Shown: positions 1-64,000 of the stretch, in pieces | Position numbering within the stretch: position 1 is the first letter of the stretch | Layout: each line of letters starts with the position of its first letter | From: an uncultured Rickettsiales bacterium | Lineage (GTDB): Bacteria > Myxococcota_A > UBA796 > UBA9615 | Assembly (NCBI GenBank): GCA_964344575.1 | Contig: CAYFOA010000011.1 | Coordinates: 4,193 to 68,192, forward strand | Reading direction: 5' to 3' | Length of the DNA stretch: 64,000 nt | Position numbers and translations under genes: made by a program | The notes under the pieces: generated by a model | Databases searched by the model: none | The model's input: only the letters and a program-made list of their open reading frames with translations | What the model was told of the DNA's origin: nothing

Positions 1-504
1 GATCCCCTTGTCGCCGGTCTGCACGCCGACGACGCGGTCGCCGTCCCAGAGCACGTCGACGGCGGGGAAGCCGCAGAAGATGTCGATGCCCAGCTTCTCC
101 GCCTCGCCCGCCATCCACCGCGCCAGCCGCGAGGCCGACATGATGAGGTTCCCCTTGTTGTGCATCGGGGGGGGGACGAGGGGGAGGTCGAGGGAGCGCT
201 TGCTCCCCAGGAGGGCGACGACGTCCTCCTTCTCGACGACGGGGCCGGTGGGCGCGTCGTCGCGCCAGCCGGTGCCGCCGAACAGCTCGTCCAGCGCCTT
301 GGGCTTCATCACCGCGCCGGACAGCACGTGCGCGCCGACCTCGGAGCCCTTCTCGATGACCGCGATGGAGGGGGCCTCGTCGAACGCGTCGGGGTTGTCG
401 CGGACGAGCTGCCCCAGCCGGATCGCCCCGGCAAGGCTGGCCGCCCCCGCGCCGACGAAGAGGACGTCGACGTCGAGGACTTCGCGCTGGACGTCGTCCG
501 TCAT
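1..504 (-). CDS. Electron-transfer-flavoprotein:ubiquinone oxidoreductase (ETF-QO/FixC-like), N-terminal 168 aa; 3' end lies outside the window
   Basis: Reverse-strand translation MTDDVQREVLDVDVLFVGAGAASLAGAIRLGQL...SGAVMKPKALDELF...MHNKGNLIMSASRLARWMAGEAEKLGIDIF. It has the FAD-binding GxGxxG motif and an MHNxGN motif like that of ETF-QO. The ATG lies at 502-504 and forms an ATGA overlap with the upstream gene's stop codon. Confidence 0.8.
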   Translation of the reverse strand, partial: MTDDVQREVLDVDVLFVGAGAASLAGAIRLGQLVRDNPDAFDEAPSIAVIEKGSEVGAHVLSGAVMKPKALDELFGGTGWRDDAPTGPVVEKEDVVALLGSKRSLDLPLVPPPMHNKGNLIMSASRLARWMAGEAEKLGIDIFCGFPAVDVLWDGDRVVGVQTGDKGI

Positions 505-1217
505 CGCTGGATGCTGATGACGCCGGTGCGGCTCGCGGTGCCGACGAACTCGCCGTCGACCGCCGCCCCCCAGTAGCCGTTGGAGGTGACCTCGAAGGAC
601 TCGGCGGGGAGGATGTCCGCGGGGACGAGGAAGAAGGTCTGGCCGTTCTCCTCGATCAGCTCGCCGTCCATCTTCTCGACGGTCAGGTGGCCCTTGAGCG
701 TCTTCCGGGTCACGCACTCGCGGCGCTGCTCCTCGGTGAGCACGGGGAGCTTCTTCCAGTCGTCGCCGAGGGCCTCCCAGCCCTCCTCCGGCTCGACCAG
801 CTCGATGCCGTCGCAGATGTGGTCGGGGACCTTCTTGACCTCGACGTCCGACCCGTCGGTCCCCTTCATGGTGACCTTGCCCTCGTCGTCCGCCTCGCCC
901 TCGCCCTCGTCGCCGCCTTCCTCGTCCTCGTCCGCCTCGGCCTCGAACAGGTACGCCTTCCAGCTGCCGTCGCCCGCCATGGCGATGCCGTAGAGGAGCT
1001 CCTTGCCCTTCGGCTCGGTGATGAGGAGCCAGCACTCCCAGCCGGCGACGCAGGACTCGAGCTCGCCCTCGATGTCCACGCGGAGGGGCTGCCCCGCCTC
1101 CAGGGAGACCTTGTGCTTGATGACGTGCCTGGCCGGCTTCTTCGCCTGGGCGAGGCCGGGAACGGCCAGCGTCGCCGCGATCGCGAGCATCAGGAGGGGG
1201 CGGAAAAGACGACTCAT
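501..1217 (-). CDS. Secreted hypothetical protein (238 aa) with signal peptide and acidic Glu/Asp-rich segment
   Basis: The C-terminal 238 codons of the long spurious ORF 501..2900 have protein-like composition. The segment begins MSRLFRPLLMLAIAATLAVPGLAQA (signal peptide). The ATG is at 1215-1217. Confidence 0.7.
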   Translation of the reverse strand: MSRLFRPLLMLAIAATLAVPGLAQAKKPARHVIKHKVSLEAGQPLRVDIEGELESCVAGWECWLLITEPKGKELLYGIAMAGDGSWKAYLFEAEADEDEEGGDEGEGEADDEGKVTMKGTDGSDVEVKKVPDHICDGIELVEPEEGWEALGDDWKKLPVLTEEQRRECVTRKTLKGHLTVEKMDGELIEENGQTFFLVPADILPAESFEVTSNGYWGAAVDGEFVGTASRTGVISIQR

Positions 1218-1301
1218 GGGCTCTCCAGGGGCCGAAGACGGCGCACCGTACTCCAACGGTGTCGGCGGGACAAGCGGTGTTGACCGCCGCATGATGGAGG
1301 C

Positions 1302-1898
1302 GTGAGCGACGTCGAAGATCCCTTCGAGTACGACCCGCGGAACTTCGTCTTCCCGAAGCAGCGCGAGCGCCCCTTCCGAGCCGGAGTGCTCCTCGGCTGC
1401 GGGTTCGCGCTGTTCCTGTTCTTCGAGGTCCTCGCGATCGTCTTCTTCGGCCCCTGGGTGGGGCCGGTCAAGGCGACGCTCATCGGCGTCCTCTGGTTCC
1501 TCGTCCTCATCCTCGGGTGGACCGTGGTGATCGGCGGGCGGCAGGCGTGGATGGGGTCCCACTCGCCGGTGGAGTGGGTCTACCGGTCGTTCCTGCGGCG
1601 GGAGGCGCCGGTCCCCGTGCTCGACGAGGCGCCCGCGCAGCTCCTCCGGAAGCGGGGCCGCCCCGACGAGGCGCTGGCGCTGTACCGGGGCTGGTGCGAG
1701 GAGCACCCGGACATGGCGATCCTGCTGTTCCGGCGGGCGGAGATCCTCCGCGTCGATCTGAAGGACCGGATGGGGGCGGCCAGGCTGTACCGGCAGTTCG
1801 CCTCGCGCGTGCGCGCGCGTGACTATCGGCCCACCGACGAGGAGCGGGACGCGGCGGCGATCGCGGAGGGGCTGGCGGAGGAGCTGAAGAAGGGCTAG
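1302..1898 (+). CDS. Hypothetical membrane protein (2-3 TM helices) with C-terminal TPR-like helical region
   Basis: ORF begins at an ATG. It has hydrophobic segments (GVLLGCGFALFLFFEVLAIVFFGPWV; LIGVLWFLVLILGWTVVIGG). Composition is protein-like. It is divergent from the 501..1217 gene. Confidence 0.6.
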   Translation: MSDVEDPFEYDPRNFVFPKQRERPFRAGVLLGCGFALFLFFEVLAIVFFGPWVGPVKATLIGVLWFLVLILGWTVVIGGRQAWMGSHSPVEWVYRSFLRREAPVPVLDEAPAQLLRKRGRPDEALALYRGWCEEHPDMAILLFRRAEILRVDLKDRMGAARLYRQFASRVRARDYRPTDEERDAAAIAEGLAEELKKG

Positions 1899-1910
1899 AT
1901 AGGCGCCGCC

Positions 1911-3584
1911 ATGGCCAACGAGTTCGTCTACACGATGCAGGGCCTGTCGAAGACCACGAGTCGCGGCAAGGCCATCCTCAAGGACATCTGGCTGTCGTTC
2001 CTGCCGGGGGCGAAGATCGGCGTGCTGGGCCTGAACGGGTCGGGCAAGTCGACGCTGCTGCGGATCATGGCCGGCGTCGACACCGAGTACGAGGGGACGG
2101 CGTACCCGCTCGAGGGGATCAAGATCGGCTACCTGCCGCAGGAGCCGGAGCTCGACGAGTCCAAGACGGTGAAGGAGAACGTCGAGGAGGGGGTCGCGGA
2201 CTTCCGCGCGATCGTGGAGGAGTTCGAGGCGGTCTCGATGAAGTTCGGCGAGGTGACGTCGGACGAGGAGATGAACGCGCTGTTCGAGGAGCAGGCGCGG
2301 CTGCAGGACGTCATCGACGCGAAGGACCTCTGGGACCTGGACCGGCACGTGGGCATCGCGATGGACGCGCTGAACGTCCCCGTGGACGCGGAGACGGCGA
2401 CGCTGTCGGGCGGCGAGCGGCGGCGCGTGGCGCTGGCCCGGCTGCTGCTGGCGCGGCCGGACATGCTGCTGCTGGACGAGCCGACGAACCACCTCGACGC
2501 GGACTCGGTGGCGTGGCTGGAGCAGTACCTCGCGGAGTACCCGGGGACGGTCGTGGCGGTGACCCACGATCGGTACTTCCTGGACAACGTGGCGGGCTGG
2601 ATCCTGGAGCTCGACCGGGGCGAGGGCATCCCCTACGAGGGGAACTACACGGGCTGGCTGGAGCAGAAGGAGAAGCGGCTGGCACAGCAGCAGAAGGAGT
2701 CGAGCAACCGGCAGAAGATCCTCGCGCGCGAGCTGGAGTGGGTGCGGTCGTCGCAGAAGGCGCGGCAGTCCAAGGGCAAGGCGCGGATGAACCGGTACGA
2801 GTCGCTGCTGACGAACGACGGCGCGGAGAAAATCCAGTCGGGGACGATCTTCATCCCCCCGGGGCCGCGCCTGGGCGACGTGGTGATCGAGGCGGAGCAC
2901 GTCTCCAAGGGGTTCGGGGACCGGACGCTGATCGACGACCTCAGCTTCGTGCTCCCGCGCGGCGCGATCCTCGGGGTGATCGGGCCGAACGGCGCGGGGA
3001 AGACGACGCTGATGCGGATGCTCAACGGCACCGAGACGGCGGACAGCGGCGACCTCGCGCTGGGGCAGACGGTGCAGATGGCGTACGTCGACCAGTCACG
3101 CGGCGGGCTGGACCCGAACAAGACGGCGTACGAGGAGATCTCGGGCGGCTACGACCGGCTCCAGCTCGGCCAGAAGGAGGTCTCGACGCGGGCCTACTGC
3201 ACCTGGTTCAACCTCCGCGGGGACATGCAGCAGCAGCTGACGGGGCAGATGTCGGGCGGGGAGCGGAACCGCGTCCACATGGCGAAGCTGGTCAAGTCCG
3301 GGGGCAACCTCATCGTGCTCGACGAGCCGACGAACGACCTCGACGTGGACACGCTCCGGTCGCTCGAGGACGCGATCACGGAGTTCGCCGGCAGCGCGAT
3401 CGTCATCAGCCACGACCGGTGGTTCCTGAACCGCGTCGCGACGCACATCCTCGCGTTCGAGGGGGACGGGCACGTGGAGTTCGTGGAGGGGAACTACGAC
3501 GACTACGTCGAGGACCGGCGGAGGCGGCTGGGGGAGGACGCGGACAAGCCGGGGAGGAGCAAGTTCCGCCGCCTGGCGCACTAG
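1911..3584 (+). CDS. ettA: Energy-dependent translational throttle protein EttA (ABC-F family ATPase)
   Basis: Two ABC cassettes are present. Walker A motifs are GLNGSGKST and GPNGAGKTT. Signature motifs are LSGGERRR and MSGGERNR. The N-terminus MANEFVYTMQGLSKTT is typical of EttA/YjjK. Confidence 0.95.
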   Translation: MANEFVYTMQGLSKTTSRGKAILKDIWLSFLPGAKIGVLGLNGSGKSTLLRIMAGVDTEYEGTAYPLEGIKIGYLPQEPELDESKTVKENVEEGVADFRAIVEEFEAVSMKFGEVTSDEEMNALFEEQARLQDVIDAKDLWDLDRHVGIAMDALNVPVDAETATLSGGERRRVALARLLLARPDMLLLDEPTNHLDADSVAWLEQYLAEYPGTVVAVTHDRYFLDNVAGWILELDRGEGIPYEGNYTGWLEQKEKRLAQQQKESSNRQKILARELEWVRSSQKARQSKGKARMNRYESLLTNDGAEKIQSGTIFIPPGPRLGDVVIEAEHVSKGFGDRTLIDDLSFVLPRGAILGVIGPNGAGKTTLMRMLNGTETADSGDLALGQTVQMAYVDQSRGGLDPNKTAYEEISGGYDRLQLGQKEVSTRAYCTWFNLRGDMQQQLTGQMSGGERNRVHMAKLVKSGGNLIVLDEPTNDLDVDTLRSLEDAITEFAGSAIVISHDRWFLNRVATHILAFEGDGHVEFVEGNYDDYVEDRRRRLGEDADKPGRSKFRRLAH

Positions 3585-3680
3585 GTGCCGCGCAGGCCGT
3601 CGTCACCAGCGAGATGACGACGAGCAGGCCAGCCCGCGGCGCGAGCGAGCTCGCCGGGGATGAGGAGGCGGGGGACGAGG

Positions 3681-3752
3681 TCAGCGGGGCTCCCCATGAT
3701 GAGCTCCTCTCTTGCTTCCATCAGAGCTCCACCGGACGTGGAGCCCCGCTGA
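3681..3752. terminator. 13-bp perfect inverted repeat (tcagcggggctcc...ggagccccgctga) with 46-nt loop between convergent ettA and lipoprotein genes; possible bidirectional terminator or structured RNA
   Basis: Seen directly. No U-tract is evident. Confidence 0.3.
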
Positions 3753-3767
3753 CTTGGGCTGAAACGG

Positions 3768-4796
3768 CTACGGCAGGCAGCCGGTGAACGTCGTCCGCGT
3801 GTCCACGAGCAGCTCGCCGGCGGCCACCCGGACGTCGCAGAACCCATGGCCCGAGGGGAGGATGTCGCTCATGCTGTCGGCGACGACGTCGTTCAGCTGT
3901 GGGAGGGCCACCTCCTCGAACATCGTCGCCACGCCGGCCGCGAGCGATGCCGCGCCCAGCCCCTCGGCGTCGAGCAGCTCGCTGATGCAGTTCGGCTGCT
4001 CCTCGTCGCTGCAGGCAGCGGACTCGAACAGCGACGAGAAGCTGGGCTCGATGTCGAAACGACTGGCGTCGATCGAGACCGACAGCGCCGACTCCAACGC
4101 GGCGCCCGCAGGCGACAGCGCCATCGCGACGTCCAGGTCGGCGTCCCTCAGGAACAGGTCGTAGCTCCCCTGCGGCAGCACGCCGTTGTTGAGGATCACC
4201 TGCTGGGCCTGCTGGAACAGGCCGCAGCTCGCGACCGAGTCCCAGGTGCCGCTCAGGAACGGGACCGACTCGTCTTGCTCGACGCGGACCCGCAGCCCCT
4301 CCCCGTGCCAGTCGGCGTCGGCGTCGCCGTACTGCAGCCCGACGATCTCGAAGTCGATCTCCGTGGTGATCACGCAGCTCGAGAAGAACCCGTCGAGCGC
4401 GGTCTCCGACTCCACCTGGATGCGGCCCCAGTCGGAGTCGGGGGCGATGTCAGTGGGGAGCCACGTCGTGACCTTCCCCTTCCAGCTCGGGTTCTCCGCC
4501 TCCACCAGCGCACTGCCCAGCAGGAGCGTGGCCGCCTCGGTGGACAGGGCGCCCAGGTCCGACTCGCAGTCGCCGGCGACGTCGTGGGGGACTTCCCCGG
4601 GCGCCACCTCGATCAGGTTGCCCATGCAGGAGGAGTAGACCTCTTCCAGGGCCGACGGCAGGCGGTCGTCGAAGGCGAACTGGGACTGTTCACTGAACGG
4701 CGCGAGGCCGCTGTCGTGGCGGTCGTAGTAGGTGTCGCAGGCGTTGAGGCCGGCGGTCAGGACGAGGGCGGTCAGGATCGTGGTCGTACGGGTCAT
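3768..4796 (-). CDS. Hypothetical lipoprotein (342 aa)
   Basis: N-terminus MTRTTTILTALVLTAGLNAC carries a lipobox. Composition is acidic and protein-like. It is co-oriented immediately downstream of the 4812..5525 gene. Confidence 0.7.
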   Translation of the reverse strand: MTRTTTILTALVLTAGLNACDTYYDRHDSGLAPFSEQSQFAFDDRLPSALEEVYSSCMGNLIEVAPGEVPHDVAGDCESDLGALSTEAATLLLGSALVEAENPSWKGKVTTWLPTDIAPDSDWGRIQVESETALDGFFSSCVITTEIDFEIVGLQYGDADADWHGEGLRVRVEQDESVPFLSGTWDSVASCGLFQQAQQVILNNGVLPQGSYDLFLRDADLDVAMALSPAGAALESALSVSIDASRFDIEPSFSSLFESAACSDEEQPNCISELLDAEGLGAASLAAGVATMFEEVALPQLNDVVADSMSDILPSGHGFCDVRVAAGELLVDTRTTFTGCLP

Positions 4797-4811
4797 GATG
4801 TCCTCCTCGAC

Positions 4812-5525
4812 CTACTGGCAGACCGGCACGAACACGGACAGGAGGCCCCCGCTCGGGTCGTAGTCGCACACGCCGCTCCAGCAGACGTCGTCGCGCAGGC
4901 AGGCCTGACCGTCGTCGAGCTTCGCCTGGCAGGTGCCCCAGACGGTCGAGCAGTACATCGCGTCGCCGCAGTCGTAGTCGCTGTCGCAGTCGTCGCCCTC
5001 CGCGGGCGCGGGCTCGACGGTCTCCTCGTCGATCTCGTCGTTCCCCGCGGCGTACGCCTCCTCGGCGGCCGCGTCGCACGCGTCGAGGCAGTCGTAGAAC
5101 TCCTCGAAGCCGGGGGCGTCGAGGAAGTCGTAGCCGGCCACGTACGCGTCCCAAAGGACCGACGCGAGGCAGGCTTCGACGGAGAAGCCGGCCAGCAGGT
5201 CGACGATGCTCGTGTTGGCCAGCCAGCCCGCGTTGACCCACTCGGCGAGGGCGCCCATCCCGATGCAGCCGAAGTAGTCGCCCGCGATGCCGAGGAACGC
5301 GATCGCCTGCTGCTTGTCGTACTCGGACTGGTCTTCGAGCGCCTGTTCGAAGCAGGCGTCGCGACAGTCCTCGCGGGCGTCTTCGATGGGGTCGTCCTCG
5401 ATGCTGTTCCAGTGGCTGTACTCGATGCCGTTGTCCGAGACCGGGTCGTAGTACGACGACGCGCTCGCGACCGAGGCGGTGAGGGTCAGGGCGGCCAGCA
5501 GGGCGAGGGTCTGGAAGTGCTTCAT
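4812..5525 (-). CDS. Hypothetical secreted protein (237 aa) with Cys-rich C-terminus
   Basis: Signal peptide MKHFQTLALLAALTLTASVASA. C-terminal segment DDCDSDYDCGDAMYCSTVWGTCQAKLDDGQACLRDDVCWSGVCDYD has a disulfide-rich pattern. Confidence 0.7.
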   Translation of the reverse strand: MKHFQTLALLAALTLTASVASASSYYDPVSDNGIEYSHWNSIEDDPIEDAREDCRDACFEQALEDQSEYDKQQAIAFLGIAGDYFGCIGMGALAEWVNAGWLANTSIVDLLAGFSVEACLASVLWDAYVAGYDFLDAPGFEEFYDCLDACDAAAEEAYAAGNDEIDEETVEPAPAEGDDCDSDYDCGDAMYCSTVWGTCQAKLDDGQACLRDDVCWSGVCDYDPSGGLLSVFVPVCQ

Positions 5526-5706
5526 GGCGGAGTCTCCAACGGCCGTTCGTTCGGCCTGTCCCCAGCGTGAGCAGCGCCCCGCTCGAGGCCCCCTGACGCG
5601 TCCTGAATCGAGGCGCGACGCCGGCCACCAGGGAGTCAGGGCGCTTCAGCGGGCTTCACGTTCGCCGCCGGGCACGGTCGAGGGAGCAACCCCCTGGAGA
5701 CCCGCC

Positions 5707-7815
5707 ATGCGCACCTTCCTCGCTTCCCTCCTCCTCCTCGCGGCCGCCCCCGCGACGGCCTCCGCCGAGACGTGGCCGTGCCTCGACGGCGGGGACGACG
5801 CCCTGGACGTCACCATCGTCCAGGCGGCCTCCCGCCGGTACGGCCGCAACGGCGACCTGCCGGAGTTCGGCGAGGTGCGAGACGCCCAGGCCTACGACAT
5901 CCACCTCGCCGCGGCGGTCGAGCCGCCCCGGGACCAGGTCCGCAACCTCGTGCTCTTCGCGGCCGGTCAGCAGGGGTGGGAGGCGCTGTCGCCGACCGGG
6001 TTGTCGAATCTCATGACCGGCCAGACGACGGGCTACAAGGCGCTCTGGTACGGCCGGGACCACGAGCGGAACGCCGGCATGCACGAGTGCAGCGTCTACG
6101 CCCGGCTCGTGCGCGCGTCGCAGGGCGGCCGCCTGGAGGGCTTCGACGTCCGCGACGACGGCGACACCTTCGTCGGGCTGGCGTTCGACACGGCGTTCTA
6201 CTTCGACGAGACCGACGAGCAGCGGGAGACCGCGATCGACGCTTGGTACACGTGGCTCACCGGCCACGCCGAGGCGGCGAACATCGACACGATCTACCTG
6301 GCCGGTGTCTCCCGCGGAGGCGCGCTCCTGCACCACCTCGGGCAGCGGTTCGCGGAGGACGGCGCGTACGACGAGGCCAAGATCGTAGTCGGCGGCGTCG
6401 ATGTCGTCTTCCAGCACGACGAAGGCGAGTTCTGCTCGGACGAGACGGAGATCGACAACCCCACCCTCGCGCACCACGAGTACCGGGCGTGGGCGTCGGC
6501 GGCCGGAGAGTGCTTCGACTTCAGCCGCGAGGGGCTCCGCGTCATGCAGCTCGTCGGCGGCCAGCAGGTCCTGCTGCTCAACGACCGCCACGCGTACGCG
6601 GTCCCCCTCGACGACCGCCGGGAGCTCCTCGGCTTCCACCAGCGCTGGGAGCCCTGGAAGCACAAGTTCTGGCAGAGCAGCCTCGACCTCGACGGCTTCG
6701 TCGAGGACATGGTCGATCCCCAGCTGAACTTCTTCGAGGCCGCCCTGTCCGAGGACGCGGACGACCGCTGGCGCATCGCGTTCGGCGCCGCCGACGGCCT
6801 CGACAACTTCACGATCGTGGCGCGCGAACAGGGCCCGGAGCGGCCCGCCGACCTGATCCTCGCCGACGCCGACGGAGACGGAGACACCGACCTGCTCCGC
6901 CTCGACGGCGCCGGCGGCATCGAGAAGTCGCGCTCGTACGCGGGCGACAGCTGGGGCGACTGGGACGCCTGGGCCGGCGCGCCCGCGGGCGCAGACGAGG
7001 CCTCCGACTTCGGCGTGGGGGACTTCGACGGCGACGGCACCGACGACCTCGTCGTGCGCATCGACGGCGCATGGTCCGTCCTGCACGGGCCCACGCGGGG
7101 CCTGTTCGCGCGGTGGCCCGCGACGACGACCGAAGACCTGACGTGGACGGCGGCGGACGGCCCCGAAGGCGGCCTGGATGAGGTCGCCATCGGAGACTTC
7201 GACGGCGACGGGCGCGACGACCTGCTCCACCTGGCGGGGTCCTCGTGGCTGCTCCACAGCGCCTCAGGCGATCGCGACGACCCGTTCGCGAGCAGCGGGG
7301 TCGAGGTCGGACAGACCACCGAGTCGGTGGCCTGGGGCGGCGAGCCGGGGTACGCGGGCTTCGTCGGCTGGGGTCGGGCCGACGTCCTCGTGGGCGACTT
7401 CGACGGCGACGGCTTCAGCGACGTCGTGCGGCCCGAGGCGGAAGCCGAGACGGAGGGCGTGGCCGACGAGGCCCCGATCGAGGGTACGGTGACCCTCACG
7501 ATCTGCGCGCTCGCGCTCGAAGACGGCGATCCCGCCGCGGCGTGCGGCGCGGTCGAAGCCGAGGACGCGTTCCGATCGCGCTACTCGGACTTCGACCTGG
7601 TCGATCGGCTCGCCGTCGGCGACACCGACGGCGACGGCGCCGACGACCTGCTGCTGCTCGACGACCAGCGGGTCTTCCGGCTGACGGCCGCCGCGGACTG
7701 GAGCCGCGAGGAGTGGCTCCCCCCCGGTCCCCACAGCTGGCGCGAGTTCATGGCGAACTACGGCATCGGCGACTTCGACCGCGACGGGACCGCCGACCTG
7801 TTCTTCGCGCGCTGA
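5707..7815 (+). CDS. Secreted alpha/beta-hydrolase-like domain (GxSxG) fused to FG-GAP/VCBS-type repeats
   Basis: The true start is an internal ATG at 5707 (MRTFLASLLLLAAAPATASA, signal peptide) within ORF 5479..7815. It has the GVSRG pentapeptide. Repeats include GDFDGDGTDDLVV, GDFDGDGRDDLLHL, GDFDGDGFSDVV, GDTDGDGADDLLLL and GDFDRDGTADLFF. Confidence 0.75.
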   Translation: MRTFLASLLLLAAAPATASAETWPCLDGGDDALDVTIVQAASRRYGRNGDLPEFGEVRDAQAYDIHLAAAVEPPRDQVRNLVLFAAGQQGWEALSPTGLSNLMTGQTTGYKALWYGRDHERNAGMHECSVYARLVRASQGGRLEGFDVRDDGDTFVGLAFDTAFYFDETDEQRETAIDAWYTWLTGHAEAANIDTIYLAGVSRGGALLHHLGQRFAEDGAYDEAKIVVGGVDVVFQHDEGEFCSDETEIDNPTLAHHEYRAWASAAGECFDFSREGLRVMQLVGGQQVLLLNDRHAYAVPLDDRRELLGFHQRWEPWKHKFWQSSLDLDGFVEDMVDPQLNFFEAALSEDADDRWRIAFGAADGLDNFTIVAREQGPERPADLILADADGDGDTDLLRLDGAGGIEKSRSYAGDSWGDWDAWAGAPAGADEASDFGVGDFDGDGTDDLVVRIDGAWSVLHGPTRGLFARWPATTTEDLTWTAADGPEGGLDEVAIGDFDGDGRDDLLHLAGSSWLLHSASGDRDDPFASSGVEVGQTTESVAWGGEPGYAGFVGWGRADVLVGDFDGDGFSDVVRPEAEAETEGVADEAPIEGTVTLTICALALEDGDPAAACGAVEAEDAFRSRYSDFDLVDRLAVGDTDGDGADDLLLLDDQRVFRLTAAADWSREEWLPPGPHSWREFMANYGIGDFDRDGTADLFFAR

Positions 7816-7901
7816 GTACAGGCTCGATTCAGCCCGATTCAGAGGGGGGCTCCGGCCCCCCTCACCACCATCTCAGAGAACCCCTGACCCCGGAGCTCGC
7901 C

Positions 7902-8822
7902 ATGATCGCCCGCATCCTCTCCCTCGCCCTCTTCCTCCCCGCGCTCGCGTTCGCCGCGACGGACACCTCCGAACCGGGTCCGCAGGAGCTGCAAGAGCCG
8001 CCGCCACCCTCGACGCCGGCCCTCTCCTCGGTCGATCCCTACGATCCCTGCGACGGCGTGACCTGCAACGGCAACGGCGACTGCCTGAGCTTCGGGCTGA
8101 CGTCGGGCTACACGTGCTTCTGCGACGACGGCTACGACGGCACGGACTGCGGTTCCTGCGCGGCCGGCTACGTCGATGACGGCGGCGCGTGCGAGATCGG
8201 CTTCGCGCTGCCGCTGGAGGAGCCCGACCTGTACGACGACCTCGTCATCGGCGTCGACCACGACTGGCCCGCGTCGCGCGAACGCGAGAAGTCCGCGAAC
8301 AACGACGGGAGCTGGTTCAGCCAGCGCTGCGAGACGTACGACGGCCGCCTCGCGCCCCACTGCTACGACGGGCACGACGGCAACGACTTCATGCTGCTGG
8401 GCGGGTTCGCGACGATGGACCAGGACATCGCCTGGGTCCGCGCCGCGGCCCCCGGGACGGTCACGACGGCCACCGATGGCTACTACGACCGCTGCCACTT
8501 CAACCTGCTGAAGCCGGGCAACGATTTCGTGGACTGCGACGGCTACACGCAGAAGAACAACGAGGTCCGGATCGAGCACGCCGACGGCACCGTCACCGTC
8601 TACGCGCACCTGGCCACGAGCAGCGTGGTCGTGGGGGTGCATGACGAGGTCGAGTGCGGCGACATCCTCGGCCTCGTCGGGAGCTCGGGCACGTCGCTCG
8701 CGCCGCACCTGCACTTCGAGGTGCTCGACGCCGACGGGCTGGTCATCGACCCGTACGCCGACGGTCGCTGGTTCGACGAGTCCGGCAGCGACAACGGCCT
8801 GCCCGGCACCGGCTGCGAGTAG
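7902..8822 (+). CDS. M23 family metallopeptidase (LytM-like) with N-terminal EGF-like Cys-rich module; secreted
   Basis: Internal ATG at 7902 gives MIARILSLALFLPALAFAA (signal peptide). Contains CDGVTCNGNGDCLSFG...CFCDDGYDGTDCGSC. M23 motifs are HDGNDF and HLHFEV. Confidence 0.8.
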   Translation: MIARILSLALFLPALAFAATDTSEPGPQELQEPPPPSTPALSSVDPYDPCDGVTCNGNGDCLSFGLTSGYTCFCDDGYDGTDCGSCAAGYVDDGGACEIGFALPLEEPDLYDDLVIGVDHDWPASREREKSANNDGSWFSQRCETYDGRLAPHCYDGHDGNDFMLLGGFATMDQDIAWVRAAAPGTVTTATDGYYDRCHFNLLKPGNDFVDCDGYTQKNNEVRIEHADGTVTVYAHLATSSVVVGVHDEVECGDILGLVGSSGTSLAPHLHFEVLDADGLVIDPYADGRWFDESGSDNGLPGTGCE

Positions 8823-8844
8823 TCCGTTGCACTACACTCCGCCG

Positions 8845-11538
8845 GTGTCCCTGGTCGGCCGCGACGAACTGCTGAGCTCGCTCCGCGCGGCCCTCGGCGA
8901 GCACCGCGTCGTGACCCTCGTGGGGCCCCCCGGGGCCGGCAAGTCGGCGCTCGCGCGAGCCCACGCCGAGCCTCGGGGGGCGCCGGTCCGCGGCGTCGGG
9001 CGGGGGTCCGCGGCCCTCCCCGCCGAGTCCGATCTGGTGGTGCTCGATGGCGCGGACGCAGGCCTCGCGGGGGCGCGGGACGTCGTGCGGGGCTGGCTCT
9101 CGGCATCGACCGAGCGCCGGGTCCTCGTCACCTCCCGGCAGCGCCTCGGCGCCCCCGGCGAGCACGCCCTCGAGGTCCCGCCTCTGGATCCGGACGCCGC
9201 CGCCGCGCTCTTCCTCGAGCGGGCGCGGGCCCTCCGCCCGGACTACGCCACCCAGGACGACTCCGAGGAGCTCGTGGCCCGCATCGCGACCCTCTGCGAC
9301 CACCTGCCCCTGGCGCTCGAGCTGGCCGCCGCGAGGGCCGCCCTCCTGGACCCCGTCGATCTGCTCCGCCGGCTGCACGATCCGTTGGACGTGCTGCGGT
9401 CTGCGGACGACCCGGGGCGCTCTCTCCGGAACCGGCTGGAGGCCTCGATCATCGACCTGGACGACGGCCGCCGGGCGGCCCTGGCCTGGCTCTCCGCCTT
9501 CGACGGACCGTTTGACATCGACGCTGCCGAAGCGGTCGCGGGGGCCCGCCGCGCGCAGGGCGGCCACGTGCTCGACCGGATCCAGGCGCTCGCGGACCGG
9601 TCGCTGCTCTGCAAGGTCGCGTCGTCCCCGGGCGGGGGCGCGCGCTTCGAGCTGCTCCGGGTCGTGCGGGCCTACGCGCGGGAACTCCTCGAGGCCGACG
9701 GAGAGGCCGACGCCGCCGCCCGCGCCCATGCCTCCTGGCTCGCGGGGCGGGTCTGGCGGCACACCGCGGCGTTGGGCGGACCCCGAGGCCCCGAAGCCCT
9801 CCGCCTCCTCGGGCTGCACGGCGCATCGATCCTCTCGGTGCTCGACGCGGGCACGGCCCTCGCCGCCGACGACGCGGCGCGGCTGGGGCTCGCGCTGGAC
9901 GCCCTGCACCGCCACGGTCGACCCGCCCGGCGCGCGGACAGCCGCCACGACCTCGCCGGATCCGCGTCCCCCCTCCGCGACGCCATCGACGTCGCGCTGG
10001 GGGCCTCGTCCGACGCGTGCCCGTCGCTGCGCGCCGCCCTCGTCGCCGCCCGCGAACGCCTCCGCCGCCTCGCCGGGGCGCCGCACGAAGCCCTCCGCAA
10101 CCTCGACGCCGCCCCCGCCGACGTGCCCGCCGTGGGGCTCGAGCGGGCCGCCTGCCTCGCCGCCGCGGGACGCACCCGCGACGCCATCGCCGCGGCCCGG
10201 GCCGTGCACACCGACCTCGTCGCTCGCCGCGCCGACCCCGTCGCCGAGCTCGACGCCGCCGCCCTCACCGCGTCGCTGCTCACCGCCCGCGGCCACATCG
10301 ACAACGCCTCCACCCTCCTGGACGACGCGCTCGCCGCCACGTCGTCCCGCGTCGGCCCCCTCGCCCACGTCCCCTGCCTGCTGGAAGCCGCCCGCGTCGA
10401 GCTGCTCCGCGCCCGGCCCGCCCGCGCGGGGTCCTACCTCGACGACGCCACCCGCATCCTCCGCCCCTGGGACGCGCCCCGCCGCCTCGGCGAGATCCTG
10501 CTCCTGCAGGCCGAAGCGACCGGCGACACCGGCTGCCTCGACCAGGCGCTCGCCCTCTACCGCCGGGCCGGCGACCGGCGCGGCGAGGCGGACGCCCACG
10601 AAGCCGCCGCCGAGGCCCACCTCGAAGCGGGCCGGCTCGACGCCGCCATCGACGACGCCAGCCGTGCCCTCCGGCTCCGCCGCGCCCTCCGCGACGTGCG
10701 CGGACAGGTCGACGCCCTCGAGCTGCTCGGCCTCCTCGAGTGGGCCCAGGGCGACCACGGCGCCGCGGCCACGCGGTTCGGTGCGGCCTCCGAGATCGTC
10801 GGCGAGCTGCAGGACGGCTCGGCCGCCGCGCTCGTCGCGTCCCTGCGCGCCGCCATCGCCGCCGTCGTGGGCAACGTCGACGGCGCCGCGGACGCGCGCG
10901 ACCGGGTCGAGGATCTCCTCGGGGCCACCTCCCACCGGGCCCCGCCGCCGTCGATCTTCGCCCACTGCGCGCACCTCGACCTGCTCCGCGCCGAGCTCGA
11001 TCCCGGCGCCGCGCAGGACTACGTCGCCGCTGCCGCCGAGCGCATCGTCGAAGCCGTCCAGACCGCCGGCGCGCTGCGCCGCCAAGACCACGGCCTGACC
11101 ACCTCCCGCCGGCGCGGGGCCCGCCTCCGGATGGCCCTGCGCCGGGTCACCGAGCGGCTTCCTGACGGGGTCCGCCTCGCGGCCTGGGCCGACGCGCTCG
11201 ATCCCCGCGGCCGGGCGCTCCTCCTGGACGGCGACGGCGCCCACTTCCGCGCGCCCGGCGGCGACTGGAAGGACATCGCGCGGTTCGGCACGCAGCGTCG
11301 GCTGCTCGTGCTGATCGCCCGCTCCCATGGCGGCCCCGACGTGACCTCCGAAGACATCCAAGCCGCACTCTGGCCCGACGAGCGGATCCTCCCCGAGGCG
11401 GCCGCCAACCGGATCCACAAGGTCGTCAGCCAGCTCCGCAAGGCCGGGCTCGGCGACTGCTTGGAGCGCACAGCCGAGGGCTACCGCCTCGCCGTGGCGC
11501 CCGTCGCGCTCCCCGATCTCCCCCTCCGCGCGCCCTAG
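8845..11538 (+). CDS. STAND/AAA-type NTPase with TPR/helical repeats and C-terminal OmpR/PhoB-type winged-helix (trans_reg_C-like) domain; putative transcriptional regulator
   Basis: Walker A VVTLVGPPGAGKS. Walker B LVVLDGAD. LPLALE motif. C-terminus DIQAALWPDE...NRIHKVVSQLRK...GYRL. There is no ATG after the upstream stop at 8822. The start is GTG 8845 or TTG 8827. Confidence 0.75.
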   Translation: MSLVGRDELLSSLRAALGEHRVVTLVGPPGAGKSALARAHAEPRGAPVRGVGRGSAALPAESDLVVLDGADAGLAGARDVVRGWLSASTERRVLVTSRQRLGAPGEHALEVPPLDPDAAAALFLERARALRPDYATQDDSEELVARIATLCDHLPLALELAAARAALLDPVDLLRRLHDPLDVLRSADDPGRSLRNRLEASIIDLDDGRRAALAWLSAFDGPFDIDAAEAVAGARRAQGGHVLDRIQALADRSLLCKVASSPGGGARFELLRVVRAYARELLEADGEADAAARAHASWLAGRVWRHTAALGGPRGPEALRLLGLHGASILSVLDAGTALAADDAARLGLALDALHRHGRPARRADSRHDLAGSASPLRDAIDVALGASSDACPSLRAALVAARERLRRLAGAPHEALRNLDAAPADVPAVGLERAACLAAAGRTRDAIAAARAVHTDLVARRADPVAELDAAALTASLLTARGHIDNASTLLDDALAATSSRVGPLAHVPCLLEAARVELLRARPARAGSYLDDATRILRPWDAPRRLGEILLLQAEATGDTGCLDQALALYRRAGDRRGEADAHEAAAEAHLEAGRLDAAIDDASRALRLRRALRDVRGQVDALELLGLLEWAQGDHGAAATRFGAASEIVGELQDGSAAALVASLRAAIAAVVGNVDGAADARDRVEDLLGATSHRAPPPSIFAHCAHLDLLRAELDPGAAQDYVAAAAERIVEAVQTAGALRRQDHGLTTSRRRGARLRMALRRVTERLPDGVRLAAWADALDPRGRALLLDGDGAHFRAPGGDWKDIARFGTQRRLLVLIARSHGGPDVTSEDIQAALWPDERILPEAAANRIHKVVSQLRKAGLGDCLERTAEGYRLAVAPVALPDLPLRAP

Positions 11539-11541
11539 AGG

Positions 11542-13080
11542 TCAGCGGACCTTCAGCTCGACCGGCGCCGCGCGGGAGCCCTTGCCGCCGATCCGTCGGC
11601 CTTCGCCGTCGAACACATCGACGTACCACTGGACGCCGCCGAGCCAGGCGTCCGTGATCGTGATCGGCCGCCCCGCCCGCGAACCCTCGGGGTTCAGCTC
11701 GATGACGTGCCAGTTCGCCGCGCCGACCTTCATCCACAGCTCCACGCGCTCGGCTCCGGGCCCGTCGAGCTCGACCGCGAAGGGCCACGCCGGGTCGTCG
11801 ACGATGACCGCGCCCGGCGCCACGACCGCGATCTTCACCGCCGGCAGGGGCGTGGGGGTCGGATCCCGGGGCGGCGGGTCCCACTTCGGCGTCGGCGGCT
11901 CCGAAGCCCCGACCGCCACCGGCGTCGCCGCCTCGACCGGCGCGGCGACGTCCGACCGGCGCTCGGGTTCGGGCTCGGGCTCGGGCTCGACGTTCTCGTT
12001 CTCGTTCTCGTTCTCGTTCTCGTTCTCGTGCTCGTGCTCGTTCTCGTGCTCGTTCTCGTTCTCGTTCTCGTTCTCGTTCTCGTCGTCGACGGAAGCATCG
12101 TCGGGGGGATCCCCAGCCCCTTCCTCCCGTCCGCCGTCCCCCACCATCAGCAGCAACACCACCGCGGTCACGACTGCCGCGATGGCCGCCGCCCTGCCGG
12201 CGCGACGGACCCGGGTCGGGGCGTCGGGCAGCTTCAGCGCGGGGACCGCCGCCGTCGACAGCAGCGCCGCCGTGGTGGGGACGATCTCCTCGAGGTGCGC
12301 CTGCGCCTCCTCCACCGTCGCGAACCGGTCCCCCGGCTTCTTCGCGATCATGCGGTCGATCCACGTCTGCGCGTCCACCGGGAAGCCCCGCGGCAGCCGC
12401 ACCGAGCGCGCCTCGCCGGTCGCCCCGAAGAGCAGCGTCCGCCCCACCGAGTACAAGTCCGACGCGTACGCGGCCTTCTCCAGGTCCCGCACCTCGGGCG
12501 CCATGTAGGCCAGCGTCCCCATCAGGTCGCCCGTCTGCGTCAGCCCGAGATCCGTCTCCAGGTGGGCGATGCCGAAGTCGCCCAGCTTCGCGTGGCCGTC
12601 GAGGTCGAGGAAGACGTTCCGGGGCTTGACGTCGCGGTGGACGATGTCGTTGCGGTGGACGGCCTCCAGCGCGGCGAGGAGCTCACCCGCGAGCTGCGTC
12701 CACTGCGCCGGCCCCAGCGGCCCACTCCCCTTCACCCGGGCGTGCAGGCTCCCCCCGGGGACGTACTCCATCACCAGGAACACGGTCCCGTCCTGCACCC
12801 CCGCGTCGTACACCTGCACCACCCGGGGGTGGTTGATCCGCGCCGCCGCCCGCCCCTCCTGCCGGAACCGCGCGAGCAGCTTGTCGTCCAGCATCGCCCC
12901 CGCGTTCAACGTCTTGATCGCGACCTTCCGCCCGAGTTCAGGATCCTGCGCGCGGTACACCTTGCCCATGCCCCCGCCGGCGATGAACGACTCGACCCGG
13001 TAGCGGCCGAACCCCGCCGGCAGGTCCACCGTGTCCGCGTTCGTGCCCCCGCGCGGGCGCGTGGTCCCGGGATCGCTCAC
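11542..13080 (-). CDS. Hanks-type Ser/Thr protein kinase, single TM, with Glu-Asn dipeptide repeat and C-terminal extracytoplasmic domain
   Basis: Kinase motifs are GGGMGKVYRA, VAIK, HRDVKPRNVFL, DFG and YMAPE. A TM helix AAAIAAVVTAVVLLLMV is present. (EN)n/EH repeats are encoded by a hexanucleotide repeat. The GTG start at 13078-13080 overlaps the upstream stop codon (GTGA). Confidence 0.9.
   Translation of the reverse strand: MSDPGTTRPRGGTNADTVDLPAGFGRYRVESFIAGGGMGKVYRAQDPELGRKVAIKTLNAGAMLDDKLLARFRQEGRAAARINHPRVVQVYDAGVQDGTVFLVMEYVPGGSLHARVKGSGPLGPAQWTQLAGELLAALEAVHRNDIVHRDVKPRNVFLDLDGHAKLGDFGIAHLETDLGLTQTGDLMGTLAYMAPEVRDLEKAAYASDLYSVGRTLLFGATGEARSVRLPRGFPVDAQTWIDRMIAKKPGDRFATVEEAQAHLEEIVPTTAALLSTAAVPALKLPDAPTRVRRAGRAAAIAAVVTAVVLLLMVGDGGREEGAGDPPDDASVDDENENENENENEHENEHEHENENENENENENVEPEPEPEPERRSDVAAPVEAATPVAVGASEPPTPKWDPPPRDPTPTPLPAVKIAVVAPGAVIVDDPAWPFAVELDGPGAERVELWMKVGAANWHVIELNPEGSRAGRPITITDAWLGGVQWYVDVFDGEGRRIGGKGSRAAPVELKVR
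11989..12080 (-). repeat. In-frame hexanucleotide microsatellite (GTTCTC/GTGCTC)x~15 encoding (Glu-Asn)n/(Glu-His) in the kinase gene
   Basis: cgttctcgttctcgttctc...gtgctcgtgctcgttctc is seen directly. The translation is ENENENENENEHENEHEHENENENENENEN. Confidence 0.95.
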
Positions 13081-13835
13081 CAGCGGCCCGCCACCCCGAA
13101 GGAGAGCCCGCCGCCGACCACGTCCGGGGCGACCCAGGCCGTCGCCGGGGCGCCCTCCCGGGACGCCACCATCGCGGCGACGAGGCCGACCCCGACCGCG
13201 ACCCCGCCGCCGATCGCGACGCCGGCGCCGACGTCGTGCTGGGTGCTCAGCCGCCGGTAGGGGTCACCGCAGCGGCAGTCGAGGGCGAAGACACGGGTGT
13301 ACGCGTCGGCCACGACGACCACGCCGACCCCCAGCGCCGCGGCGCCGCCGACGGCCACGCCCAGCCCCCCCGCCGTCCCCTTGGGGGGCGCGGGGCGGGG
13401 CGTCGGGGAGGTCTCGGGGGCCGGCTCCTCGGCGGGGGCCGGCGCCTCCGCCGGGGCCGGCTCCTCGCCGGGGGCCGGCTCGGGCGGCGGCGCGCGCGCC
13501 GCGTCGATGCGACCCCGGAGCTCCTCCGCCTCCGTCTCCTGCCGCGCGCTCAAGGGGAACGTCTCGAACCGGTCCAGCGCCTCGGCGGCCGCGTCCCACT
13601 CCTCCAGCGCGGCGTGGCAGGACGCCTTGTAGAACCACGCCCGCCGCGCCTCGGGGTTCAACCGGATCGCCGACTCCAGCAGCCCGATCGCCTCCGCGTA
13701 CCGCTCCACGTCGATGAGGTCGGCCGCCTGGAGGACGTACTCCCGCGCCCGCTCGGCGTCGGCATCCTGGGCTCGCGCCGGCGCGGCGACCGCCACCACC
13801 GTCAGGGCCGCGAGGATCACCGCGATCACTGGCAC
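13077..13835 (-). CDS. Secreted TPR-repeat protein with Pro/Ala/Glu-rich linker and Gly-rich hydrophobic C-terminus
   Basis: GTG start gives VPVIAVILAALTVVAVAAPARAQD (signal peptide). TPR-like segment YAEAIGLLESAIRLNPEARRAWFYKASCHAALEEWDAAAEAL. A 4-nt overlap with the downstream kinase gene suggests an operon. Confidence 0.6.
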   Translation of the reverse strand: MPVIAVILAALTVVAVAAPARAQDADAERAREYVLQAADLIDVERYAEAIGLLESAIRLNPEARRAWFYKASCHAALEEWDAAAEALDRFETFPLSARQETEAEELRGRIDAARAPPPEPAPGEEPAPAEAPAPAEEPAPETSPTPRPAPPKGTAGGLGVAVGGAAALGVGVVVVADAYTRVFALDCRCGDPYRRLSTQHDVGAGVAIGGGVAVGVGLVAAMVASREGAPATAWVAPDVVGGGLSFGVAGRW

Positions 13836-15754
13836 GTGTGGCCCTCCGCCTTGTTCCCGATGCACTCCAGGGCCGCCGGGCAGAGGTTCTCGGGGTAGCT
13901 CGCGTCGCAGGAGCCCGGCACCGTCAGGGGGTCGAGGAACCGGGAGGGGATGCAGACGGGGACGCCCGTGCCGGAGTCGACGCACCGGGACGGGTACGCG
14001 TCGAGGCCAAGGCAGCCGACGGTGCCGATCGTGCACGTGGGCACGGAGACGCACACCCGGACGTCGTCCTGGGTCGCGAACGGGACCTCGGGCAAACCCG
14101 ACGCCGTCCGGCAGATCTCTCCGGATCCGCAGCCGCCGTCGCACGTCGACCGGCAGTCGCCGCCGATCCGGTCGCAGGCCGTGTCCTCCTCGGTGCAGTC
14201 GCCGTCGTCGAGGCACCGGACGGACTCCGCTGCCGGATCGACCACCGACGTCTCCGCGGCGAGGAGCGCACCGGGGGTGTGGGCGACGCCGTTGGCGACG
14301 ACGAGCACCACCGAGGACGCGTGCGCCGCTCCCCCGGCCAGCGGGGCGTCGGTCACCACGAGGTCGGCCAGGGGCCCGTCGTCCGCGGTCGCCCCGTCGG
14401 CGTCGAAGGCCGCCGCGATCGAACCGAGGCGGGGCGCAACGTCCCCGGGGATGAGCGACGCGGGCAGGCTCGTCGCCCGACGGAGCGCCTCCTCGGGCTC
14501 CAGCGTCCCCGACAGCAGCTCCAACTCCTGGTGCAGCCCCCATCCGTGGGGCACGAACCCGCGCCCCGCGCCGCTCCCCGCGACGACCGGGACCACGCCG
14601 CCCGCGTCGAGCGCGGCGAGCCACTCCTCGGTCGCCGTGAACACCGGCGTCGCGCTGAGGCGGTCGACTCCCCCGAGGCCGTGCGGTGCCGGGGCCTCGG
14701 ACGTGTAGGCGGCCAACGAGGTCGCCGCCCGCGGGTTCAGGAAGTCCGCCGCGCCGGACCGGTCGGGGCCGCCGCCGCCCTGCGCGATCACGGCCAGCGA
14801 CGTCGCCAGCGTGAGCGAGCTGACGGCGACGTCGGGCGTCGAGGCGGCGCCGTCGTACGCGCCGCGCTCCGGAAGCGTCATCCACAGCGGCTCGCCGCCC
14901 CGCGCCGCCACCTCCGCCGCGGCGGTCGTCCAGTCTGAGCCCCGGGTCGCGGTCACGTACACGACCGGGTGGCCGGCCAGCGACGCCGGCCACACCGCGT
15001 CGATGATCGCGTCGCCCTCGAGGCCGACGGAGAAGGCGACGAACTCCTCCTCAGGGAGGGGGGTGGCGTCGTCGCCGGGCGGGTCGCAGCGGTCGTCACG
15101 GAACGCGTACTCGCAGGGGACGTCGCCGGCCTTGATCCGGGCCGGACCGGCGGCGCCGAGGATGCGCGGCCCGATGACCTCGCCGGCCTCGATCCGGTCG
15201 GCCACGCCGCGGATCCAGGCGGGCCCCGCCGCATCGATCACACCGGTGACCCCCGCGGCCAGCTGCGCCCGCAGGTGGAACGAGGTCTCGTCGCCCACGT
15301 CGGCGGGCGTGCCCGGGTCGGCGAGGTGCACGCGGGAGTCGATCAGTCCCGGCGCGACGTAGAGGTCCCCGTCGCCGAGCCCGTGATCACCCCGGAGGTC
15401 GGCGACGTCCTCGTCCTCCACCCACTGCAGCACGGCGTCGTCCTGCGTGATGGTCCAGACGGCGTCCGCGACGAGGACGACGTGCCACGTGCCGCCCCGA
15501 TCAGTGTCCCCGTCCCACACGTGGACGGACGTCAGGACCGAGGCGCCGTCCGGCGCGGGGCCGGGGGCGGAGTCGTCGTCGTCGGAGCCCGAGTCGTCGT
15601 CGTCCGAGCCCGAGTCGTCGTCGTCCGGGCCCGTGTCGTCGTCGTCCGGGCCCGTGTCGTCGTCGTCATCGACCCGACACTCCCCGCAGTCCTGCTCTCC
15701 CGGCCAGCACCCCGCCAACAGCAGCAGGCACCCGATCGCGGCGATGCTCCGCAT
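13826..15754 (-). CDS. Lipoprotein with poly-Asp repeat linker, amidohydrolase-like core (tentative) and Cys-rich C-terminal domain
   Basis: Lipobox in MRSIAAIGCLLLLAGCW. Repeat DDDDTGPDDDDTGPDDDDSGSDDDDSGSDDDDS. Segment APGLIDSRVHLADPG resembles the amidohydrolase metal-binding GLIDSHVHL motif, but Arg replaces the first His. The C-terminus carries many Cys. Confidence 0.7.
   Translation of the reverse strand: MRSIAAIGCLLLLAGCWPGEQDCGECRVDDDDDTGPDDDDTGPDDDDSGSDDDDSGSDDDDSAPGPAPDGASVLTSVHVWDGDTDRGGTWHVVLVADAVWTITQDDAVLQWVEDEDVADLRGDHGLGDGDLYVAPGLIDSRVHLADPGTPADVGDETSFHLRAQLAAGVTGVIDAAGPAWIRGVADRIEAGEVIGPRILGAAGPARIKAGDVPCEYAFRDDRCDPPGDDATPLPEEEFVAFSVGLEGDAIIDAVWPASLAGHPVVYVTATRGSDWTTAAAEVAARGGEPLWMTLPERGAYDGAASTPDVAVSSLTLATSLAVIAQGGGGPDRSGAADFLNPRAATSLAAYTSEAPAPHGLGGVDRLSATPVFTATEEWLAALDAGGVVPVVAGSGAGRGFVPHGWGLHQELELLSGTLEPEEALRRATSLPASLIPGDVAPRLGSIAAAFDADGATADDGPLADLVVTDAPLAGGAAHASSVVLVVANGVAHTPGALLAAETSVVDPAAESVRCLDDGDCTEEDTACDRIGGDCRSTCDGGCGSGEICRTASGLPEVPFATQDDVRVCVSVPTCTIGTVGCLGLDAYPSRCVDSGTGVPVCIPSRFLDPLTVPGSCDASYPENLCPAALECIGNKAEGHTCQ
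15570..15675 (-). repeat. 21-bp tandem repeat x~5 encoding the (DDDD[ST]GP/S) linker of the amidohydrolase-like lipoprotein
   Basis: gagtcgtcgtcgtccgagccc repeated with minor variants. Confidence 0.9.
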
Positions 15755-15804
15755 TCGGGTGAGTGTACCGGTCCGCCGATCCGGCTACAGCTTCCGCGGC
15801 GAGC

Positions 15805-16902
15805 TCAGCGGCAGCCGCTCTCCGGCAGCGACGGGTCGTCGACGAGGTCGAGGCCCTGCTCCAGCGCGAGGTACCGCTCCTCGTCCACGTCCCACACCCA
15901 CCAGCCGACCTCCAGGCCGTCGTCGAGGAGGTGCTCGGCGGTAGTCAGCTCCATCGCGGTCGGGTCCAGGTAGCGGACCTCGGCCCGGCTCGCGGCCACC
16001 AGCTCGTCGCACGAGCCCGGGGTGAAGCGACCGTCGCCGTCCGCGTCGGTGAACGCCACCGCCCGGTACACCGCCGTCGGGAGATCGACGTGGCCGTCGC
16101 CGATGTCCGTCGGCGCGAGGTGCTCCGCGGGGGGCGCGCCGTCGATCTCGAGGGACGCCCCCGCGGCCTGCGCGAAGGCCTCCGGGTCGGCCGCGTCGCC
16201 GCTGCCGTCGAGGTACGACGCCAGGACCAGGGCGAGGCGGTCGCCCCCGGGGGAGGTGGCCGGCGCCGCGCCGCGGGTCACCGGCACCAGGGAGCTCGCC
16301 AGCTGCGGACCCTCGTCGGCCGTCGTGCCCTCGGGGACGGGCGTCATCTCCACGTCGCCGCCGTCGAGGATGTCCGCGCGCAGGACCGTGTACCAGCCCG
16401 CGTCGAGGTCGGCGTCGTGCTCGTCGATGACGCGGACGTACATCAGCATGACGGGCGCGCCGCCGAGGAGGTCCTCGCCGGCCGTGAACGCGCCGTCCTC
16501 GTCGGCGTCGAGGTAGGAGAAGAAGAAGTAGGTCGCGACCTGGGCGCCGGGCGCGGTGTGGCCGAAGTCGTCGTCGGACGGCTCGCCGTCGACGACCACG
16601 GCGAAGTCGGTCCAGCCGTCTGCGAGGGCGCCTTGCACCACCAGCGTGCCGTAGGCCTCGTGCCCCGGCCCGCGCGCCTCGTCGTTCACGCCCACGAACA
16701 AGCCGACGCGGACGTCCCCGGTGGGAGCGTCGCGGCCGTCCGCCTCGAACCCGACCCGGCCCGCGAAGGTGACGCTGTCGCTCGCCGCGTCGTCGTCGTC
16801 CGGCGCCCCGGCGGCGTCGTCGTCGTCGCCCGCAGGGGGCGACCCGTCGGGCGCGGGGCACGCGCCGAGGAGCAGGGCAGCGATCAGGGGCCACGTCCGC
16901 AT
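15805..16902 (-). CDS. Hypothetical lipoprotein (366 aa) with Asp-rich linker
   Basis: The start is an internal ATG at 16900-16902 (MRTWPLIAALLLGACP, lipobox), followed by GDDDDAAGAPDDDDAASD. Composition is acidic and protein-like. The rest of ORF 15805..17730 is spurious. Confidence 0.65.
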   Translation of the reverse strand: MRTWPLIAALLLGACPAPDGSPPAGDDDDAAGAPDDDDAASDSVTFAGRVGFEADGRDAPTGDVRVGLFVGVNDEARGPGHEAYGTLVVQGALADGWTDFAVVVDGEPSDDDFGHTAPGAQVATYFFFSYLDADEDGAFTAGEDLLGGAPVMLMYVRVIDEHDADLDAGWYTVLRADILDGGDVEMTPVPEGTTADEGPQLASSLVPVTRGAAPATSPGGDRLALVLASYLDGSGDAADPEAFAQAAGASLEIDGAPPAEHLAPTDIGDGHVDLPTAVYRAVAFTDADGDGRFTPGSCDELVAASRAEVRYLDPTAMELTTAEHLLDDGLEVGWWVWDVDEERYLALEQGLDLVDDPSLPESGCR

Positions 16903-16940
16903 GCCGCCAGTCTTTCCGGGGCGGGCGGCGGGTGCAAGGA

Positions 16941-18134
16941 CTACGCGATCGGGGCGACGTCCGGCGGGACCCAGCCGGCGCGGGCCTCGGCCGACATCAG
17001 CGTCTCCTTCCGCCAGTGACGCAGCGGCAGGAGCTTGTCCCCCAGCCACGTCGTCGCGCCGAGGACCGCGTCCTCGAGGGGTTCGTCGTCGCGACCGGCG
17101 AGGTGGGCGGCGGTCATCTGGAGCCAGCCCCGCGTGATGGTCTCGTGGTAGCCGCGCTCGGGCGTCGTCTCGATCCCGTGGGTGTCGAGGAACCGGTGCA
17201 GCGCCGCCCGCATCCGGTCCATGGCGACGTCCACGTCCCGCCCCGCGTCGCGGAGGAAGGAGACTGCGACGACGACGTGCTCGACGTGGTGCCACTCCTC
17301 GATCGGAAGGGTCGCCGCCTCGAACCGCTCGACCAGCCGCACGATCGCCGCCTCGTCGCGTGGCGCCGGGCGCGAGACGCACCACTGCTGGGACTCCGGG
17401 ACGAACCCGAGCCGCTCGTACAGCGGCCGCGCGGTCCCCTCGACGTGGACGTTGATCCAGAGCGGCAGCCCCGGACGGCGGCCGCGGTGACCTTCGATCG
17501 CGCGGGTCAGCAGGGCCGTCGCGAGGCCGCGCTTGCGCTGCGCCTCCCGGGTCTGGACGTCCTGAAAGCGGGACTCCCGAGGTCCGTCGACGACGGCCAC
17601 CATCGACGCCACCTCCCCGGTCGCCCGCTCGACCGCGATCCACTTCGCCAGCGCCCCTGCCTCGGCCTGGCGGATGCGTCCGGCGACCACCGCGTCGAGG
17701 TAGGCCTGCTCGCGGGGCTGCTCCTGCCACCCGTTGATCTCGACCGCCGCCGCGTGGATGGCGGGCCAGTCGGCGAGCTCGGCGAGGCGCAGGTCGTACC
17801 CGGCGACGTCCTCGATCGGCCCGCCGTCCTCCATCCGACCGGTCAGGGTCACCTCGAGGCGGAGCCCCGGCGGGAGGTCCGGCGGGGGCGTCGCGACGGC
17901 CGCCGTCTCGAGCTCCACGTACGCCGTCTGGACCCCCTTGCCGGCGTGGTGCTCACGCCACGTCCGGAACGGCATCTCCCAGTCCGCCGGCGCCCTCACG
18001 AGCGCGATCCGGTGCCCCCAGTTCGACGCCCGGCAGGCCGCCGCCTCGGCGACGAGGACGTCCCCGAGGTCGGTCCAGGAGGTCTCGAAGGGCTGCGCGA
18101 AGCGGTCGGTGCGGCGGGCGGGGAGGTCGTCCAT
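16941..18134 (-). CDS. GNAT family N-acetyltransferase domain protein with additional C-terminal domain
   Basis: GNAT motif A RKRGLATALLTRAIE and LYERLGF. The 397-aa ORF has balanced composition. Confidence 0.75.
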   Translation of the reverse strand: MDDLPARRTDRFAQPFETSWTDLGDVLVAEAAACRASNWGHRIALVRAPADWEMPFRTWREHHAGKGVQTAYVELETAAVATPPPDLPPGLRLEVTLTGRMEDGGPIEDVAGYDLRLAELADWPAIHAAAVEINGWQEQPREQAYLDAVVAGRIRQAEAGALAKWIAVERATGEVASMVAVVDGPRESRFQDVQTREAQRKRGLATALLTRAIEGHRGRRPGLPLWINVHVEGTARPLYERLGFVPESQQWCVSRPAPRDEAAIVRLVERFEAATLPIEEWHHVEHVVVAVSFLRDAGRDVDVAMDRMRAALHRFLDTHGIETTPERGYHETITRGWLQMTAAHLAGRDDEPLEDAVLGATTWLGDKLLPLRHWRKETLMSAEARAGWVPPDVAPIA

Positions 18135-18167
18135 CCGCCTCCAGAATGCCGAACCGCCCCACTCTAT

Positions 18168-18515
18168 TCACTCACAGGAGGCGGACGGCCCGGCGCGCCG
18201 CCGGCGGAGGGCAAGCCCGGGCAGGACGAGCAGCGCGGAGAAGCTCCAGGAGAACCCGCAGCCCCCGGCCTTGCAGCCGGGATCCCACGACGTGATGCCG
18301 GCGGAGTCGTCATCGTCAACGGTAGCGGTGGTGTCGTCGTCGTCGCCGGAGTCGTCGTCATCGCCGCCGGAGTCGTCGTCGTCGCCGGAGTCGTCGTCGT
18401 CCCCGGCGGTGTCGTCGTCGTCGGAGACGGTGGCGTCGTCGTCGTCCAGGGGCCCCTCGTCCGTGGGGCAGGCGACGAGGGCGAGCGCGAGCGCGCAGAG
18501 CAGCAACCGGTGCAT
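18168..18515 (-). CDS. Small poly-Asp lipoprotein with MYXO-CTERM-like C-terminal sorting signal
   Basis: Lipobox in MHRLLLCALALALVACP. Repeats (DDDD[ST]G)n. C-terminus GCGFSWSFSALLVLPGLALRRRRAG has a GC motif, a hydrophobic helix and an Arg cluster. Confidence 0.55.
   Translation of the reverse strand: MHRLLLCALALALVACPTDEGPLDDDDATVSDDDDTAGDDDDSGDDDDSGGDDDDSGDDDDTTATVDDDDSAGITSWDPGCKAGGCGFSWSFSALLVLPGLALRRRRAGPSASCE
18290..18440 (-). repeat. Imperfect 18-bp tandem repeats (gccggagtcgtcgtcgtc) encoding poly-Asp repeats
   Basis: Seen directly in the sequence within gene 18168..18515. Confidence 0.8.
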
Positions 18516-18600
18516 GGCGACCTCCCGCCGCCAGCCTACTCGGGTCCGGCCGGGGCTACGCTGTCGGCGCGCGCCCGCCGCCGCGCTGGAGGAGAGCCGA

Positions 18601-20172
18601 ATGTCCCCGACCCGAGTCCTCACCGTCCTCGCCGTCGTCCTCGCGCTCGGGACGCTCGTCCCCGGCACGGCGCACGCCCTCTCCTGCGACGACGGGCCCT
18701 ACGAGTGGGAGAGCTCGTCGCTGCTCCCGGCGGATGGCGAGACCGACGTGCCCCCCGACACCTGGATCTGGATCCGGCTCGACGGCTACGGCCACCCCGA
18801 CGACAGCCGCGGGACCGCCACCGTGGCGCTGTTCGACGCCGCCGACGCCGAGATCGAGGTCGCCGAGCAGGGGGCGATCCGGGTCCCCACCGGCCGCTTC
18901 GTCGCCTTCGCCCCGAGCGCACCCCTCGGCCCCGACGCCGAGTACCGCGTCGAGCTGGACGTGGACGACGAGTGGGACGAGTGGGGCGACGACGACGACG
19001 ACTCCGCGGGCGGGGCGGACACCGTCTCGTACACGTTCACCACCGGGGCGCAGGACAGCGGCGGGGCCGGCCCCGACGTGCCCGCAGTCGAGCGTTTGCG
19101 CCTCGAGGCGGGGCCCAACGAGCTGAGCGGGGGGTTCGGCTGCCCCTGGTACAGCGCGGGGCCCGACACCGCCGCGTTCGAGCTCACCTCCGACGGCCGG
19201 GTGAACGTCATCGCCCGGGTCGACGACGCCGACGACGCCGGCCCGGCGGATCCCCTCGGCCTCCTCGCCGCCGCGGGGGAGGACGGCGAGCTGACGGTCC
19301 GCGACCACCTGCGGCCGACCACCACCGTCTACTTCCGGGTCGGCGCCTACGACCTCGCGGGGAACTTCTCCGGCTGGTCGGAGCCGATCGCGGCGAAGAT
19401 GCCGGCCGCCGGCTGTTCGTCGGAGGCGGACCTCGCCGAGGCGAGCCTCGCGTTGGCGTTGCTGCTGGCGGGCGCGGGGCTCCTGCGGCGCCGGCTGCGT
19501 CTCCTCGCGAGCTCGGAGTGGGCCCCCCTGCTGGTGGCGGGGCTGGTCGCGGCGGCGGGCTTCGCGCCGGCGACCGGCTACGCGGACGCTCCGCCCGTCA
19601 TCGACGGCTCGGCGGAGGTCTCGGTCCCGGCGCCGGCGCCGGCGGGGTGGCAGTCGAGCCTCGACGCGCACCTGAAGCGCGACCAGATGGTGTGGGGCGC
19701 TCTGGGCGTGGCGTCGGGCGGGGTCCAGATCGGGTTCGGGGCCGCGCTCCCCTCCCGGGCCCCGGGCGCGCTGTCGGGGACCATCGCCAACGCCGCCGCG
19801 TGGATGCCGTCCGTCGTCGGGCTGGTGACCGTCAGCGCCCTGCGGGGGCAGGTCCGCAACGCGTCTTCGCCGGCGGACTTCCGGAGCTCGCTGAAGGTCG
19901 GGTTCGCCGTCACCGCGATCTCGTGCGGGATCGCGTGGGGCGTGGGGACGCCGGCGGCGATCCTCAGCGGCTTCTTCCTCGACGGCTCGTTCGGCGTGGG
20001 CGTGGCGATCCTGGGCGTCCCCCTGGCCCTGCTCGCGGCGAACCTCACTTTCGGCGTGAACCTCGCCCGGCTGAACCGGGTCGCGCCGGAGAAGAAGCGC
20101 GCCCGGGCGACCGGCCGTCCCGCCCCCCAGCTCCTCGCCGTGGGGCCGACGGGGCTCCTGCTCGCCTTCTGA
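18601..20172 (+). CDS. Secreted Ig-like/beta-sandwich domain protein with an internal MYXO-CTERM-like motif and a C-terminal multi-TM extension
   Basis: Internal ATG at 18601 gives MSPTRVLTVLAVVLALGTLVPGTAHA (signal peptide). Ig-like region (RLDGYGHPDDSRGTATVALFD...EYRVELDV). Sorting-signal-like segment AAGCSSEADLAEASLALALLLAGAGLLRRRLR sits about 220 aa before the stop. It is followed by hydrophobic helices. Confidence 0.6.
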   Translation: MSPTRVLTVLAVVLALGTLVPGTAHALSCDDGPYEWESSSLLPADGETDVPPDTWIWIRLDGYGHPDDSRGTATVALFDAADAEIEVAEQGAIRVPTGRFVAFAPSAPLGPDAEYRVELDVDDEWDEWGDDDDDSAGGADTVSYTFTTGAQDSGGAGPDVPAVERLRLEAGPNELSGGFGCPWYSAGPDTAAFELTSDGRVNVIARVDDADDAGPADPLGLLAAAGEDGELTVRDHLRPTTTVYFRVGAYDLAGNFSGWSEPIAAKMPAAGCSSEADLAEASLALALLLAGAGLLRRRLRLLASSEWAPLLVAGLVAAAGFAPATGYADAPPVIDGSAEVSVPAPAPAGWQSSLDAHLKRDQMVWGALGVASGGVQIGFGAALPSRAPGALSGTIANAAAWMPSVVGLVTVSALRGQVRNASSPADFRSSLKVGFAVTAISCGIAWGVGTPAAILSGFFLDGSFGVGVAILGVPLALLAANLTFGVNLARLNRVAPEKKRARATGRPAPQLLAVGPTGLLLAF

Positions 20173-20181
20173 CCCCGCCCC

Positions 20182-21936
20182 TCAGTCGCGGCGGACCCGG
20201 GACGACGCGGGGCAGTGCCGGACCGGGTCCGGCGCCGCGGTCACGGGCGTGGGCAGCGCCGGCCCCACCGACCGTTCGCACACCTCGTCCTGGAACGAGC
20301 GCTCGCAGCCGGCCGCGGCGGCCCTCATCACCCCCTCCCAGTACCAGGCCCGCTCCCGGTCCCACTCGAACTCCGGCGTGTCGGTGAGCCGGCACCGGAG
20401 CCGGTCGTACTCGTCGACGGCGTCGCGCCGGACCGCGCCGAAGCCCCGCAGCGCCGCCCGCTGGATCCGCCAGTGGTCGCCTGCGACCTCGTCCGTCAGC
20501 TCCTCCAGGTCCGGGAACATCCACGCCTCGGGGTAGCGGACGCAGTCCTCGTGGCGGTGCAGCGGCTCGACCGCGGGGCACAGCAGCCACTCGTCGGGGC
20601 GGAACGTCGACGGCATCTCCCAGCCCCCCTCCATCGCCGGGCGCATCAGGAGCGCGGAGCCGAACAGCCACGCTCCGACCCCCGCCCCGCCGAGCGCGAG
20701 CGCGATCCACCGGGCCGCGCGGCGAGGGGGCGCCGGTACCAGCGTCGGGAGCACGCCGATCGCGACGATGGTCCCGTACCAGACGAAGCTCAGCCGGCGG
20801 GGGGCCCAGCGATGCAGCGTGTCGGGCGCGCCGAGCACGATCTCCGACGGGGGGAAGGCGCCCACGAGCAGCAGCGTCAGCGGCGCCAGGAGGCAGTAGC
20901 CGGCGATCACGGCGGACGTCAGGCGCTGCTCGCGCGTCCACCGGCGGCGGACCGCGGCGGCGACCAGGAGGGCGACGATCGCGCCCCACGCGACCCACCG
21001 GAGCCCGTCCGCGATCGCCTCGTTCCGGGGGAGGATCGCCGCCCACGGCGTGACGTCGAACGTGAACGGGACCTCGGCGTGCACCGAGAGCAGCCGCGTG
21101 GGCGGGTCGAGGAGGTTGGGGAGCCACTCCCGCAGCCGCTCCGACTCGGGGGTCAGCGGGCTCGCGGCGACCGCGTCGAGGCGCTTCGAGGTCGCGTACC
21201 AGAGCCACCCCACGGCCCCTCCCGCGAGCGCCGCGGCGGCCCGGTCGCGCCACCGGCGGGCCCCCGCCACCGCCCCCGCCGCGACGAGGACGCCCAGCGG
21301 CGCGATGATCACCGTCAGCCACCCCGCGACCATCCCCGCCGCCGCCGCCACGGCCGCGAGCGGAGCCGTCACGAAGCTGTCGAGGCGCCGGCAGAGGAGC
21401 ACGAGCCAGCCGCCGAAGAGGACGAGCGCGGACCCTTCGGCGTAGTTGATCTGTGCCTCCAGGGTGAGGACCACGAACCCCGCCGGGGCGAGCGCCGCGG
21501 CGAGGGCGGCGAGGGCCCCCGCGGCGCGGCCCCCGAGCTCCCACGCGATGCCCACGGCGCCGATGAACCCGAGGACGGCGAAGGCGATGGCGACGGCGCG
21601 GAGGAGGAGGTACTCCTCGCCGGGGGCGGGCTCGACGAAGCCGACGAACCGGGCCACCAGCCAGGGGCCGGCGCCCGTGCCGAGGACCTGCTCGCGGGCC
21701 CAGTAGTCGGCGGGGAGGAGCTCGGTCAGGCCCGTCCGGCTCTGCTTCTGCCAGTGGAGGCGAAGCATGAGGAACTCCTCGGAGCAGACCATCGCCGAGG
21801 CGTGGGCGTAGGCCGCGTGGACGCGCACGGCGACGTACGAAGCGAGCGACGCCAAGACGACGAGGAGCGCCGCCCACGGCAGGCGTCGAGTCCCGCGTTC
21901 CTCCTCCGGGGCCGGCTCCGCCGGCGGCGACGTCAT
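20182..21936 (-). CDS. Polytopic membrane protein with C-terminal soluble domain; GT-C-fold glycosyltransferase-like (ArnT/PMT-type) - function tentative
   Basis: 584 aa with at least 10 hydrophobic helices and a C-terminal ~180-aa Cys-containing domain. It lies 10 nt downstream of the MopE-like lipoprotein gene. Confidence 0.7.
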   Translation of the reverse strand: MTSPPAEPAPEEERGTRRLPWAALLVVLASLASYVAVRVHAAYAHASAMVCSEEFLMLRLHWQKQSRTGLTELLPADYWAREQVLGTGAGPWLVARFVGFVEPAPGEEYLLLRAVAIAFAVLGFIGAVGIAWELGGRAAGALAALAAALAPAGFVVLTLEAQINYAEGSALVLFGGWLVLLCRRLDSFVTAPLAAVAAAAGMVAGWLTVIIAPLGVLVAAGAVAGARRWRDRAAAALAGGAVGWLWYATSKRLDAVAASPLTPESERLREWLPNLLDPPTRLLSVHAEVPFTFDVTPWAAILPRNEAIADGLRWVAWGAIVALLVAAAVRRRWTREQRLTSAVIAGYCLLAPLTLLLVGAFPPSEIVLGAPDTLHRWAPRRLSFVWYGTIVAIGVLPTLVPAPPRRAARWIALALGGAGVGAWLFGSALLMRPAMEGGWEMPSTFRPDEWLLCPAVEPLHRHEDCVRYPEAWMFPDLEELTDEVAGDHWRIQRAALRGFGAVRRDAVDEYDRLRCRLTDTPEFEWDRERAWYWEGVMRAAAAGCERSFQDEVCERSVGPALPTPVTAAPDPVRHCPASSRVRRD

Positions 21937-21946
21937 CGACGGTCGC

Positions 21947-23740
<1,794 letters not shown>

Positions 23741-23744
23741 GGGG

Positions 23745-23800
23745 CTCCCTCCAAGGTCGTTGGAGCGGCGCCAATTGACCCACCGGTCAAGGAATTGTCA
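23745..23800 (-). promoter_or_regulatory. Sigma-70-like promoter candidate (TTGACA-N17-TCAATT) plus GGAGGGA RBS for the MopE-like lipoprotein gene
   Basis: Minus-strand reading is cccTTGACAattccttgaccggtgggTCAATTggcgccgctccaacgaccttGGAGGGAgccccATG. Confidence 0.4.
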
Positions 23801-23828
23801 AGGGTGATCCTGTGGAAGTTTCGTGGTC

Positions 23829-24470
23829 TTAGCGGACCACGTACCGCAATTCGGCCGAGCTGCGGACCGCCGTTCGCCACGCGTTGTAGGCCTCCTCGAA
23901 CTCCAGGTTGTGGACGCGGCGGGTGACGTCGTCGCGGACCTCCTCGAAGGGGCGGCCCCCGTACACCGCGTCCTTGTGGCGCTCGTAGTAGGTCCTCTCG
24001 GCCTCCTCGGTGACGTCCACCACCACCGCGAGGTCGACGATCCGGTCGAGCACGACGGACTGCTTGAAGAAGTCGAGCAGGACGGCCTTGTCGAGGCCCC
24101 AGTCGACCCGCCACGCGACGGCGTCGCCGCGGTCCGCGAACGTCTCCTCGAAGAGGCGGAGGCGGCGCTCGGCCGCGAACCCCGACGGCCGGATGGCGCG
24201 GATCTCGGGGCGGCTCAGCAGGATCGTGCGGAACACGACGGCCTCCAGGGGGTCGACCGGGTCCGTCAGCAGGCGCCCGAACTCGGCCTTGTCCGGCGAG
24301 CTCGCGATCTGCTCCCGGATCGCCGCCTCCAGCGCCACCGACGAGGCCGTCACGGGGGTCCCTTCGACCATCGCGACGACGCGGTCGACGAGCGCTCCGG
24401 CCTCGTCCGGCGTCTTCGGAGGGTCCGCGGCGAAGAGCGCGGCGACTACGAGAACAGTCCGCCAACCCAC
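23829..24470 (-). CDS. Hypothetical secreted/periplasmic protein (~214 aa); start uncertain (alternative ATG at 24371)
   Basis: The C-terminal part of ORF 23829..25103 is protein-like. GTG at 24468-24470 gives a signal-like N-terminus WRTVLVVAALFAA. It overlaps the upstream CPBP gene stop by ~25 nt. It is co-oriented downstream of the CPBP gene. Confidence 0.5.
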   Translation of the reverse strand: MGWRTVLVVAALFAADPPKTPDEAGALVDRVVAMVEGTPVTASSVALEAAIREQIASSPDKAEFGRLLTDPVDPLEAVVFRTILLSRPEIRAIRPSGFAAERRLRLFEETFADRGDAVAWRVDWGLDKAVLLDFFKQSVVLDRIVDLAVVVDVTEEAERTYYERHKDAVYGGRPFEEVRDDVTRRVHNLEFEEAYNAWRTAVRSSAELRYVVR

Positions 24471-25270
24471 GAGAACAAGCCTGTCACGTCCCCCCAGAGA
24501 TCGCCGAACGTCGTCGGATCCAGGGGGCTGATGCCGTAGATGTGGTCGAGGACGATCATCACGCTGTTCGCCCACGTGTGGAACAGCGCGCCGGCGAGCA
24601 CGTTCCCCGATCGCGCCCGCATCCAGCCGAACACCAGCGCCGGGAAGAGGATGAACGGCTGCCACCACTGCCACGTCACCAGGCTGTGGCCGAGCGTGAA
24701 GAGCACCGCGGTGATGGGCAGTGCCCAGCCGAACTTCGCGCCGAACAGCTCGAACCGCTCGGGGTCGTACAGCCCGTCCAGCCGCGTCTGCATGTAGCCC
24801 CGGTAGAAGAACTCCTCCGCGTAGCCCACGCAGAGCAGCTGGTAGAGGACCTGCATCGCGATCGTCAGCGCGATCCCGGACGTGATCGCGTTGCCCGGGC
24901 TGAACGTCGGGTAGCCGTACTTCATGCCCATCACGTCGACGGTGAACCAGTTGTAGAACCAGGTCTGGGCGACGTGGTAGCCGGGCAGGAAGAAGACGTA
25001 GATGACGGCGGTGACGACCGCGAAGAAGGCGAACGCCTTCCGGAAGGCGGGCCAGAACGGGTCGGGGAACGTGATGTCGTGGCTGACGACGAAGTTGTTC
25101 CACTTCTCCGCGGCGACCGGGGTGTAGAGGAAGACGATTGCGACGAGGACGAGCCAGTCGTTGGCGAGGGCGCCGCTGTCGACGAGCACCTTGATCCCGC
25201 GGATGAGGAGGCAGGAGCCGAGGTAGAGCGCCAGGACCTCGGTCCAGACGCGGGCGCGGGACTCGGTCAA
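24446..25270 (-). CDS. CPBP family intramembrane metalloprotease (CAAX protease-like)
   Basis: Motifs EEFFYRG (EExxxR), FTLGHS (FxxxH) and FHTWANS (HxxxN). Multiple TM helices. The TTG start lies 1 nt after the upstream LarE-like stop. Confidence 0.85.
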   Translation of the reverse strand: MTESRARVWTEVLALYLGSCLLIRGIKVLVDSGALANDWLVLVAIVFLYTPVAAEKWNNFVVSHDITFPDPFWPAFRKAFAFFAVVTAVIYVFFLPGYHVAQTWFYNWFTVDVMGMKYGYPTFSPGNAITSGIALTIAMQVLYQLLCVGYAEEFFYRGYMQTRLDGLYDPERFELFGAKFGWALPITAVLFTLGHSLVTWQWWQPFILFPALVFGWMRARSGNVLAGALFHTWANSVMIVLDHIYGISPLDPTTFGDLWGDVTGLFSWVGGLFS

Positions 25271-25271
25271 G

Positions 25272-26159
25272 TCAGGAGCTCAGCGTCTCGTTCATCGCCC
25301 CCTGCCGGTAGCCCTGCAGGTCGATGGTGACGTAGGCGAAGCCGGCCGCCTGGGCGCACGCGATGACCTCGCTGCGGGTCGGCTCGGACACGAGGCGGGG
25401 CAGGTCGGCGGGGCGGACCTCGATGCGGCACAGCTCGTCGTGGTAGCGCACGCGGTACTGCCGGAAGCCGAGCGCCTTGAGCTTTCGTTCGACGTCTCCG
25501 ACCATCGTCAGCCGCTCCGGGGTGATGTGGGTGCCGTAGGGGAAGCGGGAGCTGAGGCACGCGAACGCGGGCTTGTCCCAGACGTCGAGCCCGACGGCGT
25601 GGGCGGCGCCGCGGACGTCCGCCTTGGTCATCCCCGCCTCGACCAGGGGGTGGAGGACGGCGGCCTGCTCGGCGGCGATGAGGCCGGGGCGGTGGTCGCC
25701 GAGGTCGTCGAGGTTGACGCCGTCCGCGATCCGGTCGAACCCCTGCGCGGCGGCGGCGGCGCGGGCGACCCGGTACAGCTCCTCCTTGCAGTAGAAGCAG
25801 CGGTTGGACGGGTTCGTGAAGAAGCCCTCGACGTGCATCTCGTCCGACTCGACGAGCTGGAGCGTGGCGCCGAGCGAGGCGGCGAGGCGGACGCAGTCCT
25901 CCCGCTCCTCGTCCGGCAGCGTCGGGGAGACGGCGGTCAGGGCGACGACGTCGTCCCCGAGCTGCTCCCGCGCGACGGCGAGGACGAACGCCGAGTCGAC
26001 GCCCCCGGAGAAGCAGACGACCCACCGTCCGTCGCCGATCGCGAACCGCCGCCGGAGCGCATCCAGCTTCGGACGCCACACGTGCGCGGGCGACACGAGC
26101 CGCGCGGGATCGGCGTCGCGTGCAGCGTTCGTGGTCAGGATCGGGAGGCTCGTCGCCAT
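25272..26159 (-). CDS. PP-loop ATP pyrophosphatase, LarE-like sulfur transferase family (TIGR00268-like)
   Basis: SGGVDS PP-loop within VVCFSGGVDSAFVLAVA. Also CFYCKEELY and C-terminal PYGTHITPERL. These are the terminal 295 codons of the spurious 1612-aa ORF. ATG is at 26157-26159. Confidence 0.85.
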   Translation of the reverse strand: MATSLPILTTNAARDADPARLVSPAHVWRPKLDALRRRFAIGDGRWVVCFSGGVDSAFVLAVAREQLGDDVVALTAVSPTLPDEEREDCVRLAASLGATLQLVESDEMHVEGFFTNPSNRCFYCKEELYRVARAAAAAQGFDRIADGVNLDDLGDHRPGLIAAEQAAVLHPLVEAGMTKADVRGAAHAVGLDVWDKPAFACLSSRFPYGTHITPERLTMVGDVERKLKALGFRQYRVRYHDELCRIEVRPADLPRLVSEPTRSEVIACAQAAGFAYVTIDLQGYRQGAMNETLSS

Positions 26160-26243
26160 CGGCGCCGGGAGGATAGCGCGCGAACTTGTCCCAGGTTGTC
26201 CCGGATCCGCGCCGGCCCCCTCCGCGAGGGCCAGGGTGGACGC

Positions 26244-26834
26244 ATGGCAAGACTCCCCCGTGGACGCAAGTTCGGGTCCTCGTCGTCCTCCGGCGACGGC
26301 GGCGGGCTCTTCTCCCTCTCCTCCGGCCAGATCGCGTTCCTCGTGTTCATCGCCCTGTCCGCGGGCTGGAACTACCTGTTCGACCGGCCCCCGGACACGT
26401 CGGGCACGGCGGGCTGGGTCGACGTCGGCGACGAGCGCGAGTGGACGTTCGACGAGGTCTCGCTGACGTTCGAGGACGGCTGGTGGTTCCTCGACGCGCG
26501 CGCCGTGGCCGGCGGGAGCTGCATCCCCGGCTTCGGCGGGAGCGCGTTCCTGTACGGCCGCGCGACGTCGTCGGTGCGCGAGCCGGACCAGATGCACGGC
26601 AAGCGCCTGAAGCTGGATACGAGCTGGGGTCTCGAGGAGCACCACTTCTGCCTGCCCGGCTACGAAGGGCTGCTGATGGCGCGCGACGGGACGGTCGCCG
26701 AAGTGACCGAGGTCGAGGGCGATCTCGTCACCGTCGCGCTCTCGGGCCGCTTCGACCAGTACGACGCCCACGGCAGCCGCGCCTCGATCCCCGTCACCGT
26801 CAACGCCGACTTCGTCGCGCGCGTCGACCTCTGA
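26244..26834 (+). CDS. Hypothetical membrane-anchored protein (196 aa)
   Basis: Internal ATG at 26244 gives MARLPRGRKFGSSSSSGDGGG, followed by a TM helix IAFLVFIALSAGWNYLF. Composition is protein-like. The regulator gene follows 13 nt downstream. Confidence 0.6.
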   Translation: MARLPRGRKFGSSSSSGDGGGLFSLSSGQIAFLVFIALSAGWNYLFDRPPDTSGTAGWVDVGDEREWTFDEVSLTFEDGWWFLDARAVAGGSCIPGFGGSAFLYGRATSSVREPDQMHGKRLKLDTSWGLEEHHFCLPGYEGLLMARDGTVAEVTEVEGDLVTVALSGRFDQYDAHGSRASIPVTVNADFVARVDL

Positions 26835-26846
26835 TGGGTCGGTACG

Positions 26847-29682
26847 ATGCCGGCGATGGGGCGCTACCTGCGGCTGCGAGCCGGCACCGTCGACCTGCTC
26901 CGGGGGGAGCTGGAGCGCGACGGGCGCGCCGTCCGGCTGTCCACGCGGGAGCTCGACCTGCTGACGTACCTGGCGCTCCGGGCGGGGCGGAGCGTCTCCC
27001 GCGAGGAGCTGCTCACCGAGGTCTGGGAGCACCACCCCGACTCGCTCAGCCGCGCGGTCGACAAGACGATGACGCGGCTCCGGTCGAAGCTGGAGCTCGA
27101 CCCCGCCCACCCCGACCACCTCGTCACGGTGTTCGGTGAGGGCTACCGGTTCGTCCCCCGGCCGGACACGGCGGAGCTGCCGCTGCCGCCGGCGGCGTGT
27201 CCGACGAACCTCCCCGCGGCGATCGACACGTTCCTGGGGCGCGCCGATCTGCTCGCCGCGATCGAGGCGGCGTACGCCGGCGGGCGGCGGCTCGTCACGC
27301 TCCTCGGGCTGGGGGGGATCGGCAAGACGCGGGCGGCGCAGGAGTTCGCGCGGGCCCGGCTCGCGGAGGACGACGGTCCGTCGGGCGGCGTCTGGTTCTG
27401 CGACCTCGCGGCGGTGAGCACGCCCGCCGGGCTGGTCCGGACCGTGGCGGCGGCCCTGGGGCTCGATCTGGCGCCGGGCGATCCGGACGCGGTGGACCGG
27501 CTCGGCCGCGTGCTCGCCTCGCGCGGAGAGCTGCTCCTCCTGCTCGACAACCTCGACGACGTCGCCGGGGAGGCGGGCGGTCCGCTGGTGCGGTGGATGC
27601 GCGCCGCGCCGGAGCTCCGAATCCTGGGGACGAGCCGGACCCGCCTCGGCGCCCCGGGGGAGACCGTCCTCGAGGTGGGACCCCTGGAGGGAGACGCGGC
27701 CGCCGCGCTGTTCATCGATCGGGCGGCTGCGGTGCGCGGGGGACTGGGACCTCGCACGATCGCGCCGGGAGCACGCGCCGCGACGGCCTCGGGGGGGCAG
27801 CCCGCGGTGGACGACGGCGCGGTCTCGGAGCTGGTCGGGCGGCTGGACGGCATCCCCCTGGCGATCGAGCTGGCCGCGTCCCGGGCGGCGGTCGCCCGGC
27901 CCCAGGAGCTGCTCGACGACCTCGACTCGGTGCTCGACCTCGACGGACCGGCGGGGGCTCCGGAGCGTCACAGCTCGCTCCGCGCGACGCTGACGGCGTC
28001 GTGGTGGCGGCTGACGGAGCGGCAACGAGGGCACGTCGCCGCGTGCGCGCTGTTCCGCGGCGGGTTCGACCTCGCGGCGGCCGAGGCGGTGCTCGGCGTG
28101 GGGGGCCGGACCGCGACGCAGCGGGTCCTCGGGGAGCTCCGGGACCGGTCGTGGCTCCGGGCGACGATCGCGGACGGCGCCCTGGGCTGGCGGTTCTCGC
28201 TCTACCCGGTGGTGGCGCGGTTCGTGGCGACCGTCGCCGAGGCGCCGGCGGACGCGGTGGAGCGCCACGGCCGCCACTACCTCGACCTCGCCGAGCAGCT
28301 CCTCCCGGCGAGCCGGCGGCGGGGGGGCGAGCGGGCGCGGCGGCGGCTCCGGGGGGAGCGGGCGAACCTGCTCGAGGTGCACCGCCGTTCGCTGGACACG
28401 GCCCCGGCGCGGGCGGCCCGGGCGGTGCTCGCGATCGACCCCGTCAACGTCGCCCGGGCGCCCACGAGCGGTGACCTGTGGCGGCTCCGCTCGGCGGTGG
28501 AGCAGGCGGACAAGGCGGGGGACGGGCCGCTGAGGCAGCGGGCCCGGGTGGCGCTCGCCACGGCGCTGTGGCGGCGCGGCAACCGGGACGAGGCGGACGC
28601 GGTGCTGGAGCAGGCGGATCTCGACGCCGATCCGGTTGGCGCGGCGGAGATCCTCAACCGGCTCGCCGTCCACCGGATGTACACGGGTCATCCCGGGGTC
28701 GCGCAGTCCCTGATGGAGCGCTCGCTCGGGCTGGTGTCGGGGCGGGACGCGTACGCGGAGGCGGGGACGGTCGGCCAGATCGGGATCCTCCTCGACCGGA
28801 TCGGGCGGCCGCTCGACGCGCTGGAGCACCACGAGCGGGCGCTGGCGCTGCTGGAGCCGACCGGGGACCTCGTCCGGCTCGGGCGCGTCCTCAACAACCT
28901 CGGCATCTCGTACCTCCACCTCGCCGATCACGCCGCCGCGCAGCGCTACCTGGAGCGGGCGCTGGCGGCGCGGCGGGACGTCGGCGATCGGAGCGGCGAG
29001 GCGATCACGATGGGGAACCTGGCGTCGGTCCTGGCGGAGCTCGGCCGCCCCGAGGAGGCCGAGACGTGCCTCCGGTCTGCGATCGCGATGGCGCGGGCGA
29101 CGGGGGCGATCCTGTACGCGGGGATGTACACGGCGAACCTGGGGATCCTCTGCCTCGACCAGGGACGCCACGCCGAGGCGGGGGAGTACCTCGAGGAGGC
29201 GCGGGCGATCGCGGTCCGGCTGGAGCTGCCCCGGAGCGAGACGGTGGCGGTGACGAACCTCGCGATCCTCGGCTGGCTGCGCGGCGAGCACGTGACGGTG
29301 GAGCGGGCGTGGGCGCGGCTGGACGCCGTGTTCGCGGAGGGCGGCGTCGGCGTGATGGAGCACGAGTCGGCGGTGTTCCGGGCGGCGTGGCTCGCGGACC
29401 GGGGCGGCGGCGGCGGTGCTGGAGGTGGCGCGGGCGGCGCTGGGACCGGGGGGACGGTCCGAGGGCGGCCTCCTGACGGCGGAGGCCTGGGTCGCGCTGG
29501 GGCGCTCGCGGGCGGCCGGCGAGGGGGTCGCGGGGCGCCACCGGGCCGAGGCGGCGGCGCTGCTGGAGCGGGCGTTCGCGGTGACGGGGCCGGGGCGGCT
29601 GGGACCGCTGAACCGGGTGTTCGGGCGGCGCCTGCGGGAGGTCCTGGAGGCCGGGCCGGGCGTTCCGTCGCCCTCCGCTTGA
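26847..29682 (+). CDS. SARP/AfsR-like regulator: N-terminal OmpR-type winged helix + NB-ARC/STAND ATPase + TPR repeats; apparent -1/+2 frameshift near 29400-29416
   Basis: wHTH TRELDLLTYLALRAGRSVSREELLTEVW...GYRF. P-loop LLGLGGIGKTRAA. LPLAIELAA. TPR-like repeats. After ...AAWLADRGGGG the protein-like reading continues in another frame (ORF 29416..29682: LEVARAALGPGG...REVLEAG) across a (GGC)n tract. The original frame turns into Gly/Arg low-complexity sequence. Confidence 0.7.
29401..29416 (+). repeat. (GGC)5 trinucleotide tract at the apparent frameshift site of the SARP-like regulator
   Basis: ggggcggcggcggcggtgc. The protein-like reading frame changes here. Confidence 0.7.
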
Positions 29683-29714
29683 CCCCCTGGGACGTGCTCG
29701 GCACATTGCCGCGC

Positions 29715-30164
29715 ATGTCCGACGTCTTCGTGTCCGCGTCCCTCGAGATCCGCGCCCCGCGCGCCCACGTCGCCGGCATCGCGGGCCTCGCGACGGAGGC
29801 CAAGGGGTGGCTCTGGTCCCCGGCCCAGGTGGCGGGTGAGGCGACGTCCCGCGACCTCCCCGACGGCACCCGCCAGCTGGTCGTGGCGGACGGGGACAAG
29901 CTGCGCGACCGGATCGTGGAGGCGAGCGACGAGCGCGTCGTCATCGACAGCGAGTACCGCCCCCGCAACGCCGACGTCCGCGGCCGACACCTCCGCTACG
30001 AGCTGTCCCTGGAGGCGGGCCCGGGGACGACGAACGCGACCCTCGGCCTCGCCTTCGAAGACCGCGCCGCCCCCACCTCCCCCGTCGAGACGAGGCGCTA
30101 CCGCCGCCACGCCGAGCAGTGCCTGGCGAGGCTCTCGGCCCTGGCGATCCCCGAAGGGGCGTGA
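29715..30164 (+). CDS. Small SRPBCC/polyketide-cyclase-like protein (150 aa), tentative
   Basis: Internal ATG at 29715 gives MSDVFVSASLEIRAPRAHV...GWLWSPAQV...LRYELSLEAGPGTTNATLGLAFE. The pattern resembles Bet v1-like/SRPBCC folds. Composition is protein-like. It lies in-frame downstream of the frameshifted regulator ORF. Confidence 0.5.
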   Translation: MSDVFVSASLEIRAPRAHVAGIAGLATEAKGWLWSPAQVAGEATSRDLPDGTRQLVVADGDKLRDRIVEASDERVVIDSEYRPRNADVRGRHLRYELSLEAGPGTTNATLGLAFEDRAAPTSPVETRRYRRHAEQCLARLSALAIPEGA

Positions 30165-30174
30165 GTCCCGAGTC

Positions 30175-31494
30175 CTAGTAGCCGGCGGCGGCGAGGCGGT
30201 CGGCTTCGGAGAGGAAGAAGGCTTCGCGGTCGTAGCCGTCGCTGAAGTGGTCGAAGCCGACGCCGACCTGCTCGAAGTGGTCGGCGGGGACGAGGCCGAG
30301 GTGGTCGCCCCAGGGGGAGGACCACTCCGGGACGATGCCGTCGTTGGCGCCGTCGACCGCTTCGAGGACGCCGTGCAGGAGGGCGACCTGGGTGCCCGCG
30401 ACCTCGCCTTCGGTCGCGTCCTGGCAGTCGAAGTCGAACGCGCCGCAGGTCCGGGACGACCACGAGAAGTAGGCCACGTCGGGGCTGTCGGGGGTCGCCT
30501 CGGCGAACGCGTCCATCGACTCGGGGGCCATGAACTCCAGCGTCGCGGCGAGCTCTGCGGCGCCCATGCCGAGCAGCTCGGCGAGCGCGCCCATCGCGTC
30601 GTCCACCATCCCCGAGATCGTCGGGTCCAGGTCCATCAGCCCGAGCCCGATCTCGGCCAGCCCCGTGCCCCGGTGGGGGGTCGCGATCGTCGTGACGGTG
30701 GCCACCCGGGGGGCGTTGTGCAGCGCCGACGTCAGCCACCGCGCGTCGAGTCCGCCCTGCGAGTGACCGACGAGGTTGAACTTGCGCGCGACGCCCGCCG
30801 CCTGGAGCTCGTCGAGGAACGCCGCCCACTGCTCGGCCCGCACCGGCGGGGCGTTGACGAGATCGACCGAGAACGCGAACGCGAGGTAGCCGGCGTCCGC
30901 CAGCGCCTCGACGACCGGCTCGAAGTTGCCGAAGGCGCCGTCCCCCTGCCCCCCGAAGCCGTGGAGGAAGAAGACGGGGTAGCGCGTGAAGCGGAGGTCG
31001 CAGCCGGCGACGCAGGAGACCGTCACCGCGTAGGGGCGCTCGTCGTCGGACGGCTCGTGGGGGCGGATCTCGACCAGGACCTCGCCGGACTGGGCGAGGG
31101 TGACCTCGACGCCGTCGCCGTCGTCCCCGTGCGCCAGCTCGTCCCCGAGCAGATCGACGACCGTGACCGAGGCGCCGCCGTCGACCTCGACCGCCACCGA
31201 CAGCGTCGACGTCGCCGCCCCCGCGGTCGCGTGCAGGGCGCCTTCGCAGGGCGCGAGGAGCGCGTCGAGCGCGGCTCCCGAGGCGACGAACGAGCCCTCG
31301 TCGGCCGGCTCGTCGCCCGGGAGACCGTTGCACGGAGGCGGGGTGGGTTGGGTGCCGGCGCCGTCGTCGTCGCCCGGGTCTCCGACGTCCGCCGGCGGCT
31401 CCTCCACCGGCGCGTCGAGGGCGGTCAGGCCCGGGGGATCACCGGCGCAACCGGCGACCCACAAGGCCGTGACGAAGATCCCAGCTCCCCGCAT
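30175..31494 (-). CDS. Secreted lipase/esterase (alpha/beta hydrolase, GHSQG nucleophile elbow) lipoprotein
   Basis: Lipobox in MRGAGIFVTALWVAGCAG. FFLHGFGG oxyanion region. LVGHSQGG motif. Composition is acidic and secreted-like. Confidence 0.85.
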   Translation of the reverse strand: MRGAGIFVTALWVAGCAGDPPGLTALDAPVEEPPADVGDPGDDDGAGTQPTPPPCNGLPGDEPADEGSFVASGAALDALLAPCEGALHATAGAATSTLSVAVEVDGGASVTVVDLLGDELAHGDDGDGVEVTLAQSGEVLVEIRPHEPSDDERPYAVTVSCVAGCDLRFTRYPVFFLHGFGGQGDGAFGNFEPVVEALADAGYLAFAFSVDLVNAPPVRAEQWAAFLDELQAAGVARKFNLVGHSQGGLDARWLTSALHNAPRVATVTTIATPHRGTGLAEIGLGLMDLDPTISGMVDDAMGALAELLGMGAAELAATLEFMAPESMDAFAEATPDSPDVAYFSWSSRTCGAFDFDCQDATEGEVAGTQVALLHGVLEAVDGANDGIVPEWSSPWGDHLGLVPADHFEQVGVGFDHFSDGYDREAFFLSEADRLAAAGY

Positions 31495-31515
31495 TCGCGG
31501 CCACGCAACACGGGA

Positions 31516-31534
31516 CGTCGCCCCAGGTAAACAC
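31516..31534. promoter_or_regulatory. 9-bp inverted repeat GGTAAACAC-T-GTGTTTACC (putative operator) upstream of the lipase gene
   Basis: A perfect palindrome apart from the centre nucleotide. It is AT-richer than the surroundings. It sits in the 45-nt gap between the Coq4-like stop and the lipase start on the minus strand. A TetR gene lies nearby. Confidence 0.5.
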
Positions 31535-31539
31535 TGTGT

Positions 31540-32028
31540 TTACCTCGCCGCCGCGAGCCCCAGGATCCGGCGGACGTCGCCGATGGTGCGGTCGAGCAGC
31601 GCCTCGGCGGGGCCCGTCTTGTAGAGGCCGCCCGAGGCCCGGCCCGCCGCGAACGCGCGGAGGGTCCGTCGGGGCATGAGGAGGAGGCCCCAGGCCATCC
31701 CCAGCAGGTTGATCAGCCAGGCGAACCAGAAGCGGCCGCAGCCGGCGCCGATCTCGAACGCCGACATCTCGAACTCTCCCCGCCAGTCGGTCGCGTAGCC
31801 GGTCAGGATGTGGTGCAGATCGTGGTACGCGAGCGCCGCCACGCGGGCCGGCGGGTTGGGCACGGGGAGCCGCAGGGGGCCGAACTCGAAGATGTCGAAG
31901 GTCTTGCCGTAGCCGCCGTCGGCGCCGAAGCCGTTGGCCTCGAAGTAGGCCGTGCGGGCGTCGCGGAGGGTCATGTCGTCGCGGTAGGTCGTCGTGGTCG
32001 TCGTCGTGGTCGTCGTCGTGGTCGTCAT
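31540..32028 (-). CDS. Coq4-family protein (HDxxH-x11-E zinc motif) with N-terminal poly-Thr tract
   Basis: YHDLHHILTGYATDWRGEFE matches the Coq4 motif HDxxH(x11)E. ATG at 32026-32028 gives MTTTTTTTTTTTTTTYRDDMTLRD. An alternative start is the internal M of MTLRD. Confidence 0.6.
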   Translation of the reverse strand: MTTTTTTTTTTTTTYRDDMTLRDARTAYFEANGFGADGGYGKTFDIFEFGPLRLPVPNPPARVAALAYHDLHHILTGYATDWRGEFEMSAFEIGAGCGRFWFAWLINLLGMAWGLLLMPRRTLRAFAAGRASGGLYKTGPAEALLDRTIGDVRRILGLAAAR

Positions 32029-32036
32029 CGTGGTCG
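31985..32036 (-). repeat. ACG/ACC trinucleotide repeat encoding poly-Thr(14) at the Coq4-like N-terminus
   Basis: gtcgtggtcgtcgtcgtggtcgtcgtcgtggtcgtc on the plus strand. Confidence 0.9.
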
Positions 32037-32138
32037 TCCTCTCTCTGCTTCCACGATGCGTCCCCCCGAGGACGCCCCGAAGCAAACGCGAGCGACTCCC
32101 CGTCGATCCTAGAATCACCAGGGATTTCAAACGCTTGG

Positions 32139-32156
32139 GAACGCGAGAACGCGAGC
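32139..32156. repeat. Tandem direct repeat GAACGCGAG x2 (third copy AAACGCGAG at 32084) immediately 3' of TetR gene and 5' of Coq4-like gene
   Basis: ggaacgcgagaacgcgagc is seen directly. Confidence 0.6.
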
Positions 32157-32157
32157 T

Positions 32158-32784
32158 TCAGGCGGGCTTCAGGTAGGCCGTGGCGAGGTGGACGAGCTCG
32201 TCCATGAGCGGCGCCTCGATCAGCAGCTCGGGGCGGTGGGCGAGGACGTGCCCCAGCGTCGCGAGCAGAGACCGGCCCATGATCAGCGCCGCCAGCTCGG
32301 GGTCGACGTCCCGCAGCTGACCCTCCCGCGACCGGAGGAACCGGAGCACCAGCGCCTCCGCCCGCTCGTCCAGTGGCGCGACGTGCAGCTCCGCCGCCTC
32401 CAGCCTCGGGACGGCCCCCGCGAGCTGCGTGATCAGCGCCGTCCGCTCCCCCCAGAAGCCGAAGAGCGTCTGGAGGAACTCGCGCGTCGCCTCCTCCAGC
32501 GGCTTGCCCGCGACCTGGTCGATGGCGAAGTCGCAGATCTGGAGCTCCGCGTCCCGGAGCTGCTCGTACAGGCGGACCACCATCGAGTCCATCGTCGGGA
32601 AGTACTGGTACAGCGAGCCGATCGAGACGCCCGCCACCTCGGCCACGCGGTTCGTCGTCGCCCCCTCGTAGCCGTCGTCCACGAGCACCCGCGCCGCCGC
32701 CTCGAGGATCGTCTCGACGAGGAAGCGGGACCGCTCCTGCTTCGGCTCCTTCCGGGGCGCGTGGGGGGACTTGGGCGCAGTCAC
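32158..32784 (-). CDS. TetR/AcrR family transcriptional regulator
   Basis: N-terminal HTH TNRVAEVAGVSIGSLYQYF. 208 aa. It overlaps the upstream small membrane-protein gene. Confidence 0.9.
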   Translation of the reverse strand: MTAPKSPHAPRKEPKQERSRFLVETILEAAARVLVDDGYEGATTNRVAEVAGVSIGSLYQYFPTMDSMVVRLYEQLRDAELQICDFAIDQVAGKPLEEATREFLQTLFGFWGERTALITQLAGAVPRLEAAELHVAPLDERAEALVLRFLRSREGQLRDVDPELAALIMGRSLLATLGHVLAHRPELLIEAPLMDELVHLATAYLKPA

Positions 32785-32788
32785 GCGG

Positions 32789-33178
32789 TCACGCGGGTCC
32801 GCGGAGGGCGAGCCAGGCGCCGAGCGCGATGCCGAACCAGAAGCCGCCCGCGGGGACGGCGAGGGCCCCCACGAGGCAGACGACCGCGAACGCGACGCCC
32901 CATGCGCGGGACGGGATCGGCGCGCCCGCCGCCGCCCCGCGCAGCAGCCACCCCCCGAACACGAGCAGCGCGCCGAACATCAGCGACCAGAAGACCGCCA
33001 TCTGCATCGGGTCGACCTCGGCGGCGGGGTCCGCGGTCCGCCACCAGCCGTCGCCCGCCATCGTCGCGAGCACGCCGCCGGCGCCCCCCAGCGTGGCGAG
33101 CGTGTGCAGGACCCCCAGCGCGATCAGCACCGCCCCGGCGCGCCCCGCGCGCACGTCGTTTCCAGCCTCTGCGGTCAT
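32789..33178 (-). CDS. Small hypothetical membrane protein (~130 aa, 3-4 TM)
   Basis: Internal ATG (MTAEAGNDVRAGRAGAVLIALGVLHTLATLGG...). Hydrophobic helices. It is co-oriented immediately upstream of the TetR gene. Confidence 0.5.
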   Translation of the reverse strand: MTAEAGNDVRAGRAGAVLIALGVLHTLATLGGAGGVLATMAGDGWWRTADPAAEVDPMQMAVFWSLMFGALLVFGGWLLRGAAAGAPIPSRAWGVAFAVVCLVGALAVPAGGFWFGIALGAWLALRGPA

Positions 33179-33254
33179 CGGCTCCTCCCGCCCCAGGATA
33201 CCTCCACAAGTCCTCAATGAACGGCCGCGCGTGCCCGTGCAAGGGTCGTCGGCG

Positions 33255-35792
33255 GTGCGGAGCTGGGTCCTGGGCGTGACGGTCGCCGTCGCGCTGTCGT
33301 GGTCGATGTCGGGCTGTCCCGAGGCCGACGCCCCCGTCCCCCCCGAGCCCTACACGCCGCCTCCCCGAGCGCTGGACGCGGGGGCGTTCACGGGGCTCCA
33401 TCGCCTCACCGACGCCGAGTGGCGCAACGCCGCCGAAGACCTCACCGGGGTCCGCTGGGAGGGGGACCTGCCGCAGGATCTCGTGCTTCACGGCTACTCC
33501 TCGGTGGGCGCCGCCGAGACGACGGTCGCCCCGCTCGACTTCGAGCTCTACGAGGCCGCCGCCTGGGCCGTCGCCGAGGCCGCCGTCCCCGACGCCGACG
33601 CCCGGGACGCGATCGTCGGGTGCGACGCCACGCCGCTCCTCGGGCTCGAGGACGAGCTCCTCGACAGCGCCGCGTGCATCCGGACCTTCGCCGCGGGCCT
33701 CCTCGAGCAGGCCTGGCGCCGCCCCGCCTCGGGCGAGGAGGCGGACGCCTACGTCGCGCTGTACGACGACGTCGTCGCCCAGACCGGGCGCTCGGTGCTC
33801 GCCGTGCAGGCGGTCCTCGCCGCGGCGATGGCGGCCCCCGACTTCCTCTTCCGCGTCGAGCTCGGCCGCGAGCGGGACGGCGACCCCACCCGGCGGTGGC
33901 TGACCGACCACGAGATGTGGGCCCGGCTCCGGCTGACGATCCAGGACCAGCCCGGCTTCGGGGAGATCGACGCGTCCGACGAGGCCGCCGTCGCCGAGGC
34001 GGCGCTGTCGCTGTGGATGGCGGCCCAGTCCGGCGACGCGGCCGTCCGCTTCCTCGGCGAGTGGTGGGACCTCGAGGGGATCTGGCTGACGTCGAAGGAC
34101 CCGACGATGTTCCCGCAGTGGAACGACGCCCTGAAGGCGGGCCTCGTCGCCGAGGCGGAGTCGATGTTCCTCGACCTCGTCGACGCCGACGGCGACGTCC
34201 GCGACCTCCTCACCACCACCGAGGCATGGGTCACCCCCGAGGTGGCGGCGCTGTACGGCGTTTCGGCCCCCGCGGACGGGCTGACCCTCGTCGAGCTCCC
34301 CGCCGACCGGGCGGGCCTCCTCGGTCGCGGCGCGTTCCTGGCGCCGAACGCCCACGCCACGCTGACGTCGCCCACCCTCCGGGGCAAGTTCGTCCGCGCG
34401 CGGCTTCTCTGCCAGGACATCCCCCCGCCGCCGGAGGGCGTCATCGCGAGCCTCGACGGGGTCGACGACACGGGCACGCTCCGCCAGCAGCTCGAGCAGC
34501 ACATGGAGGACGACGCCTGCCGCCCCTGCCACGAGCAGATGGACCCGATCGGCTTCGCCTTCGAGCACTTCGACCCCGCCGGCGCGTGGCGGGACACCGA
34601 CCGCGGCCACCCCGTCGACGCCGCCTCGGACATCGACGGCACGCCGGTCGAGGGAGCGGCCGACGTCGGCGCCGTCGTGGCAGCCCACGGGCGGCTCCCC
34701 GGGTGCGTCACGATCAACGCCTGGAGCCACCTCCTCGGCCACATCGAGCAGCACGACGAGGACGACTCCATCGACGCCGTCGCCGGCCGCTTCGAGGCGG
34801 GCGGGTACCGGCTGTCGGAGCTGCACGTCGCCGTCGCCGAGACGATCGACTTCCGCAGCCTCCGCGCCCCCGACGGCGGCGAGTGCACCCTCGACGAGGA
34901 GGGCGCCACCCGCGCCTGCGCGACGGACTGCGGCGACGGCACGGAGACCTGCCGCGGCGGCGTGTGGACGGCCTGCACCGCGACGCGGCCGGCGCGCGAG
35001 GCCTGCAACGGGGTCGACGACGACTGCGACGGCCTGGTGGACGAGGAGGTGATCGCGTCGTGCGAGCCCGAGGGCGGCGGGGCCGGCCTCCGGACGTGCT
35101 CCGAGGGCGCGTGGTCGGACTGCGCCTCCCCGAACGTCGCCCGCGAGACGTGCAACGGCGTCGACGACGACGGCGACGGGCTGGTCGACGAGGAGCTGGC
35201 CGTCGACTTCCGCTCGGTGACGTCGGAGCAGCTCGCGTCCCGCCACCCCAGCTGCCAGCCCGCGCTCACGTCGAGCTGGACGGACAACTGCCGCTCAGCG
35301 GTCCACCGCGAGTGCGCCGCGGTCGGCTGCGGCCCCACCGGGATCGGGCCCATCGCCATGGCCGGCAGCAGCGCCTACGGGACGATCGCGTGCCTCTCGT
35401 CCGACGAAGCGGTCGTCCTGGAGACGTCCTTCACCGCCCTCGCCGCCCACCACGAGTGGTGCACCCAGGGCAACGCGTTCAGCCGCGACTGCAACGCGGC
35501 CATCCACCGCTGGTGCTCGGCCTCGGGGCTGGTCACCGGCTATGGCCCCATCGAGCACAGCGGCGACCTCGCCATCGTCGCCTGCAAGCCCGGCGCGACG
35601 CCCTACGGGACGACGTACACGGAGATGTCGGCGTTCCACCCGACGTGCAACGGCGGCGCCCAGCGCAGCGGCGAGGAGTGCGACGAGGCGTACCACCGGT
35701 TCTGCCGCGCCAACGGGCACCGCACGGGCCACGGACCGCTGGAGAACAGCGGCGACGTCGTGTGGGTCGCGTGCATCGGGAGCCTCGAATGA
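33255..35792 (+). CDS. DUF1592/DUF1588-family protein (CxxCH-containing) lipoprotein with C-terminal MopE-like repeats and a triple Cys-rich ~55-aa repeat
   Basis: GTG at 33255 gives MRSWVLGVTVAVALSWSMSGC (lipobox). CRPCHEQMDPIGFAFEHFDPAGAWR is typical of the DUF1588 haem-binding-like region. It is paired with DUF1552. C-terminal repeats are CNGVDDDCDGLVDEE x2 and three HxxC...GxGP[IL]E[HN]SGD..[IV]AC modules. Confidence 0.85.
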   Translation: MRSWVLGVTVAVALSWSMSGCPEADAPVPPEPYTPPPRALDAGAFTGLHRLTDAEWRNAAEDLTGVRWEGDLPQDLVLHGYSSVGAAETTVAPLDFELYEAAAWAVAEAAVPDADARDAIVGCDATPLLGLEDELLDSAACIRTFAAGLLEQAWRRPASGEEADAYVALYDDVVAQTGRSVLAVQAVLAAAMAAPDFLFRVELGRERDGDPTRRWLTDHEMWARLRLTIQDQPGFGEIDASDEAAVAEAALSLWMAAQSGDAAVRFLGEWWDLEGIWLTSKDPTMFPQWNDALKAGLVAEAESMFLDLVDADGDVRDLLTTTEAWVTPEVAALYGVSAPADGLTLVELPADRAGLLGRGAFLAPNAHATLTSPTLRGKFVRARLLCQDIPPPPEGVIASLDGVDDTGTLRQQLEQHMEDDACRPCHEQMDPIGFAFEHFDPAGAWRDTDRGHPVDAASDIDGTPVEGAADVGAVVAAHGRLPGCVTINAWSHLLGHIEQHDEDDSIDAVAGRFEAGGYRLSELHVAVAETIDFRSLRAPDGGECTLDEEGATRACATDCGDGTETCRGGVWTACTATRPAREACNGVDDDCDGLVDEEVIASCEPEGGGAGLRTCSEGAWSDCASPNVARETCNGVDDDGDGLVDEELAVDFRSVTSEQLASRHPSCQPALTSSWTDNCRSAVHRECAAVGCGPTGIGPIAMAGSSAYGTIACLSSDEAVVLETSFTALAAHHEWCTQGNAFSRDCNAAIHRWCSASGLVTGYGPIEHSGDLAIVACKPGATPYGTTYTEMSAFHPTCNGGAQRSGEECDEAYHRFCRANGHRTGHGPLENSGDVVWVACIGSLE

Positions 35793-37114
35793 GCACGAAG
35801 CTCAGCCGCCGCCACGTCCTCAAGGCCGCCCTCGCCGGCGGCGGGCTGGCGACGATCCCGCTGCCTCTCCTCGAGATCATGATGGACGGCAACGGGACCG
35901 CGCTGGCGGGCGGCGAGGACCTCCCGACGCGCTTCGGGCTCTGGTTCTGGGGCAACGGGATCCGCCCCGAGCACTGGGTCCCGCCCACGACCGGCGAGAG
36001 CTGGACGCCGAGCGCCGAGCTGGAGCCGCTGACCGATCTCGTCCCCTACGTCAGCGTCGTCAGCGGCTGCGAGATCAAGACCGCGACCCACGCCCACCAC
36101 AGCGGCATGAGCGGGATCCTGACGGGCGAGCACTACCACCTGCTCGGATACGTCCGCGACACGATCGCGTCTACGTTGCCGTCCCAGTCGGTGGACCAGA
36201 TCGCCGCCGACTGGTTCGAGGGGCTGGCCCCCTTCCGCTCCGTCGAGGCGGGGGTGACGTGGTTCCGGGGGACGGACGAGGGGTCCGCCTTCCAGCACCT
36301 CAGCCACAACGGCCCGAACAACGTGAACCCCGCGGAGTACGACGTCGTCGCCCTCTACGAGCGGCTGTTCGCGATGCCGACCGACAGCGAGCGCGACCTC
36401 GCCCGCCAGTCGGTGCTCGACACGGTGGAGTGGAAGGGGACGCGCCTCCACGGCCGGCTCGGGGTCCGCGACCGCATCCGGATGGAGCAGTACCTCGACT
36501 CGATCCGCGCCCTGGAGACCCGCCTCGCCGAGGAGCCCGCCGCCTGCAGCGCGACCCCGCCCGCCTCCAGCTTCCCCGACGTCGACGGCCTGGAGCAGAT
36601 CGAGGAGAAGAACGCGGCCGTCGCCGACGTCCTCGCGATGGCGCTGACGTGCGACCTGATGCGGTCGTTCAGCGTCCTCTGGAGCACCGCCGGCAGCGGC
36701 GTCATCGTGTGGCAGGCGGGGGGGACGTACTCGATGCACGCGACCTGCCACGAGGAGCCGATGCCGCAGCCGACGGTCCACGCCTGCACGACGTGGACGA
36801 TGGGCAACCTCGCCACCTTCCTGCGGACGCTGCGGGACACCCCCGAGGGGGACGGCAACCTGCTCGACCGCTGCTCGATCCTGTGCACGTCGGAGCTGTC
36901 GGACGGGTGGACGCACGCCAACACCGAGTTCCCCATCCTCGTCGCGGGCAAGGGCGGCGGCCGCCTCCGCGGCGGGATCCACTACCGCTCGACGACCAAC
37001 CGGAACACGTCGGACGCGGTCCTGACGGCGCTGCACGGCGCGGGCGTCGAGGTGGACAGCTTCGGCGTCGACGCGGGCTGGACGAACACGACGGTCGGCG
37101 AGCTCCTGACCTAG
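35789..37114 (+). CDS. DUF1552-family protein with twin-arginine (Tat) signal
   Basis: MSTKLSRRHVLKAALAGGGLATIPL is a Tat motif. It makes an ATGA overlap with the upstream DUF1592 gene. This is the conserved DUF1592/DUF1552 pairing. Confidence 0.85.
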   Translation: MSTKLSRRHVLKAALAGGGLATIPLPLLEIMMDGNGTALAGGEDLPTRFGLWFWGNGIRPEHWVPPTTGESWTPSAELEPLTDLVPYVSVVSGCEIKTATHAHHSGMSGILTGEHYHLLGYVRDTIASTLPSQSVDQIAADWFEGLAPFRSVEAGVTWFRGTDEGSAFQHLSHNGPNNVNPAEYDVVALYERLFAMPTDSERDLARQSVLDTVEWKGTRLHGRLGVRDRIRMEQYLDSIRALETRLAEEPAACSATPPASSFPDVDGLEQIEEKNAAVADVLAMALTCDLMRSFSVLWSTAGSGVIVWQAGGTYSMHATCHEEPMPQPTVHACTTWTMGNLATFLRTLRDTPEGDGNLLDRCSILCTSELSDGWTHANTEFPILVAGKGGGRLRGGIHYRSTTNRNTSDAVLTALHGAGVEVDSFGVDAGWTNTTVGELLT

Positions 37115-37887
37115 AGGGGGATCTCGCGCCCCCCCACGACGGCGTCGTAGAGCCAGTCCGGCATCGCCCGCCCCATCCGCGCCAGCCACACCATCTGCCA
37201 CGGGTAGGCGACCTCGCGGCGGCCCTTCATGATCCCGCGGACCGTCTTCTTCGCGGCGACCTCCGGCTCGACGAGGAACGGCATCGAGAACGCGTTCTTG
37301 TCCGTCATCGGGGTCCGGACGAAGCCGGGATGGACGGCGGTGACGCTGATCCCCCGGCTCTTCAGCTCCAGCCGCATGGACTCGAGCATCGTCGTCAGCG
37401 CCGCCTTGCTCGCGGAGTAGGGCCCGCTCACCGGGAGCCCGCGGAAGCCCGCGATCGACGAGACGCCGGCGATCCGTCCCCGTCCCCGCTCCAGCATCCC
37501 CGGGACGACCGCCGCGAACAGGTTCGTCGACCCCTCGAAGTTGACCCGCATGATGCGGTTGCAGCGGTCCGCGTCGAACCGGTGCATGGGGACCGGCGCG
37601 CCGATGCCGGCGTTGGCGATCGCGACCTCGATCGGGCCGGCCTCCTCCTCCGCCTCCGCGACCGCCCGCCGGACGGCCTCGACGTCCACGACGTCGCACG
37701 AAATCGGGAACGCCTCCCCCCCCGCGGCGCGGACGTCTTCGGCGACCTCCGCCAGCTTGTCGGCCCGCCGCGCCAGCATCGCCACCCGGGCCCCGTGGGC
37801 GCGCCCCAGCTCGACCGCGACGGCGGCGCCGATGCCCGACGACGCGCCGGTGAGGATGACGACAGGGCCCGCGCTCATGCGCGGCAT
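37111..37887 (-). CDS. Short-chain dehydrogenase/reductase (SDR) family oxidoreductase
   Basis: TGASSGIGAAVAVEL (TGxxxGxG). YSASKAAL (YxxxK). Internal ATG at 37885-37887 of the spurious 689-aa ORF. Confidence 0.85.
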   Translation of the reverse strand: MPRMSAGPVVILTGASSGIGAAVAVELGRAHGARVAMLARRADKLAEVAEDVRAAGGEAFPISCDVVDVEAVRRAVAEAEEEAGPIEVAIANAGIGAPVPMHRFDADRCNRIMRVNFEGSTNLFAAVVPGMLERGRGRIAGVSSIAGFRGLPVSGPYSASKAALTTMLESMRLELKSRGISVTAVHPGFVRTPMTDKNAFSMPFLVEPEVAAKKTVRGIMKGRREVAYPWQMVWLARMGRAMPDWLYDAVVGGREIPL

Positions 37888-37914
37888 GATGCCCGATCTG
37901 GTAGAAGCCGCCGC

Positions 37915-39240
37915 ATGGTGACCCCCCGGCTGCACCGCGGGCCGCTGACCCGCGCCCTCGTCCTGGAGTCCCCCGACCCCGAGCTCGACGAGGGGCTGCG
38001 CGGCATCGGCATCAAGCCCGTGCGGGTCGAGGCGACCCCCGACAAGGCCGGCATCATCGCGCTGTGCGAGCGGCACCGGCCGCACCTGATCTTCAAGCGG
38101 TCCCGGCTCGTCATCGACGCCGACATCCTCGACGCCGCCCCGGAGCTCTTCGCCGTGATGCTCTGCTGCATCGGCGACGACTCCGTCGACAAGCAGGCCT
38201 GCGCCGACCGCGGCGTCCTCGTGCTGAACGACCCCCGCTCCAACGGCCGGTCCGTCGCCGAGCTCGTCATCGGCATCCTCCTCATGGGCGCCCGCCGCAT
38301 CCCCGAGGCGTGGCGCGCGACCCGCAAGCACCAGTGGACCAAGTCCGCGTCGGGCCGGTTCGAGGTCAAGGGGAAGACCCTCGGTGTGCTCGGCCTCGGC
38401 AACATCGGCAAGCAGGTCGCCCGCCTCGCCGAGGGGCTGGGGATGACCGTGCTCTTCCACGACTCCGACGAGGTCGCCCAGGCGGTCGGGGAGACGATGG
38501 AGTGGGACTCCGTCGACTCCTTCGAGGAGCTCTTCGCGCAGTCCGACGTGGTCAGCCTCCACCTCAGCGCCGAGGACGCCCGGGGGCGCTCCAACCGGGG
38601 GGCCGTCACGCGCGAGCACCTGATGACGCTGGGGAAGGACCGCCCCGCCGAGTCGCCCCGCGTGTTCGTGAACCTCGCCCGCGGCTTCGTCGTCGACCCC
38701 GCCGACCTCCGCGCCGCGGTGGACGCGGACGCCGTCCGGCACGCCTTCATCGACGTCTACCCGGAGGAGCCGCAGGCCGGCCAGACGGCGTGGACGAACC
38801 CGTTCGCCGAGTACCCCCAGATCCACGGGACGCCCCACATCGGCGCCGCCACGCGCGACGCGCAGCCCCGGATCGCCCGCAAGATGGTCCGCACGGCGCG
38901 CCAGTTCAGCCTCCGCGGCACCGTCGAGGACTGCGTCTTCATGCCCCGCCGCCGCATCGACGTGGCCCGGTCGGCGATGTCGCCCCACATCCTCGCCGTC
39001 GTCCACTCCGACGCCCGCGGGACCAAGAAGGCGGTCGATGACGCGATCTACGCCGCCGGGGTCAACAACCTCCAGTCCACCCACCAGGACTTCCCCCGGT
39101 ACGGCATCGCCTACGACCTGTCGGTGCTGGAGCGGCCGCTGACCGACGAGGAGCTCGCGGGGCTGGTGGAGCACGCGCACGAGCTGGCGGAGGGGCCGAC
39201 GCCCATCCGCGCCATCCGGCAGGTCACCCTCGGCGAGTGA
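37915..39240 (+). CDS. D-isomer-specific 2-hydroxyacid dehydrogenase, SerA (D-3-phosphoglycerate dehydrogenase)-like, with C-terminal regulatory domain
   Basis: NAD-binding motif GVLGLGNIGKQVA. Catalytic region ...NLARGFVVD...HIGAAT. Internal ATG at 37915 (MVTPRLH) within a long composite ORF. Confidence 0.85.
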   Translation: MVTPRLHRGPLTRALVLESPDPELDEGLRGIGIKPVRVEATPDKAGIIALCERHRPHLIFKRSRLVIDADILDAAPELFAVMLCCIGDDSVDKQACADRGVLVLNDPRSNGRSVAELVIGILLMGARRIPEAWRATRKHQWTKSASGRFEVKGKTLGVLGLGNIGKQVARLAEGLGMTVLFHDSDEVAQAVGETMEWDSVDSFEELFAQSDVVSLHLSAEDARGRSNRGAVTREHLMTLGKDRPAESPRVFVNLARGFVVDPADLRAAVDADAVRHAFIDVYPEEPQAGQTAWTNPFAEYPQIHGTPHIGAATRDAQPRIARKMVRTARQFSLRGTVEDCVFMPRRRIDVARSAMSPHILAVVHSDARGTKKAVDDAIYAAGVNNLQSTHQDFPRYGIAYDLSVLERPLTDEELAGLVEHAHELAEGPTPIRAIRQVTLGE

Positions 39241-40411
39241 GCGCGTCCTCGATCCGGTCGAGGGCCTCCGTCAGCACCGCCTCCGACGTGCAGAACGTCA
39301 GCCGGACGTGCCCCGCGGCGCCGGGTCCGAACCACCGCGGAGAGCCGGGCACGACGCGGACGCGGGCGTGTTCGTGGAGCCAGGCCGCGACATCGTCCTG
39401 ATCCCCCAGCCCCAGCCCCTCGACGTTCGCGAAGACGACGTACGTCCCCTCGGGCGCGACGGTGGTGACGCCCTCGATGGCGTTCAGCCGCGCGACGACC
39501 AGGTCCCGCATCCGCAGGAGGTGGTCGAGGAACGCCTCGGCCCACGGCCACGCGTGTTCGTAGGCGGCCTGGGCGGCGACCTGCGAGAGCGTGGCGACGC
39601 CGTACGCGGTGGTCGGCGCGCGGGAGACGTCGAGCAGACGGTCGCGGACCTCGGGGTTCGGCGCGGCCAGGAACCCGACCCGGAGCCCCGCCAGCCCGAA
39701 CGTCTTCGAGAAACCGTAGACGCCGACGGTGCGCTCGGCGAAGTCGGGGGACAGCGACGCGATCGCGACGTGCCGGTGGGGGGCGTGGACGATGTCGCAC
39801 CAGATCTCGTCGGACAGGATCAGGAGGTCCCGCTCGCACGCCAGCTCGCCGACGGCCCGGAGCTCGTCCTCGGTCATCACCCGGCCGAGGGGGTTGTGGG
39901 GGTTGCAGATGGCCAGGACCTTCGTCCGCTCCGTGACGAGCGCCGCGAGCCCGTCGAGATCGAAGGCGCGGTTGGCGACGTCCATCCGGGAGCGGACCGC
40001 GACGCCGCCCGCGTTGTCCACGCAGGCGCCGAAGAGGAAGTCGACGGGGTCGAAGATGAGCGCCTCGTCGCCGGGCTCCAAGGCGTGCCGCGCGACGACG
40101 AACATCCCCGACGCGGCGGAGTCCGTGGGGAGGACGCAGTCGGCGCTGCAGCCGGCGATCGCGTGGCGCTCCCGGAGGACCTTCGCGGCCGCCTCGCGGA
40201 ACGACGGCAGCCCCTCGGGGGGGCCGTAGGAGAAGACGCCGCCGGCGGTGTAGTCGGCGATCGCCTCGCGGATGACGGGGGCCACGGGGAAGTCGGGATC
40301 GGCCGCCGTCAGCGGGATCACGCCGTCCTCGACGGTCGCCCAGCGGAGGTTGAACGCCCGCTCCTTGAGCAGGTCGAAGCGGACAGCGTCGTCGTCGAAG
40401 AAGTCGTTCAA
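39224..40411 (-). CDS. PLP-dependent aminotransferase (class I/II fold)
   Basis: FSKTFGLAGLRVGF carries the PLP-lysine motif. NPHNPLG motif. The proposed TTG start at 40409-40411 overlaps the upstream monooxygenase stop (TTGA). Confidence 0.8.
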   Translation of the reverse strand: MNDFFDDDAVRFDLLKERAFNLRWATVEDGVIPLTAADPDFPVAPVIREAIADYTAGGVFSYGPPEGLPSFREAAAKVLRERHAIAGCSADCVLPTDSAASGMFVVARHALEPGDEALIFDPVDFLFGACVDNAGGVAVRSRMDVANRAFDLDGLAALVTERTKVLAICNPHNPLGRVMTEDELRAVGELACERDLLILSDEIWCDIVHAPHRHVAIASLSPDFAERTVGVYGFSKTFGLAGLRVGFLAAPNPEVRDRLLDVSRAPTTAYGVATLSQVAAQAAYEHAWPWAEAFLDHLLRMRDLVVARLNAIEGVTTVAPEGTYVVFANVEGLGLGDQDDVAAWLHEHARVRVVPGSPRWFGPGAAGHVRLTFCTSEAVLTEALDRIEDALTRRG

Positions 40412-41505
40412 TGGACCAGCGGAATCGGCCGCGACGTCTCCTGGCGGGGGTCCAGGAAGTCCGCCACGAGCACCTCGCCACCGCGGAGGATCTCCTCCAG
40501 ACGGGGGCGCCGCTCCCGATCGTAGCGGGCCATCGCGTCGAGGGGGTCGGTCCCCTGGGCGAACGCGTCGATCAGGTGGCCGCCGAGGCAGACGGCGTCG
40601 GCGAGCGCGGTGTTCGCGCCCTGGCTCGTCAGGGTCGGCAGCGGGTGGGCGGCGTCGCCGATCAGGGCCACGCGGCCGGTGTGCAGCGGCGCCGGGGCGC
40701 TCGGCGCGACGGTCCGCCAGACGTACGAACTCGTCCACCGCGTCCGCTCGACGAGCTCCCCGATCGGCTCCTGCCAGTGCCCCACGAGCCGCTCCGCGAA
40801 CCGCTTCTTCCCGTCCGCGGTGGTGGGGATGTCGACGAACCGCTGCCCGTCGTACTGGATGAACCAGATGATCCGGCCCTGCTCCGACGGGACGATCCCG
40901 ACCGCCAGCCCGCCCCCGGGATCGAGGATCTTCAGGAACGTCCGGTCCAGCACGGCGGCGAGGTCCGGCGCGTGGCAGACCGACACGAGCTCCCGGATCC
41001 GGCACTCGGCGGGGCGCCAGTTGGGGTGCAGGGAGCGGCGGACGGACGAGTGGACGCCGTCCGCGCCGACGACGTAGTCCGCCCGCTCCGCGGCCCCCCC
41101 CTCGAACGACAGCGTCACCCCGTCGGCGTCCTGTTCGACCCCGATCAGGCGCCGCCCGAAGCGCATCGCCTCGCGCGGCACGGAGTCGGCCAGCAACTCC
41201 AGCAGGTCCGCGCGCACGATTCCGAGGTGATGGTCGAGCTGCATGGACTTGACGAAGCCCGCGTCGGGGCGGCGGAGGATGGCGAGGTCCAGCGGACGCG
41301 CCAGCTCCCGGGCGCGGTGGCCGCAGCCGATCGCGTCCAGCGCCTGCATCCCGTTCGGGAGCAGCAGCAGCCCCAGCCCGACGCGCTGGAAGACGGGGAC
41401 ACGCTCGTAGACGAGGGCGTCGACCCCCGCCTGGTGGAGGCACGCACCCAGGGCCAGGCCCCCGACGCCTCCGCCGATCACCGCGACTCGCATCCGTTCC
41501 TTCAT
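40408..41505 (-). CDS. FAD-dependent monooxygenase (UbiH/salicylate-hydroxylase-like)
   Basis: MKERMRVAVIGGGVGGLALGA carries the GxGxxG motif. GDAAHPLPTLTSQGANTALADA is the FAD/NAD fingerprint. Confidence 0.85.
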   Translation of the reverse strand: MKERMRVAVIGGGVGGLALGACLHQAGVDALVYERVPVFQRVGLGLLLLPNGMQALDAIGCGHRARELARPLDLAILRRPDAGFVKSMQLDHHLGIVRADLLELLADSVPREAMRFGRRLIGVEQDADGVTLSFEGGAAERADYVVGADGVHSSVRRSLHPNWRPAECRIRELVSVCHAPDLAAVLDRTFLKILDPGGGLAVGIVPSEQGRIIWFIQYDGQRFVDIPTTADGKKRFAERLVGHWQEPIGELVERTRWTSSYVWRTVAPSAPAPLHTGRVALIGDAAHPLPTLTSQGANTALADAVCLGGHLIDAFAQGTDPLDAMARYDRERRPRLEEILRGGEVLVADFLDPRQETSRPIPLVH

Positions 41506-41580
41506 CGGTACAGAGCACCTGATCTACAGGTCGCGAACGCTGAAATAAAGGGCGGGACCGCGGTGTATCCTGCTCCGCCG

Positions 41581-42687
41581 ATGGACCCGAGGCGCCTCGT
41601 CCTGCTCCTGATCGCCGCCTGCGCGCTCGCGCTGGCGCCCGCGTGCAAGTCGGGCAACGCGGACGACGGCGGCCGGTCCGACGACGACTCGGCCAAGGAC
41701 GACGACGACTCCGCCGAGGAGGAGGCGCGCGCCACCCCGGTCAAGGTCGAGGCCGTCGCGCGGGGGCCGATCTCCGAGACCATCGCGGCGTCGTCCACGG
41801 TCGAGTCCGAGCGGCGGGCCGACATCCACGTCGAGGTGAGCGGGACCGTCGAGGCGATCCGGGTCGAGGAGGGCGACCGCGTCGGCGCCGGGGCCGTGCT
41901 CGCGGTCCTCAAGAACCCCGCCCTCGACGGCGAGCTGGAGCGGGCTGAGTCCGCCTTCGGGCGCGCCGAGGACGACTACGGCTCCGTCCGCGGGCTGTAC
42001 GAGAAGGGCTTCGTCAGCCGCAACGAGTACGACGCCGCCGCCCACACGTTCGACACCGCCCGGGCGACCCTGGAGCAGGCGCGCGCGTCGCACCGGGCGG
42101 GGCAGCTCCGGAGCCCCATCGAGGGGACCGTGAGCATGCGCGCGGTCCGGTTCGGGGAGGCTGTCACGCCCCCGATGTTGGCCTTCCAGGTCATCGATCT
42201 GGCGGCCCTCCGGGTCGAGGTGTCGCTCCCCGAGAAGGACCTCAGCCGGCTCCGCGTGGGGCAGACGGCGCGCATCCGGAGCGAGATCCTGGAGGACGCC
42301 GCCGAGGTCCCCGGCCGCATCGAGCGGATCAGCCCCGTGGTCGACCCCGCCAGCGGCACCGTCAAGGTCACCGTCGCGCTCGACCCCGGCCAGGTGACGC
42401 TCCGGCCGGGGATGTTCGTCGCGGTGGAGATCGTCGTCGACACGCACGAGGCGGCGCTGCTGGTGCCGAAGCGGGCGGTCGTCTACGACGAAGGCGAGCC
42501 CCACGCGTTCGTCGTCGTGCCCGCCGAGGAGGGGGACGGGACGGTGGTGAAGCGGAAGAAGCTCGACCTCGGGTTCAGCGACCGCGACCAGGTCGAGGTG
42601 CTCGAGGGAGTGGCGGAGGGGGACCGCGTGGTGATGGTCGGGCAGGGCCTGCTCCGCGACGACTCCGACGTTCGCGTCGTCGAGTAG
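41581..42687 (+). CDS. RND efflux membrane fusion protein (periplasmic adaptor, HlyD family) lipoprotein with Asp-rich linker
   Basis: Lipobox in MDPRRLVLLLIAACALALAPAC. Asp-rich linker KSGNADDGGRSDDDSAKDDDDSAEEE. Coiled-coil and beta-barrel-type MFP regions. Confidence 0.85.
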   Translation: MDPRRLVLLLIAACALALAPACKSGNADDGGRSDDDSAKDDDDSAEEEARATPVKVEAVARGPISETIAASSTVESERRADIHVEVSGTVEAIRVEEGDRVGAGAVLAVLKNPALDGELERAESAFGRAEDDYGSVRGLYEKGFVSRNEYDAAAHTFDTARATLEQARASHRAGQLRSPIEGTVSMRAVRFGEAVTPPMLAFQVIDLAALRVEVSLPEKDLSRLRVGQTARIRSEILEDAAEVPGRIERISPVVDPASGTVKVTVALDPGQVTLRPGMFVAVEIVVDTHEAALLVPKRAVVYDEGEPHAFVVVPAEEGDGTVVKRKKLDLGFSDRDQVEVLEGVAEGDRVVMVGQGLLRDDSDVRVVE

Positions 42688-42734
42688 GCCCCCCCCGCGA
42701 ACGCGCGCGCTCGCGCTCGGTATACTCCGGCACT

Positions 42735-44921
42735 GTGACGGATCCCGGTTCTTCGCCGCCGCTGCCAGACGGGGTGGATCGCGACGGCGAGTTGGCCTTC
42801 GACGGGCTGGGGACGGCCGCGTGGGTGACCGACGTGGGCCACGTCCGGCAGCGCAACGAGGACCGCCTCCTCGTCAAGTCGCTCTGGGGCGGGAGCTACG
42901 CCCTGATGCTTGTCGCGGACGGCGCCGGGGGTCACGACAGCGGCGACAAGGCGGCCGAGATGGTCGTCGCCACGTTCAACGAGCGGTTCTCCGAAGACGG
43001 CGAGGCCCCCGACGACGGCGACCCCGGCAAGTGGATCCGCGACACCATCATCGACGCCCACGGGCGGGTGAAGGGGCTCGGTCACGGCCAGAGCCGCCCC
43101 CCGGCGTCCACGGTCGTCGGGCTCATCGTCGAGAAGGCGTCGCTGTGCGGCTGGCGCTTCCACGTCGGCGACTCGCGCCTGTACTCCCGCGCCGAGGACG
43201 GGATGGTCGCCCAGTGGACCCGCGACCACAACATCACCAACGGCCTCATCGACCGCGGCCTCCCCGTCACGCAGGCGCTGAAGATCGCCGACGGCGGCCG
43301 GCTCACCCAGGTCCTCGGCGGCGGCAGCGACCCCGAGCCGGAGATCCTCGGCCCGCTCAAGCTCCTCCCCGGGCAGGTGTTCCTCATCTGCAGCGACGGC
43401 ATCTACGGCCACAACGCCGACCGGGAGGTGCTCCTGCCGGCGATGAACCCGGCCGAGGGGACGACGACGGAGCGGGCGCGCGAGCTCAAGGGGGCGGTGC
43501 TCGACGGCGAGGCCCCGGACAACCTCTCCGCGGTCCTGTGGCAGGTGCCCGGCGACGCGGTGGCGACGTTCGAGCGGGAGACCGTCACGAACTCCATGAA
43601 GGCGGTGACGGCGGCGGACATCGCGCGCCACCTCGCCGAGTCGGAGGAGGACGCCGAGGCGCCGACGCAGCGGATGACGGCGCCGGAGGACTCCGGGGGA
43701 GGCGGGTTCATGATCCTGCTGCTCCTCGCGGGCGCGCTGGCGGCGTTCCTGTGGTGGCAGTCGGAGCAGGACGGCGAGGCCGACGTGGCCGACGACGCCG
43801 CTACCGAGACGCCGGCCCCGACGCCGGCCGAGCCGGAGACCCCCGAGGAGGACGCCCCCCTGCCGTGGCCGGACGACCCCGAGGCGTCGGACCGGCTGGC
43901 GGCGCTGGTGGGCGGCTTCGACGGCGCCTGGTGGGACGCCCTCCCCCCGACGACGAAGGCCGCCAAGGTGCAGCTCCTCGCCGACCTCGTCGCCGCGGAC
44001 CTGGGGCCGTCGGTGGTGCTGTCGTACATCGAGGAGCCGGACGGCCCCACGGTGGACGCCGAGTTCGCGGGGTGGAAGCTCGCGAACGACGAGGGGCGCC
44101 AGCGGGCCGCCCAGGGCTGGGACGCGCGCGCCGCGATCATCTCCAGCCACCCCGTCCTCGGGGCCCAGCCCGGCATCCCCGCGCTGATGGCCGACGCCGC
44201 CTGCCAGCAGGTCCGGCTCGGGTGGCCGCGGCCCGGCGGCGAGGCGCCCCCCGCGCTGGAGCGGTGGCTGGCCGCCTGCCTCCCCGCGGAGCTGGGGCGG
44301 CGCAAGGTCGAGATCCGGCTCGGCGCCTGGCCCGAGCGCGGCTGGTCGATGGACGACCTGAACCGCGTCCGCGCGCTCGCGCTGAGCGAGGAGGGGCCGG
44401 CGCAGCTGCGCGACGTCGCCGCTGCGGAGAACGTCCGCGTGGCCGAGCTGGGGCTGCTCGCGGCGGCGATGACGAGCCCCCTGCTGGCCCACGTCGAGAT
44501 CGATCTGCACGTCGTCCAGAGCCGGCAGGACGTCCCCGCGGAGTCGACCGCGGAGGAGGCGGAGGCGCTGGTCCACGGCCGGGCGGTGGAGATCGCCACG
44601 CTCCTCCGGGCGGCGGCGGGCGGACCGGTCCCCGTGCGCGGCGCCGGGTGGGTCGCCGACGACCTCGCCGTGGCGGCCGACGTCTCCGTCCTGGGGGACG
44701 CCGACAGGGCCCGCATCGCTGACCTGAACCGCCGCGTCGAGGTGGTCGTGGGCAGCGCCGTCGGGCCCGAGCCGGAGGAGGCGCCGGACGCCGAGGAGGA
44801 GGAGCTCCCCGGCGAGGTCGAGTCGGTCGAGGAGGCCGAGCTCCCCGACGAGCCCACGTCGGCCCCCGTCGAGGCCGGCGACTCGGCGCCCGCAGGCGAC
44901 GACGACGACTCCGCGCAATAA
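42735..44921 (+). CDS. PP2C-family (PPM) Ser/Thr phosphatase with TM helix and ~400-aa C-terminal domain
   Basis: TDVGHVRQRNEDR and LVADGAGGHDSGDKAAE are PP2C metal-binding motifs. TM helix GFMILLLLAGALAAFLWW. GTG start. It sits between the MFP and RND genes with 47- and 29-nt gaps. Confidence 0.8.
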   Translation: MTDPGSSPPLPDGVDRDGELAFDGLGTAAWVTDVGHVRQRNEDRLLVKSLWGGSYALMLVADGAGGHDSGDKAAEMVVATFNERFSEDGEAPDDGDPGKWIRDTIIDAHGRVKGLGHGQSRPPASTVVGLIVEKASLCGWRFHVGDSRLYSRAEDGMVAQWTRDHNITNGLIDRGLPVTQALKIADGGRLTQVLGGGSDPEPEILGPLKLLPGQVFLICSDGIYGHNADREVLLPAMNPAEGTTTERARELKGAVLDGEAPDNLSAVLWQVPGDAVATFERETVTNSMKAVTAADIARHLAESEEDAEAPTQRMTAPEDSGGGGFMILLLLAGALAAFLWWQSEQDGEADVADDAATETPAPTPAEPETPEEDAPLPWPDDPEASDRLAALVGGFDGAWWDALPPTTKAAKVQLLADLVAADLGPSVVLSYIEEPDGPTVDAEFAGWKLANDEGRQRAAQGWDARAAIISSHPVLGAQPGIPALMADAACQQVRLGWPRPGGEAPPALERWLAACLPAELGRRKVEIRLGAWPERGWSMDDLNRVRALALSEEGPAQLRDVAAAENVRVAELGLLAAAMTSPLLAHVEIDLHVVQSRQDVPAESTAEEAEALVHGRAVEIATLLRAAAGGPVPVRGAGWVADDLAVAADVSVLGDADRARIADLNRRVEVVVGSAVGPEPEEAPDAEEEELPGEVESVEEAELPDEPTSAPVEAGDSAPAGDDDDSAQ

Positions 44922-44950
44922 GCGCGACCCTGAGGGGTATAAGCCTCCGC

Positions 44951-47900
44951 ATGGCCGCAGGAGCGCCCGTCCAGGCCACCCTCGTCCGTCGCCCGGTGGC
45001 CACGATCATGGCCTGCCTGGCGGCGGTGGTGTTCGGCGCCGTGTCGTACACCAACCTCCCCCTGAACCTGATGCCGGACCTCGACTACCCCACCATCACG
45101 GTGCGGACCGAGTACCCCGGCGCGGCGCCGGCGGAGGTCGAGAGCTACGTCAGCGAGGAGATCGAGGAGGAGCTGTCGACGGTGCCGGGGCTGGCGTCGA
45201 TCGAGAGCGTCTCCCGGGCGGGGCTGTCGGACGTCATCCTCGAGTTCGAGTGGGACACCGACATGGCGGAGGTCTCGCAGGCGGTGCGGGAGCGGCTGGG
45301 GCTGCTGTCGCTGATCGACGAGGCGAGCCGCCCGTTGGTCCTCCGCTACGACCCCAACCTCGACCCCATCGTGCGCCTCGCCCTGGCCGCCGAGGACGAC
45401 TCGATCGAGGCGCTGGTGACGGCCCGGCGCCTCGCCGAGGACGAGCTCCGGCCGGCGCTGGAGCGGCTCCCCGGGGTCGCCGCGGTCAAGGTCCGAGGGG
45501 GGCTGGAGCGCGAGGTCGCCGTCGAGGTCCACGAGGGGCTCCTCCACGCGCGCGGCTTCACGGTGCAGGACGTCGTCAGCCGGCTGAGCGAGGAGAACAT
45601 CAACCTCGCCGGCGGGTCGCTGCTGGAGGGGCAGACCGAGTACCTGATCCGGACCCTCAACGAGTTCCGCGGACCCGAGGAGATCGCGGACCTGCACCTG
45701 ATGAACCAGCAGGGCGGCATCGCGCGGCTGGGCGACCTCGCCGAGGTCGCGGTGCGGCCCAAGGAGCGCGAGGTGGTGGGGCGCGTGGGGGGGCGCGAGG
45801 CGGTGGAGATCGCGGTCTACCGGGAGGCCGACGCGAACATCGTCGCCGTCTCCCGGGCGGTGCGGGACCGGGTGTTCGGGACGGAGGCCCAGCAGGCCTG
45901 GGTGAAGGCGCAGAAGGAGAAGCCCAAGGAGGCCGACGGCACGCCCGTCGCGCGCAAGGACGGCAAGAAGAAGGGGGACAAGAAGGGGAAGAAGGGGAAG
46001 AAGAAGAAGCGGCGGCGGAAGCGGCAGCGGGCGGGGGTGCCCCAGGGCGGCGGCGGCGGCGGCAAGATGACCGCCCGCCAGATGACCAACTTCCTCGCCT
46101 ACGAGCTGCCCGAGGGGATGGAGTTCGAGGTCGTCAGCGACCAGGCGCGGTTCATCGAGGCGGCGATCTCCGACGTCCGCGACGTGGCGCTGTACGGCGC
46201 CTTCCTCGCCGTCCTCGTGCTCTTCGTCTTCCTTCGCCACGGCTGGTCGACCTTCATCATCGCGACCGCGATCCCGGTCTCCGTCGTCGTCACGTTCGCG
46301 CCGATGTACCTGTTCGGCGTCTCCCTCAACCTGATGTCGCTGGGCGGGCTGGCGCTCGCGATCGGCATGCTCGTCGACAACTCGATCGTGGTGCTGGAGT
46401 CGATCCACCGCTGCCGCGAGGAGGGGGACGACATCGTCGCCGCAGCGATCCGGGGGGCCGCCGAGGTGTCGGGCGCGGTGACGGCGTCCACCCTGACGAC
46501 CGTCGCCGTGTTCCTCCCCATCGCGTTCGTCGTCGGCGTCGCGGGGCAGCTGTTCGGCCACCTCGACCTGCCGGTGGTGTTCGGCCTCCTCGCCAGCCTC
46601 GCCGTGGCCCTTTTCCTGATCCCCGTGCTGGCCGCCCTGCCCGCCCGGATCGACCTCCGCGAGATCGACGACCGCTGGGACATCGTCCGCTTCACGCTGC
46701 CCTTCACCGAGCTCCGGGACGCCTACCGGTGGGCGTGGAACGGCAAGCTGTTCGGGCCGATCCGGGTGCTCGGGATGACGCCCCTGATCCTCGTCCGGTT
46801 CGCCCTCTCGGCGGTCTTCGTGTGGACGCTCTGGCTCTTCCTGCGGGGGGCGCGCCTGGTGGTGAAGGCGGCGCGCGGCCTGCTGTGGGTCGGCGGGGTC
46901 GCGACGGGGGACGCCGGGCGGATGGTGGCGGGCCGCTTCGACCAGGTCCTCGGCTGGGTCGAGGCCGTCTACGAGCGGGCGCTGCGGACGTCGATCCGGA
47001 TCCCCTCGGCGGCGCTCGTGCCCGCCGTCGCGCTCTTCGCGCTGGCGCTGGTGTCGGTCCCGAAGCTGGGCACGGAGCTGCTCCCCGAGGTCCACCAGTC
47101 GGTCGTCCTCGCGCACGTGGCGCTCCCCGTGGGGACGCCCCTGGAGCGGACGATGGAGGCGACGGACACCATCGCGAACGCGGCGCGGCGCCTGCCGGGG
47201 GTGACGTCGGTGTACGCGGCCGCGGGGACGGAGCGTGAGGTGGGGGCGTCGTCGGACTCCGGCGAGAACACCTGCGACCTCGTCGTCCGGCTCGAGCCGA
47301 CGGAGGACCCGGCGGCGGCGGAGGCGGCGGTGCGCGAGGAGCTGCGCCGCATCGTGGGGGAGGTGCCGTCCGCCGAGGTCACGCTGTCGGCGCCGACGCT
47401 GTTCTCGTTCAAGACGCCGCTGGAGGTCGACGTCCGCGGCGAGCGGCTGGCCGACCTCCGGGCGTCGGCGGACGCGGTGGTGGAGCGGCTCGCCAAGGTG
47501 GACGGGCTGCGGGACGTCCAGTCGAACCTCCAGGCCGGCTACCCCGAGATCCAGGTCCGCTACGACCGGGCCCGGCTGGAGCAGTACGGGCTCGACATCG
47601 GCGTGGCCGCGCGCGCCGTCCGGGACAAGGTGGCGGGCAACGTCGCCACGGATCTGCGCGGGCAGGGGCGCAAGACCGACGTCCGGGTGGTGCTCCGGGA
47701 GGCGGACCGGGAGACCATCGACGACCTCGAGTCGCTCAACGTCAACCCGCGCGGGGCGCCGCCGATCCCGCTCAAGGCGGTGGCCGACCTGACGCCCTCG
47801 GAGGGGCCCTCGCAGATCCGCCACGCCGAGGGCGAGCGGGCCGCGCTGGTGACGGCGAACGTCGCCGGCTTCGACCTCGGCACGATGGCCGAGCGGGTCG

Positions 47901-48484
47901 ACCGGGAGATCGCGGCGATGGAGCTGACCGGGGACGTCCGCTACACGGTCGGCGGCCAGTCCCAGGAGATGGAGGCGTCGCTCCAGTCGCTCCGGTTCGC
48001 GCTGCTCCTCGCCGTCTTCCTCGTCTACGTGATCATGGCGTCGCAGTTCGAGTCGGTGCTCCAGCCGACCGTCATCCTCTTCGCCATGCCGCTGGCGCTC
48101 GTGGGCGCCGTGGCGGGCCTGTGGCTGGGCGGCCTGCCGGTGTCCGTCGTGGTGCTGATCGGGTCCATCGTTCTAGCGGGGGTCGTGGTCAACAACGCGA
48201 TCGTGCTGGTGGACTACGCCAACCAGCTGCGGGATCGCGGCCAGGACTCCGTCGAGGCCATCGTCAACGCCGGGCGCGTCCGCTTCCGGCCCATCGTGAT
48301 CTCGACGCTGACCACCGTCCTCGGGCTGATGCCGATGGTGGTGGGGACGGGGGAGGGGTCCGAGATCCGGCAGCCGCTGGCGCTGACCGTCATCGCCGGG
48401 CTGCTGTCGTCGACGCTCCTGACCCTCGTCGTCATCCCCGTCCTCTACAGCCTCCTCGGCCGGTTCCGGAGCCGCGCGGCGTGA
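44951..48484 (+). CDS. RND efflux transporter permease (AcrB/CzcA superfamily) with Lys/Arg-rich insertion
   Basis: 12-TM RND architecture. Conserved LAIGMLVDNSIVVLE and VVNNAIVLVDYAN motifs. Insertion KAQKEKPKEADGTPVARKDGKKKGDKKGKKGKKKKRRRKRQR. Confidence 0.9.
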   Translation: MAAGAPVQATLVRRPVATIMACLAAVVFGAVSYTNLPLNLMPDLDYPTITVRTEYPGAAPAEVESYVSEEIEEELSTVPGLASIESVSRAGLSDVILEFEWDTDMAEVSQAVRERLGLLSLIDEASRPLVLRYDPNLDPIVRLALAAEDDSIEALVTARRLAEDELRPALERLPGVAAVKVRGGLEREVAVEVHEGLLHARGFTVQDVVSRLSEENINLAGGSLLEGQTEYLIRTLNEFRGPEEIADLHLMNQQGGIARLGDLAEVAVRPKEREVVGRVGGREAVEIAVYREADANIVAVSRAVRDRVFGTEAQQAWVKAQKEKPKEADGTPVARKDGKKKGDKKGKKGKKKKRRRKRQRAGVPQGGGGGGKMTARQMTNFLAYELPEGMEFEVVSDQARFIEAAISDVRDVALYGAFLAVLVLFVFLRHGWSTFIIATAIPVSVVVTFAPMYLFGVSLNLMSLGGLALAIGMLVDNSIVVLESIHRCREEGDDIVAAAIRGAAEVSGAVTASTLTTVAVFLPIAFVVGVAGQLFGHLDLPVVFGLLASLAVALFLIPVLAALPARIDLREIDDRWDIVRFTLPFTELRDAYRWAWNGKLFGPIRVLGMTPLILVRFALSAVFVWTLWLFLRGARLVVKAARGLLWVGGVATGDAGRMVAGRFDQVLGWVEAVYERALRTSIRIPSAALVPAVALFALALVSVPKLGTELLPEVHQSVVLAHVALPVGTPLERTMEATDTIANAARRLPGVTSVYAAAGTEREVGASSDSGENTCDLVVRLEPTEDPAAAEAAVREELRRIVGEVPSAEVTLSAPTLFSFKTPLEVDVRGERLADLRASADAVVERLAKVDGLRDVQSNLQAGYPEIQVRYDRARLEQYGLDIGVAARAVRDKVAGNVATDLRGQGRKTDVRVVLREADRETIDDLESLNVNPRGAPPIPLKAVADLTPSEGPSQIRHAEGERAALVTANVAGFDLGTMAERVDREIAAMELTGDVRYTVGGQSQEMEASLQSLRFALLLAVFLVYVIMASQFESVLQPTVILFAMPLALVGAVAGLWLGGLPVSVVVLIGSIVLAGVVVNNAIVLVDYANQLRDRGQDSVEAIVNAGRVRFRPIVISTLTTVLGLMPMVVGTGEGSEIRQPLALTVIAGLLSSTLLTLVVIPVLYSLLGRFRSRAA

Positions 48485-51400
48485 GGCCCGACGGACTCGG
48501 CGCGCTGCTCCCCCGGTTCGCGCTGGGCCGCCCCGTCACCGTCTCCATGGGGCTCCTCGCGATCGTCGTGCTGGGCGCGATCGCGTACGCGAAGATCCCC
48601 GTCCAGCTGATGCCCGCGGGCTTCGAGTACCCGTACCTGTGGGTCTGGATCCCGTATCCGGACTCGACCCCCCGCGAGACCGAGCGGTCCGTCGTGCAGC
48701 CGATCGAGGACGCGATCGAGACGCTCCCCGGGGTGCGCGAGATCGACGCCCACGCGGGCCAGGACTACGCCCGCTTCAGCATCGAGTTCGACCAGAAGAC
48801 GGACATGACGGAGGCGTGGGCGGGGCTGATGGACCGGCTCGAGCGGACCCGCCCCGAGCTGCCCGACGACCTCGAGCACTGGTACGTCTACAAGTACAAC
48901 CCCGAAGACGACCCCATCCTCTGGGCGGCCATCTCGATCCCCGACGACGCGGACGATCCCGCCTACGTCATCGAGACGCGCATCCAGAAGGTGCTCGAAC
49001 GGGTCCCCGGCGTCGCCCGCGTCGAGTTCTACGGAGCGCATCGGTCGCGGGTGTACGTCGACTTCGACCGCGAATCGGTCGAACGGCACGGCATCAGCCT
49101 GTACCAGGTGATGCAGGCGCTCCAGTCGGACAACTTCACGATGCCCTCGGGGGAGGTGCGGGCGGACGGGCGGGTGGTGCTGGTCCGGTCGCTGGCCACC
49201 CTGGAGTCGCGGGACGCCATCGCCGCGCTGCCGGTGGGGAACGGGGTCACGCTGGAGGACATCGCCCAGGTCGTGGTGGCACGGCCGGTGGACACGTCCA
49301 TCCACCGCGTCAACGGCGACAACGCCGCCTCGATCGACGTCTACAAGGAGTCCGGCGCCAACACGATCGAGGTCTGCCGCCGCGTCCAGGAGGCGGTCGA
49401 CGGGCTCGCGGACGACCCCAAGCTGGCCGGCTTCGTCGTCCACCGCTTCTTCGACCAGGGCGACCTCATCCAGGAGTCGATCGACAACCTCCGCAACACG
49501 GCCCTGCAGGGCGGCCTGCTCGCGATCGTGGTGCTCCTCTTCTTCCTCCGCCGCCTCCGGGTGACCCTGCTCATCGCGCTGTCGATCCCGCTGTCGCTGC
49601 TGATGACGATCATCGTCCAGTACTTCGTCGGGGAGTCGATCAACCTGCTCGTGATGATGGGGCTGATGCTCGCCGTCGGGATGACGGTGGACAACAGCAT
49701 CGTGGTGGTGGAGTCGATCTACAGGCGGCGCGAGGAGGGGGAGAGCCCGTGGGAGGCGGCGCTGCACGGGACGGCGGAGGTGGCGCTCGCCATCGTCGCG
49801 GCGACGTCCACGACCATCGTCGTCTTCCTCCCCCTGATCCTGATGTCGGACGACGCGCAGTTCAGCTTCTTCATGGGGAAGCTGGGGCTGCCGGTCTGCT
49901 ACGCGCTGCTCTGCTCGCTGTTCGTGGCGCTGATCATCGTCCCGCTGGCGACGGTGACGGTGGCGGCCGCTCCGCCCGCGAAGCCGTCGCGGATCATCGA
50001 GGGGGTGACGGACCGGTACGCGCGGCTGCTCCGGGCGACGCTCCGGAACCGCTCCTGGGCGGCGGTCGCGTTCGTGCTGTCGTGGGCGTCCTGCGCGGTC
50101 CCCGCGAACAACCTCGACCAGACGGACGAAGGGGACGGCGGGATCATCGACTTCGTCATCGGGATGGAGTTCCCCGCGTCGTTCACGGTCGACGAGATCG
50201 ACGAGTCCATCCAGAACATCGAGGAGATGGTCGCCGACAAGCAGGAGGAGTGGCGCATCCGGGCGGTGAGGGCGCGGCGCTGGCGGGGGTCGCGGCGCGG
50301 CTTCGTGATGGCGTTCATGGAGAAGCGGCAGCGGGGGGACATCACGAAGGACGAGATCAACGAGCTGCTCCCCGACATGCTCGAGGAACGGGAGATGCCG
50401 GGGGTCCAGGCGTGGGCGGGGTGGCGGCGGAACATGGACAGCGGCGAGACGCTGTCGATCAACGTGACGGGGCCGGACAGCGAGGTGCTGACGGAGCTGG
50501 GGGACGAGATCGTGCGGCGGCTGCGGGACGCGCCGGGGGTGGTCGGCGTCGAGGCGGAGACGGAGGAGCGGGGGGCGGACGAGCTCCACGTCCTCGTCGA
50601 CCGGGAGCGGGCGGCGCGGTACGGCGTCTCCCCGACGGTGCTCGCCCGGACGGTGGCGTTCGGCTTCCGCGGGGTGGGGCTGCGGCCCGTGCTGATGGAC
50701 GGGCGCGAGGTCCCCATGCAGGCGGGCTTCCGGCTATCGGACCGGGCCGACATCGGCAAGCTGCGCGACTTCGGCATCTGGTCGCCGGTGACGGGTCAGG
50801 TGGCGCTGGGGACGGTGGCGGACTTCGAGTTTGCGAAGGGGTACGGGACGATCCGGCGTCGCGACCGGCGGACGTCGCTGCGCGTGACGGCGACGCTGGA
50901 CGACAAGGACCTCGGCGCCGGCTTCATGAAGATCGAGGAGGCGCTGTCGACGCTGCAGCTGCCGCGCGGCTACGAGTGGAACCGGGGCCGCCGCTGGGAC
51001 CGGCTCGAGGAGCAGGACAAGGCGCAGAAGTTCGCGTTGCTGCTGTCGATCTCGTTCGTCTTCCTGCTGATGGGGATGCTGTTCGAGTCGTTCTGGACCC
51101 CCGTCGCGGTGATCGTGTCCGTCCCGTTCGCGTTCGTGGGGGCGTACTGGATGCTGTTCGCGACGGGGACGACGGTCGAGATGATGGCCGGGATCGGAAT
51201 GGTGATCCTCGTCGGCATCGTCGTGAACAACGCGATCGTCCTCGTGGACCGCGTGCAGCAGTACCGCGACGAGGGGATGGAGCGCGACGAGGCGCTGCTG
51301 GCGGGGGGGCGCGACCGGTTCCGGCCGATCGTGATGACGGCGGCGACGACGATCGTGGGGCTGCTCCCGATGGCGATCGGCGACTCGGCGATCGTGGGGA

Positions 51401-51537
51401 CGCCCTACTTCCCGCTGGGGCGGGCGGTGATCGGGGGGCTGGTGGCGTCGACGATCCTGAGCCTCGTCTTCGTGCCCCTCTTCTACAGCTACTTCGACGA
51501 CCTCAAGGCCTTGATGACCGGGACGCTGCGCCGATGA
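48481..51537 (+). CDS. Second RND efflux transporter permease (paralogous, MdtB/MdtC-like tandem arrangement)
   Basis: The GTG start overlaps the RND1 stop (GTGA). Motifs VGMTVDNSIVVVESI and VVNNAIVLVDRVQQ. 12-TM topology. Confidence 0.9.
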   Translation: MRPDGLGALLPRFALGRPVTVSMGLLAIVVLGAIAYAKIPVQLMPAGFEYPYLWVWIPYPDSTPRETERSVVQPIEDAIETLPGVREIDAHAGQDYARFSIEFDQKTDMTEAWAGLMDRLERTRPELPDDLEHWYVYKYNPEDDPILWAAISIPDDADDPAYVIETRIQKVLERVPGVARVEFYGAHRSRVYVDFDRESVERHGISLYQVMQALQSDNFTMPSGEVRADGRVVLVRSLATLESRDAIAALPVGNGVTLEDIAQVVVARPVDTSIHRVNGDNAASIDVYKESGANTIEVCRRVQEAVDGLADDPKLAGFVVHRFFDQGDLIQESIDNLRNTALQGGLLAIVVLLFFLRRLRVTLLIALSIPLSLLMTIIVQYFVGESINLLVMMGLMLAVGMTVDNSIVVVESIYRRREEGESPWEAALHGTAEVALAIVAATSTTIVVFLPLILMSDDAQFSFFMGKLGLPVCYALLCSLFVALIIVPLATVTVAAAPPAKPSRIIEGVTDRYARLLRATLRNRSWAAVAFVLSWASCAVPANNLDQTDEGDGGIIDFVIGMEFPASFTVDEIDESIQNIEEMVADKQEEWRIRAVRARRWRGSRRGFVMAFMEKRQRGDITKDEINELLPDMLEEREMPGVQAWAGWRRNMDSGETLSINVTGPDSEVLTELGDEIVRRLRDAPGVVGVEAETEERGADELHVLVDRERAARYGVSPTVLARTVAFGFRGVGLRPVLMDGREVPMQAGFRLSDRADIGKLRDFGIWSPVTGQVALGTVADFEFAKGYGTIRRRDRRTSLRVTATLDDKDLGAGFMKIEEALSTLQLPRGYEWNRGRRWDRLEEQDKAQKFALLLSISFVFLLMGMLFESFWTPVAVIVSVPFAFVGAYWMLFATGTTVEMMAGIGMVILVGIVVNNAIVLVDRVQQYRDEGMERDEALLAGGRDRFRPIVMTAATTIVGLLPMAIGDSAIVGTPYFPLGRAVIGGLVASTILSLVFVPLFYSYFDDLKALMTGTLRR

Positions 51538-53129
51538 GAACGACGACTCTGACCCTGACGACGCTCCTGCTGCTGGCGGCGACCCCCGCGGCGGCGGAGG
51601 ACTCGACGCTGGAGGCGGACCTCGACGCGATCGAGGCGATGTCCGCGCTCGGCGACGACGCGCACGACCTCCCGCTGGAGCACGCCGTGCGGCGGACGCT
51701 GGAGGAGAACCTCGGCCTGCGGGTCCGCATCAAGGAGCTGGAGGCGGCGCAGGCGCGGCTGAAGGCGTCGTGGGCGCCGTGGATGCCGTTCGTGACGGCG
51801 GGGTGGGGGTACCACCCGTCGCGGTCGGAGATGTTCCTCGACGACTACGAGACGTGGCGGCGGACGAACGGGGACAGCGCGAACTACAACGTCGGGTTCG
51901 GGGTGAACCTGCCGACGGGGACGAACGTGTCGCTGACGTGGGCGCAGGGGGCGGTCAACAGCAAGGTGAACTTCGACCCGGAGGTGACGTTCGAGAACCC
52001 GCTCGACCCGGACAACCCGATCCCCTTCCTGGTGGACAGCGACTTCTCGACGAAGTGGTCGGCGCTGTCGATCCGGCTGAACCAGTCGCTGCTGCAGGGG
52101 ATCTCGCCGACGTACCAGCTGCGGAGCGTCCGGAAGGCGGGGCTGGCGCTGGACGTGGCGGAGGTGCAGCGGGACCAGGAGATGACGGACGCGGTGGCGC
52201 TGGCGCTGAAGCAGTACTGGGACCTCGTGGGGTACCGGCGGCTGGTGGAGATCCACCGCATCGACCGGCGGCTGGCGGAGGACCAGCGGGAGGTGACGCA
52301 GGCGCTGATCGACGCGGGGAAGCTGGCGCCGATCGAGCTGCTCCGGGTGGACGAGCGGGTGGCGAGCGCGAGCGCGGCGGTGCTGGAGGCGCAGCACAAC
52401 GCGGCGGCGGCGGAGTCGGGTTTGAAGCAGCTGATGCGGGTGGGTCACGACCACGCGCTGTTCCGGACGCCGCTGCGCCCCGTGGACGGGGTGGCGTCGG
52501 TGATCCCGTCGCGGGATCGGGACGCGTCGATCGACATGGCGGTGGTCCGCAACCCGGGGCTGATCCTGGCGCGGGCGGACGTGGAGGCGGACTGGATCGA
52601 CCGGCAGGCGGCGCGGCACGAGATGCTGCCGGACCTGGGGCTGACGGCGGCGCTGTCGCTGAACGGGTCGGGGTTCGAGGTCCGGGAGTCGGTGGAGGAC
52701 GTGTTCAACACGCGGTTCCCGGACCTCGAGCTGGGGATGACGTTCACGATGCCGGTGCCGGACGTGGGCGCGATCCACGCGCTGAGGGCGTCGGACCTGG
52801 AGCTGGAGGCGGCGGAGGCGAACGAGGCGAACGTGGAGCTGCAGCTGCGGTCGAACGTGGAGCAGTTCTGGGGCGCGATCCAGTCGTTCGCGGCCCAGGT
52901 GGAAGTCGCCCAGGTCCGAGCCGACCTCGCGGCCCGGTCGGCGGACGCGGCGGCGGCGACGTACGAGGCGGGCAAGAACACCCTCCGCGAGGTCTTCGAG
53001 GCCCAGGCGGACCTCAAGGAAGCGAGGGTCGCCCTCCTCCAGGCCGAGATCGCCGAAGCGAAGTCGAGGGTCGAGCTGGAGGTGCTCCGGGGCTCGTTGC
53101 TGGAGACGCTGGGGGTGGAAGTGGAGTAG
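51534..53129 (+). CDS. Outer membrane efflux protein (TolC/OMF family)
   Basis: ATGA overlap with RND2. Signal peptide MRTTTLTLTTLLLLAATPAAA. Two-repeat coiled-coil/beta pattern typical of OMF. Internal ATG of a composite ORF. Confidence 0.85.
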   Translation: MRTTTLTLTTLLLLAATPAAAEDSTLEADLDAIEAMSALGDDAHDLPLEHAVRRTLEENLGLRVRIKELEAAQARLKASWAPWMPFVTAGWGYHPSRSEMFLDDYETWRRTNGDSANYNVGFGVNLPTGTNVSLTWAQGAVNSKVNFDPEVTFENPLDPDNPIPFLVDSDFSTKWSALSIRLNQSLLQGISPTYQLRSVRKAGLALDVAEVQRDQEMTDAVALALKQYWDLVGYRRLVEIHRIDRRLAEDQREVTQALIDAGKLAPIELLRVDERVASASAAVLEAQHNAAAAESGLKQLMRVGHDHALFRTPLRPVDGVASVIPSRDRDASIDMAVVRNPGLILARADVEADWIDRQAARHEMLPDLGLTAALSLNGSGFEVRESVEDVFNTRFPDLELGMTFTMPVPDVGAIHALRASDLELEAAEANEANVELQLRSNVEQFWGAIQSFAAQVEVAQVRADLAARSADAAAATYEAGKNTLREVFEAQADLKEARVALLQAEIAEAKSRVELEVLRGSLLETLGVEVE

Positions 53130-53151
53130 GCCGGCTGGTGCAACGCCTCGC

Positions 53152-53649
53152 TCAGGGCCGGGAACTTGGACGGCAGTCCGAGCGCTGTCGCGGGGAGGGC
53201 ACAGTCCAGCGGCCACCTACCGGGGCGCTCCAGGCTCCCCCGCCGTCACGGACTCGAACGCGCCATTCGACCTCGTCCCCCTTCGGCCAGTCGCGACACA
53301 CCGGGAGCGTTACTGTCTCCCTCCGATCGAGGCTGACGTGCGGCGCGACCAGCGTCGTCCCCAGTGCTTCGACTTCGAACTCGGGTGAATCGAGGCGCTC
53401 CTTGCCCGGCTCTACATCAACGAGGAGCCGCACGGCGTATCCGAGGGCGACGCCGCGTCGAGGCTGACCACAGGTCGTGGCGGGATGACCTGGGTCGCAG
53501 AACTCGACCCCGTGAATCACGGTCGCCGTCGGCCGGGAGGATGTGGGTTCGCAGGCTTGCAGCAGCAGCGAGCCGACGAAGGCTACCGCCAACGCCCCGC
53601 CGAGGTGCCGCCCCGAGGGCGACCGAGGCTCGCCGACTGGGGTGGTCAA
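53152..53649 (-). CDS. Hypothetical small lipoprotein (165 aa), low confidence
   Basis: N-terminus ...GGALAVAFVGSLLLQACEP carries a lipobox. Composition is protein-like. It is convergent with the OMF gene. Confidence 0.4.
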   Translation of the reverse strand: MTTPVGEPRSPSGRHLGGALAVAFVGSLLLQACEPTSSRPTATVIHGVEFCDPGHPATTCGQPRRGVALGYAVRLLVDVEPGKERLDSPEFEVEALGTTLVAPHVSLDRRETVTLPVCRDWPKGDEVEWRVRVRDGGGAWSAPVGGRWTVPSPRQRSDCRPSSRP

Positions 53650-54350
53650 AGGTAGTTGAAGATGTCCCAGGGCCCTGGGCAGTCGGTATCACTTCTGGCG
53701 GGCATCCCGCTCTGGTAGCCCCATCCATCCGTTTGGTATGTGCAGTCGGGCGGAACGTACGAGTACCACTCTACGAGGTAGTCGCACAGGCAGACCGCAG
53801 TGAAGAACGGAAACCAGTCGATGTCCCAGTAGCAACCCTGCAGATGACGGTGCGTACCGCTCGGTGGACAGGGCACCGACGAGTCTTCTTCTACTTGTAC
53901 TTCTTCGTCTTCTTCATCTTCATCGTCATCGTCGGGCGCAGTGCCGTCGTCGTCATCGTCGTCATCGTCGTCGTCGTCATCATCGTCGTCGTCATCGGGC
54001 GCGGTGCCGTCGTCGTCATGGTCCGGTTCGTCGATCTCGACGGTGTCGGGGCCGGGGCTGTCGTCCACCAGCTCGCGTATGAGGGTCGCGACCGGACTCT
54101 CTCCGCCGTCGTCGTCGTCGGTTGCCACGACCGTTGTCCCGGCCCCAGGCGCCGTCATGCACACGCCCATCTCGGTGTCGCACCCGCAGCAGGTGCCGTC
54201 GTCCGAGCCCGAGGTCGGTGCACAGTCCGAGTCGGAGTCGCATTCCTGTCCAGCTGGGCAAGTCACGCCCTCGCAGGGATCGCCGCCTTCGCCTTCGCCA
54301 TCCGGCTCGACCCTACCCTCGCCTGGGCCGCCCTCCTCGCCCTCGGCGAC
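53646..54350 (-). CDS. Acidic poly-Asp, Cys/aromatic-rich protein; 5' end undetermined
   Basis: Reading frame of ORF 53646..55082. From ~54350 downward codon usage is A/T-rich at third positions, atypical for this genome. Contains CEGVTCPAGQECDSDSDC, a run of ~17 Asp, and the C-terminus CYWDIDWFPFFTAVCLCDYLVEWYSYVPPDCTYQTDGWGYQ. The upstream part of the ORF is Arg-rich and spurious. Confidence 0.35.
   Translation of the reverse strand, partial: VAEGEEGGPGEGRVEPDGEGEGGDPCEGVTCPAGQECDSDSDCAPTSGSDDGTCCGCDTEMGVCMTAPGAGTTVVATDDDDGGESPVATLIRELVDDSPGPDTVEIDEPDHDDDGTAPDDDDDDDDDDDDDDDDDGTAPDDDDEDEEDEEVQVEEDSSVPCPPSGTHRHLQGCYWDIDWFPFFTAVCLCDYLVEWYSYVPPDCTYQTDGWGYQSGMPARSDTDCPGPWDIFNYL
53885..54005 (-). 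repeat. GAC/GAT trinucleotide run encoding poly-Asp (~17 D plus flanking D/E)
   Basis: gtcatcgtcgtcatcgtcgtcgtcgtcatcatcgtcgtcgtcatc on the plus strand. Confidence 0.9.
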
Positions 54351-54646
54351 CGAGAAGTCGGGTGGGACCTGGGGACCGAAGAACCAGGTCGGCCAGCTCG
54401 GGGATCGCGCTGCGATCGACGGGGACGCGCAGGTGCACGGCCCCGACGCCGGCTTCCACCAAGCCCTCCGCGCCACGCCCCCTCGGAACCACTCGGGCAA
54501 CGGCTGTTCTGCGCCGCGCCTCGACCGGCAGGAACACGAACCGCCGCGCTCACCCTTGCAGGAGCAGCTTCGACCGGAGCAGGAGCGATGCCCCTTCGTG
54601 GAGCGGACCCGAGCGCTGACTCGATCGAGGCGGCGCTCCCGCCAGC

Positions 54647-55033
54647 TCAGAGCGTGACGATCTGCCACCGGGCGCTCGCGCGGCACGCGACGGGCGTCGT
54701 CCCCGAGTTCCGGTGGATGTGCCAACCGAACCGTATGAGGCGCTTGCTGCTCGTGTCGCTGCTGGCGTCCGAGTAGGCGCCCTGGTCCTGGTAGCCGGCA
54801 GCGTTCGTCGCGGTGCCGACCGAGGTCGAGCTGCCCGGGTTGTCCGCGAAGTCCGCGACCTGGTAGGCCGGGACGACGTCGAGGTTCCCGATGACTTCCT
54901 CGATCTCGAAGGCAGCGCGGACCTTCTCGATGTTGGCCGCGCTCATCCACGGCGTCGCCGAGATGAAGATGTCGGTTGTGTCGTTCTCGGTCATCAGGGT
55001 GGTCGGTGGTGCGTAGACCGAACGAGTTCCCAT
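54647..55033 (-). CDS. Hypothetical protein (128 aa) of unknown family, preceded by a consensus Shine-Dalgarno site
   Basis: MGTRSVYAPPTTLMTENDTTDIFISATPWMSAANIEKVRAAFEIEEVIGNL... Composition is balanced and non-GC-biased. GAAGGAGG lies 8 nt upstream of the ATG. Local GC is lower than the genome average. Confidence 0.55.
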   Translation of the reverse strand: MGTRSVYAPPTTLMTENDTTDIFISATPWMSAANIEKVRAAFEIEEVIGNLDVVPAYQVADFADNPGSSTSVGTATNAAGYQDQGAYSDASSDTSSKRLIRFGWHIHRNSGTTPVACRASARWQIVTL

Positions 55034-55041
55034 GGGGATCC

Positions 55042-55049
55042 CCTCCTTC
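55042..55049 (-). promoter_or_regulatory. Consensus Shine-Dalgarno GAAGGAGG 8 nt upstream of the ATG of ORF 54647..55033
   Basis: Plus strand reads ccctccttc. Confidence 0.6.
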
Positions 55050-55086
55050 GCCGCGACGTGCGGCGTGAGAGGAGGGTTTCACAGCC

Positions 55087-55104
55087 AGAGAGAGAGAGAG
55101 AGAG
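55087..55104. repeat. (AG)9 dinucleotide microsatellite in intergenic region, followed by a 7-bp stem hairpin at 55140-55156
   Basis: cagagagagagagagagagagc, then ccttccg-tgg-cggaagg. Confidence 0.9.
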
Positions 55105-55197
55105 CAAGGTCCGTGCCGTTGCGCCCAGTGTAGTTCGGTCCTTCCGTGGCGGAAGGGCCAGGGTCGTGCACGGAGGCGAGCGACCTATACTGGCCTC

Positions 55198-55773
55198 GTG
55201 AGTTCTCGTGCCACGAAGCGAGCGACGTACGAGGATCTCCTCGCGCTCCCCGTGCACGTGGTCGGAGAGCTCATCGGGGGCGTCCTGGAGGTCTCGCCGC
55301 GCCCCGCTCCGCCTCACGCGGTCGCCCACTCGGGCCTCAGTGGCCAGCTGACGCCGCCCTTCAGCTGGGGGCGCGGCGGACCCGGCGGCTGGTGGATCCT
55401 CACCGAGCCGGAGCTTCACCTGGGCTCGGACGTCCTCGTGCCCGACCTCGGAGGTTGGCGACGGGACCGCATGGAGGAGATGCCCGAGACGGCGTACTTC
55501 GAGCTGCCGCCGGACTGGGTCTGCGAGATCGTCTCGCCCGCGACGGCTCGAGTCGATCGGGTGCTCAAGCTGCCGGTCTACGCGAGCGCCGGCGTCGCCT
55601 GGGCATGGCTCGTCGATCCGATCGCCCGATCCCTGGAGGTCTTCCGCGGAGCCGACCGGACCTGGGTGCTGCACTCCACGCACTCCGGCGACGACATCGT
55701 GCGCGCTGAACCCTTCGCCGCGGTCGAGCTCGAGCTGTCGCTGGTCTGGGGGGAGCTGCGGGGGGCGGGATAG
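55198..55773 (+). CDS. Uma2-family (DUF820) PD-(D/E)xK putative endonuclease
   Basis: YFELPPDWVCEIVSPAT resembles the Uma2 signature (PDLVVEVLSPS). 191 aa. GTG start. Confidence 0.8.
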   Translation: MSSRATKRATYEDLLALPVHVVGELIGGVLEVSPRPAPPHAVAHSGLSGQLTPPFSWGRGGPGGWWILTEPELHLGSDVLVPDLGGWRRDRMEEMPETAYFELPPDWVCEIVSPATARVDRVLKLPVYASAGVAWAWLVDPIARSLEVFRGADRTWVLHSTHSGDDIVRAEPFAAVELELSLVWGELRGAG

Positions 55774-55847
55774 AAGGTCCTCCTGATGCCGGCGGTAGGG
55801 AGGCAAAGCCAGGTTGCATTGTGCAACCCATCCGATAGAATTGCTTC

Positions 55848-56189
55848 ATGTCCACCGCCGTCAAGCTGTCCTCCGAGCTGGTCGAGGCTGCGCGCGCCGA
55901 GGCTGAGCTGTACTCGCGGTCGATGACGCAGCAGATCGAGCACTGGGCTCGTGTCGGGCGCGCCATCGAGCGGTCGGGGGCCGTCGATCCCGAGCGGGTG
56001 CGCGCGGCGCTGCGGGCGGAGCTGCACTTCGACGAGCTGGGGACCGAGGAGCGGATGGCCGTGCTGGGTGAGCTGGAGCGGGCGGTCCTGAAGCCGAAGG
56101 GGGACCGCGCCCTGGCCCGGGAGCTCGCCGCCGGCGGTGAGACGCTGGTGGGGGCCGGCGCCGACGGCGAGCTGTTCGAGGTGCCGTGA
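55848..56189 (+). CDS. ParD-like antitoxin (partner of zeta-toxin-like ATPase)
   Basis: 113 aa, helical and acidic. The N-terminus has the pattern MSTAVKLSSELVEAARAEAELYSRSMTQQIEHWARVGRAIE. The stop overlaps the downstream GTG start (GTGA). Confidence 0.7.
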   Translation: MSTAVKLSSELVEAARAEAELYSRSMTQQIEHWARVGRAIERSGAVDPERVRAALRAELHFDELGTEERMAVLGELERAVLKPKGDRALARELAAGGETLVGAGADGELFEVP

Positions 56190-56779
56190 CCGCCGAGCCG
56201 CCGCTCCTGTGGCTGCTGATCGGACCGAACGGGGCGGGGAAGAGCACCTACTACCGGACGCGCATCGAGCCTCGTCTGGGGGTCGAGTTCGTCAACGCCG
56301 ACGTCATCGCCGCCGCCGAGTGGCCGGACGCCGGTCCCGAGGCCGCCTACGAGGCCGGACGGCGGGCGGCCGAGCGGCGCCGGCTGCTGATCGCCTCGCG
56401 GGAGTCGTTCGTCACCGAGACGGTGTTCTCCCATCCGTCGAAGCTCGATCTCGTCCAGGCCTCGCTCGACGCCGGCTACGAGCTGTGGGTCACGTTCGTC
56501 TGCGTCCAGACGCCCGAGCTGGCCGTCGCCCGCGTCGCACACCGTGTCCGCCGCGGCGGGCACGACGTCCCTCGCGACAAGATCGAGCAGCGGTTCGCCC
56601 GGATGACCGAGCAAGCCAAGATCGCGGTCCGGCGGGCGCGGCGGGCGTTCATCGTCGACAACAGCGACCCCCGCCGGCCGCTGCGGGACGTGATGACGTT
56701 CGAGCGAGGCCAGCTGACCTGGCGAGCAGACGACCTGCCGGCGTGGTGTTGCGCCCTGTTCGGAGGGGCTCTGGACTGA
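56186..56779 (+). CDS. Zeta-toxin-family P-loop kinase-like toxin
   Basis: Walker A LLIGPNGAGKSTY. Size ~197 aa. It follows a ParD-like antitoxin in the canonical gene order. Confidence 0.8.
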   Translation: MTAEPPLLWLLIGPNGAGKSTYYRTRIEPRLGVEFVNADVIAAAEWPDAGPEAAYEAGRRAAERRRLLIASRESFVTETVFSHPSKLDLVQASLDAGYELWVTFVCVQTPELAVARVAHRVRRGGHDVPRDKIEQRFARMTEQAKIAVRRARRAFIVDNSDPRRPLRDVMTFERGQLTWRADDLPAWCCALFGGALD

Positions 56780-57127
56780 TCATGAGCGTTCGGGAAGCTC
56801 GCGGCTCCGACGTGGCCGGGAGCTGTCAGGGGCTCTCGTCGGGTCTAGGCTCTGAATGCAGGCCTACGGCCGTCTCGGGGACGTAGTAGGTCAGCGTCTG
56901 CTCCTCACCGACCTCAGCACCTCGAGCTGGACGACGTCCACCGCGTTCATCTCCATGAAGACGACTCGCGGAGTTGCCGGGCGTTCTGCCGACTCGGCTG
57001 GGGCGACGCCGCGTCAGCGGCGCAAACCCCTCGGCGGAACATCAAGCGGGTGCGGCCGGACACCTTGAGGCGATCAATCGATGAGGTTCAGTTCGAAGTG
57101 GTGTGACCGCCGAGCCGACGATTTGAA

Positions 57128-57661
57128 TCAGGACTCCTCGAGGATCTCCTCGAGTGCGTACCAGGTCTTCTGCGGGATGCGCTCCCGGTCGAAGTAGCGG
57201 AGCATGATCTCGACGGCGTCTTCGTACCGCTCGACGTTGAGCGCGCGGAGGAGGAAGCGGACGTCTTCTTCGTCGCGGAAGCCCTCGCCGATACGCATGG
57301 CGGCGCACTTCAGGGCCAGCAGGTACTCCGGTTGGGCGACGAAGACCGCGAGGTGGGGGAGGTCGAGGAAGGGGTCGAACTCGCCGCGCGCGCTGAGGAA
57401 GCCCTTCACGCCGTCGTTCAGCCAGTCCTCGCGCACGTCCGCTCGGAGGGCGACCCGCGCGGCCGCCCGACGGAGCTCGGCGGTCGGCCGGAACAGCGCG
57501 TCCACGTCCCGGGTGGACTCGCGGGCCTCGAAGACGAGGCACATCACGGCGCCGCCGACCAGGTAGAGCTCGCCCCGGATCCCCTCGCGCCCCAGCTCCT
57601 CGTCGAGGAGGTCGAACAGACGCCGGATGTCCTCGGCCGTCAGCTCCAGGCGGTCAGGCAC
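57128..57661 (-). CDS. Nucleotidyltransferase-fold protein (MNT/AbiEii-like minimal NTase)
   Basis: LYLVGGAVMCLVFEARESTRDVDALF fits the hG[GS]...DhD NTase signature. It overlaps the upstream RHH-protein gene by 8 nt. Confidence 0.7.
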   Translation of the reverse strand: MPDRLELTAEDIRRLFDLLDEELGREGIRGELYLVGGAVMCLVFEARESTRDVDALFRPTAELRRAAARVALRADVREDWLNDGVKGFLSARGEFDPFLDLPHLAVFVAQPEYLLALKCAAMRIGEGFRDEEDVRFLLRALNVERYEDAVEIMLRYFDRERIPQKTWYALEEILEES

Positions 57662-58142
57662 GGTCGCCCACCGCCGCGTCGATGAACAGGTTCCTCCGCC
57701 GGAACGCCACTGGGGCGGACACCAGGAGGTGCTCCCGGAGCCGCCGCAGTCGGGTGCCGAACCAGGGGTGAGGGAGCGGGGGCACGCGAGCCGCCCAGGC
57801 GGGCGGCGGGCAGCCGAGGCGGGCGGCCGTCATCTCGACCAGCGCCGCGACGTAGTTGCGCTCCCGGAGCGGCAGGAAGTCGACCTCGAGGCCGTCGACC
57901 GCGAGCGGGAAGTCGATCGCCGCGAGCCCCTGCAGCAGCTCGATGATCTCGGCCCAGGCCGCCTGCGACGAGCCCCCCGTGACGTGCCCCATCAGCGCCG
58001 CCAGCCGCCTCCGGGGCTCGGGGAGGGCGCGCGCGAGGATCCACTCGGACATCCCCATCCCCGCCCGCTCCGAAGCGGTCCGGATCGCCCGCTTCTCGGC
58101 CTCGGTGACCCTCAGTTGGAGTTGGTGCGTACGCGTCGCCAT
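57654..58142 (-). CDS. Ribbon-helix-helix DNA-binding protein with C-terminal extension (possible HEPN-like Rx4H)
   Basis: N-terminus MATRTHQLQLRVTEAEKRAIRTASERAGMGMSEWILARAL has an RHH/CopG-like pattern. The C-terminus contains RRLREH. Confidence 0.6.
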   Translation of the reverse strand: MATRTHQLQLRVTEAEKRAIRTASERAGMGMSEWILARALPEPRRRLAALMGHVTGGSSQAAWAEIIELLQGLAAIDFPLAVDGLEVDFLPLRERNYVAALVEMTAARLGCPPPAWAARVPPLPHPWFGTRLRRLREHLLVSAPVAFRRRNLFIDAAVGDRA

Positions 58143-58214
58143 ACCTCTGCCTCCGAAGACGATGGGTCGGGGTCCACACTATGTCAAGACGGTGTATTGA
58201 CACAGTGCTTCAAA

Positions 58215-58270
58215 TACATCGATTGTACGAATCGACTTGATCGACATAAATCGAGTCAATAAGGTCGATT
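58215..58270. promoter_or_regulatory. AT-rich divergent promoter region with TCGATT-GTACG-AATCGA palindrome and about five AATCGA-like half sites
   Basis: catcgattgtacgaatcgacttgatcgacataaatcgagtcaataaggtcgattc lies between the RHH/NTase module (minus) and the HTH-citrate-synthase gene (plus). Confidence 0.5.
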
Positions 58271-58271
58271 C

Positions 58272-59477
58272 ATGTCTGAGATCATCCCTGCCAAGGAGGC
58301 GGCCGCGATCCTCGGGATCAAGGTCCAGTCGCTGTACACCTACGTCTCGCGGGGGGTGCTCCAGTCCGTGCCCGGGGCGGGGCGGTCGAAGGGGTATCGG
58401 CGGGCCGACGTCGAGCGGCTGAAGACGAAGACCGAGACCTCCACCGCGCTCCGCTGGGGGGAGCCGGTGCTGTCGACCGAGCTGACGTCGATCGCGCCCG
58501 ACACCGGGCTGCGGTACCGGGGGCACGCCATCGAGGCGCTCGCGGACGAGTCGTTCGAGTCCGTCGCCGAGCTGCTCTTCACCGGGGAGCTGCCCGAGAT
58601 CCGGCCCACGTGGGTCACGCGGGGGCTCGGGATCGTGCCCGTCGACTTCGCCTCGGCGGTCCCCACCGGGACGCCGCCGCTGACCAGCCTCATGGTCGCC
58701 GTGCCCGCGCTGGCGTCGCGCGACGACGAGCGGTTCGGGGCCGCCGAGGCCGCCGAGCTGCACCGGGGACGCCGGTTGATCCGGCGCATGGCGGCGCTGC
58801 TCGCCCTCGGGCTGGACGTCTCCCGGTGCGGGCCCGCCCTCGCCCAGGGGTCCGTCGCCGGCACCGTCGCCCGCGCCCTCGGCCGCGGCAGCACCACCGA
58901 GGTCGTCAGCGCCGTCGACCTCGCCCTCGTCCTGTGCGCCGACCACGGCCTCAACGCGTCGACCTTCGCCGCCCGCGTCGCCGCGTCCGCCGGCGCCGAC
59001 CTGTACGCGTCCACGTCCGCGGCCATGGCGGCGCTCTCCGGCTGGAAGCACGGCGGCGCTTGCGACCGCGTCGAGGCGCTCCTGGACGAGGCCGGGACCG
59101 CCGCCCGGGCCGGCGACGTCGTCCGCGGACGGGCCGCCCGCGGCGAGTCCGTCCCCGGCTTCGGCCACCCGCTCTACCCCGACGGCGACCCCCGCGGCGC
59201 CATGCTGCTGGAGGCCGCGCGCCAGGTGTGGGGGGACAGCGACCGCCTCGCCACGTTGAACGCCGTCGTCGCCGCCATGGACCGCCTCGGCCACGCCCCC
59301 CCGAACCTCGACGTCGGCCTCGTCGCGCTCGCGTCGGCGCTCGGCCTCCCCCGCGGGTCCGCCAAGGCGATCTTCGCCGTCGGCCGCACCGCGGGCTGGA
59401 TCGCCCACGCCCTGGAGCAGCGCCGCCAGGGCTTCCTGCTCCGCCCCCGCGCCCGCTACGTCGGCCCCGAGGCCTAG
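58272..59477 (+). CDS. HTH (excisionase/MerR-like) domain fused to citrate-synthase-family domain
   Basis: N-terminal AAILGIKVQSLYTYVSRG is an HTH. Citrate synthase motifs are LSGWKHGGA, GFGHPLY, PNLDVGL and VGRTAGWIAHALEQ. Confidence 0.85.
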   Translation: MSEIIPAKEAAAILGIKVQSLYTYVSRGVLQSVPGAGRSKGYRRADVERLKTKTETSTALRWGEPVLSTELTSIAPDTGLRYRGHAIEALADESFESVAELLFTGELPEIRPTWVTRGLGIVPVDFASAVPTGTPPLTSLMVAVPALASRDDERFGAAEAAELHRGRRLIRRMAALLALGLDVSRCGPALAQGSVAGTVARALGRGSTTEVVSAVDLALVLCADHGLNASTFAARVAASAGADLYASTSAAMAALSGWKHGGACDRVEALLDEAGTAARAGDVVRGRAARGESVPGFGHPLYPDGDPRGAMLLEAARQVWGDSDRLATLNAVVAAMDRLGHAPPNLDVGLVALASALGLPRGSAKAIFAVGRTAGWIAHALEQRRQGFLLRPRARYVGPEA

Positions 59478-61126
59478 TCCCGGTCCCCGTCCTCGTCGGC
59501 CGGTCGGACCGTCCAGGCCTCGGCGTCGTCCGGGGCGGCCTCCAGCACGTACCCGGCGGGGTGCCGCGCCTCCCACGCGGGGAGGTCCGGCGCGCGCAGG
59601 AACACCAGCCGGTGGTCCGTCTTGAAGCCGAACGGGTAGATGGCCTCGCGGCTCCCCTCCGGAGGGATCAGCACGGCGACGTCCGCGGTCGGCGCGTCCC
59701 TCAGGGGGCCCGTGGTGAGGAGCTCGGGGACGTCGGGCGCGGGGAGGCCGAGCCGGGCCCACCGCACCAGGAGGTGGGCGCTGAGCATCCACGAGAGGGC
59801 GACCGCGGTCAGGAGCATCGACGTCCGCTTCGCCGTCCCCCGCGCGAAGTCCGCCGCGAACGCCACCACCACGAGCACGCACAGGGCCTGGAGGAAGTAC
59901 TTCCCCTCGAACGGCCAGCCGAGGTTCTCGATCTGCAGCGGCCACGGCAGCCGCCCCCCGCGGGGGAAGAGGATCCGGTCCGCGAGGTAGACGCACACCA
60001 GCGTCCCGACCAACCACGGCGCGATCGCGAGGCGGCGGGAGCGGGCGTCGCCGGCCCACGCGCACGCCAGCCCGAAGCCGACGAGCAGCCAGACCGGCTC
60101 CATCGGATCGAGGTAGCGGGGGTAGAGGTCCCAGCCCCGCTCCAGGTCCCGCTTCAGCCAGTAGCGGACCACGTGCAGCGTCGACATCGCCGCCAGCGCC
60201 AGCCCCCCCGCGGCGACGAACGCGACGGCCTGCCGGACGGGGTCCGAGATCCCCGCCCGGCGCGACACCAGCGCGGCGGGGACGAGGAGCGCGAGGCCCG
60301 CGCTGGACAGGGGGTAGTACAGGAGGTGCTGGCTGGCCGAGCGGTACAGGATCCCCCATCCCCGCGGCGACTCGATCGCCCGGGTGGCCGCGCTGAGGTG
60401 CCCGGTCGCGACCCCTTCGCCGTACGCCTGCACGGGGGCCTCCCGCAGCGCCGACACGATCAGCTCCGGGGCGAACCCCACGAAGGCGCCGGCGAGGGCG
60501 AACCCCACCCACCGGAGCTCGTCCCGCACGTCGCCCCCCGTGCGCCACGCCCACAGCGCCCGCCCCGCCAGCAGCGCGGCCCCTGCGGCGACGAACGCCA
60601 GCCCCGTCCGGCGCGTCGCCACCATCAGCCCGAGGACCAGCCCGAACCCCGCCGCGGAGCGCGCGTCGGGCCGCTTCGCGAACCGGTAGGCGAGCCCCAC
60701 GGAGACGAGCACGAGCGCCGTGAACAGCGCCTCAGTCCGCGTGTTTCGGGCGTGCAGGGTGACCCCCGCGAGGAGCTGGGCGGCGGCCAGCGCCGACCAC
60801 GCCCGCCGCTCCCCCGCGAGGTCCCGGAGCAGCGGCAGGAGCGCCAGCGAGGCGGCCGCCAGGAGGACGCCGTGGAGCGTGTAGATGGCGTTGAACCGGA
60901 GCGCGTTCGACTCGATCGCGAAGAACGGGCTGAGGACCATCGGGTAGACGGGCGGGTAGACCTTCCCCAGCCCCGTGTCGTAGCGGCCCTCCCGCCACAG
61001 GTTCTGGGCGAGGTCGAGGTAGACGTTGGAGTCGAGCTTCGGGTTGACGATCCCCGCGGGGCCGAGGAACTGGATCAGGAGGACGTGGACGACCACGGCC
61101 GCCACGAAGAGGCGCGGGCCGGTCAC
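59474..61126 (-). CDS. Polytopic membrane protein, GT-C-fold glycosyltransferase-like (ArnT/PMT family, tentative)
   Basis: 550 aa with at least 11 hydrophobic helices. The GTG start overlaps the upstream gene stop (GTGA). It is co-operonic with a GT2 gene. Confidence 0.7.
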   Translation of the reverse strand: MTGPRLFVAAVVVHVLLIQFLGPAGIVNPKLDSNVYLDLAQNLWREGRYDTGLGKVYPPVYPMVLSPFFAIESNALRFNAIYTLHGVLLAAASLALLPLLRDLAGERRAWSALAAAQLLAGVTLHARNTRTEALFTALVLVSVGLAYRFAKRPDARSAAGFGLVLGLMVATRRTGLAFVAAGAALLAGRALWAWRTGGDVRDELRWVGFALAGAFVGFAPELIVSALREAPVQAYGEGVATGHLSAATRAIESPRGWGILYRSASQHLLYYPLSSAGLALLVPAALVSRRAGISDPVRQAVAFVAAGGLALAAMSTLHVVRYWLKRDLERGWDLYPRYLDPMEPVWLLVGFGLACAWAGDARSRRLAIAPWLVGTLVCVYLADRILFPRGGRLPWPLQIENLGWPFEGKYFLQALCVLVVVAFAADFARGTAKRTSMLLTAVALSWMLSAHLLVRWARLGLPAPDVPELLTTGPLRDAPTADVAVLIPPEGSREAIYPFGFKTDHRLVFLRAPDLPAWEARHPAGYVLEAAPDDAEAWTVRPADEDGDRD

Positions 61127-62991
61127 GGAGTGCCGACCCTCTCGTTCTGCTGGGCCTGGAACTTGCGGTGCCGCCGCTCTCGGCCGCGGGCCTTGCGGTC
61201 GGTCATCGTGGGGTCCCACAGCGGGGTCCGGAGGTCGCACAGGTTCCGCTTCCGGTCGTAGTGCTGGAACCGGTCGCGGGGGTCGTGGGGGTACATCGAC
61301 CAGTCGACCTGGTCGCGCACGTCGTCCGCCGTGGGCTCGACGCCGGCGCCGAGGATCACCCACAGCTCGCCGTCGCCGCCCGCGCCGCGGAGCGTGTGCG
61401 GCCCCGCCTCCAGGGTGAGGACCTCCCGGTGCTCGACGGCCCGCCCGTCGACCGACGCCTCCCCCTCCCAGCCGCCGCGCAGCCAGACGGTGTACTCGCC
61501 GTCGACGAGCAGCTCGACCTGCTGCGAGCGCGCCTCGTCCCGCACGAGCATGCGGCCGCCGTGGAGGTAGAGGTTGTCGCGGTAGGGGAGGAAGTGGCGC
61601 CAGTGCCACCGCCGCTCGGTCTTGGTCAGGTACTTCGTGCGGCTCATGTAGTCCGCGATGAAGAAGCGCGGCCGCCGCTCCCGGGCCCGCTCCATGAAGG
61701 CGCGGTGGCGGTCGGTGGCGCGCTTCCGGAAGATGCGGCGCTGGGGGCCCGTCCCCAGGAACGCCATCTCCGGGTAGCCGGGGACGAGGCCGATCATGTC
61801 CCAGTAGGGGACGGGCTCGGGGAACGCCTCGCGGATGTCCTCCATCACCCGGATCTGGTGGCGGTTGTTCGTCGCCACGAGGGGGCCGGGGACCTCGCGC
61901 GAGGCGTAGATCGAGCCCCCCACGGCGGCGGCGACGAGGACGACGGCCACGGCTGGGGGGGCGCGGCGGGCGAGGGCGGCGCCGGTCGCGGCGAGCAACG
62001 CGCCGGCGGGGATCGCGAGGTACGGGATCATCGACGCGATGTAGTACGGCCGGAAGCCGCGGTGGACCTGGATCGTCGCCACGAGGACGAGGGCGGCCGT
62101 GAGTGACGCGGCGACGAGGGGGCGCCGGCGGGCGGTCACCAGGAGCCACGGCACGGCGAGCGCCGCGATCACCCACACCGCGGGGCCCGATTCGAAGACC
62201 ATGCTCAGGTTCTCGAGCTTGTCCTCCAGCGTGATGTCGGTCCCGAAGCCGGTCCGCTTCGCGACCTCGAACGTGTGGGTCACCGCCGCGCCGCCCCGGT
62301 CGGAGACGAGCGCGAGCAGCCCGAACCAGGCGGCCATCGCCGTCGCCGTCACGCCCGCCGCGACGGCGCCCTCCCGGAGCCGGGGGCGGAGGTCGCGCCA
62401 GCCCTGCGTGGCGAGGACGTAGACGGCCCACCCCGCCCCGATGGCGGCCGCGTTGTAGACGCTCTTCTGGCTCACGAGGCCCGCCGCGGCGACGAACCCG
62501 CCCGCGATCGCCGCGCGACGGAGCCCCGGATCCGGCCGCCACAGCTGCGCCATCGCGGCCAGCGTCAGCGCCACGACGAACGTGTCCGTCCGGACCTCGA
62601 ACGCGTACTTGAGCCAGCCCCCGCACGTCACCAGGAGGGCGATCGCCAGCGCCGCCGTCCACGCCCGCTCGCCGCCGTCGCGGCCGTCGTCGCGGGCGGA
62701 CAGGGACGCGACCCCGACGAGCGCGAGGATCGACGCCAGCGCCGCGACGACGCGGAACCCGCGGGCCACGAGGACGGGGTCGTCGAGCCAGAGCAGCGGC
62801 GCGAGGGCGAGCCAGAGGAGGCCGGGGCGGCCGGGGGCGTGGAAGTCCCCCTCGGCGAAGCGGGCGGCGTGGCGCCAGACGTTCGTCTCGTCGCAGTGGA
62901 AGGCCGCCACCTGGCCGATGTAGAGCAGCGCCGCGGCGCCCCCCAGGAGGGCGACGGCGAGCGCCCCCCGCGCCGGATCGAGGCGGCTCAC
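61123..62991 (-). CDS. Polytopic membrane protein with C-terminal soluble domain, GT-C-fold glycosyltransferase-like (tentative)
   Basis: ~622 aa from the GTG at 62989-62991. N-terminal ~380 aa are multi-TM. The C-terminal ~240 aa is a charged soluble domain. GTGA overlaps at both ends. Confidence 0.7.
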   Translation of the reverse strand: MSRLDPARGALAVALLGGAAALLYIGQVAAFHCDETNVWRHAARFAEGDFHAPGRPGLLWLALAPLLWLDDPVLVARGFRVVAALASILALVGVASLSARDDGRDGGERAWTAALAIALLVTCGGWLKYAFEVRTDTFVVALTLAAMAQLWRPDPGLRRAAIAGGFVAAAGLVSQKSVYNAAAIGAGWAVYVLATQGWRDLRPRLREGAVAAGVTATAMAAWFGLLALVSDRGGAAVTHTFEVAKRTGFGTDITLEDKLENLSMVFESGPAVWVIAALAVPWLLVTARRRPLVAASLTAALVLVATIQVHRGFRPYYIASMIPYLAIPAGALLAATGAALARRAPPAVAVVLVAAAVGGSIYASREVPGPLVATNNRHQIRVMEDIREAFPEPVPYWDMIGLVPGYPEMAFLGTGPQRRIFRKRATDRHRAFMERARERRPRFFIADYMSRTKYLTKTERRWHWRHFLPYRDNLYLHGGRMLVRDEARSQQVELLVDGEYTVWLRGGWEGEASVDGRAVEHREVLTLEAGPHTLRGAGGDGELWVILGAGVEPTADDVRDQVDWSMYPHDPRDRFQHYDRKRNLCDLRTPLWDPTMTDRKARGRERRHRKFQAQQNERVGTP

Positions 62992-63863
62992 CGGAGGAAC
63001 CGGAACCGGCCGCCGAGGTACTCCCGGAGGCGCTCGCGGCCGTAGTAGTCGCGGACCTCGGCGTCGGGGCAGCGGTCGGCGCGGCGGCGGGCCGAGCCGA
63101 GCCAGCCGCGGAGGAAGTGGACGCCGCCGGTGTGCGGCGCCCGGAGCGTGTAGGCGACGGACCGGCCCGCGACGATCGCGGGGTGGAGGCCGAGGAACCA
63201 GGCGTACTCGCCCTTCCGCGCGTAGCCCGCGGCGACGCCGTACCGGGTCCCCGTCTCGCGCGCGTGGGTGGCCTCGACGTCGGGCAGGAGCCGGGTCTCG
63301 AACCCCGCCTGGCGGGCCTTGACGTTGGCGGCGCCGTCGAACCCGGCGTAGGGGGGGAGGCCGCCGATCCGGTCGAGGCAGTCGACGCGGAACGTCTGCG
63401 TGCCGCCGCGGGGGAGGTCGGACCGCTGGAACGGCTCCAGGGGCTCGCCCGCGACGCGGATCACCGAGGAGACGACGCCGAGGCCGGGGTCGCCGGCGAG
63501 CGCGCCTACGAGGCGGGCGTAGTGGTCGGGGGGGAGGCGCAGGTCGGCGTCGACGATGCCCGCCGCGACGGGCTCGACGCCCCGCTCCCGGATCCGCCGC
63601 AGCGCCTCCGCGAGGCCCCACGACTTCAGCCGCCCGATGTGGTGCCCGAGGTACTCGTCGGAGCGGTCCGGCGAGCTCGCGACCTCCATCCAGTCGCGCG
63701 ACGCGGCCGCCTCGGCGGCCCACTCCGCGGTCCCGTCGGTGCTGTGATCGTCCACCAGCAGCCAGAGCGCCGGGGGGAGCTCCTGGGCGTCGAGGTCGGC
63801 CAGCAGCTCCGGCAGACGCTCGCGCTCGTCGCGGGCCGGGGTGGCGATCACGTAGGCGGACAC
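62988..63863 (-). CDS. Family 2 glycosyltransferase (polyprenyl-phosphate sugar transferase-like)
   Basis: VSAYVIATPARDE...LWLLVDDHSTDGT...GIVDADL has the DxD motif. A GTG start at 63861-63863 is preferred over the TTG at 63899. Confidence 0.8.
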   Translation of the reverse strand: MSAYVIATPARDERERLPELLADLDAQELPPALWLLVDDHSTDGTAEWAAEAAASRDWMEVASSPDRSDEYLGHHIGRLKSWGLAEALRRIRERGVEPVAAGIVDADLRLPPDHYARLVGALAGDPGLGVVSSVIRVAGEPLEPFQRSDLPRGGTQTFRVDCLDRIGGLPPYAGFDGAANVKARQAGFETRLLPDVEATHARETGTRYGVAAGYARKGEYAWFLGLHPAIVAGRSVAYTLRAPHTGGVHFLRGWLGSARRRADRCPDAEVRDYYGRERLREYLGGRFRFLR

Positions 63864-64000
63864 GCGGGGGGTGGTAGGCCCCTGCCCCGACGATGTCAAG
63901 GTATCCTCCGGCGCCTCCGTTGCCCTGGGATCCCCACCGCCGTCAGCGCGTCGTCACCGCGATCGCCGTCGCGGCAGGAGCCGCCGTCCTGGCGCCGGTC

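Follow-up and report, generated by a model that had tools for sequence, protein, structure and literature searches.

A three-unit, cysteine-rich module on a Myxococcota DUF1592/DUF1552 gene pair as a possible ligand-binding head

The 64,000-nucleotide stretch of DNA analysed here (the window) carries on its plus strand, to which all the coordinates below refer, two genes sharing a 4-base overlap in the context gaATGAgc. The first (33255..35792, stop included) codes for a putative PSCyt3/DUF1592-type lipoprotein of 845 amino acids; its 845-codon frame starts with a GTG at 33255 and is closed by the TGA at 35790-35792, and translation might alternatively start at GTG codons in the same frame at 33231 or 33237. 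The second (35789..37114, 441 aa) opens with the ATG at 35789-35791, overlapping the upstream stop, and encodes a DUF1552 (HXXSHH) protein. The pair and its ATGA overlap, already described in an earlier note on this DNA, are confirmed by the ORF coordinates and the Pfam scores, and the profile searches suggested there named PSD3, PSD5, PSD4, PSCyt3 and DUF1552, leaving unmatched a triple repeat at the end of the first protein. By sequence and by the tools applied to it, the locus is a translationally coupled two-gene system of the PSCyt3 type, with products predicted to be exported. The lipase-like, TetR, DUF6463, short-chain dehydrogenase and 2-hydroxyacid dehydrogenase genes of the window are not kept beside the pair in the other loci that we compared, and a short-chain dehydrogenase was found near the pair in only 4 of them.

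The translation of the large protein begins with the putative signal peptide VRSWVLGVTVAVALSWSMSGC (33255..33317), of which the lipobox-like end SMSGC leads to Cys21, with Met at −3, Ser at −2 and Gly at −1 (…LSWSMSGC). This putative lipobox agrees with the lipoprotein-type leader previously proposed, and the stand-alone relatives described below have a hydrophobic leader ending in Cys with clearer boxes (LLLVGC, LLGC and LSGC). The leader is followed by a conserved core with the order PSD3-PSD5-PSD4-PSCyt3-PSD2 (33402..34844), identified by Pfam hmmscan and homologous in 59 proteins of the loci compared. Four of these domains stand in the expected order and exceed their gathering scores: PSD3/DUF1587 (aa 50-111, 33.0 bits, cut-off 23), PSD5/DUF1595 (aa 141-202, 49.7 bits, cut-off 34.2), PSD4/DUF1592 (aa 242-336, 48.0 bits, cut-off 23.3) and PSCyt3/DUF1588 (aa 352-449, 105.9 bits, cut-off 27). 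PSD2/DUF1585 (aa 461-530) scored 18.0 bits against a cut-off of 25.8, covering profile positions 1-71 of 74 in its expected place after PSCyt3. The CxxCH motif noticed earlier is present within the PSCyt3 domain as CRPCH (aa 422-426, 34518..34532), and in an alignment of 59 orthologues its two Cys and its His are each kept by 95% or more of the sequences. This is the one conserved motif of the haem-c type in the core, a putative site of covalent haem attachment. A PDB sequence search with the DUF1592 core gave no credible match.

The partner protein, whose N-terminus is MSTKLSRRHVLK, matches DUF1552/HXXSHH (PF07586) with 164.7 bits against a cut-off of 30, over profile positions 1-306 of 307. 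Its translated leader MSTKLSRRHVLKAALAGGGLATIPLPLLEI (35789..35878) contains the motif SRRHVLK, of which R7 and R8 are each retained by 90% or more of 49 orthologues, in agreement with the twin-arginine leader of the earlier reading; the Tat models PF10518 (20.6, cut-off 22.7) and TIGR01409 (15.9, cut-off 16.7) score slightly under their thresholds. In the predicted model we observed the core alpha/beta fold of the alkaline-phosphatase superfamily, which includes phosphatases, phosphodiesterases and sulfatases, and invariant His, Asp and Glu residues are present in the protein (H103, H104, D289, H317, H321, E369 and H376). The protein shares no more than 9-13% sequence identity with known members of the superfamily, such as the ENPP phosphodiesterases, S1 sulfatases, PafA and MCR-1/EptC, and WFWGNG closes its first core strand, where the metal-binding Asp usual in these enzymes is missing. 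As with the core of the large protein, searching the PDB by sequence returned no credible match for the DUF1552 protein.

Between the core and the C-terminus of the large protein lies a Cys-rich, acidic stalk (aa 546-650, 34890..35204), defined from the translation and from its Cys positions, ten within it and Cys544 just ahead, which make eleven. Two MopE-like modules, located by regular expression and translation, are contained in it: module 1, CNGVDDDCDGLVDE (35004..35045), and module 2, CNGVDDDGDGLVDE (35151..35192), in which the second Cys is replaced by Gly. Both modules reported in the earlier note do exist, and the pattern given for them fits module 1 only. The stalk shares the motif CNG-x-DDDCDG-xx-DE with the MopE-like or acidic double-disulfide repeats of PF11617 and NF033662. 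Unlike members of these families, the two modules of the window remain below the curated cut-offs, with 22.1 bits for Cu-binding_MopE (PF11617) on the large protein, under the gathering cut-off of 27, and 17 bits for the NCBIfam acid_disulf_rpt (NF033662) on module 2, under a cut-off of 41.

The last 195 residues (aa 651-845), hereafter the head, consist of three tandem units: unit 1 (aa 651-718, 35205..35408; five Cys and the most divergent), unit 2 (aa 719-782, 35409..35600; four Cys) and unit 3 (aa 783-845, 35601..35789; four Cys), which ends at the protein C-terminus. Between-unit Smith-Waterman scores of 76-130 were obtained against 25 ± 5 for shuffled sequences (z = 10.3-20.6), a level reached by none of 2000 shuffles, and 17 columns are invariant among the three units. 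The modules are therefore true repeats, as proposed, and the single pattern first written for them does not extend to unit 1, which shows IAMAGSS at the place taken by IEHSGD or LENSGD in the other two. The structure prediction that had been suggested for the triple repeat was carried out with AF2 and returned one confident domain (pLDDT 90.5, pTM 0.86), in which each unit of about 63 aa is modelled as a strand, two helices and a hairpin with four invariant Cys. Moreover, for 80% of the units the best match in another protein is the unit at the same position within the module, indicating that the triplication is old and that the triple is the unit of function. The head is thus one compact domain made of three anciently triplicated units, and it works as a triple module of about 190 aa rather than as a repeat of 55-63 aa.

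No named domain could be assigned to the triple repeat, as the earlier note had anticipated. The head matched no Pfam family at E ≤ 1, NCBIfam recovered only the stalk motif, no Pfam family covers the three-unit module in 148 relatives, and the triple repeat and the MopE-like motif are different entities. A PDB sequence search with the tail as a single sequence found nothing, no significant structural neighbour of the head was present in the PDB, and none of the known lectin or carbohydrate-binding families matches it by sequence or fold. With a family profile, plant DJ-1D (3uk7) appeared at E = 4e-4 overall, its best stretch having E = 0.15; since the similarity is local and Cys/Ala-rich, and the protein belongs to another fold class, we rejected it as probably spurious. 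The DUF1471-type small periplasmic domains were counted among the closest known systems; we take 2ma8 (SrfN), 2m2j (STM1478), 4evu (YdgH) and 2jna (STM0082) to be structures of this type.

Conservation within the family bears on the chemistry of the head. Each of the 12 core Cys is retained in 97% or more of 119 modules, and the fifth Cys of unit 1 in 82%; stalk and head together hold 24 Cys, an even number. In a protein that is probably exported, the conservation of the core Cys and their even count favour disulfides. The earlier note had suggested a metal- or ligand-binding addition. In the metal version, the head, perhaps with the MopE-like modules, would use its His and Cys to bind Cu, Zn or Fe. 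In favour of this, every unit of the window's copy has a His ahead of its first Cys and carries an HR pair within its long helix, and the stalk motif matches, if below cut-off, a Pfam family named Cu-binding_MopE. However, the two motif His positions are conserved in 50-70% of the 119 modules, neither reaching 70%, against the near-invariance of the Cys, and the acidic Cys motif of the stalk, sub-threshold here, contains no His; the conserved Glu and Asp could suggest calcium at most. A conserved His-based metal site as a family-wide property was therefore rejected, and metal binding by the head is in our opinion hardly likely. Beyond the Cys, conservation extends to an aromatic residue of strand 1, to an Arg of the long helix and to the strand-2 motif G-[FY]-G-P-x-E; all of these could be purely structural, for instance if Arg and Glu form a buried salt bridge and the aromatic belongs to the core.

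We also considered that the head might have no ligand of its own, being a stabilising cap or spacer, or that its units might be defensin-like antimicrobial peptide domains used in predation. In the cysteine-stabilised alpha/beta (defensin-like) motif, a helical CxxxC is bonded to a CxC of the last strand; in the head units the helix has instead the spacing C-x7-C, and the last strand contains just one Cys. The scores for the cap or defensin-like reading fell within the noise range, and both the strict packaging in threes and the high predicted inter-unit confidence speak for one globular domain rather than for released peptides. We judge this explanation very improbable.

To what extent the module is peculiar to this locus was evaluated from its distribution. 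A word-index search with the 200-aa tail gave only 7 proteins, and an exhaustive HMM scan found the module in 657 representatives of 50%-identity clusters; the extreme rarity suggested by the former was thus rejected. Exactly three units are present in 139 of 156 family proteins, the remainder having mostly six or nine, with two-unit fragments and a few cases of four or eight; the module is sometimes repeated in two or three tandem copies, as in the nine-unit protein P0008. It is almost always C-terminal, ending within 3 residues of the C-terminus (0-3) in most members, and it is usually preceded by MopE-like modules, which, counted as Pfam matches to PF11617, occur in 52 of 148 head-family representatives, one of them at E = 1.8e-96. 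A role as a C-terminal sorting signal was discarded, given the 190 aa of the module, its internal position in several proteins and its tandem copies. Among the 148 best representatives, only about one in five is of the DUF1592 type; the module is also borne by a GH5 cellulase with WSC (P0023) and by beta-helix, PKD, Big_2 (Ig-like), trypsin, M10, C1 and B_lectin proteins. Therefore, rather than a one-off addition to this protein, the head represents a sizeable, undescribed mobile domain family centred on Myxococcota, where many secreted proteins and lipoproteins carry it. Comparing domain architectures, as the earlier note had advised, upholds the lack of a name for the triple repeat, yet reveals it in many proteins other than DUF1592.

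To evaluate the link between the module and the two-gene system, we compared 80 genome loci, nearly all from Myxococcota MAGs, which were picked by similarity to the fused module of the window, a choice that inflates the fused share. The module is fused to a DUF1592-type protein in 40 of them, in 39 of which DUF1552 adjoins; in a further 20 a separate module gene and the DUF1592/DUF1552 pair lie within 6 kb, and in the last 20 the module occurs with no pair within this distance. Hence, in 60/80 loci the module is fused to the DUF1592 protein or no more than 6 kb from the pair. The separate genes encode lipoproteins in which a like stalk precedes the three-unit module. As read from the coordinates, 14 of these 20 genes are divergent from the pair, 2 convergent and 2 downstream on the same strand, and the other 2 probably derive from fused genes that a frameshift or the end of a contig has split; a divergent arrangement was likewise found on a 192-kb metagenome contig (P0003). 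The link is stronger than could be seen from the window, the only source of the earlier note. On the other hand, a link to DUF1592 is missing from the 20 loci without the pair and from the majority of the 148 representatives, so that the module is not specific to this system; the genes flanking the stand-alone module in three loci (L001-L003) are not common to most of the others.

Fusion in some genomes and a separate adjacent gene in others, as in the 60 loci and the metagenome contig, are the classic signature of interacting partners, and the head is conserved about as well as the core (median identity 44% and 40%, respectively, in 54 loci). These observations could be explained by a protein-protein docking or assembly subunit, with the head acting as a third subunit devoted to binding either the DUF1552 enzyme or the core of the DUF1592 protein. 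However, the module is also attached to unrelated enzymes (GH5 with WSC, proteases, beta-helix proteins), a quarter of the loci lack a nearby pair, and duplication to six or nine units is better suited to avidity for a repetitive ligand than to a single partner. We consider docking unlikely.

Our leading reading, which we hold to be roughly an even call, is that the head is a ligand-binding, targeting device on a disulfide-rich stalk, serving a system of a haem protein and a phosphatase/sulfatase-like enzyme. Gene 1 would provide a lipoprotein core, putatively a haem-c protein, with a C-terminal cassette of stalk, two MopE-like modules and the 195-aa head, and gene 2 an exported twin-arginine protein with the predicted alkaline-phosphatase-superfamily fold. 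Since fusion to these two genes, or a place next to them, is the usual condition of the module in related genomes, the head most likely assists the system in binding its target, probably a polymer, for instance a glycan or a component of the cell envelope. In this role it would resemble the carbohydrate-binding modules on PSCyt proteins of Planctomycetes and Verrucomicrobia, and would retain the haem protein, together with the phosphatase/sulfatase-like enzyme, on the substrate. The stalk-plus-head cassette, being a separate lipoprotein beside the pair in sister genomes, can be regarded as an optional third component. Ligand binding is plausible; that the ligand may be a sugar is suggested, indirectly, by the co-occurrence of the module with GH5 and WSC, B_lectin and beta-helix domains, with no homology to catalogued carbohydrate-binding families being found.

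A bolder proposal, which we put forward tentatively and consider possible rather than probable, is that the head is a new fold, as suggested by the lack of a neighbour in the PDB, and the substrate-recognition component of a three-part exported system of Myxococcota aimed at a phosphorylated or sulfated polymer. The three parts would be the haem-c lipoprotein, the Tat-exported enzyme of the alkaline-phosphatase superfamily and the binding head, and candidate substrates are the cell envelope of prey or algal glycans. If this were true, the ligand of the head would offer the first experimental handle on the targets of the widespread PSCyt3/DUF1552 systems.

Overall, the earlier interpretation stood for the pair, the CxxCH motif and the two leaders, and gave way on the one-off addition, on metal and on the 55-aa unit, replaced by the triple of about 190 aa. 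Another cysteine-rich extracellular domain in Myxococcota is in itself little surprise. Nevertheless, PSCyt/PSD proteins, together with their partners of the DUF1552 or DUF1501 type, abound in Planctomycetes, Verrucomicrobia and Myxococcota and have had no assigned function since their first description; our literature searches on the DUF numbers found no functional study. Three leads are now available, namely the predicted fold of the DUF1552 partner, a discrete and easily expressed module of about 195 aa tied to the system by fusion or adjacency, and an unnamed domain family that comprises several hundred sequence clusters, has been modelled with confidence and lacks known relatives in structure. 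The ligand of the module could reveal what the whole system works on.

Among known systems, Cbp2D of Cellvibrio japonicus combines a CBM2 with cytochrome domains and DUF1587 (PMC8981238). The large protein of the window is similarly a predicted exported protein, putatively of the c-type cytochrome kind, with a PSD3/DUF1587 region and a separate, putative binding module; its head has no sequence or fold similarity to that CBM2 or to other known carbohydrate-binding modules. It has been reported that PSCyt3 genes usually adjoin DUF1552 genes and that some PSCyt proteins bear carbohydrate-binding or protein-interaction domains (He et al. 2017, PMC5615132, Text S1). With the 'Group III' PSCyt3/PSD proteins of Planctomycetes and Verrucomicrobia (PMC5615132) the locus shares PSD3, PSD5, PSD4 and PSCyt3, completed here by a sub-threshold PSD2, the CxxCH motif and the adjacent DUF1552 gene; it differs from them in its Myxococcota lineage, in its lipoprotein-type leader and in the MopE-like stalk and unnamed three-unit head that replace their carbohydrate-binding or protein-interaction additions. 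What is new here is an unnamed three-unit, disulfide-rich domain on a known DUF1592/DUF1552 pair.

The DUF1592/DUF1552 pair described in the earlier note was confirmed by its Pfam domains, in a region of the window with a G+C content of ~73%. The gene of the large protein, on the forward strand, starts with a GTG at 33255 and its frame ends at 35792 (845 codons); a start at either of the in-frame GTGs 33231 and 33237 is an alternative. The translated product has the leader VRSWVLGVTVAVALSWSMSGC, with a lipobox-like Cys at its end, and is matched above the curated Pfam cut-offs by PSD3/DUF1587 (aa 50–111), PSD5/DUF1595 (aa 141–202), PSD4/DUF1592 (aa 242–336) and PSCyt3/DUF1588 (aa 352–449), and with a score below the cut-off by PSD2/DUF1585 (aa 461–530). 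The CxxCH motif expected in this protein is CRPCH, a haem-c motif at aa 422–426 inside PSCyt3, whose Cys residues and His are all at least 95% conserved when 59 orthologous cores of other genomes are aligned. The second gene, coding on the same strand for a DUF1552/HXXSHH protein of 441 aa (Pfam, 164.7 bits), starts at 35789 within 'gaATGAgc', with the expected ATGA overlap of 4 bases with the upstream stop. Its leader is MSTKLSRRHVLK, for which Tat models scored slightly below their cut-offs, and the twin Arg shows at least 90% conservation across 49 orthologues. The pair is predicted to be translationally coupled and exported from the cytoplasm. The pair is of a known kind and uncharacterised, and no functional study of it was found in the literature searched.

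In the window, the pair is flanked by genes for an alpha/beta-hydrolase lipoprotein, a TetR regulator, a DUF6463 membrane protein, a short-chain dehydrogenase and a 2-hydroxyacid dehydrogenase; these are unrelated genes and were not found conserved beside the pair at other loci. A 196-aa ORF at 31540–32130 on the reverse strand, which starts with a Met and then a run of 14 threonines (TTTMTTTTTTTTTTTTTTYRDD), has no Pfam match and contains the motif HDLHHILTGY, which we take to resemble Coq4-type proteins. Another ORF of 1105 aa (26847–30164, forward strand) has an OmpR-type winged-helix DNA-binding domain together with an AAA ATPase domain and TPR repeats; a long Gly/Ala/Arg-rich low-complexity stretch lies at ~aa 830–900, and its final ~200 aa may be part of a separate gene.

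The C-terminal part of the large protein consists of a stalk (aa 546–650) and a head (aa 651–845). The stalk is acidic and Cys-rich, contains CNGVDDDCDGLVDE and CNGVDDDGDGLVDE, and matches Pfam Cu-binding_MopE and NCBIfam acid_disulf_rpt below their cut-offs only; both of the proposed MopE-like modules are present, but the second has lost one Cys. The head is made of three tandem units of 63–68 aa, which share 17 invariant columns in their mutual alignment and give inter-unit Smith–Waterman scores of 76–130, against 25 ± 5 for shuffles (z = 10–21); the triple repeat was therefore correctly observed, although unit 1 is devoid of the E-x-SGD turn included in the proposed pattern. The 11 Cys of the stalk and 13 of the head, 24 in total, are consistent with 12 disulfides, one of which would link stalk to head.

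As the earlier note had supposed, the triple repeat corresponds to no named domain in the libraries searched: it has no match in Pfam-A or NCBIfam, no Pfam family spans it in 148 relatives, and sequence and profile searches of the PDB returned just a weak, probably spurious, match to DJ-1D. The domain family that the head represents is undescribed and has no structural neighbour in the PDB. An AlphaFold2 model from an 8-sequence alignment shows a confident single domain (pLDDT 90.5, pTM 0.86), in which each unit is formed by a strand, a short helix, a long helix and a hairpin. By sequence position, Cys 2 and Cys 3 fall in the long helix (C-x7-C), G-x-G-P in the first hairpin strand and Cys 4 in the last strand. 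Fold hits would suggest a defensin-like or purely structural head, but these hits, the sole basis for such a role, are at noise level, and we regard it as improbable.

A word-index search with the repeat tail retrieved 7 proteins only. This apparent rarity is a seeding artefact of the method on a Cys-rich and fast-diverging domain; in an exhaustive HMM scan covering 1.84 billion representatives, 657 matched with E ≤ 1e-3, and 183 of them with E ≤ 1e-30. Exactly three units were present in 139 of 156 inspected sequences, the remainder having mostly six or nine units or being two-unit fragments, and in most of the 156 the module ends 0–3 residues from the C-terminus. For 80% of the units, the best cross-protein match is with the same position within the module; therefore, the units were triplicated long ago, and it is the triple that acts as the functional unit. 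Across 119 full modules, the 12 core Cys are each at least 97% conserved and the fifth Cys of unit 1 is 82% conserved, together with the strand-1 aromatic residue, the long-helix Arg (82–90% in units 1 and 2) and G-[FY]-G-P-x-E. By contrast, the His residues of the proposed pattern are just 50–70% conserved in the same modules, and this does not support a histidine-based metal site, which we consider highly improbable.

Among the best 148 of the 657 representatives, the MopE motif was matched in 52 and about 26–28 were PSCyt3/PSD proteins; other carriers were a GH5 cellulase with WSC (P0023) and beta-helix, PKD, Big_2, He_PIG, trypsin, peptidase M10, peptidase C1 and B_lectin proteins. The stalk-and-head cassette recurs fused with, or adjacent to, the pair, and the head is reused on other secreted enzymes. 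A DUF1592-type metagenomic protein of 1454 aa (P0008), with an additional weak Cytochrome_CBB3 match close to the N-terminus, carries nine units, i.e., three whole heads in tandem (aa 836–1454), and thus the module can be multiplied on one scaffold.

The survey of genomic loci, with one genome per species, gave 80 loci, all from MAGs, of which ~62 are Myxococcota or 'Deltaproteobacteria' by record title (Polyangiales, Sandaracinaceae, Bradymonadia) and one is Oligoflexia, the others being generically named or evidently mislabelled. The closest module is 60% identical to that of the window, whose DUF1552 gene has an identical copy on a 4.3-kb ENA metagenome contig. Three MAGs titled 'Klebsiella pneumoniae' or 'uncultured Enterobacterales' (L043, L008, L015) contain a Myxococcota-type fused pair, with a module 44–47% identical to the window's, and look taxonomically mislabelled. 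Low-G+C relatives (L004, 5462–6265, and L080) carry the module outside high-G+C Myxococcota too.

The module is fused to a DUF1592-type core at 40 of the 80 loci, with DUF1552 immediately downstream in 39, in a sample selected by similarity to the window's module and thus favouring the fused form; this bias does not account for the adjacent-gene class, in which a separate module gene lies within 6 kb of a DUF1592+DUF1552 pair (20 loci). By coordinates, 14 of these are divergent, as on a 192-kb metagenome contig, 2 convergent and 2 same-strand downstream, while the last 2 are probably fused genes split by a frameshift or contig end. At locus L009 (4004–6624), core and three-unit head occupy two overlapping same-strand frames followed immediately by DUF1552, probably owing to a frameshift (assembly error or pseudogene) rather than a true split gene. 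The products of the separate genes are lipoproteins containing a low-complexity linker, three Cys-rich/MopE modules and the head, which is the cassette present as a fusion in the window; no other genes conserved alongside them were found. At the remaining 20 loci there is no nearby pair. Among the low-G+C relatives, P0007 comes after a CHASE2 histidine kinase and a sigma-54 response regulator, and in an Oligoflexia MAG the module comes after Thr/Ser-rich repeat regions; neither has the pair nearby. Fusion and adjacency speak for a dedicated docking subunit of the pair, the main rival reading of the head, which loses weight because unrelated enzymes carry the module too and because it occurs in tandem copies, and which appears unlikely.

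Regarding the partner enzyme, a PDB sequence search gave no relative of known structure for DUF1552 or the DUF1592 core. DUF1552 is predicted to adopt an alkaline-phosphatase-type fold; its orthologues have many invariant His, Asp and Glu, and its first core strand ends with WFWGNG instead of the usual Asp. The predicted fold suggests that DUF1552 may hydrolyse or transfer a phospho- or sulfo-ester in a metal-dependent manner.

New Cys-rich extracellular domains in Myxococcota are, of themselves, no surprise; the new leads are the genomic coupling of the module to the pair and the predicted fold of DUF1552. The finding is real, well delimited and testable, with an inferred function. We give an even chance to the head being a putative binding module, with a polymer as the ligand to which it would target the pair system or other enzymes. 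It could be an analogue of the carbohydrate-binding modules that He et al. (2017, PMC5615132) reported for PSCyt proteins from Verrucomicrobia and other PVC bacteria, and of the CBM2 carried by the cytochrome protein Cbp2D (PMC8981238).

Follow-up and report, generated by a model that had tools for sequence, protein, structure and literature searches.

A PstP-like PP2C phosphatase gene within a tandem-RND efflux gene cluster of an uncultured marine lineage

The gene cluster described here raises the question of why a Ser/Thr phosphatase gene lies between the adaptor and permease genes of an efflux pump, and whether its product acts on that pump. To our knowledge, what is understood about how RND pumps are regulated concerns almost exclusively their transcription. 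In the literature searched, neither a description of a PP2C gene inside a tandem-RND operon nor a precedent for a phospho-switch on a tripartite pump was found. The window, which is the whole 64,000-nt stretch of DNA analysed, contains the cluster at positions 41581-53129. The five genes are co-directional on the + strand in the order MFP lipoprotein, PP2C, RND1, RND2 and OMF (Table 1).

The gene cluster and its pump type

The MFP and PP2C genes are separated by 47 nt and the PP2C and RND1 genes by 29 nt. The last two junctions are overlaps of 4 nt each; the GTG start of RND2 overlaps the stop of RND1 (GTGA) and the ATG start of the OMF gene overlaps the stop of RND2 (ATGA). The GC3 in the bodies of all five genes is 0.93-1.00 and dips only in sliding windows that span gene junctions. 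The gene order, coordinates, gaps and overlaps given in the initial annotation were confirmed directly from the sequence, and its domain calls by Pfam and NCBIfam profile searches of all five products. The MFP has a lipobox (LAPAC) whose Cys is followed by an acidic DDDDSA tether, and it scores 212 bits against TIGR01730 RND_mfp (cut-off 94.9). With two ACR_tran permeases and an OEP protein encoded alongside it, the cluster makes up a tripartite RND (HAE-1-like) pump, and the earlier assignment to a tripartite pump with tandem permeases was correct.

RND1 and RND2 have a local identity of about 30-47% and are adjacent tandem paralogues after one MFP gene, which is the gene layout of the MdtBC/MuxBC type. 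MdtABC and MuxABC-OpmB are likewise tripartite pumps with two RND permeases, encoded by one MFP gene and then two tandem paralogous RND genes (PMC7015380). Unlike in those systems, the window operon encodes an OMF, and PP2C lies between its adaptor and permease genes. Among solved structures, RND1 is closest to MdtB (9lyq_B, 1.4e-93), but MdtB does not have the two large insertions of RND1 and the alignment has gaps at both. Orthology to MdtB/MdtC is not supported, since both RND1 (370 against 1584 and 422 against 1774) and RND2 (299 and 302) score far under the equivalog cut-offs. In both permeases TM4 carries DN and TM10 carries NN; the corresponding residues of AcrB-type references are DD and KN. 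The cluster belongs to a widespread tandem pump type in which an MFP and an OMF accompany two RND permeases, one long with two insertions and the other of regular length. The tandem of a long and a regular RND is also found in KSB1, Calditrichota, Gemmatimonadota and other phyla; this pump type is uncharacterised and would be defined here first.

Table 1. Coordinates of the genes, domains and promoter-like boxes of the cluster within the window
Feature	Position	Strand	Details and basis
-10-like box TATCCT, 9 nt upstream of MFP ATG	41566-41571	+	TATMVT site
MFP (periplasmic adaptor lipoprotein, 368 aa)	41581-42687	+	HlyD_D23 4e-27; RND_mfp 8e-63
-10-like box TATACT, 8 nt upstream of PP2C GTG	42721-42726	+	conserved position
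PP2C Ser/Thr phosphatase, bitopic, 728 aa, whole gene	42735-44921	+	Pfam, AF2, alignment
Cytoplasmic PP2C catalytic domain, aa 18-280	42786-43574	+	PP2C_2, Foldseek, invariant columns
Single TM helix, aa 324-344	43704-43766	+	AF2 helix over hydrophobic stretch FMILLLLAGALAAFLWW
Lineage-specific globular domain, probably periplasmic, aa 375-680	43857-44774	+	AF2, confident
Predicted OmpA-like C-terminal half, about aa 520-680, ends DLNRRVEV	44292-44774	+	fold, two methods
Disordered acidic C-terminal tail, net charge -21	44775-44918	+	sequence, AF2
-10-like box TATAAG within GGTATAAG, 7 nt upstream of RND1 ATG	44938-44943	+	conservation
RND permease 1, long form, 1177 aa	44951-48484	+	ACR_tran 1e-231, 3 stretches, 772 bits
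RND1 insertion, Lys/Arg/Gly-rich, periplasmic PN2 loop, aa ~307-374	45869-46072	+	alignment
RND1 insertion of about 105 aa, TM6-TM7 cytoplasmic linker, aa ~565-669	46643-46957	+	alignment
RND permease 2, regular length, 1018 aa	48481-51537	+	ACR_tran 1e-180, 603 bits
TolC-like OMF (531 aa, signal peptide)	51534-53129	+	OEP 7e-47, 2 stretches, 160 bits

The PP2C phosphatase

The GTG start of the PP2C gene is backed by N-terminal alignment with homologues. One database annotation puts the start 13 codons later. The protein matches PF13672 (PP2C_2) over aa 37-240 with 41.8 bits (1.2e-10, cut-off 24). The metal-binding motifs RQRNED43, VAD62G63AGGH, CSD221G222 and APD262N263 are intact, and D62, G63, D221, G222, D262 and N263 are invariant in an alignment of 26 sequences. 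The AF2 model has a pLDDT of mostly 80-97 over the catalytic domain, except in the flap, and Foldseek matches this domain to Stp1, PstP, MspP, PppA and tPphA (E 2e-13 to 1e-11, TMt 0.76-0.85). Profile, fold and metal-Asp motifs all place the protein in the PPM/PP2C family, and it is predicted to be an intact phosphatase with all catalytic motifs. It does not reach the Stp1/IreP equivalog NF033484 (102.5 bits, cut-off 230).

No N-terminal signal sequence was found in the protein, and the TM helix is followed by 384 residues to the C-terminus. A cytoplasmic PP2C domain, one TM helix and a C-terminal folded domain make up a PstP-like bitopic layout. The C-terminal domain probably lies outside of the cytoplasm, as its OmpA-like fold, two invariant Cys (C490 and C515) and acidic flank suggest. 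The pstP gene lies with pknA/pknB and cell-wall synthesis genes. PstP of M. tuberculosis has the same architecture as the window protein, with an intracellular PP2C that a juxtamembrane linker and one TM helix join to a C-terminal domain outside the cytoplasm (PMC3052367). The catalytic domains superpose with a TMt of about 0.81 (1txo, 2cm1) and match in sequence with an E of 1e-11. However, the extracytoplasmic domain of PstP has 191 aa, against about 300 aa plus the tail in the window protein, where it is family-specific and partly OmpA-like; the window gene also differs in being part of an RND efflux operon, and its hosts are diderm. The PP2C was ruled out as a PstP orthologue because the identity is about 24% and no kinase or cell-wall synthesis gene was found within 10 kb of PP2C in any locus examined.

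Conservation of the linkage and transcription signals

At least 14 distinct metagenomic loci share the MFP-PP2C-RND1-RND2-OMF order, with PP2C-domain identities as low as 54-60%, as seen from gene context in MAGs whose carriers are all uncultured. It was found in L004, L006, L008, L009, L011-L015, L021-L023 and L104 (our locus labels). Identities in the most divergent clades are 56-60% for MFP, 56-59% for the PP2C domain, 57-61% for RND1, 61-64% for RND2 and 43-50% for OMF. In the neighbor-joining tree and identity table, every basal clade whose context is known has PP2C linked to the pump. On this rough tree, which is without support values and rooted on relatives of about 30% identity, the five-gene order appears to be ancestral to the PP2C family and kept in most branches. 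A single insertion event explains the place of PP2C between adaptor and permease rather than at the edge, while chance adjacency would need two. The comparison of loci indicates that the PP2C gene is a genuine insertion, confined to this lineage and retained over a long time, of a PstP-like phosphatase in a widespread type of tandem-RND pump. The MAGs of this uncultured, marine lineage carry the labels Myxococcota, Deltaproteobacteria or Proteobacteria.

PP2C is not strictly tied to the pump genes, and two lineages have a pump-less PP2C. Short forms of the protein (L010/L019, L016 and L018) have no MFP, RND or OMF gene nearby; in L010, as in L016, L018 and L019, the gene is kept in the same 2-Hacid_dh neighborhood with the pump genes gone. 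The long form P0022 (L105) is in another context altogether, also with no MFP, RND or OMF gene nearby. The closest outgroup pumps (46-55% RND1 identity) have an MFP-RND-RND order and the same RND1 insertions, without PP2C.

The cluster has the short gaps and overlaps of a single operon, and no terminator-like site was found in the MFP/PP2C or PP2C/RND1 gap of the window, yet -10-like boxes lie 7-9 nt before the MFP, PP2C and RND1 starts. The TATCCT box before MFP is one of only six TATMVT sites on both strands of the window, four of which are 6-10 nt upstream of a high-GC3 ORF start. At the same position before PP2C, TATACT or TATAAT is found in L004, L009, L011, L012, L013, L014, L015 and L022, and a conserved -10-like box directly before the PP2C start is present in nine loci. 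Before RND1, GGTATAAG or GGTATAGG is kept in L004, L011 and L012. The TATACT box is possibly a leaderless-type internal promoter. Given the conserved -10-like box of PP2C and the similar one of RND1, PP2C is likely to be transcribed independently in the clade of the window, alongside any read-through.

The co-transcription put forward in the initial annotation therefore agrees with the operon-like spacing and with the gaps free of terminator-like sites, but less well with the boxes at PP2C and RND1. That annotation would have taken the arrangement as incidental if PP2C had its own promoter and terminator, and if related operons lacked it with no conserved linkage. A box of its own and the outgroup pumps without PP2C point in that direction; the order conserved in the loci above and the lack of a terminator-like site in the two gaps do not, and the findings speak mostly against an incidental arrangement.

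It is quite possible, if somewhat doubtful, that PP2C is a housekeeping PstP/Stp1-like phosphatase that merely resides in the operon as a neutral or convenient-expression insertion, with no pump-specific role. Its own conserved box, its retention without pump genes in L010, L016, L018, L019 and L105, the lack of a linked kinase or FHA gene and the outgroup pumps that work without PP2C are consistent with such a role. The flap (W161-G196) is almost invariant across the family and nearly identical in the pump-less forms. Since the flap usually sets PP2C substrate choice, this near-identity argues for a pump-independent substrate. However, a neutral insertion is not expected to last to 54-60% identity with the order unchanged in so many loci. 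In L006, L008 and L021 the PP2C GTG begins 7 nt after the MFP stop, so some clades seem to couple PP2C translationally to MFP. The charge pattern of the PP2C tail and RND1 insertion, described below, is also contrary to a housekeeping role, although weakly.

The periplasmic domain and possible roles at the pump

The C-terminal half of the periplasmic domain has a beta-alpha-beta-alpha-beta-beta arrangement and is predicted to have the OmpA/MotB peptidoglycan-binding fold; binding itself is putative. The sole sequence signal for this is a weak profile match to TssL1 (E 0.019), and Pfam OmpA (PF00691) did not match any of 16 PP2C members at E up to 10. The NRRVE motif is conserved, with L664 and R666 invariant. 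The domain could serve as a structural accessory that anchors the tandem-RND pump to peptidoglycan in the manner of MotB, TssL and Pal-type proteins, with the phosphatase secondary. The RA...NRRVE motif aligns to TssL1, the window protein retains the RA-motif Arg (R616), the residue with which OmpA-like domains bind diaminopimelate, and OmpA-like domains have been suggested to contact RND transporters in A. baumannii (PMC12388955). Such an anchor is nevertheless quite unlikely, as only 16 of 26 members have the canonical Arg (His in 6, other residues in 4) and Pfam finds no OmpA domain. The catalytic residues and flap (56-85% identity) are also far more conserved than the periplasmic domain (30-66%). 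In addition, the mid form L104 has no periplasmic globular domain and is still in the operon, while the pump-less L105 has the domain. Since L104 keeps its place without it, the domain seems dispensable for linkage.

The initial annotation had also suggested that the extracytoplasmic domain senses the exported substrate. In such a receptor-type phosphatase the domain would bind this substrate or another small ligand and switch the PP2C, by analogy with Chlamydia RsbU. A topology with a periplasmic domain, a TM helix and PP2C permits transmembrane signalling, and the N-terminal half (aa ~380-515), for which no known fold was matched, may act as a binding module. However, no sensor-type fold (PAS, Cache, dCache or PBP) was detected, what can be recognised of the domain resembles OmpA and not a small-molecule sensor, and one TM helix is present with no HAMP or other transducer. 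The mid forms have lost the domain and kept operon residence. These findings weaken the suggestion and make a receptor role very improbable. RsbU has the reverse domain order, with the periplasmic domain N-terminal and PP2C C-terminal, and acts in the partner-switching module RsbV/RsbW, which is absent at the window PP2C. The activity of RsbU, also a membrane PP2C with a periplasmic domain, is thought to be set by that domain across the membrane (bioRxiv 10.1101/2022.05.13.491914).

A Hanks kinase gene does exist elsewhere in the window, as noted earlier (11542-13263, - strand, Pkinase 5e-40), but it is unlinked, about 28 kb from the cluster. No kinase, FHA or STAS gene or other phospho-signalling partner was found in the flanks of any locus examined. 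In the threonine-phosphorylation pathway of T6SS (PpkA, PppA, Fha and TssL) too, a PP2C gene lies inside the cluster for a machine that spans the envelope, and its product controls that machine post-translationally. TssL, with a periplasmic OmpA-like domain, is phosphorylated on its cytoplasmic part (PMC3953482). PppA (6jkv) is among the best structural matches to the window PP2C, whose C-terminal motif finds its best sequence match in TssL1. Unlike in T6SS, the phosphatase itself bears the TM helix and OmpA-like domain, the cluster has no kinase/FHA gene and the machine is an RND efflux pump.

We tentatively favor, at a little under an even likelihood, that a PstP-like PP2C was inserted into the tandem-RND operon and is made with the pump, coupling efflux or envelope state to Ser/Thr signalling. 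The insertion between adaptor and first permease occurred in one uncultured marine lineage. PP2C would be made together with the pump by read-through or translational coupling in some clades, and in the clade of the window from its own leaderless-type promoter. It would sit in the inner membrane beside the pump, with the periplasmic part at the cell wall or at the periplasmic surface of the pump, and would remove phosphate from cytoplasmic phospho-Ser/Thr targets. These may lie on the cytoplasmic faces of the pump, although targets in an unlinked Hanks-kinase pathway are more likely, and efflux or envelope state would thereby be coupled to Ser/Thr signalling. The gene context makes a functional coupling plausible, though tentatively so, and hints that phospho-signalling is tied to the efflux machine. 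Phospho-control of the pump itself is suggested by gene context only, given that PP2C and RND1 have their own boxes, outgroup pumps lack PP2C, some PP2Cs are pump-less, the OmpA-like domain is dispensable and no partner is linked. A Ser/Thr phosphatase gene that stays in a pump operon across such divergence would give a first genomic sign that certain diderm bacteria connect eukaryote-like phospho-signalling directly with a tripartite efflux machine. The combination of PP2C, TM helix, novel domain with an OmpA-like fold and acidic tail would be an architecture not previously described.

It is also conceivable, but unlikely, that PP2C is an integral extra subunit that reports the state of the pump or cell wall and dephosphorylates the cytoplasmic faces of the pump. 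Contact of the TM helix and periplasmic part with the pump would then be made by the OmpA-like module, or by the acidic tail bound to the basic periplasmic loop of RND1. A Gram-negative tripartite efflux machine would in this way contain its own Ser/Thr phospho-switch. The tail contains ELPGE/ELPD repeats and DDDDSAQ at its end. A weak charge pattern, which also speaks for the reading favored above, pairs an acidic tail (-4 to -23) with a basic periplasmic insertion in RND1 (+9 to +28); L023 combines an acidic RND1 insertion (-21) with hardly any PP2C tail.

Composition and conservation of the operon

An intact bitopic PP2C phosphatase is encoded inside a tandem-RND pump operon and is inherited with it. 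The five plus-strand genes (41581-53129) have a GC3 of 0.93-1.00 across their bodies, lower only in sliding windows that straddle the junctions, and the window has a GC content of 72%. Profile searches bear out each domain identity proposed in the initial annotation, and the junctions are as described there, with gaps of 47 and 29 nt followed by GTGA and ATGA overlaps. Databases annotate the PP2C start 13 codons downstream of the start of the 728-aa product.

Features of the window, with profile matches and identity to the window in the most distant clades
Feature	Position	Strand	Match or context	Identity
MFP lipoprotein	41581-42687	+	HlyD_D23 4e-27; TIGR01730 over cut-off	56-60%
PP2C	42735-44921	+	PP2C_2 41.8 bits (cut-off 24)	56-59% (catalytic domain); 30-37% (periplasmic domain)
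RND1	44951-48484	+	ACR_tran 1e-231	57-61%
RND2	48481-51537	+	ACR_tran 1e-180	61-64%
OMF	51534-53129	+	OEP 7e-47	43-50%
TATCCT	41566-41571	+	9 nt before MFP ATG	
TATACT	42721-42726	+	8 nt before PP2C GTG	
TATAAG	44938-44943	+	7 nt before RND1 ATG	
-10-like hexamer	55186-55191		6-10 nt upstream of a start codon	
-10-like hexamer	26170-26175	-	6-10 nt upstream of a start codon	
DDDDS[AS]	41680-41715		MFP tether	
DDDDS[AS]	44898-44915		PP2C C-terminus	
DDDDS[AS]	15583	-	unrelated ORF	
DDDDS[AS]	18317	-	unrelated ORF	
DDDDS[AS]	18988	+	unrelated ORF	
ELPGE/ELPD repeats	44775-44918		PP2C tail	
RND1 PN2 insertion	45869-46072		aa ~307-374	
RND1 TM6-TM7 insertion	46643-46957		aa ~565-669	
Segment with weak coding signal	53130-58200		GC 0.66-0.70	
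Uma2 endonuclease-like gene	55198-55773		in 53130-58200	
ParD-like antitoxin with zeta/AAA_33 toxin	55848-56779		in 53130-58200	
HTH-citrate synthase gene	58272-59477			
STAND-type NTPase with TPR repeats	8512-11538	+		
Hanks kinase	11542-13263	-		

The PP2C family numbers only about 54 clusters at 90% identity, and its members come exclusively from metagenomes and MAGs, whose labels are inconsistent (Myxococcota, Deltaproteobacteria, Proteobacteria, "Rickettsiales"). When all the loci collected were searched by tblastn with the five window proteins, the identical MFP-PP2C-RND1-RND2-OMF order appeared in the metagenomic loci L004, L006, L008, L009, L011-L015, L021-L023 and L104. The arrangement is real, and relatives conserve it in the same order. 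A scan of metagenome contigs with the family alignment, which came down to the generic PP2C pattern VADGAGGH, gave hits that were nearly all to unrelated PP2Cs; just three short family contigs were useful.

The neighbour-joining tree of catalytic domains, which carries no support values and has a distant root, was read together with the identity table. The forms without a globular domain are one clade nested within the long forms, which have a PP2C, a transmembrane helix, a periplasmic globular domain and a tail. The basal clades of known context are all pump-linked, so the simplest reading is that the PP2C family began with the five-gene order.

The arrangement is best classed as a PstP-like phosphatase joined to a tandem-RND pump, both parts being of known kinds. 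Mycobacterial PstP, as described (PMC3052367), has the same architecture as the window PP2C, but the latter is not its orthologue. The T6SS threonine-phosphorylation pathway (PMC3953482) likewise has its PP2C encoded among the genes of an envelope machine in which an OmpA-like inner-membrane protein also takes part; the kinase and FHA partner of that pathway are absent here. MdtABC and MuxABC also have two permeases (PMC7015380), whereas the window pump scores under their equivalog thresholds and both of its permeases have DN in TM4 and NN in TM10, the proton-relay helices. Full-text literature searches turned up neither an account of an RND operon containing a PP2C nor anything pertinent on phospho-regulation of RND pumps. 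The arrangement is surprising and supplies a concrete hypothesis of post-translational efflux control.

Architecture of the phosphatase and the permeases

The catalytic domain (aa 18-280) keeps all PP2C metal-binding motifs and superposes on Stp1, PstP, MspP, PppA and tPphA with a TMt of about 0.8. The flap (W161-G196) is almost invariant in 26 family members, against a mean column identity of 46%, and is therefore more strongly conserved than any other part of the protein. The catalytic domain is followed by a linker, a single hydrophobic helix (aa 324-344), a globular domain and a tail. The tail is disordered and acidic with ELPGE/ELPD repeats; these short motifs recur, in up to eight copies, in the acidic tails of long, mid and short forms (proteins P0039-P0054).

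The globular domain (aa ~375-680) is predicted confidently, with a pLDDT of 87.7 and a pTM of 0.85 when modelled alone. A Pfam search gave no match to it, and a search of 1.84 billion representatives with its profile found just 16 proteins, of which the strong matches are members or apparent fragments of this family. We infer that this domain is periplasmic from its two invariant Cys (C490, C515), its OmpA-like fold and its acidic flank. The notion that it makes the protein a ligand-sensing receptor phosphatase is very improbable. The Arg of the RA motif in its OmpA-like C-terminal half (R616) is kept in the window protein and, by our own count in the alignment, in 16 of the 26 members; the window protein could therefore bind peptidoglycan in the canonical way, but the family as a whole does not share this property. 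It is unlikely that the phosphatase serves as a peptidoglycan-anchoring accessory.

RND1 carries two insertions. The periplasmic PN2 insertion (60-70 aa) is rich in Lys, Arg and Gly, has a net charge of +18 and is probably disordered; such a strongly basic periplasmic loop is unusual. The insertion in the TM6-TM7 cytoplasmic linker (~105 aa) contains a hydrophobic run, MTPLILVRFALSAVFVWTLWLFL, that may be an additional membrane segment, and is even larger in KSB1 homologues of 1275-1400 aa. Both insertions are also present in outgroup pumps without a PP2C, which rules them out as adaptations to the phosphatase. Since the outgroups share them, the pump type is old and widespread and the PP2C insertion lineage-specific.

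RND1 and RND2 both have VDNS in TM4 and VNNA in TM10, where AcrB-, MdtB- and AdeB-type references have VDDA and AKNA. These permeases thus have Asn in place of two proton-relay residues, the second Asp and the Lys. The TM11 Arg is retained.

Linkage to the pump and possible role

The partnership of PP2C and pump is not obligate, as four results indicate. The short forms (about 400-440 aa; PP2C, transmembrane helix and acidic tail) in L010, L016, L018 and L019 lie in the same 2-Hacid_dh neighbourhood without MFP, RND or OMF. The long form P0022 (L105) has an E1 dehydrogenase gene on one side and an ABC transporter gene on the other. The mid form P0053 (L104) lacks the globular domain, yet is encoded between MFP and RND1. 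In the three outgroup contexts read, MFP, a long RND and an RND occur with or without an OMF and with no PP2C. The first 23 loci had suggested that the periplasmic domain always accompanies the pump, which is ruled out by L104 (operon present, domain absent) and by L105 (domain present, pump absent). RND1 orthologues of at least 57% identity number about 40, matching the PP2C loci, and homologues at 46-55% identity belong to other lineages.

Gene order in these uncultured organisms gives some functional coupling of the phosphatase to the pump a close to even chance. The PP2C would be made alongside the pump and sit in the inner membrane, its periplasmic portion would lie at the wall or pump surface, and its catalytic domain would act on Ser/Thr-phosphorylated proteins of the cytoplasm. 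It may control the pump directly, as the initial annotation proposed. However, since the flap is invariant in pump-less forms, the gene has outlived the pump and no kinase or FHA gene is linked, a substrate set broader than the pump is at least as likely. Several observations favour a pump-independent role, and a housekeeping phosphatase whose gene simply happens to lie in the operon is a plausible, though less than even, prospect. The Hanks kinase noted elsewhere in the window is real and lies 28 kb from the operon.

Every basic periplasmic RND1 insertion (+9 to +28) is paired with an acidic PP2C tail (-4 to -23), and in L023 the insertion is acidic (-21) and the PP2C almost tail-less. This pattern is a weak pointer to contact between PP2C and RND1 and carries little weight, since L023 is a single exception case. 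The motif DDDDS[AS] is found in the MFP tether at all 14 lineage loci and at the PP2C C-terminus only in the window clade. Its recurrence in unrelated window ORFs rules it out as specific evidence of MFP-PP2C docking; it may be typical of the linkers of lipoproteins or secreted proteins in this lineage.

Transcription signals and neighbouring genes

The co-transcription previously considered likely agrees with the short gaps and overlaps, and neither operon gap has a terminator-like site; the -10-like boxes before PP2C and RND1 count against it. Eight other loci keep the PP2C box, as TATACT or TATAAT, with unchanged spacing. The pattern TATMVT occurs six times in the whole window on both strands, and four of these sites precede the start of a high-GC3 ORF by 6-10 nt. 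Such geometry is that of leaderless-mRNA promoters in Actinobacteria and Deinococcus, and the hexamers suggest that promoters of this type are common in the window organism. Given the boxes before MFP, PP2C and RND1, the five genes in the window clade may form three adjoining transcription units with read-through. In L006, L008 and L021 the PP2C start is 7 nt past the MFP stop, and in the L006 clade PP2C is probably coupled to MFP. A sigma-70 consensus scan over 12 kb returned zero promoters, the consensus being uninformative for an organism of 72% GC.

Several loci (L006, L008, L009, L010, L104) share an upstream neighbourhood of sigma-54, a MopE-like copper-binding protein, an Rce1-like protease, a fatty-acid desaturase, a short-chain dehydrogenase and a 2-hydroxyacid dehydrogenase. 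The divergent genes upstream of the operon encode an FAD monooxygenase and an aminotransferase; in the window's clade, these two are inserted between the 2-Hacid_dh gene and MFP. Downstream, about 5 kb separate OMF from the citrate synthase gene. Since citrate synthase directly follows OMF in L004, this segment is probably an inserted island.

Just downstream of the outgroup tandem-RND operon at the locus of P0125, which has no PP2C, the opposite strand carries genes for an FHA-domain protein and a choline-kinase/APH-like kinase. Their presence may be fortuitous or may be a further tie of the pump type to phospho-signalling. In the window, the STAND-type NTPase gene adjoins that of the Hanks kinase.

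Follow-up and report, generated by a model that had tools for sequence, protein, structure and literature searches.

The stretch between an efflux operon and an HTH-citrate-synthase gene raises the question of what it holds and whether it arrived as one element. In the window, the 64,000 nucleotides of DNA that were analysed, an initial annotation had described there (53130-58271) a lower-GC accessory island in which toxin-antitoxin (TA)-like and nuclease modules were stacked. The location was right, with AcrB-type RND and OEP genes on one side and the HTH-citrate-synthase gene on the other, and all the listed genes and ORFs (Uma2, the ParD-like/zeta and RHH/nucleotidyltransferase pairs, the poly-Asp ORF and the 128-aa ORF) were found at their places (Table 1). 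The preferred reading, with a probability of about 0.62, is a lineage-specific slot in the chromosome of an uncultured, Polyangia-like myxobacterium, filled piecemeal with small addiction or defence genes, two TA cassettes among them, and not one mobile element. Self-sufficient small selfish or defence genes would have been gathered one by one, giving two complete type II-style TA cassettes, a solitary Uma2 gene and a left part of 1.9 kb with orphan ORFs. The islet as a whole seems ordinary, with one gene pair in it from a widespread but apparently unstudied family of putative toxins.

Table 1. Coordinates of the variable segment and of the genes, repeats and candidate sites in it.
Feature	Position	Strand	Basis or remark
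Variable segment, 5080 bp	53134..58213		between OEP efflux gene and citrate-synthase promoter
165-aa ORF, lipoprotein-like N-terminus (LLLQAC)	53152..53649	-	doubtful gene
Acidic poly-Asp/Cys-rich ORF	53646..54602	-	start undefined, coding status uncertain
Tandem repeats, periods 3, 15 and 63, encoding Asp/Glu run	53884..54033		TRF and repeat search
128-aa orphan ORF	54647..55033	-	codon usage, ribosome-binding site
(AG)9 microsatellite	55087..55104		divergent spacer, 128-aa ORF/Uma2
Uma2 (DUF820), PD-(D/E)xK-type putative endonuclease	55198..55773	+	PF05685, E 4e-22, 78.9 bits
Perfect palindrome GGTTGCA-TTG-TGCAACC	55812..55828		candidate operator (predicted), read from sequence
ParD-like RHH antitoxin, 113 aa	55848..56189	+	PF11903, E 5e-17
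30-nt direct repeat, copy 1, at parD-stop/zeta-start junction	56174..56203		repeat search
Short zeta/PezT-like P-loop kinase toxin (putative), 197 aa	56186..56779	+	AAA_33 41.4 bits, Zeta_toxin 35.3 bits
30-nt direct repeat, copy 2	57091..57120		26/30 identical, 7 nt past NT stop
NT, 177-aa MenT1-like/DUF6036-related nucleotidyltransferase, putative toxin	57128..57661	-	MenT1 match, catalytic residues
RHH-X, 162-aa putative antitoxin/repressor	57654..58142	-	NikA-like RHH, E 1e-8
Palindromic candidate operator/-35 of RHH-X/NT	58177..58207		core TGTCAAGAC-GGT-GTATTGACA at 58182-58202

The closest relative, which was also the sole syntenic one found, was L003 (MAG Ust_8; citrate synthase 83% identical, flanks of the slot about 78% identical in nucleotides). 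Homology of L003 to the window by blastn broke off at 53133 and came back at 58214, and another segment of 382 bp was present there, with the gene order efflux genes, small LMWPc phosphatase gene, citrate-synthase gene; 53134-58213 is thus a variable slot. None of the island proteins was found in L003, and the accessory block proposed from the sequence is indeed one that this relative does not have.

The composition shift is small but real, and the claims made of it stood in part. GC of the region 53130-58271 was 0.689 (0.692 for the slot) versus 0.729 for the window, ranking it among the 0.3% of 5.1-kb stretches with the least GC, about 1.9 SD under the mean; the lowest such stretch (0.687) started at 53200. 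The drop came only from 53134-54646 (GC 0.679) and intergenic spacers. The A/T-ending codons that had been pointed out were seen in this left 1.5 kb (GC3 0.70-0.77), and not in the TA genes (GC3 0.91-0.94), which had host-like codon scores together with Uma2 (0.875) and the flanking genes (0.92-0.98). As to k-mers, 4-mer distance was raised only in two of the 2-kb intervals, those that begin at 53001 and at 53501 (together 53001-55500; z about 1.7-1.8), was average or lower in those starting at 55501-57501, and deviated more in other parts of the window than in the region. The AT-rich promoter region was recovered as the divergent promoter region 58143-58271 (GC 0.465).

For the left 1.9 kb (53134-55100), a reading as non-functional debris or young lineage-specific sequence and not a module, with the poly-Asp and 165-aa ORFs as chance ORFs in GC-rich DNA, is slightly favoured. 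It agrees with the low GC3, and no frame over 53152-54602 gave a host-like codon score. The 165-aa ORF (GC3 0.76, codon score -0.44) was positive in no frame, and gave nothing in Pfam, NCBIfam, PADLOC or PHROG and no homologue. The poly-Asp ORF was reduced by the gene caller on contig L001 to 53646-54128 (160 aa), with a codon score of 0.02 over this part and -0.32 upstream; neither start nor signal peptide could be identified, and family matches and homologues were absent. Since host-like coding signal was found in no frame and homologues were lacking, both are doubtful genes, and the acidic poly-Asp protein of the initial annotation, present as an ORF, may be no gene. Against debris stand the TTG start of the 165-aa ORF, overlapping the poly-Asp stop as TTGA, its lipobox-like N-terminus, and the 128-aa ORF, which had host-like codon usage (GC3 0.907, codon score 0.40, own frame best) and the consensus Shine-Dalgarno site that had been noted, AGGAGG 9 nt ahead of ATG. 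Its sole match among 5.8 billion proteins was itself; it is probably a genuine gene without an assigned function, and among the three orphan ORFs, all without homologues, only this one looks host-coded. The left-part sequence was identical in three metagenome contigs, which is uninformative because they are near-clonal.

The (AG)9 microsatellite was confirmed as occurring once in the window (14-nt AG pattern search; 0.04 matches on average in shuffles), and its length was the same in contigs L001 and L002, since the region aligns without gaps. The PF05685 match of Uma2 was full-length and above threshold, its start could alternatively be 55252, and the gene was solitary, with no partner gene at the locus. 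The defence island that had been supposed yielded no established defence system in PADLOC; Uma2 alone matched models of PDC-S03 (E 1e-14; also phrog_16228), which is only a candidate defence gene there.

The stacking of TA modules held good, for two complete TA-type cassettes were present, each also occurring elsewhere in unrelated contexts. In the first, parD and zeta overlap by 4 nt, and the same overlap exists on a Sagittula plasmid, where an ORF 51% identical to the ParD-like protein lies upstream of a zeta-family gene. Both domain scores of the kinase exceeded the Pfam cut-offs; Walker A (13-20) and D39 were present, the GTxR motif was absent, and 188 plasmids carried homologues, labelled either zeta toxin family or AAA family ATPase. 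Ahead of parD, the perfect palindrome overlaps a promoter-like site (TTGCAT...TAGAAT). The substrate phosphorylated by the kinase would be an essential metabolite of nucleotide type, though not UNAG, and the ParD-like antitoxin would block the kinase and repress the promoter at this palindrome. The identity of 26/30 between the two copies of the 30-nt repeat was reached in 0/60 dinucleotide shuffles, and copy 2 may be what remains of another parD-zeta junction; no further relic of such a unit was detectable at the DNA or protein level.

It is unlikely that the whole block was ancestral and vertically inherited, the Ust_8 lineage having lost or replaced it. The host-like GC3 and codon scores of Uma2, both TA pairs and the 128-aa ORF would suit this, as would the average 4-mer composition from 55501 on and the absence of integrase, tRNA and flanking repeats at the slot. 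With a single syntenic comparator, and no outgroup found with the same OEP-citrate synthase adjacency, insertion here and loss or replacement in the relative look alike; host-like TA genes, missing mobility genes and one comparator of about 78% identity in the flanks were weighed against the islet reading, and the polarity of the event may be either. Of the acquired island that had been claimed, the absence from one relative stood, and signs of mobility did not. However, the slot of the relative holds another gene and not a scar, both TA cassettes are met independently, in unrelated genomes and on plasmids, composition is atypical in the left 1.5 kb, and the possible junction relic beside the NT cassette suggests local rearrangement, all of which count against an ancestral block.

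In the second cassette, the RHH-X and NT genes overlap by 8 nt, and they were adjacent or overlapping in eight different neighbourhoods, with NT homologues from sources including Myxococcota, Burkholderiales, Gemmatimonadota, Thermoanaerobaculia and Chromatiales. NT identity was 63-85% among the homologues that were aligned (63-70% between phyla) and that of RHH-X 29-58%, mostly 33-47%; judged from these alignments, a slow-evolving NT with a fast-evolving RHH-X is a TA-like evolutionary pattern. Natural RHH-X::NT fusions exist, which was counted against the main explanation. RHH-X was found on no plasmid, NT there only as distant homologues, the cassette in no phage (NT query), and PADLOC gave no AbiE or other match for the pair.

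RHH-X is composed of an N-terminal TacA/NikA-type RHH, which matches the RHH domains of the antitoxins AtaR, TacA, KacA and MazE7, and a helical domain, about 115 aa long and of unknown family, with invariant R150, N151 and D155 and a conserved FRRRNLFxD tail. The palindrome (T/C)GTCAATAC-N3-4-GTATTGAC(A/G), with TTGACA, was located 29-39 nt ahead of the RHH-X start in 8/8 loci (seven checked; L181 and L182 are one place), with an imperfect left arm in L180, and nowhere else in 2.3 Mb of fetched loci, save contigs fetched by that pattern. RHH-X would dimerise through its RHH and bind this palindrome over the TTGACA -35 box, repressing its own expression, and would neutralise NT through the C-terminal domain and tail; as this domain has no known relative, its toxin-binding role can only be conjectured.

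NT was assigned as a compact pol-beta-fold nucleotidyltransferase with the catalytic constellation of MenT1, its sole, weak PDB sequence match (E 0.12-0.34). R47-x-x-T50-R-D52-V-D54 aligns with R37-F-T39-R-D41-V-D43 of MenT1, and K118, D130 and D133 correspond to K137, D149 and D152 with identical spacing (+12, +15); these residues, whose roles in MenT1 have been described (PMC11375011; PMC7450476), showed little or no variation among 40 homologues. If it acts like MenT1, MenT3 and MenT4, NT would add nucleotides to tRNA 3' acceptor ends, so that aminoacylation and translation would be blocked. Its neutralisation would proceed by occlusion or, in the manner of MenAT1 and MenAT3, by induced autophosphorylation on Thr50, which is invariant, and the cassettes might act in addiction or phage defence.

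It is improbable that NT is instead a small-molecule nucleotidyltransferase (ANT(2'')/LnuA-type aminoglycoside/lincosamide resistance) unrelated to TA systems, with RHH-X its mere regulator: T-R-D-x-D, K and D-x-x-D agree with MenT1 at every position, those of the DUF1814-specific C-terminal motif among them, NT family members match AbiEii and DUF6036 and not ANT families, the partner gene overlaps that of NT and encodes a sizeable additional conserved domain, and the cassette travels as one, with the fast and slow rates of a TA pair. A reversal of roles as in HEPN-MNT systems, where a minimal nucleotidyltransferase is the antitoxin, so that NT would modify or neutralise a toxic RHH-X C-terminal domain, is highly improbable, although RRLREH in the window RHH-X fits Rx4H and the three invariant residues of that domain are polar.

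Among known systems, the kinase cassette resembles, by description and motifs, the non-canonical PezAT-like Rv0367c-Rv0366c of M. tuberculosis, in which a PF11903 antitoxin likewise lies directly upstream of a short zeta-like kinase of roughly 197 aa with P-loop and catalytic Asp and without the UNAG-binding GTxR motif. Rv0366c is reported to be toxic and to be neutralised by its antitoxin. Its homologues were reported to be largely restricted to Corynebacteriales, whereas the window kind is common on proteobacterial plasmids.

The RHH-X/NT pair is like MenAT1 (Rv0078B-Rv0078A) in having the antitoxin upstream and the nucleotidyltransferase downstream in one operon, in toxin size (177 versus about 196 aa), in MenT1 being the best structural match of NT, and in the shared catalytic set, phospho-acceptor Thr included; identity to MenT1 is only 17-22%. 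Unlike MenT/AbiEii (DUF1814; M. tuberculosis, S. agalactiae), NT reached the threshold of no Pfam nucleotidyltransferase family: AbiEii gave no match, and DUF6036 (PF19502; a RefSeq product name) scored 14.4 bits where the cut-off is 23.6, with sub-threshold PF19502 matches in 36/40 family members. At 34-38% identity, distant homologues that bear the DUF6036 name occur on plasmids of Mycobacterium, Rhodococcus and Brevibacillus. They too are preceded by a small ORF, but those upstream partners are unrelated to RHH-X; no mention of DUF6036 was found in the literature searched. MenT toxins pair with unrelated antitoxin families (PMC10435456). RHH-X is unrelated to MenA1 (68 aa, MazE-like, without DNA-binding domain or autoregulation), to COG5340 AbiEi/MenA3/MenA4 and to COG4861 MenA2, from which its RHH, novel helical domain and conserved candidate operator set it apart. 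The RHH domains of NikA and of TacA/AtaR/KacA (DUF1778) match its first 60 residues or so, but the latter antitoxins have about 90 aa and pair with GNAT acetyltransferase toxins, whereas RHH-X carries the extra domain and has a nucleotidyltransferase partner. The locus had been called a plausible home for an undescribed module, which fits this pair: in our reading it would represent a MenAT-like family with a new type of antitoxin, uncharacterised as far as the literature search goes.

The block at window 53134-58213 is an ordinary small toxin-antitoxin (TA) and nuclease islet in a variable slot; small TA and nuclease gene clusters are common in variable chromosomal slots. Its one element worth follow-up is the pair of genes encoding RHH-X, a putative antitoxin of 162 aa, and NT, a putative nucleotidyltransferase toxin of 177 aa, which by its motifs appears to be a widespread MenT1-like candidate TA family. 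The source of the window is an uncultured myxobacterium (window GC 0.729), and proteins identical to those of the window were found on ENA metagenome contigs of project PRJEB17505. For the citrate-synthase gene, the nearest genomes were the MAG 'Proteobacteria bacterium Ust_8' (83%) and then Polyangium, Polyangia and Haliangiales MAGs (about 50%). All genes and features listed in the initial annotation were present, including the flanks, with the AcrB-type RND gene and the gene of the OEP outer-membrane factor, whose end is at 53129, on one side and the HTH-citrate-synthase gene on the other.

The idea that this block is an island was supported by comparison with a relative, not by composition. 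In L003, a contig of MAG Ust_8 and the closest syntenic relative, the block was absent and the RND gene (84% identical) and the OEP gene (79%) were followed by the citrate-synthase gene; the break points were exact at 53133 and 58214, as judged from one comparator lineage and no outgroup. Nucleotide homology returned at 58214, which is the start of the conserved ATCGA-rich citrate-synthase promoter. The 382-bp slot of L003 carried a phosphatase gene of the LMWPc/ArsC type, which overlaps the OEP stop with its 3' end, and no trace of this gene was found in the window. None of the eight island ORFs had a match in L003 or, cassette homologues fetched on purpose aside, in the other 165 fetched loci, thus 53134-58213 is a replaceable slot. 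No tRNA was found in the window, no direct repeats flanked the island, and no recombinase, integrase or transposase domain was detected in any island ORF. Genome and metagenome scans revealed no relatives between 83% and near-identity, and the metagenome contigs L001, L002 and L183 were near-clonal with the window. No outgroup shares the synteny, and gain in the window or loss in the relative would both fit. Vertical inheritance, with loss of the block in the relative, is possible for the TA part, which has a host-like composition.

Positions of the islet genes, their flanks and the related features in other contigs
Feature	Sequence	Position	Strand	Remark
165-aa ORF	window	53152-53649	-	
Poly-Asp ORF	window	53646-54602	-	
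128-aa ORF	window	54647-55033	-	AGGAGG upstream
(AG)9 tract	window	55087-55104		only one in window
Uma2	window	55198-55773	+	
Palindrome GGTTGCA-TTG-TGCAACC	window	55812-55828		perfect
ParD-like	window	55848-56189	+	
Zeta kinase	window	56186-56779	+	197 aa
30-nt direct repeat	window	56174-56203; 57091-57120		first copy at parD-stop/zeta-start junction
NT	window	57128-57661	-	
RHH-X	window	57654-58142	-	
Divergent promoter spacer	window	58143-58271		AT-rich, GC 0.465
Candidate operator palindrome	window	58182-58202		core; wider inverted repeat 58177-58207
Citrate-synthase promoter	window	58214-58271		inverted repeat 58229-58245 / 58255-58271
HTH_17/MerR-like::citrate-synthase fusion	window	58272-59477	+	
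LMWPc/ArsC-type phosphatase	L003	9499-9897	-	PF01451, E 2.5e-18
Citrate-synthase promoter	L003	9918-9985		
Candidate operator palindrome	L083	3450-3471		
Candidate operator palindrome	L084	3453-3474		
Candidate operator palindrome	L087	3448-3469		
Candidate operator palindrome	L178	1955-1976		
Candidate operator palindrome	L179, L180, L181	within ~110 nt upstream of RHH-X start (2008, 2013, 5520)		
Palindrome	L174	2289-2309		IMG/VR viral contig
'DUF6036 family nucleotidyltransferase'	L176 (Brevibacillus plasmid)	1508-2555 (with upstream ORF)		
'DUF6036 family nucleotidyltransferase'	L177 (M. intracellulare plasmid)	1564-2444 (with upstream ORF)		

The GC of the region was 0.689, which lies in the lowest 0.3% among the 5.1-kb stretches of the window (minimum 0.687, start 53200) and about 1.9 SD under the window mean. 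The lower GC that had been claimed for the whole block held for 53134-54646 (GC 0.679, GC3 0.70-0.77) and for the spacers, where the deficit sits, but not for the TA genes, which were host-like. In the k-mer analysis, the 4-mer distance was raised only in two 2-kb windows, which start at 53001 and 53501 (z about 1.7-1.8), and was average over the TA genes. With a codon-usage model trained on 13 confident window genes, host-like scores were obtained for Uma2 (0.29), ParD (0.51), zeta (0.42), NT (0.75), RHH-X (0.38) and the 128-aa ORF (0.40), and the score was non-positive in every frame of the 165-aa ORF, the 56780-57127 spacer and the upstream portion of the poly-Asp ORF. The GC case for foreignness is limited to the 1.5-kb orphan segment. 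Other composition outliers in the window were about 9000-12000 (GC 0.78-0.79) and 22000-25000 (GC 0.67-0.68), whose 4-mer deviation exceeds that of the island.

For the left part of the islet, the 128-aa ORF matched only itself among 5.8 billion proteins and is probably a lineage-specific gene. No homologues of the poly-Asp and 165-aa ORFs were found with a concatenated query from which the Asp run had been removed, a search of uncertain sensitivity which recovered no self-hit. Both ORFs are unproven as genes, and the Asp run is coded by tandem repeats of 3, 15 and 63 nt. None of the three orphan ORFs had a Pfam, NCBIfam, PADLOC or PHROGs match or a match in plasmid DNA. Rfam gave nothing above threshold over 52900-58400 (one sub-threshold match, P35, 29 bits vs a cut-off of 70), and a scan for consensus promoters and terminators found none. 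The (AG)9 tract sits within the divergent spacer, at a distance of 54 nt from the ATG of the 128-aa ORF and of 94 nt from the Uma2 GTG, upstream of both. It was gap-free and of the same repeat length in L001 and L002, so there was no sign of phase variation.

The assignment to Uma2, a family of putative endonucleases, was confirmed by a full-length match to PF05685 (E 4e-22; 78.9 bits, cut-off 27; profile positions 16-170 of 172). PADLOC (PADLOC-DB v2) revealed no established defence system; only candidate PDC-S03 (Uma2) was reported, and the mads matches were marginal (E about 0.002-0.007).

The ParD-like/zeta cassette is a known kind of TA pair. The ParD-like gene (ParD_like, E 5e-17) overlaps by 4 nt the gene of a P-loop kinase, which has the Walker A motif GPNGAGKS (13-20) and the catalytic D39 of canonical zeta/PezT kinases, and which passed the cut-offs of PF06414 (35.3 bits, cut-off 22.3) and AAA_33 (41.4 bits). 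The UNAG-binding motif of canonical zeta/PezT kinases, GTxR (PMC6362051), was absent, with no GT dipeptide anywhere in the kinase. By motifs and architecture, the pair is like Rv0367c-Rv0366c of M. tuberculosis, in which the PF11903 RHH protein Rv0367c is the antitoxin of the 'non-canonical PezT' Rv0366c (PMC6362051): a PF11903 antitoxin stands just upstream of a short zeta-like kinase without GTxR. Zeta homologues with 46-52% identity, named 'zeta toxin family protein' or 'AAA family ATPase', were found on 188 plasmids. In a Sagittula plasmid, the ORF upstream of the toxin gene was 51% identical to the ParD-like protein of the window and had the same overlap. The perfect palindrome ahead of the cassette overlaps a TTGCAT...TAGAAT promoter-like site.

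The parD-zeta junction is repeated in the second copy of a 30-nt direct repeat, which starts 7 nt past the NT stop. The two copies are identical at 26/30 positions, an identity reached by none of 60 dinucleotide shuffles, which suggests that the spot once held another parD-zeta copy or underwent recombination. A relic parD/zeta copy in the 56780-57127 spacer was rejected: only the 30-nt junction was alike, with no similarity found around the repeat beyond it and nothing at the protein level. Contig L183, which corresponds to window 55499-59264, had two G>T changes, at 55951 and 56188. One of them turns GTGA into GTTA, so that parD loses its stop and zeta its GTG start; the change may have knocked out the toxin or may be an artefact of sequencing.

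The RHH-X and NT genes, described initially as an RHH-protein/nucleotidyltransferase pair, encode a NikA-like RHH protein and a protein with a GG...DxD signature. They are small, adjacent and co-oriented, overlap by 8 nt, and are kept together in eight independent neighbourhoods (window, L083, L084-86, L087, L178, L179, L180 and L181/182). In all eight, an RHH-X gene coding for 161-165 aa lies directly upstream of the NT gene, and beyond the pair nothing is common to them. A palindrome, (T/C)GTCAATAC-N3-4-GTATTGAC(A/G), was found 29-39 nt before the RHH-X start in 8/8 loci, with an imperfect left arm in L180. It contains TTGACA, the -35 consensus, and therefore probably overlaps the -35 box. 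As in type II-style TA cassettes, the putative antitoxin combines an RHH domain with a palindromic candidate operator at its own promoter, and the cassette appears to travel with this conserved candidate operator. The right edge of the slot (58213) lies just outside the candidate operator, thus the cassette abuts the conserved citrate-synthase promoter. No conserved cassette ends were found beyond the candidate operator and the NT stop. The palindrome was also observed in seven IMG/VR viral contigs (L168-L174), all of which lack homologues of NT and RHH-X; the ORF that comes after it in L174 begins with MRDVSITIRVTE, a sequence similar to an RHH N-terminus.

[quoted passage not shown] The HTH::citrate-synthase fusion protein, with more than 400 relatives in many phyla, may be a self-regulating metabolic enzyme.

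RHH-X had 391 representative clusters at E<=1e-3, with 29-58% identity among members (mostly 33-47%), and no match in plasmids. The first ~60 residues match known RHH domains, namely those of AtaR, TacA, KacA, MazE7 and NikA; for the ~100 residues that follow, neither Pfam nor PDB sequences gave a match. Conservation is highest in the C-terminal stretch P-x-F...L-R-x-H-L-L...P-x-A-F-R-R-R-N-L-F-x-D. As an antitoxin architecture this would be new: the RHH is of the TacA/NikA type, and the helical domain fused to it has neither a solved nor a Pfam relative. Several RHH-X::NT-like fusions of 335-390 aa were observed (P0197, P0223, P0236 and P0125); the first three have an NT half without the T-R-D-x-D catalytic motif, and P0125 resembles a read-through product whose linker is out of frame.

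NT is unusually conserved and abundant, with more than 5,455 homologues, nearly all unnamed, and 63-70% identity across several phyla; the source names include Burkholderiales, Gemmatimonadota, Thermoanaerobaculia, Chromatiales and Myxococcota. No match in phages was found. The NT of the window had no match to PF08843 (AbiEii) at E<=0.1 and reached 14.4 bits against a cut-off of 23.6 for DUF6036 (PF19502). At E<0.1, 36 of 40 NT relatives matched DUF6036 (best 5.4e-6) and only five matched AbiEii (best E 2.7e-6), and DUF2204 was matched by 18/40. The only PDB sequence match was MenT1 (8an4; single-sequence E 0.12, profile E 0.34). Foldseek was weaker, with no match at E<=1e-3. A MenT-like bi-lobed nucleotidyltransferase fold was found in NT.

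In full-length NT numbering, G36G37 and D52-V-D54 of pol-beta motifs I/II were invariant or nearly so in 40 homologues, and K118, D130 and D133 of motifs III/IV were invariant. NT R47-E-S-T50-R51-D52-V53-D54 corresponds to MenT1 R37-F-T39-R40-D41-V-D43, K118 to K137, D130 to D149 (both K +12) and D133 to D152 (both K +15), and the matching residues are invariant or nearly so across the family. The MenT1 counterparts serve in metal and NTP binding and catalysis, with Thr39 as phospho-acceptor (PMC11375011). Motifs I-IV define the DUF1814 toxins, and the Asp of motif IV is specific to them (PMC7450476).

The fold scores alone would also suit an ANT-type resistance enzyme, but this reading is disfavoured by the DUF1814-specific residues in NT and by the TA-like architecture. 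A reversed, HEPN-MNT-like polarity was rejected on motif and fold, as no HEPN domain with a conserved Rx4-6H stands beside a minimal nucleotidyltransferase; the window RHH-X has RRLREH in its C-terminus, but the family consensus is RxH and no HEPN fold was detected.

Distant DUF6036 homologues were found on actinobacterial and Brevibacillus plasmids, preceded by apparently unrelated small ORFs, which fits the partner-swapping typical of this toxin superfamily. In L176 and L177 these ORFs are annotated as hypothetical. The upstream ORF of L177 had no similarity to RHH-X, and the L177 pair stands among other TA genes (PIN, Xre/MbcA).

We put the probability at a little under one half (about 45%) that RHH-X/NT is a further branch of the MenAT/AbiE-type nucleotidyltransferase TA systems, with a compact, conserved MenT1-like toxin and a new antitoxin architecture. 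No description of the pair was found in the literature searched. In such a system, NT would extend tRNA 3' ends as a MenT-like toxin, and RHH-X would repress the operon at the palindrome and neutralise NT through its C-terminal domain. By analogy with MenA1/MenT1 and MenA3/MenT3, for which induced toxin autophosphorylation has been shown (PMC11375011, PMC10435456), neutralisation may use induced autophosphorylation of Thr50. If the invariant Thr50 is autophosphorylated on antitoxin binding, the control known from MenAT1 and MenAT3 would also hold for an antitoxin of unrelated structure and reach far outside the actinobacteria.

The useful outcome is a cleanly delimited candidate family, composed of a MenT1-like putative toxin and a conserved candidate operator of about 21 bp, which occurs in thousands of environmental genomes. 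Most members are annotated as 'hypothetical protein', and distant relatives as DUF6036. The family offers the MenT field a compact, non-mycobacterial system for asking if autophosphorylation induced by the antitoxin and the extension of tRNA 3' ends hold for the toxin family in general, and by what means an unrelated antitoxin domain would bring about neutralisation. MenA1 is a 68-aa MazE-like peptide and MenAT1 is not autoregulated (PMC7450476, PMC11375011, PMC10435456); unlike MenA1, which has no DNA-binding domain, RHH-X has a predicted DNA-binding RHH domain and a candidate operator.
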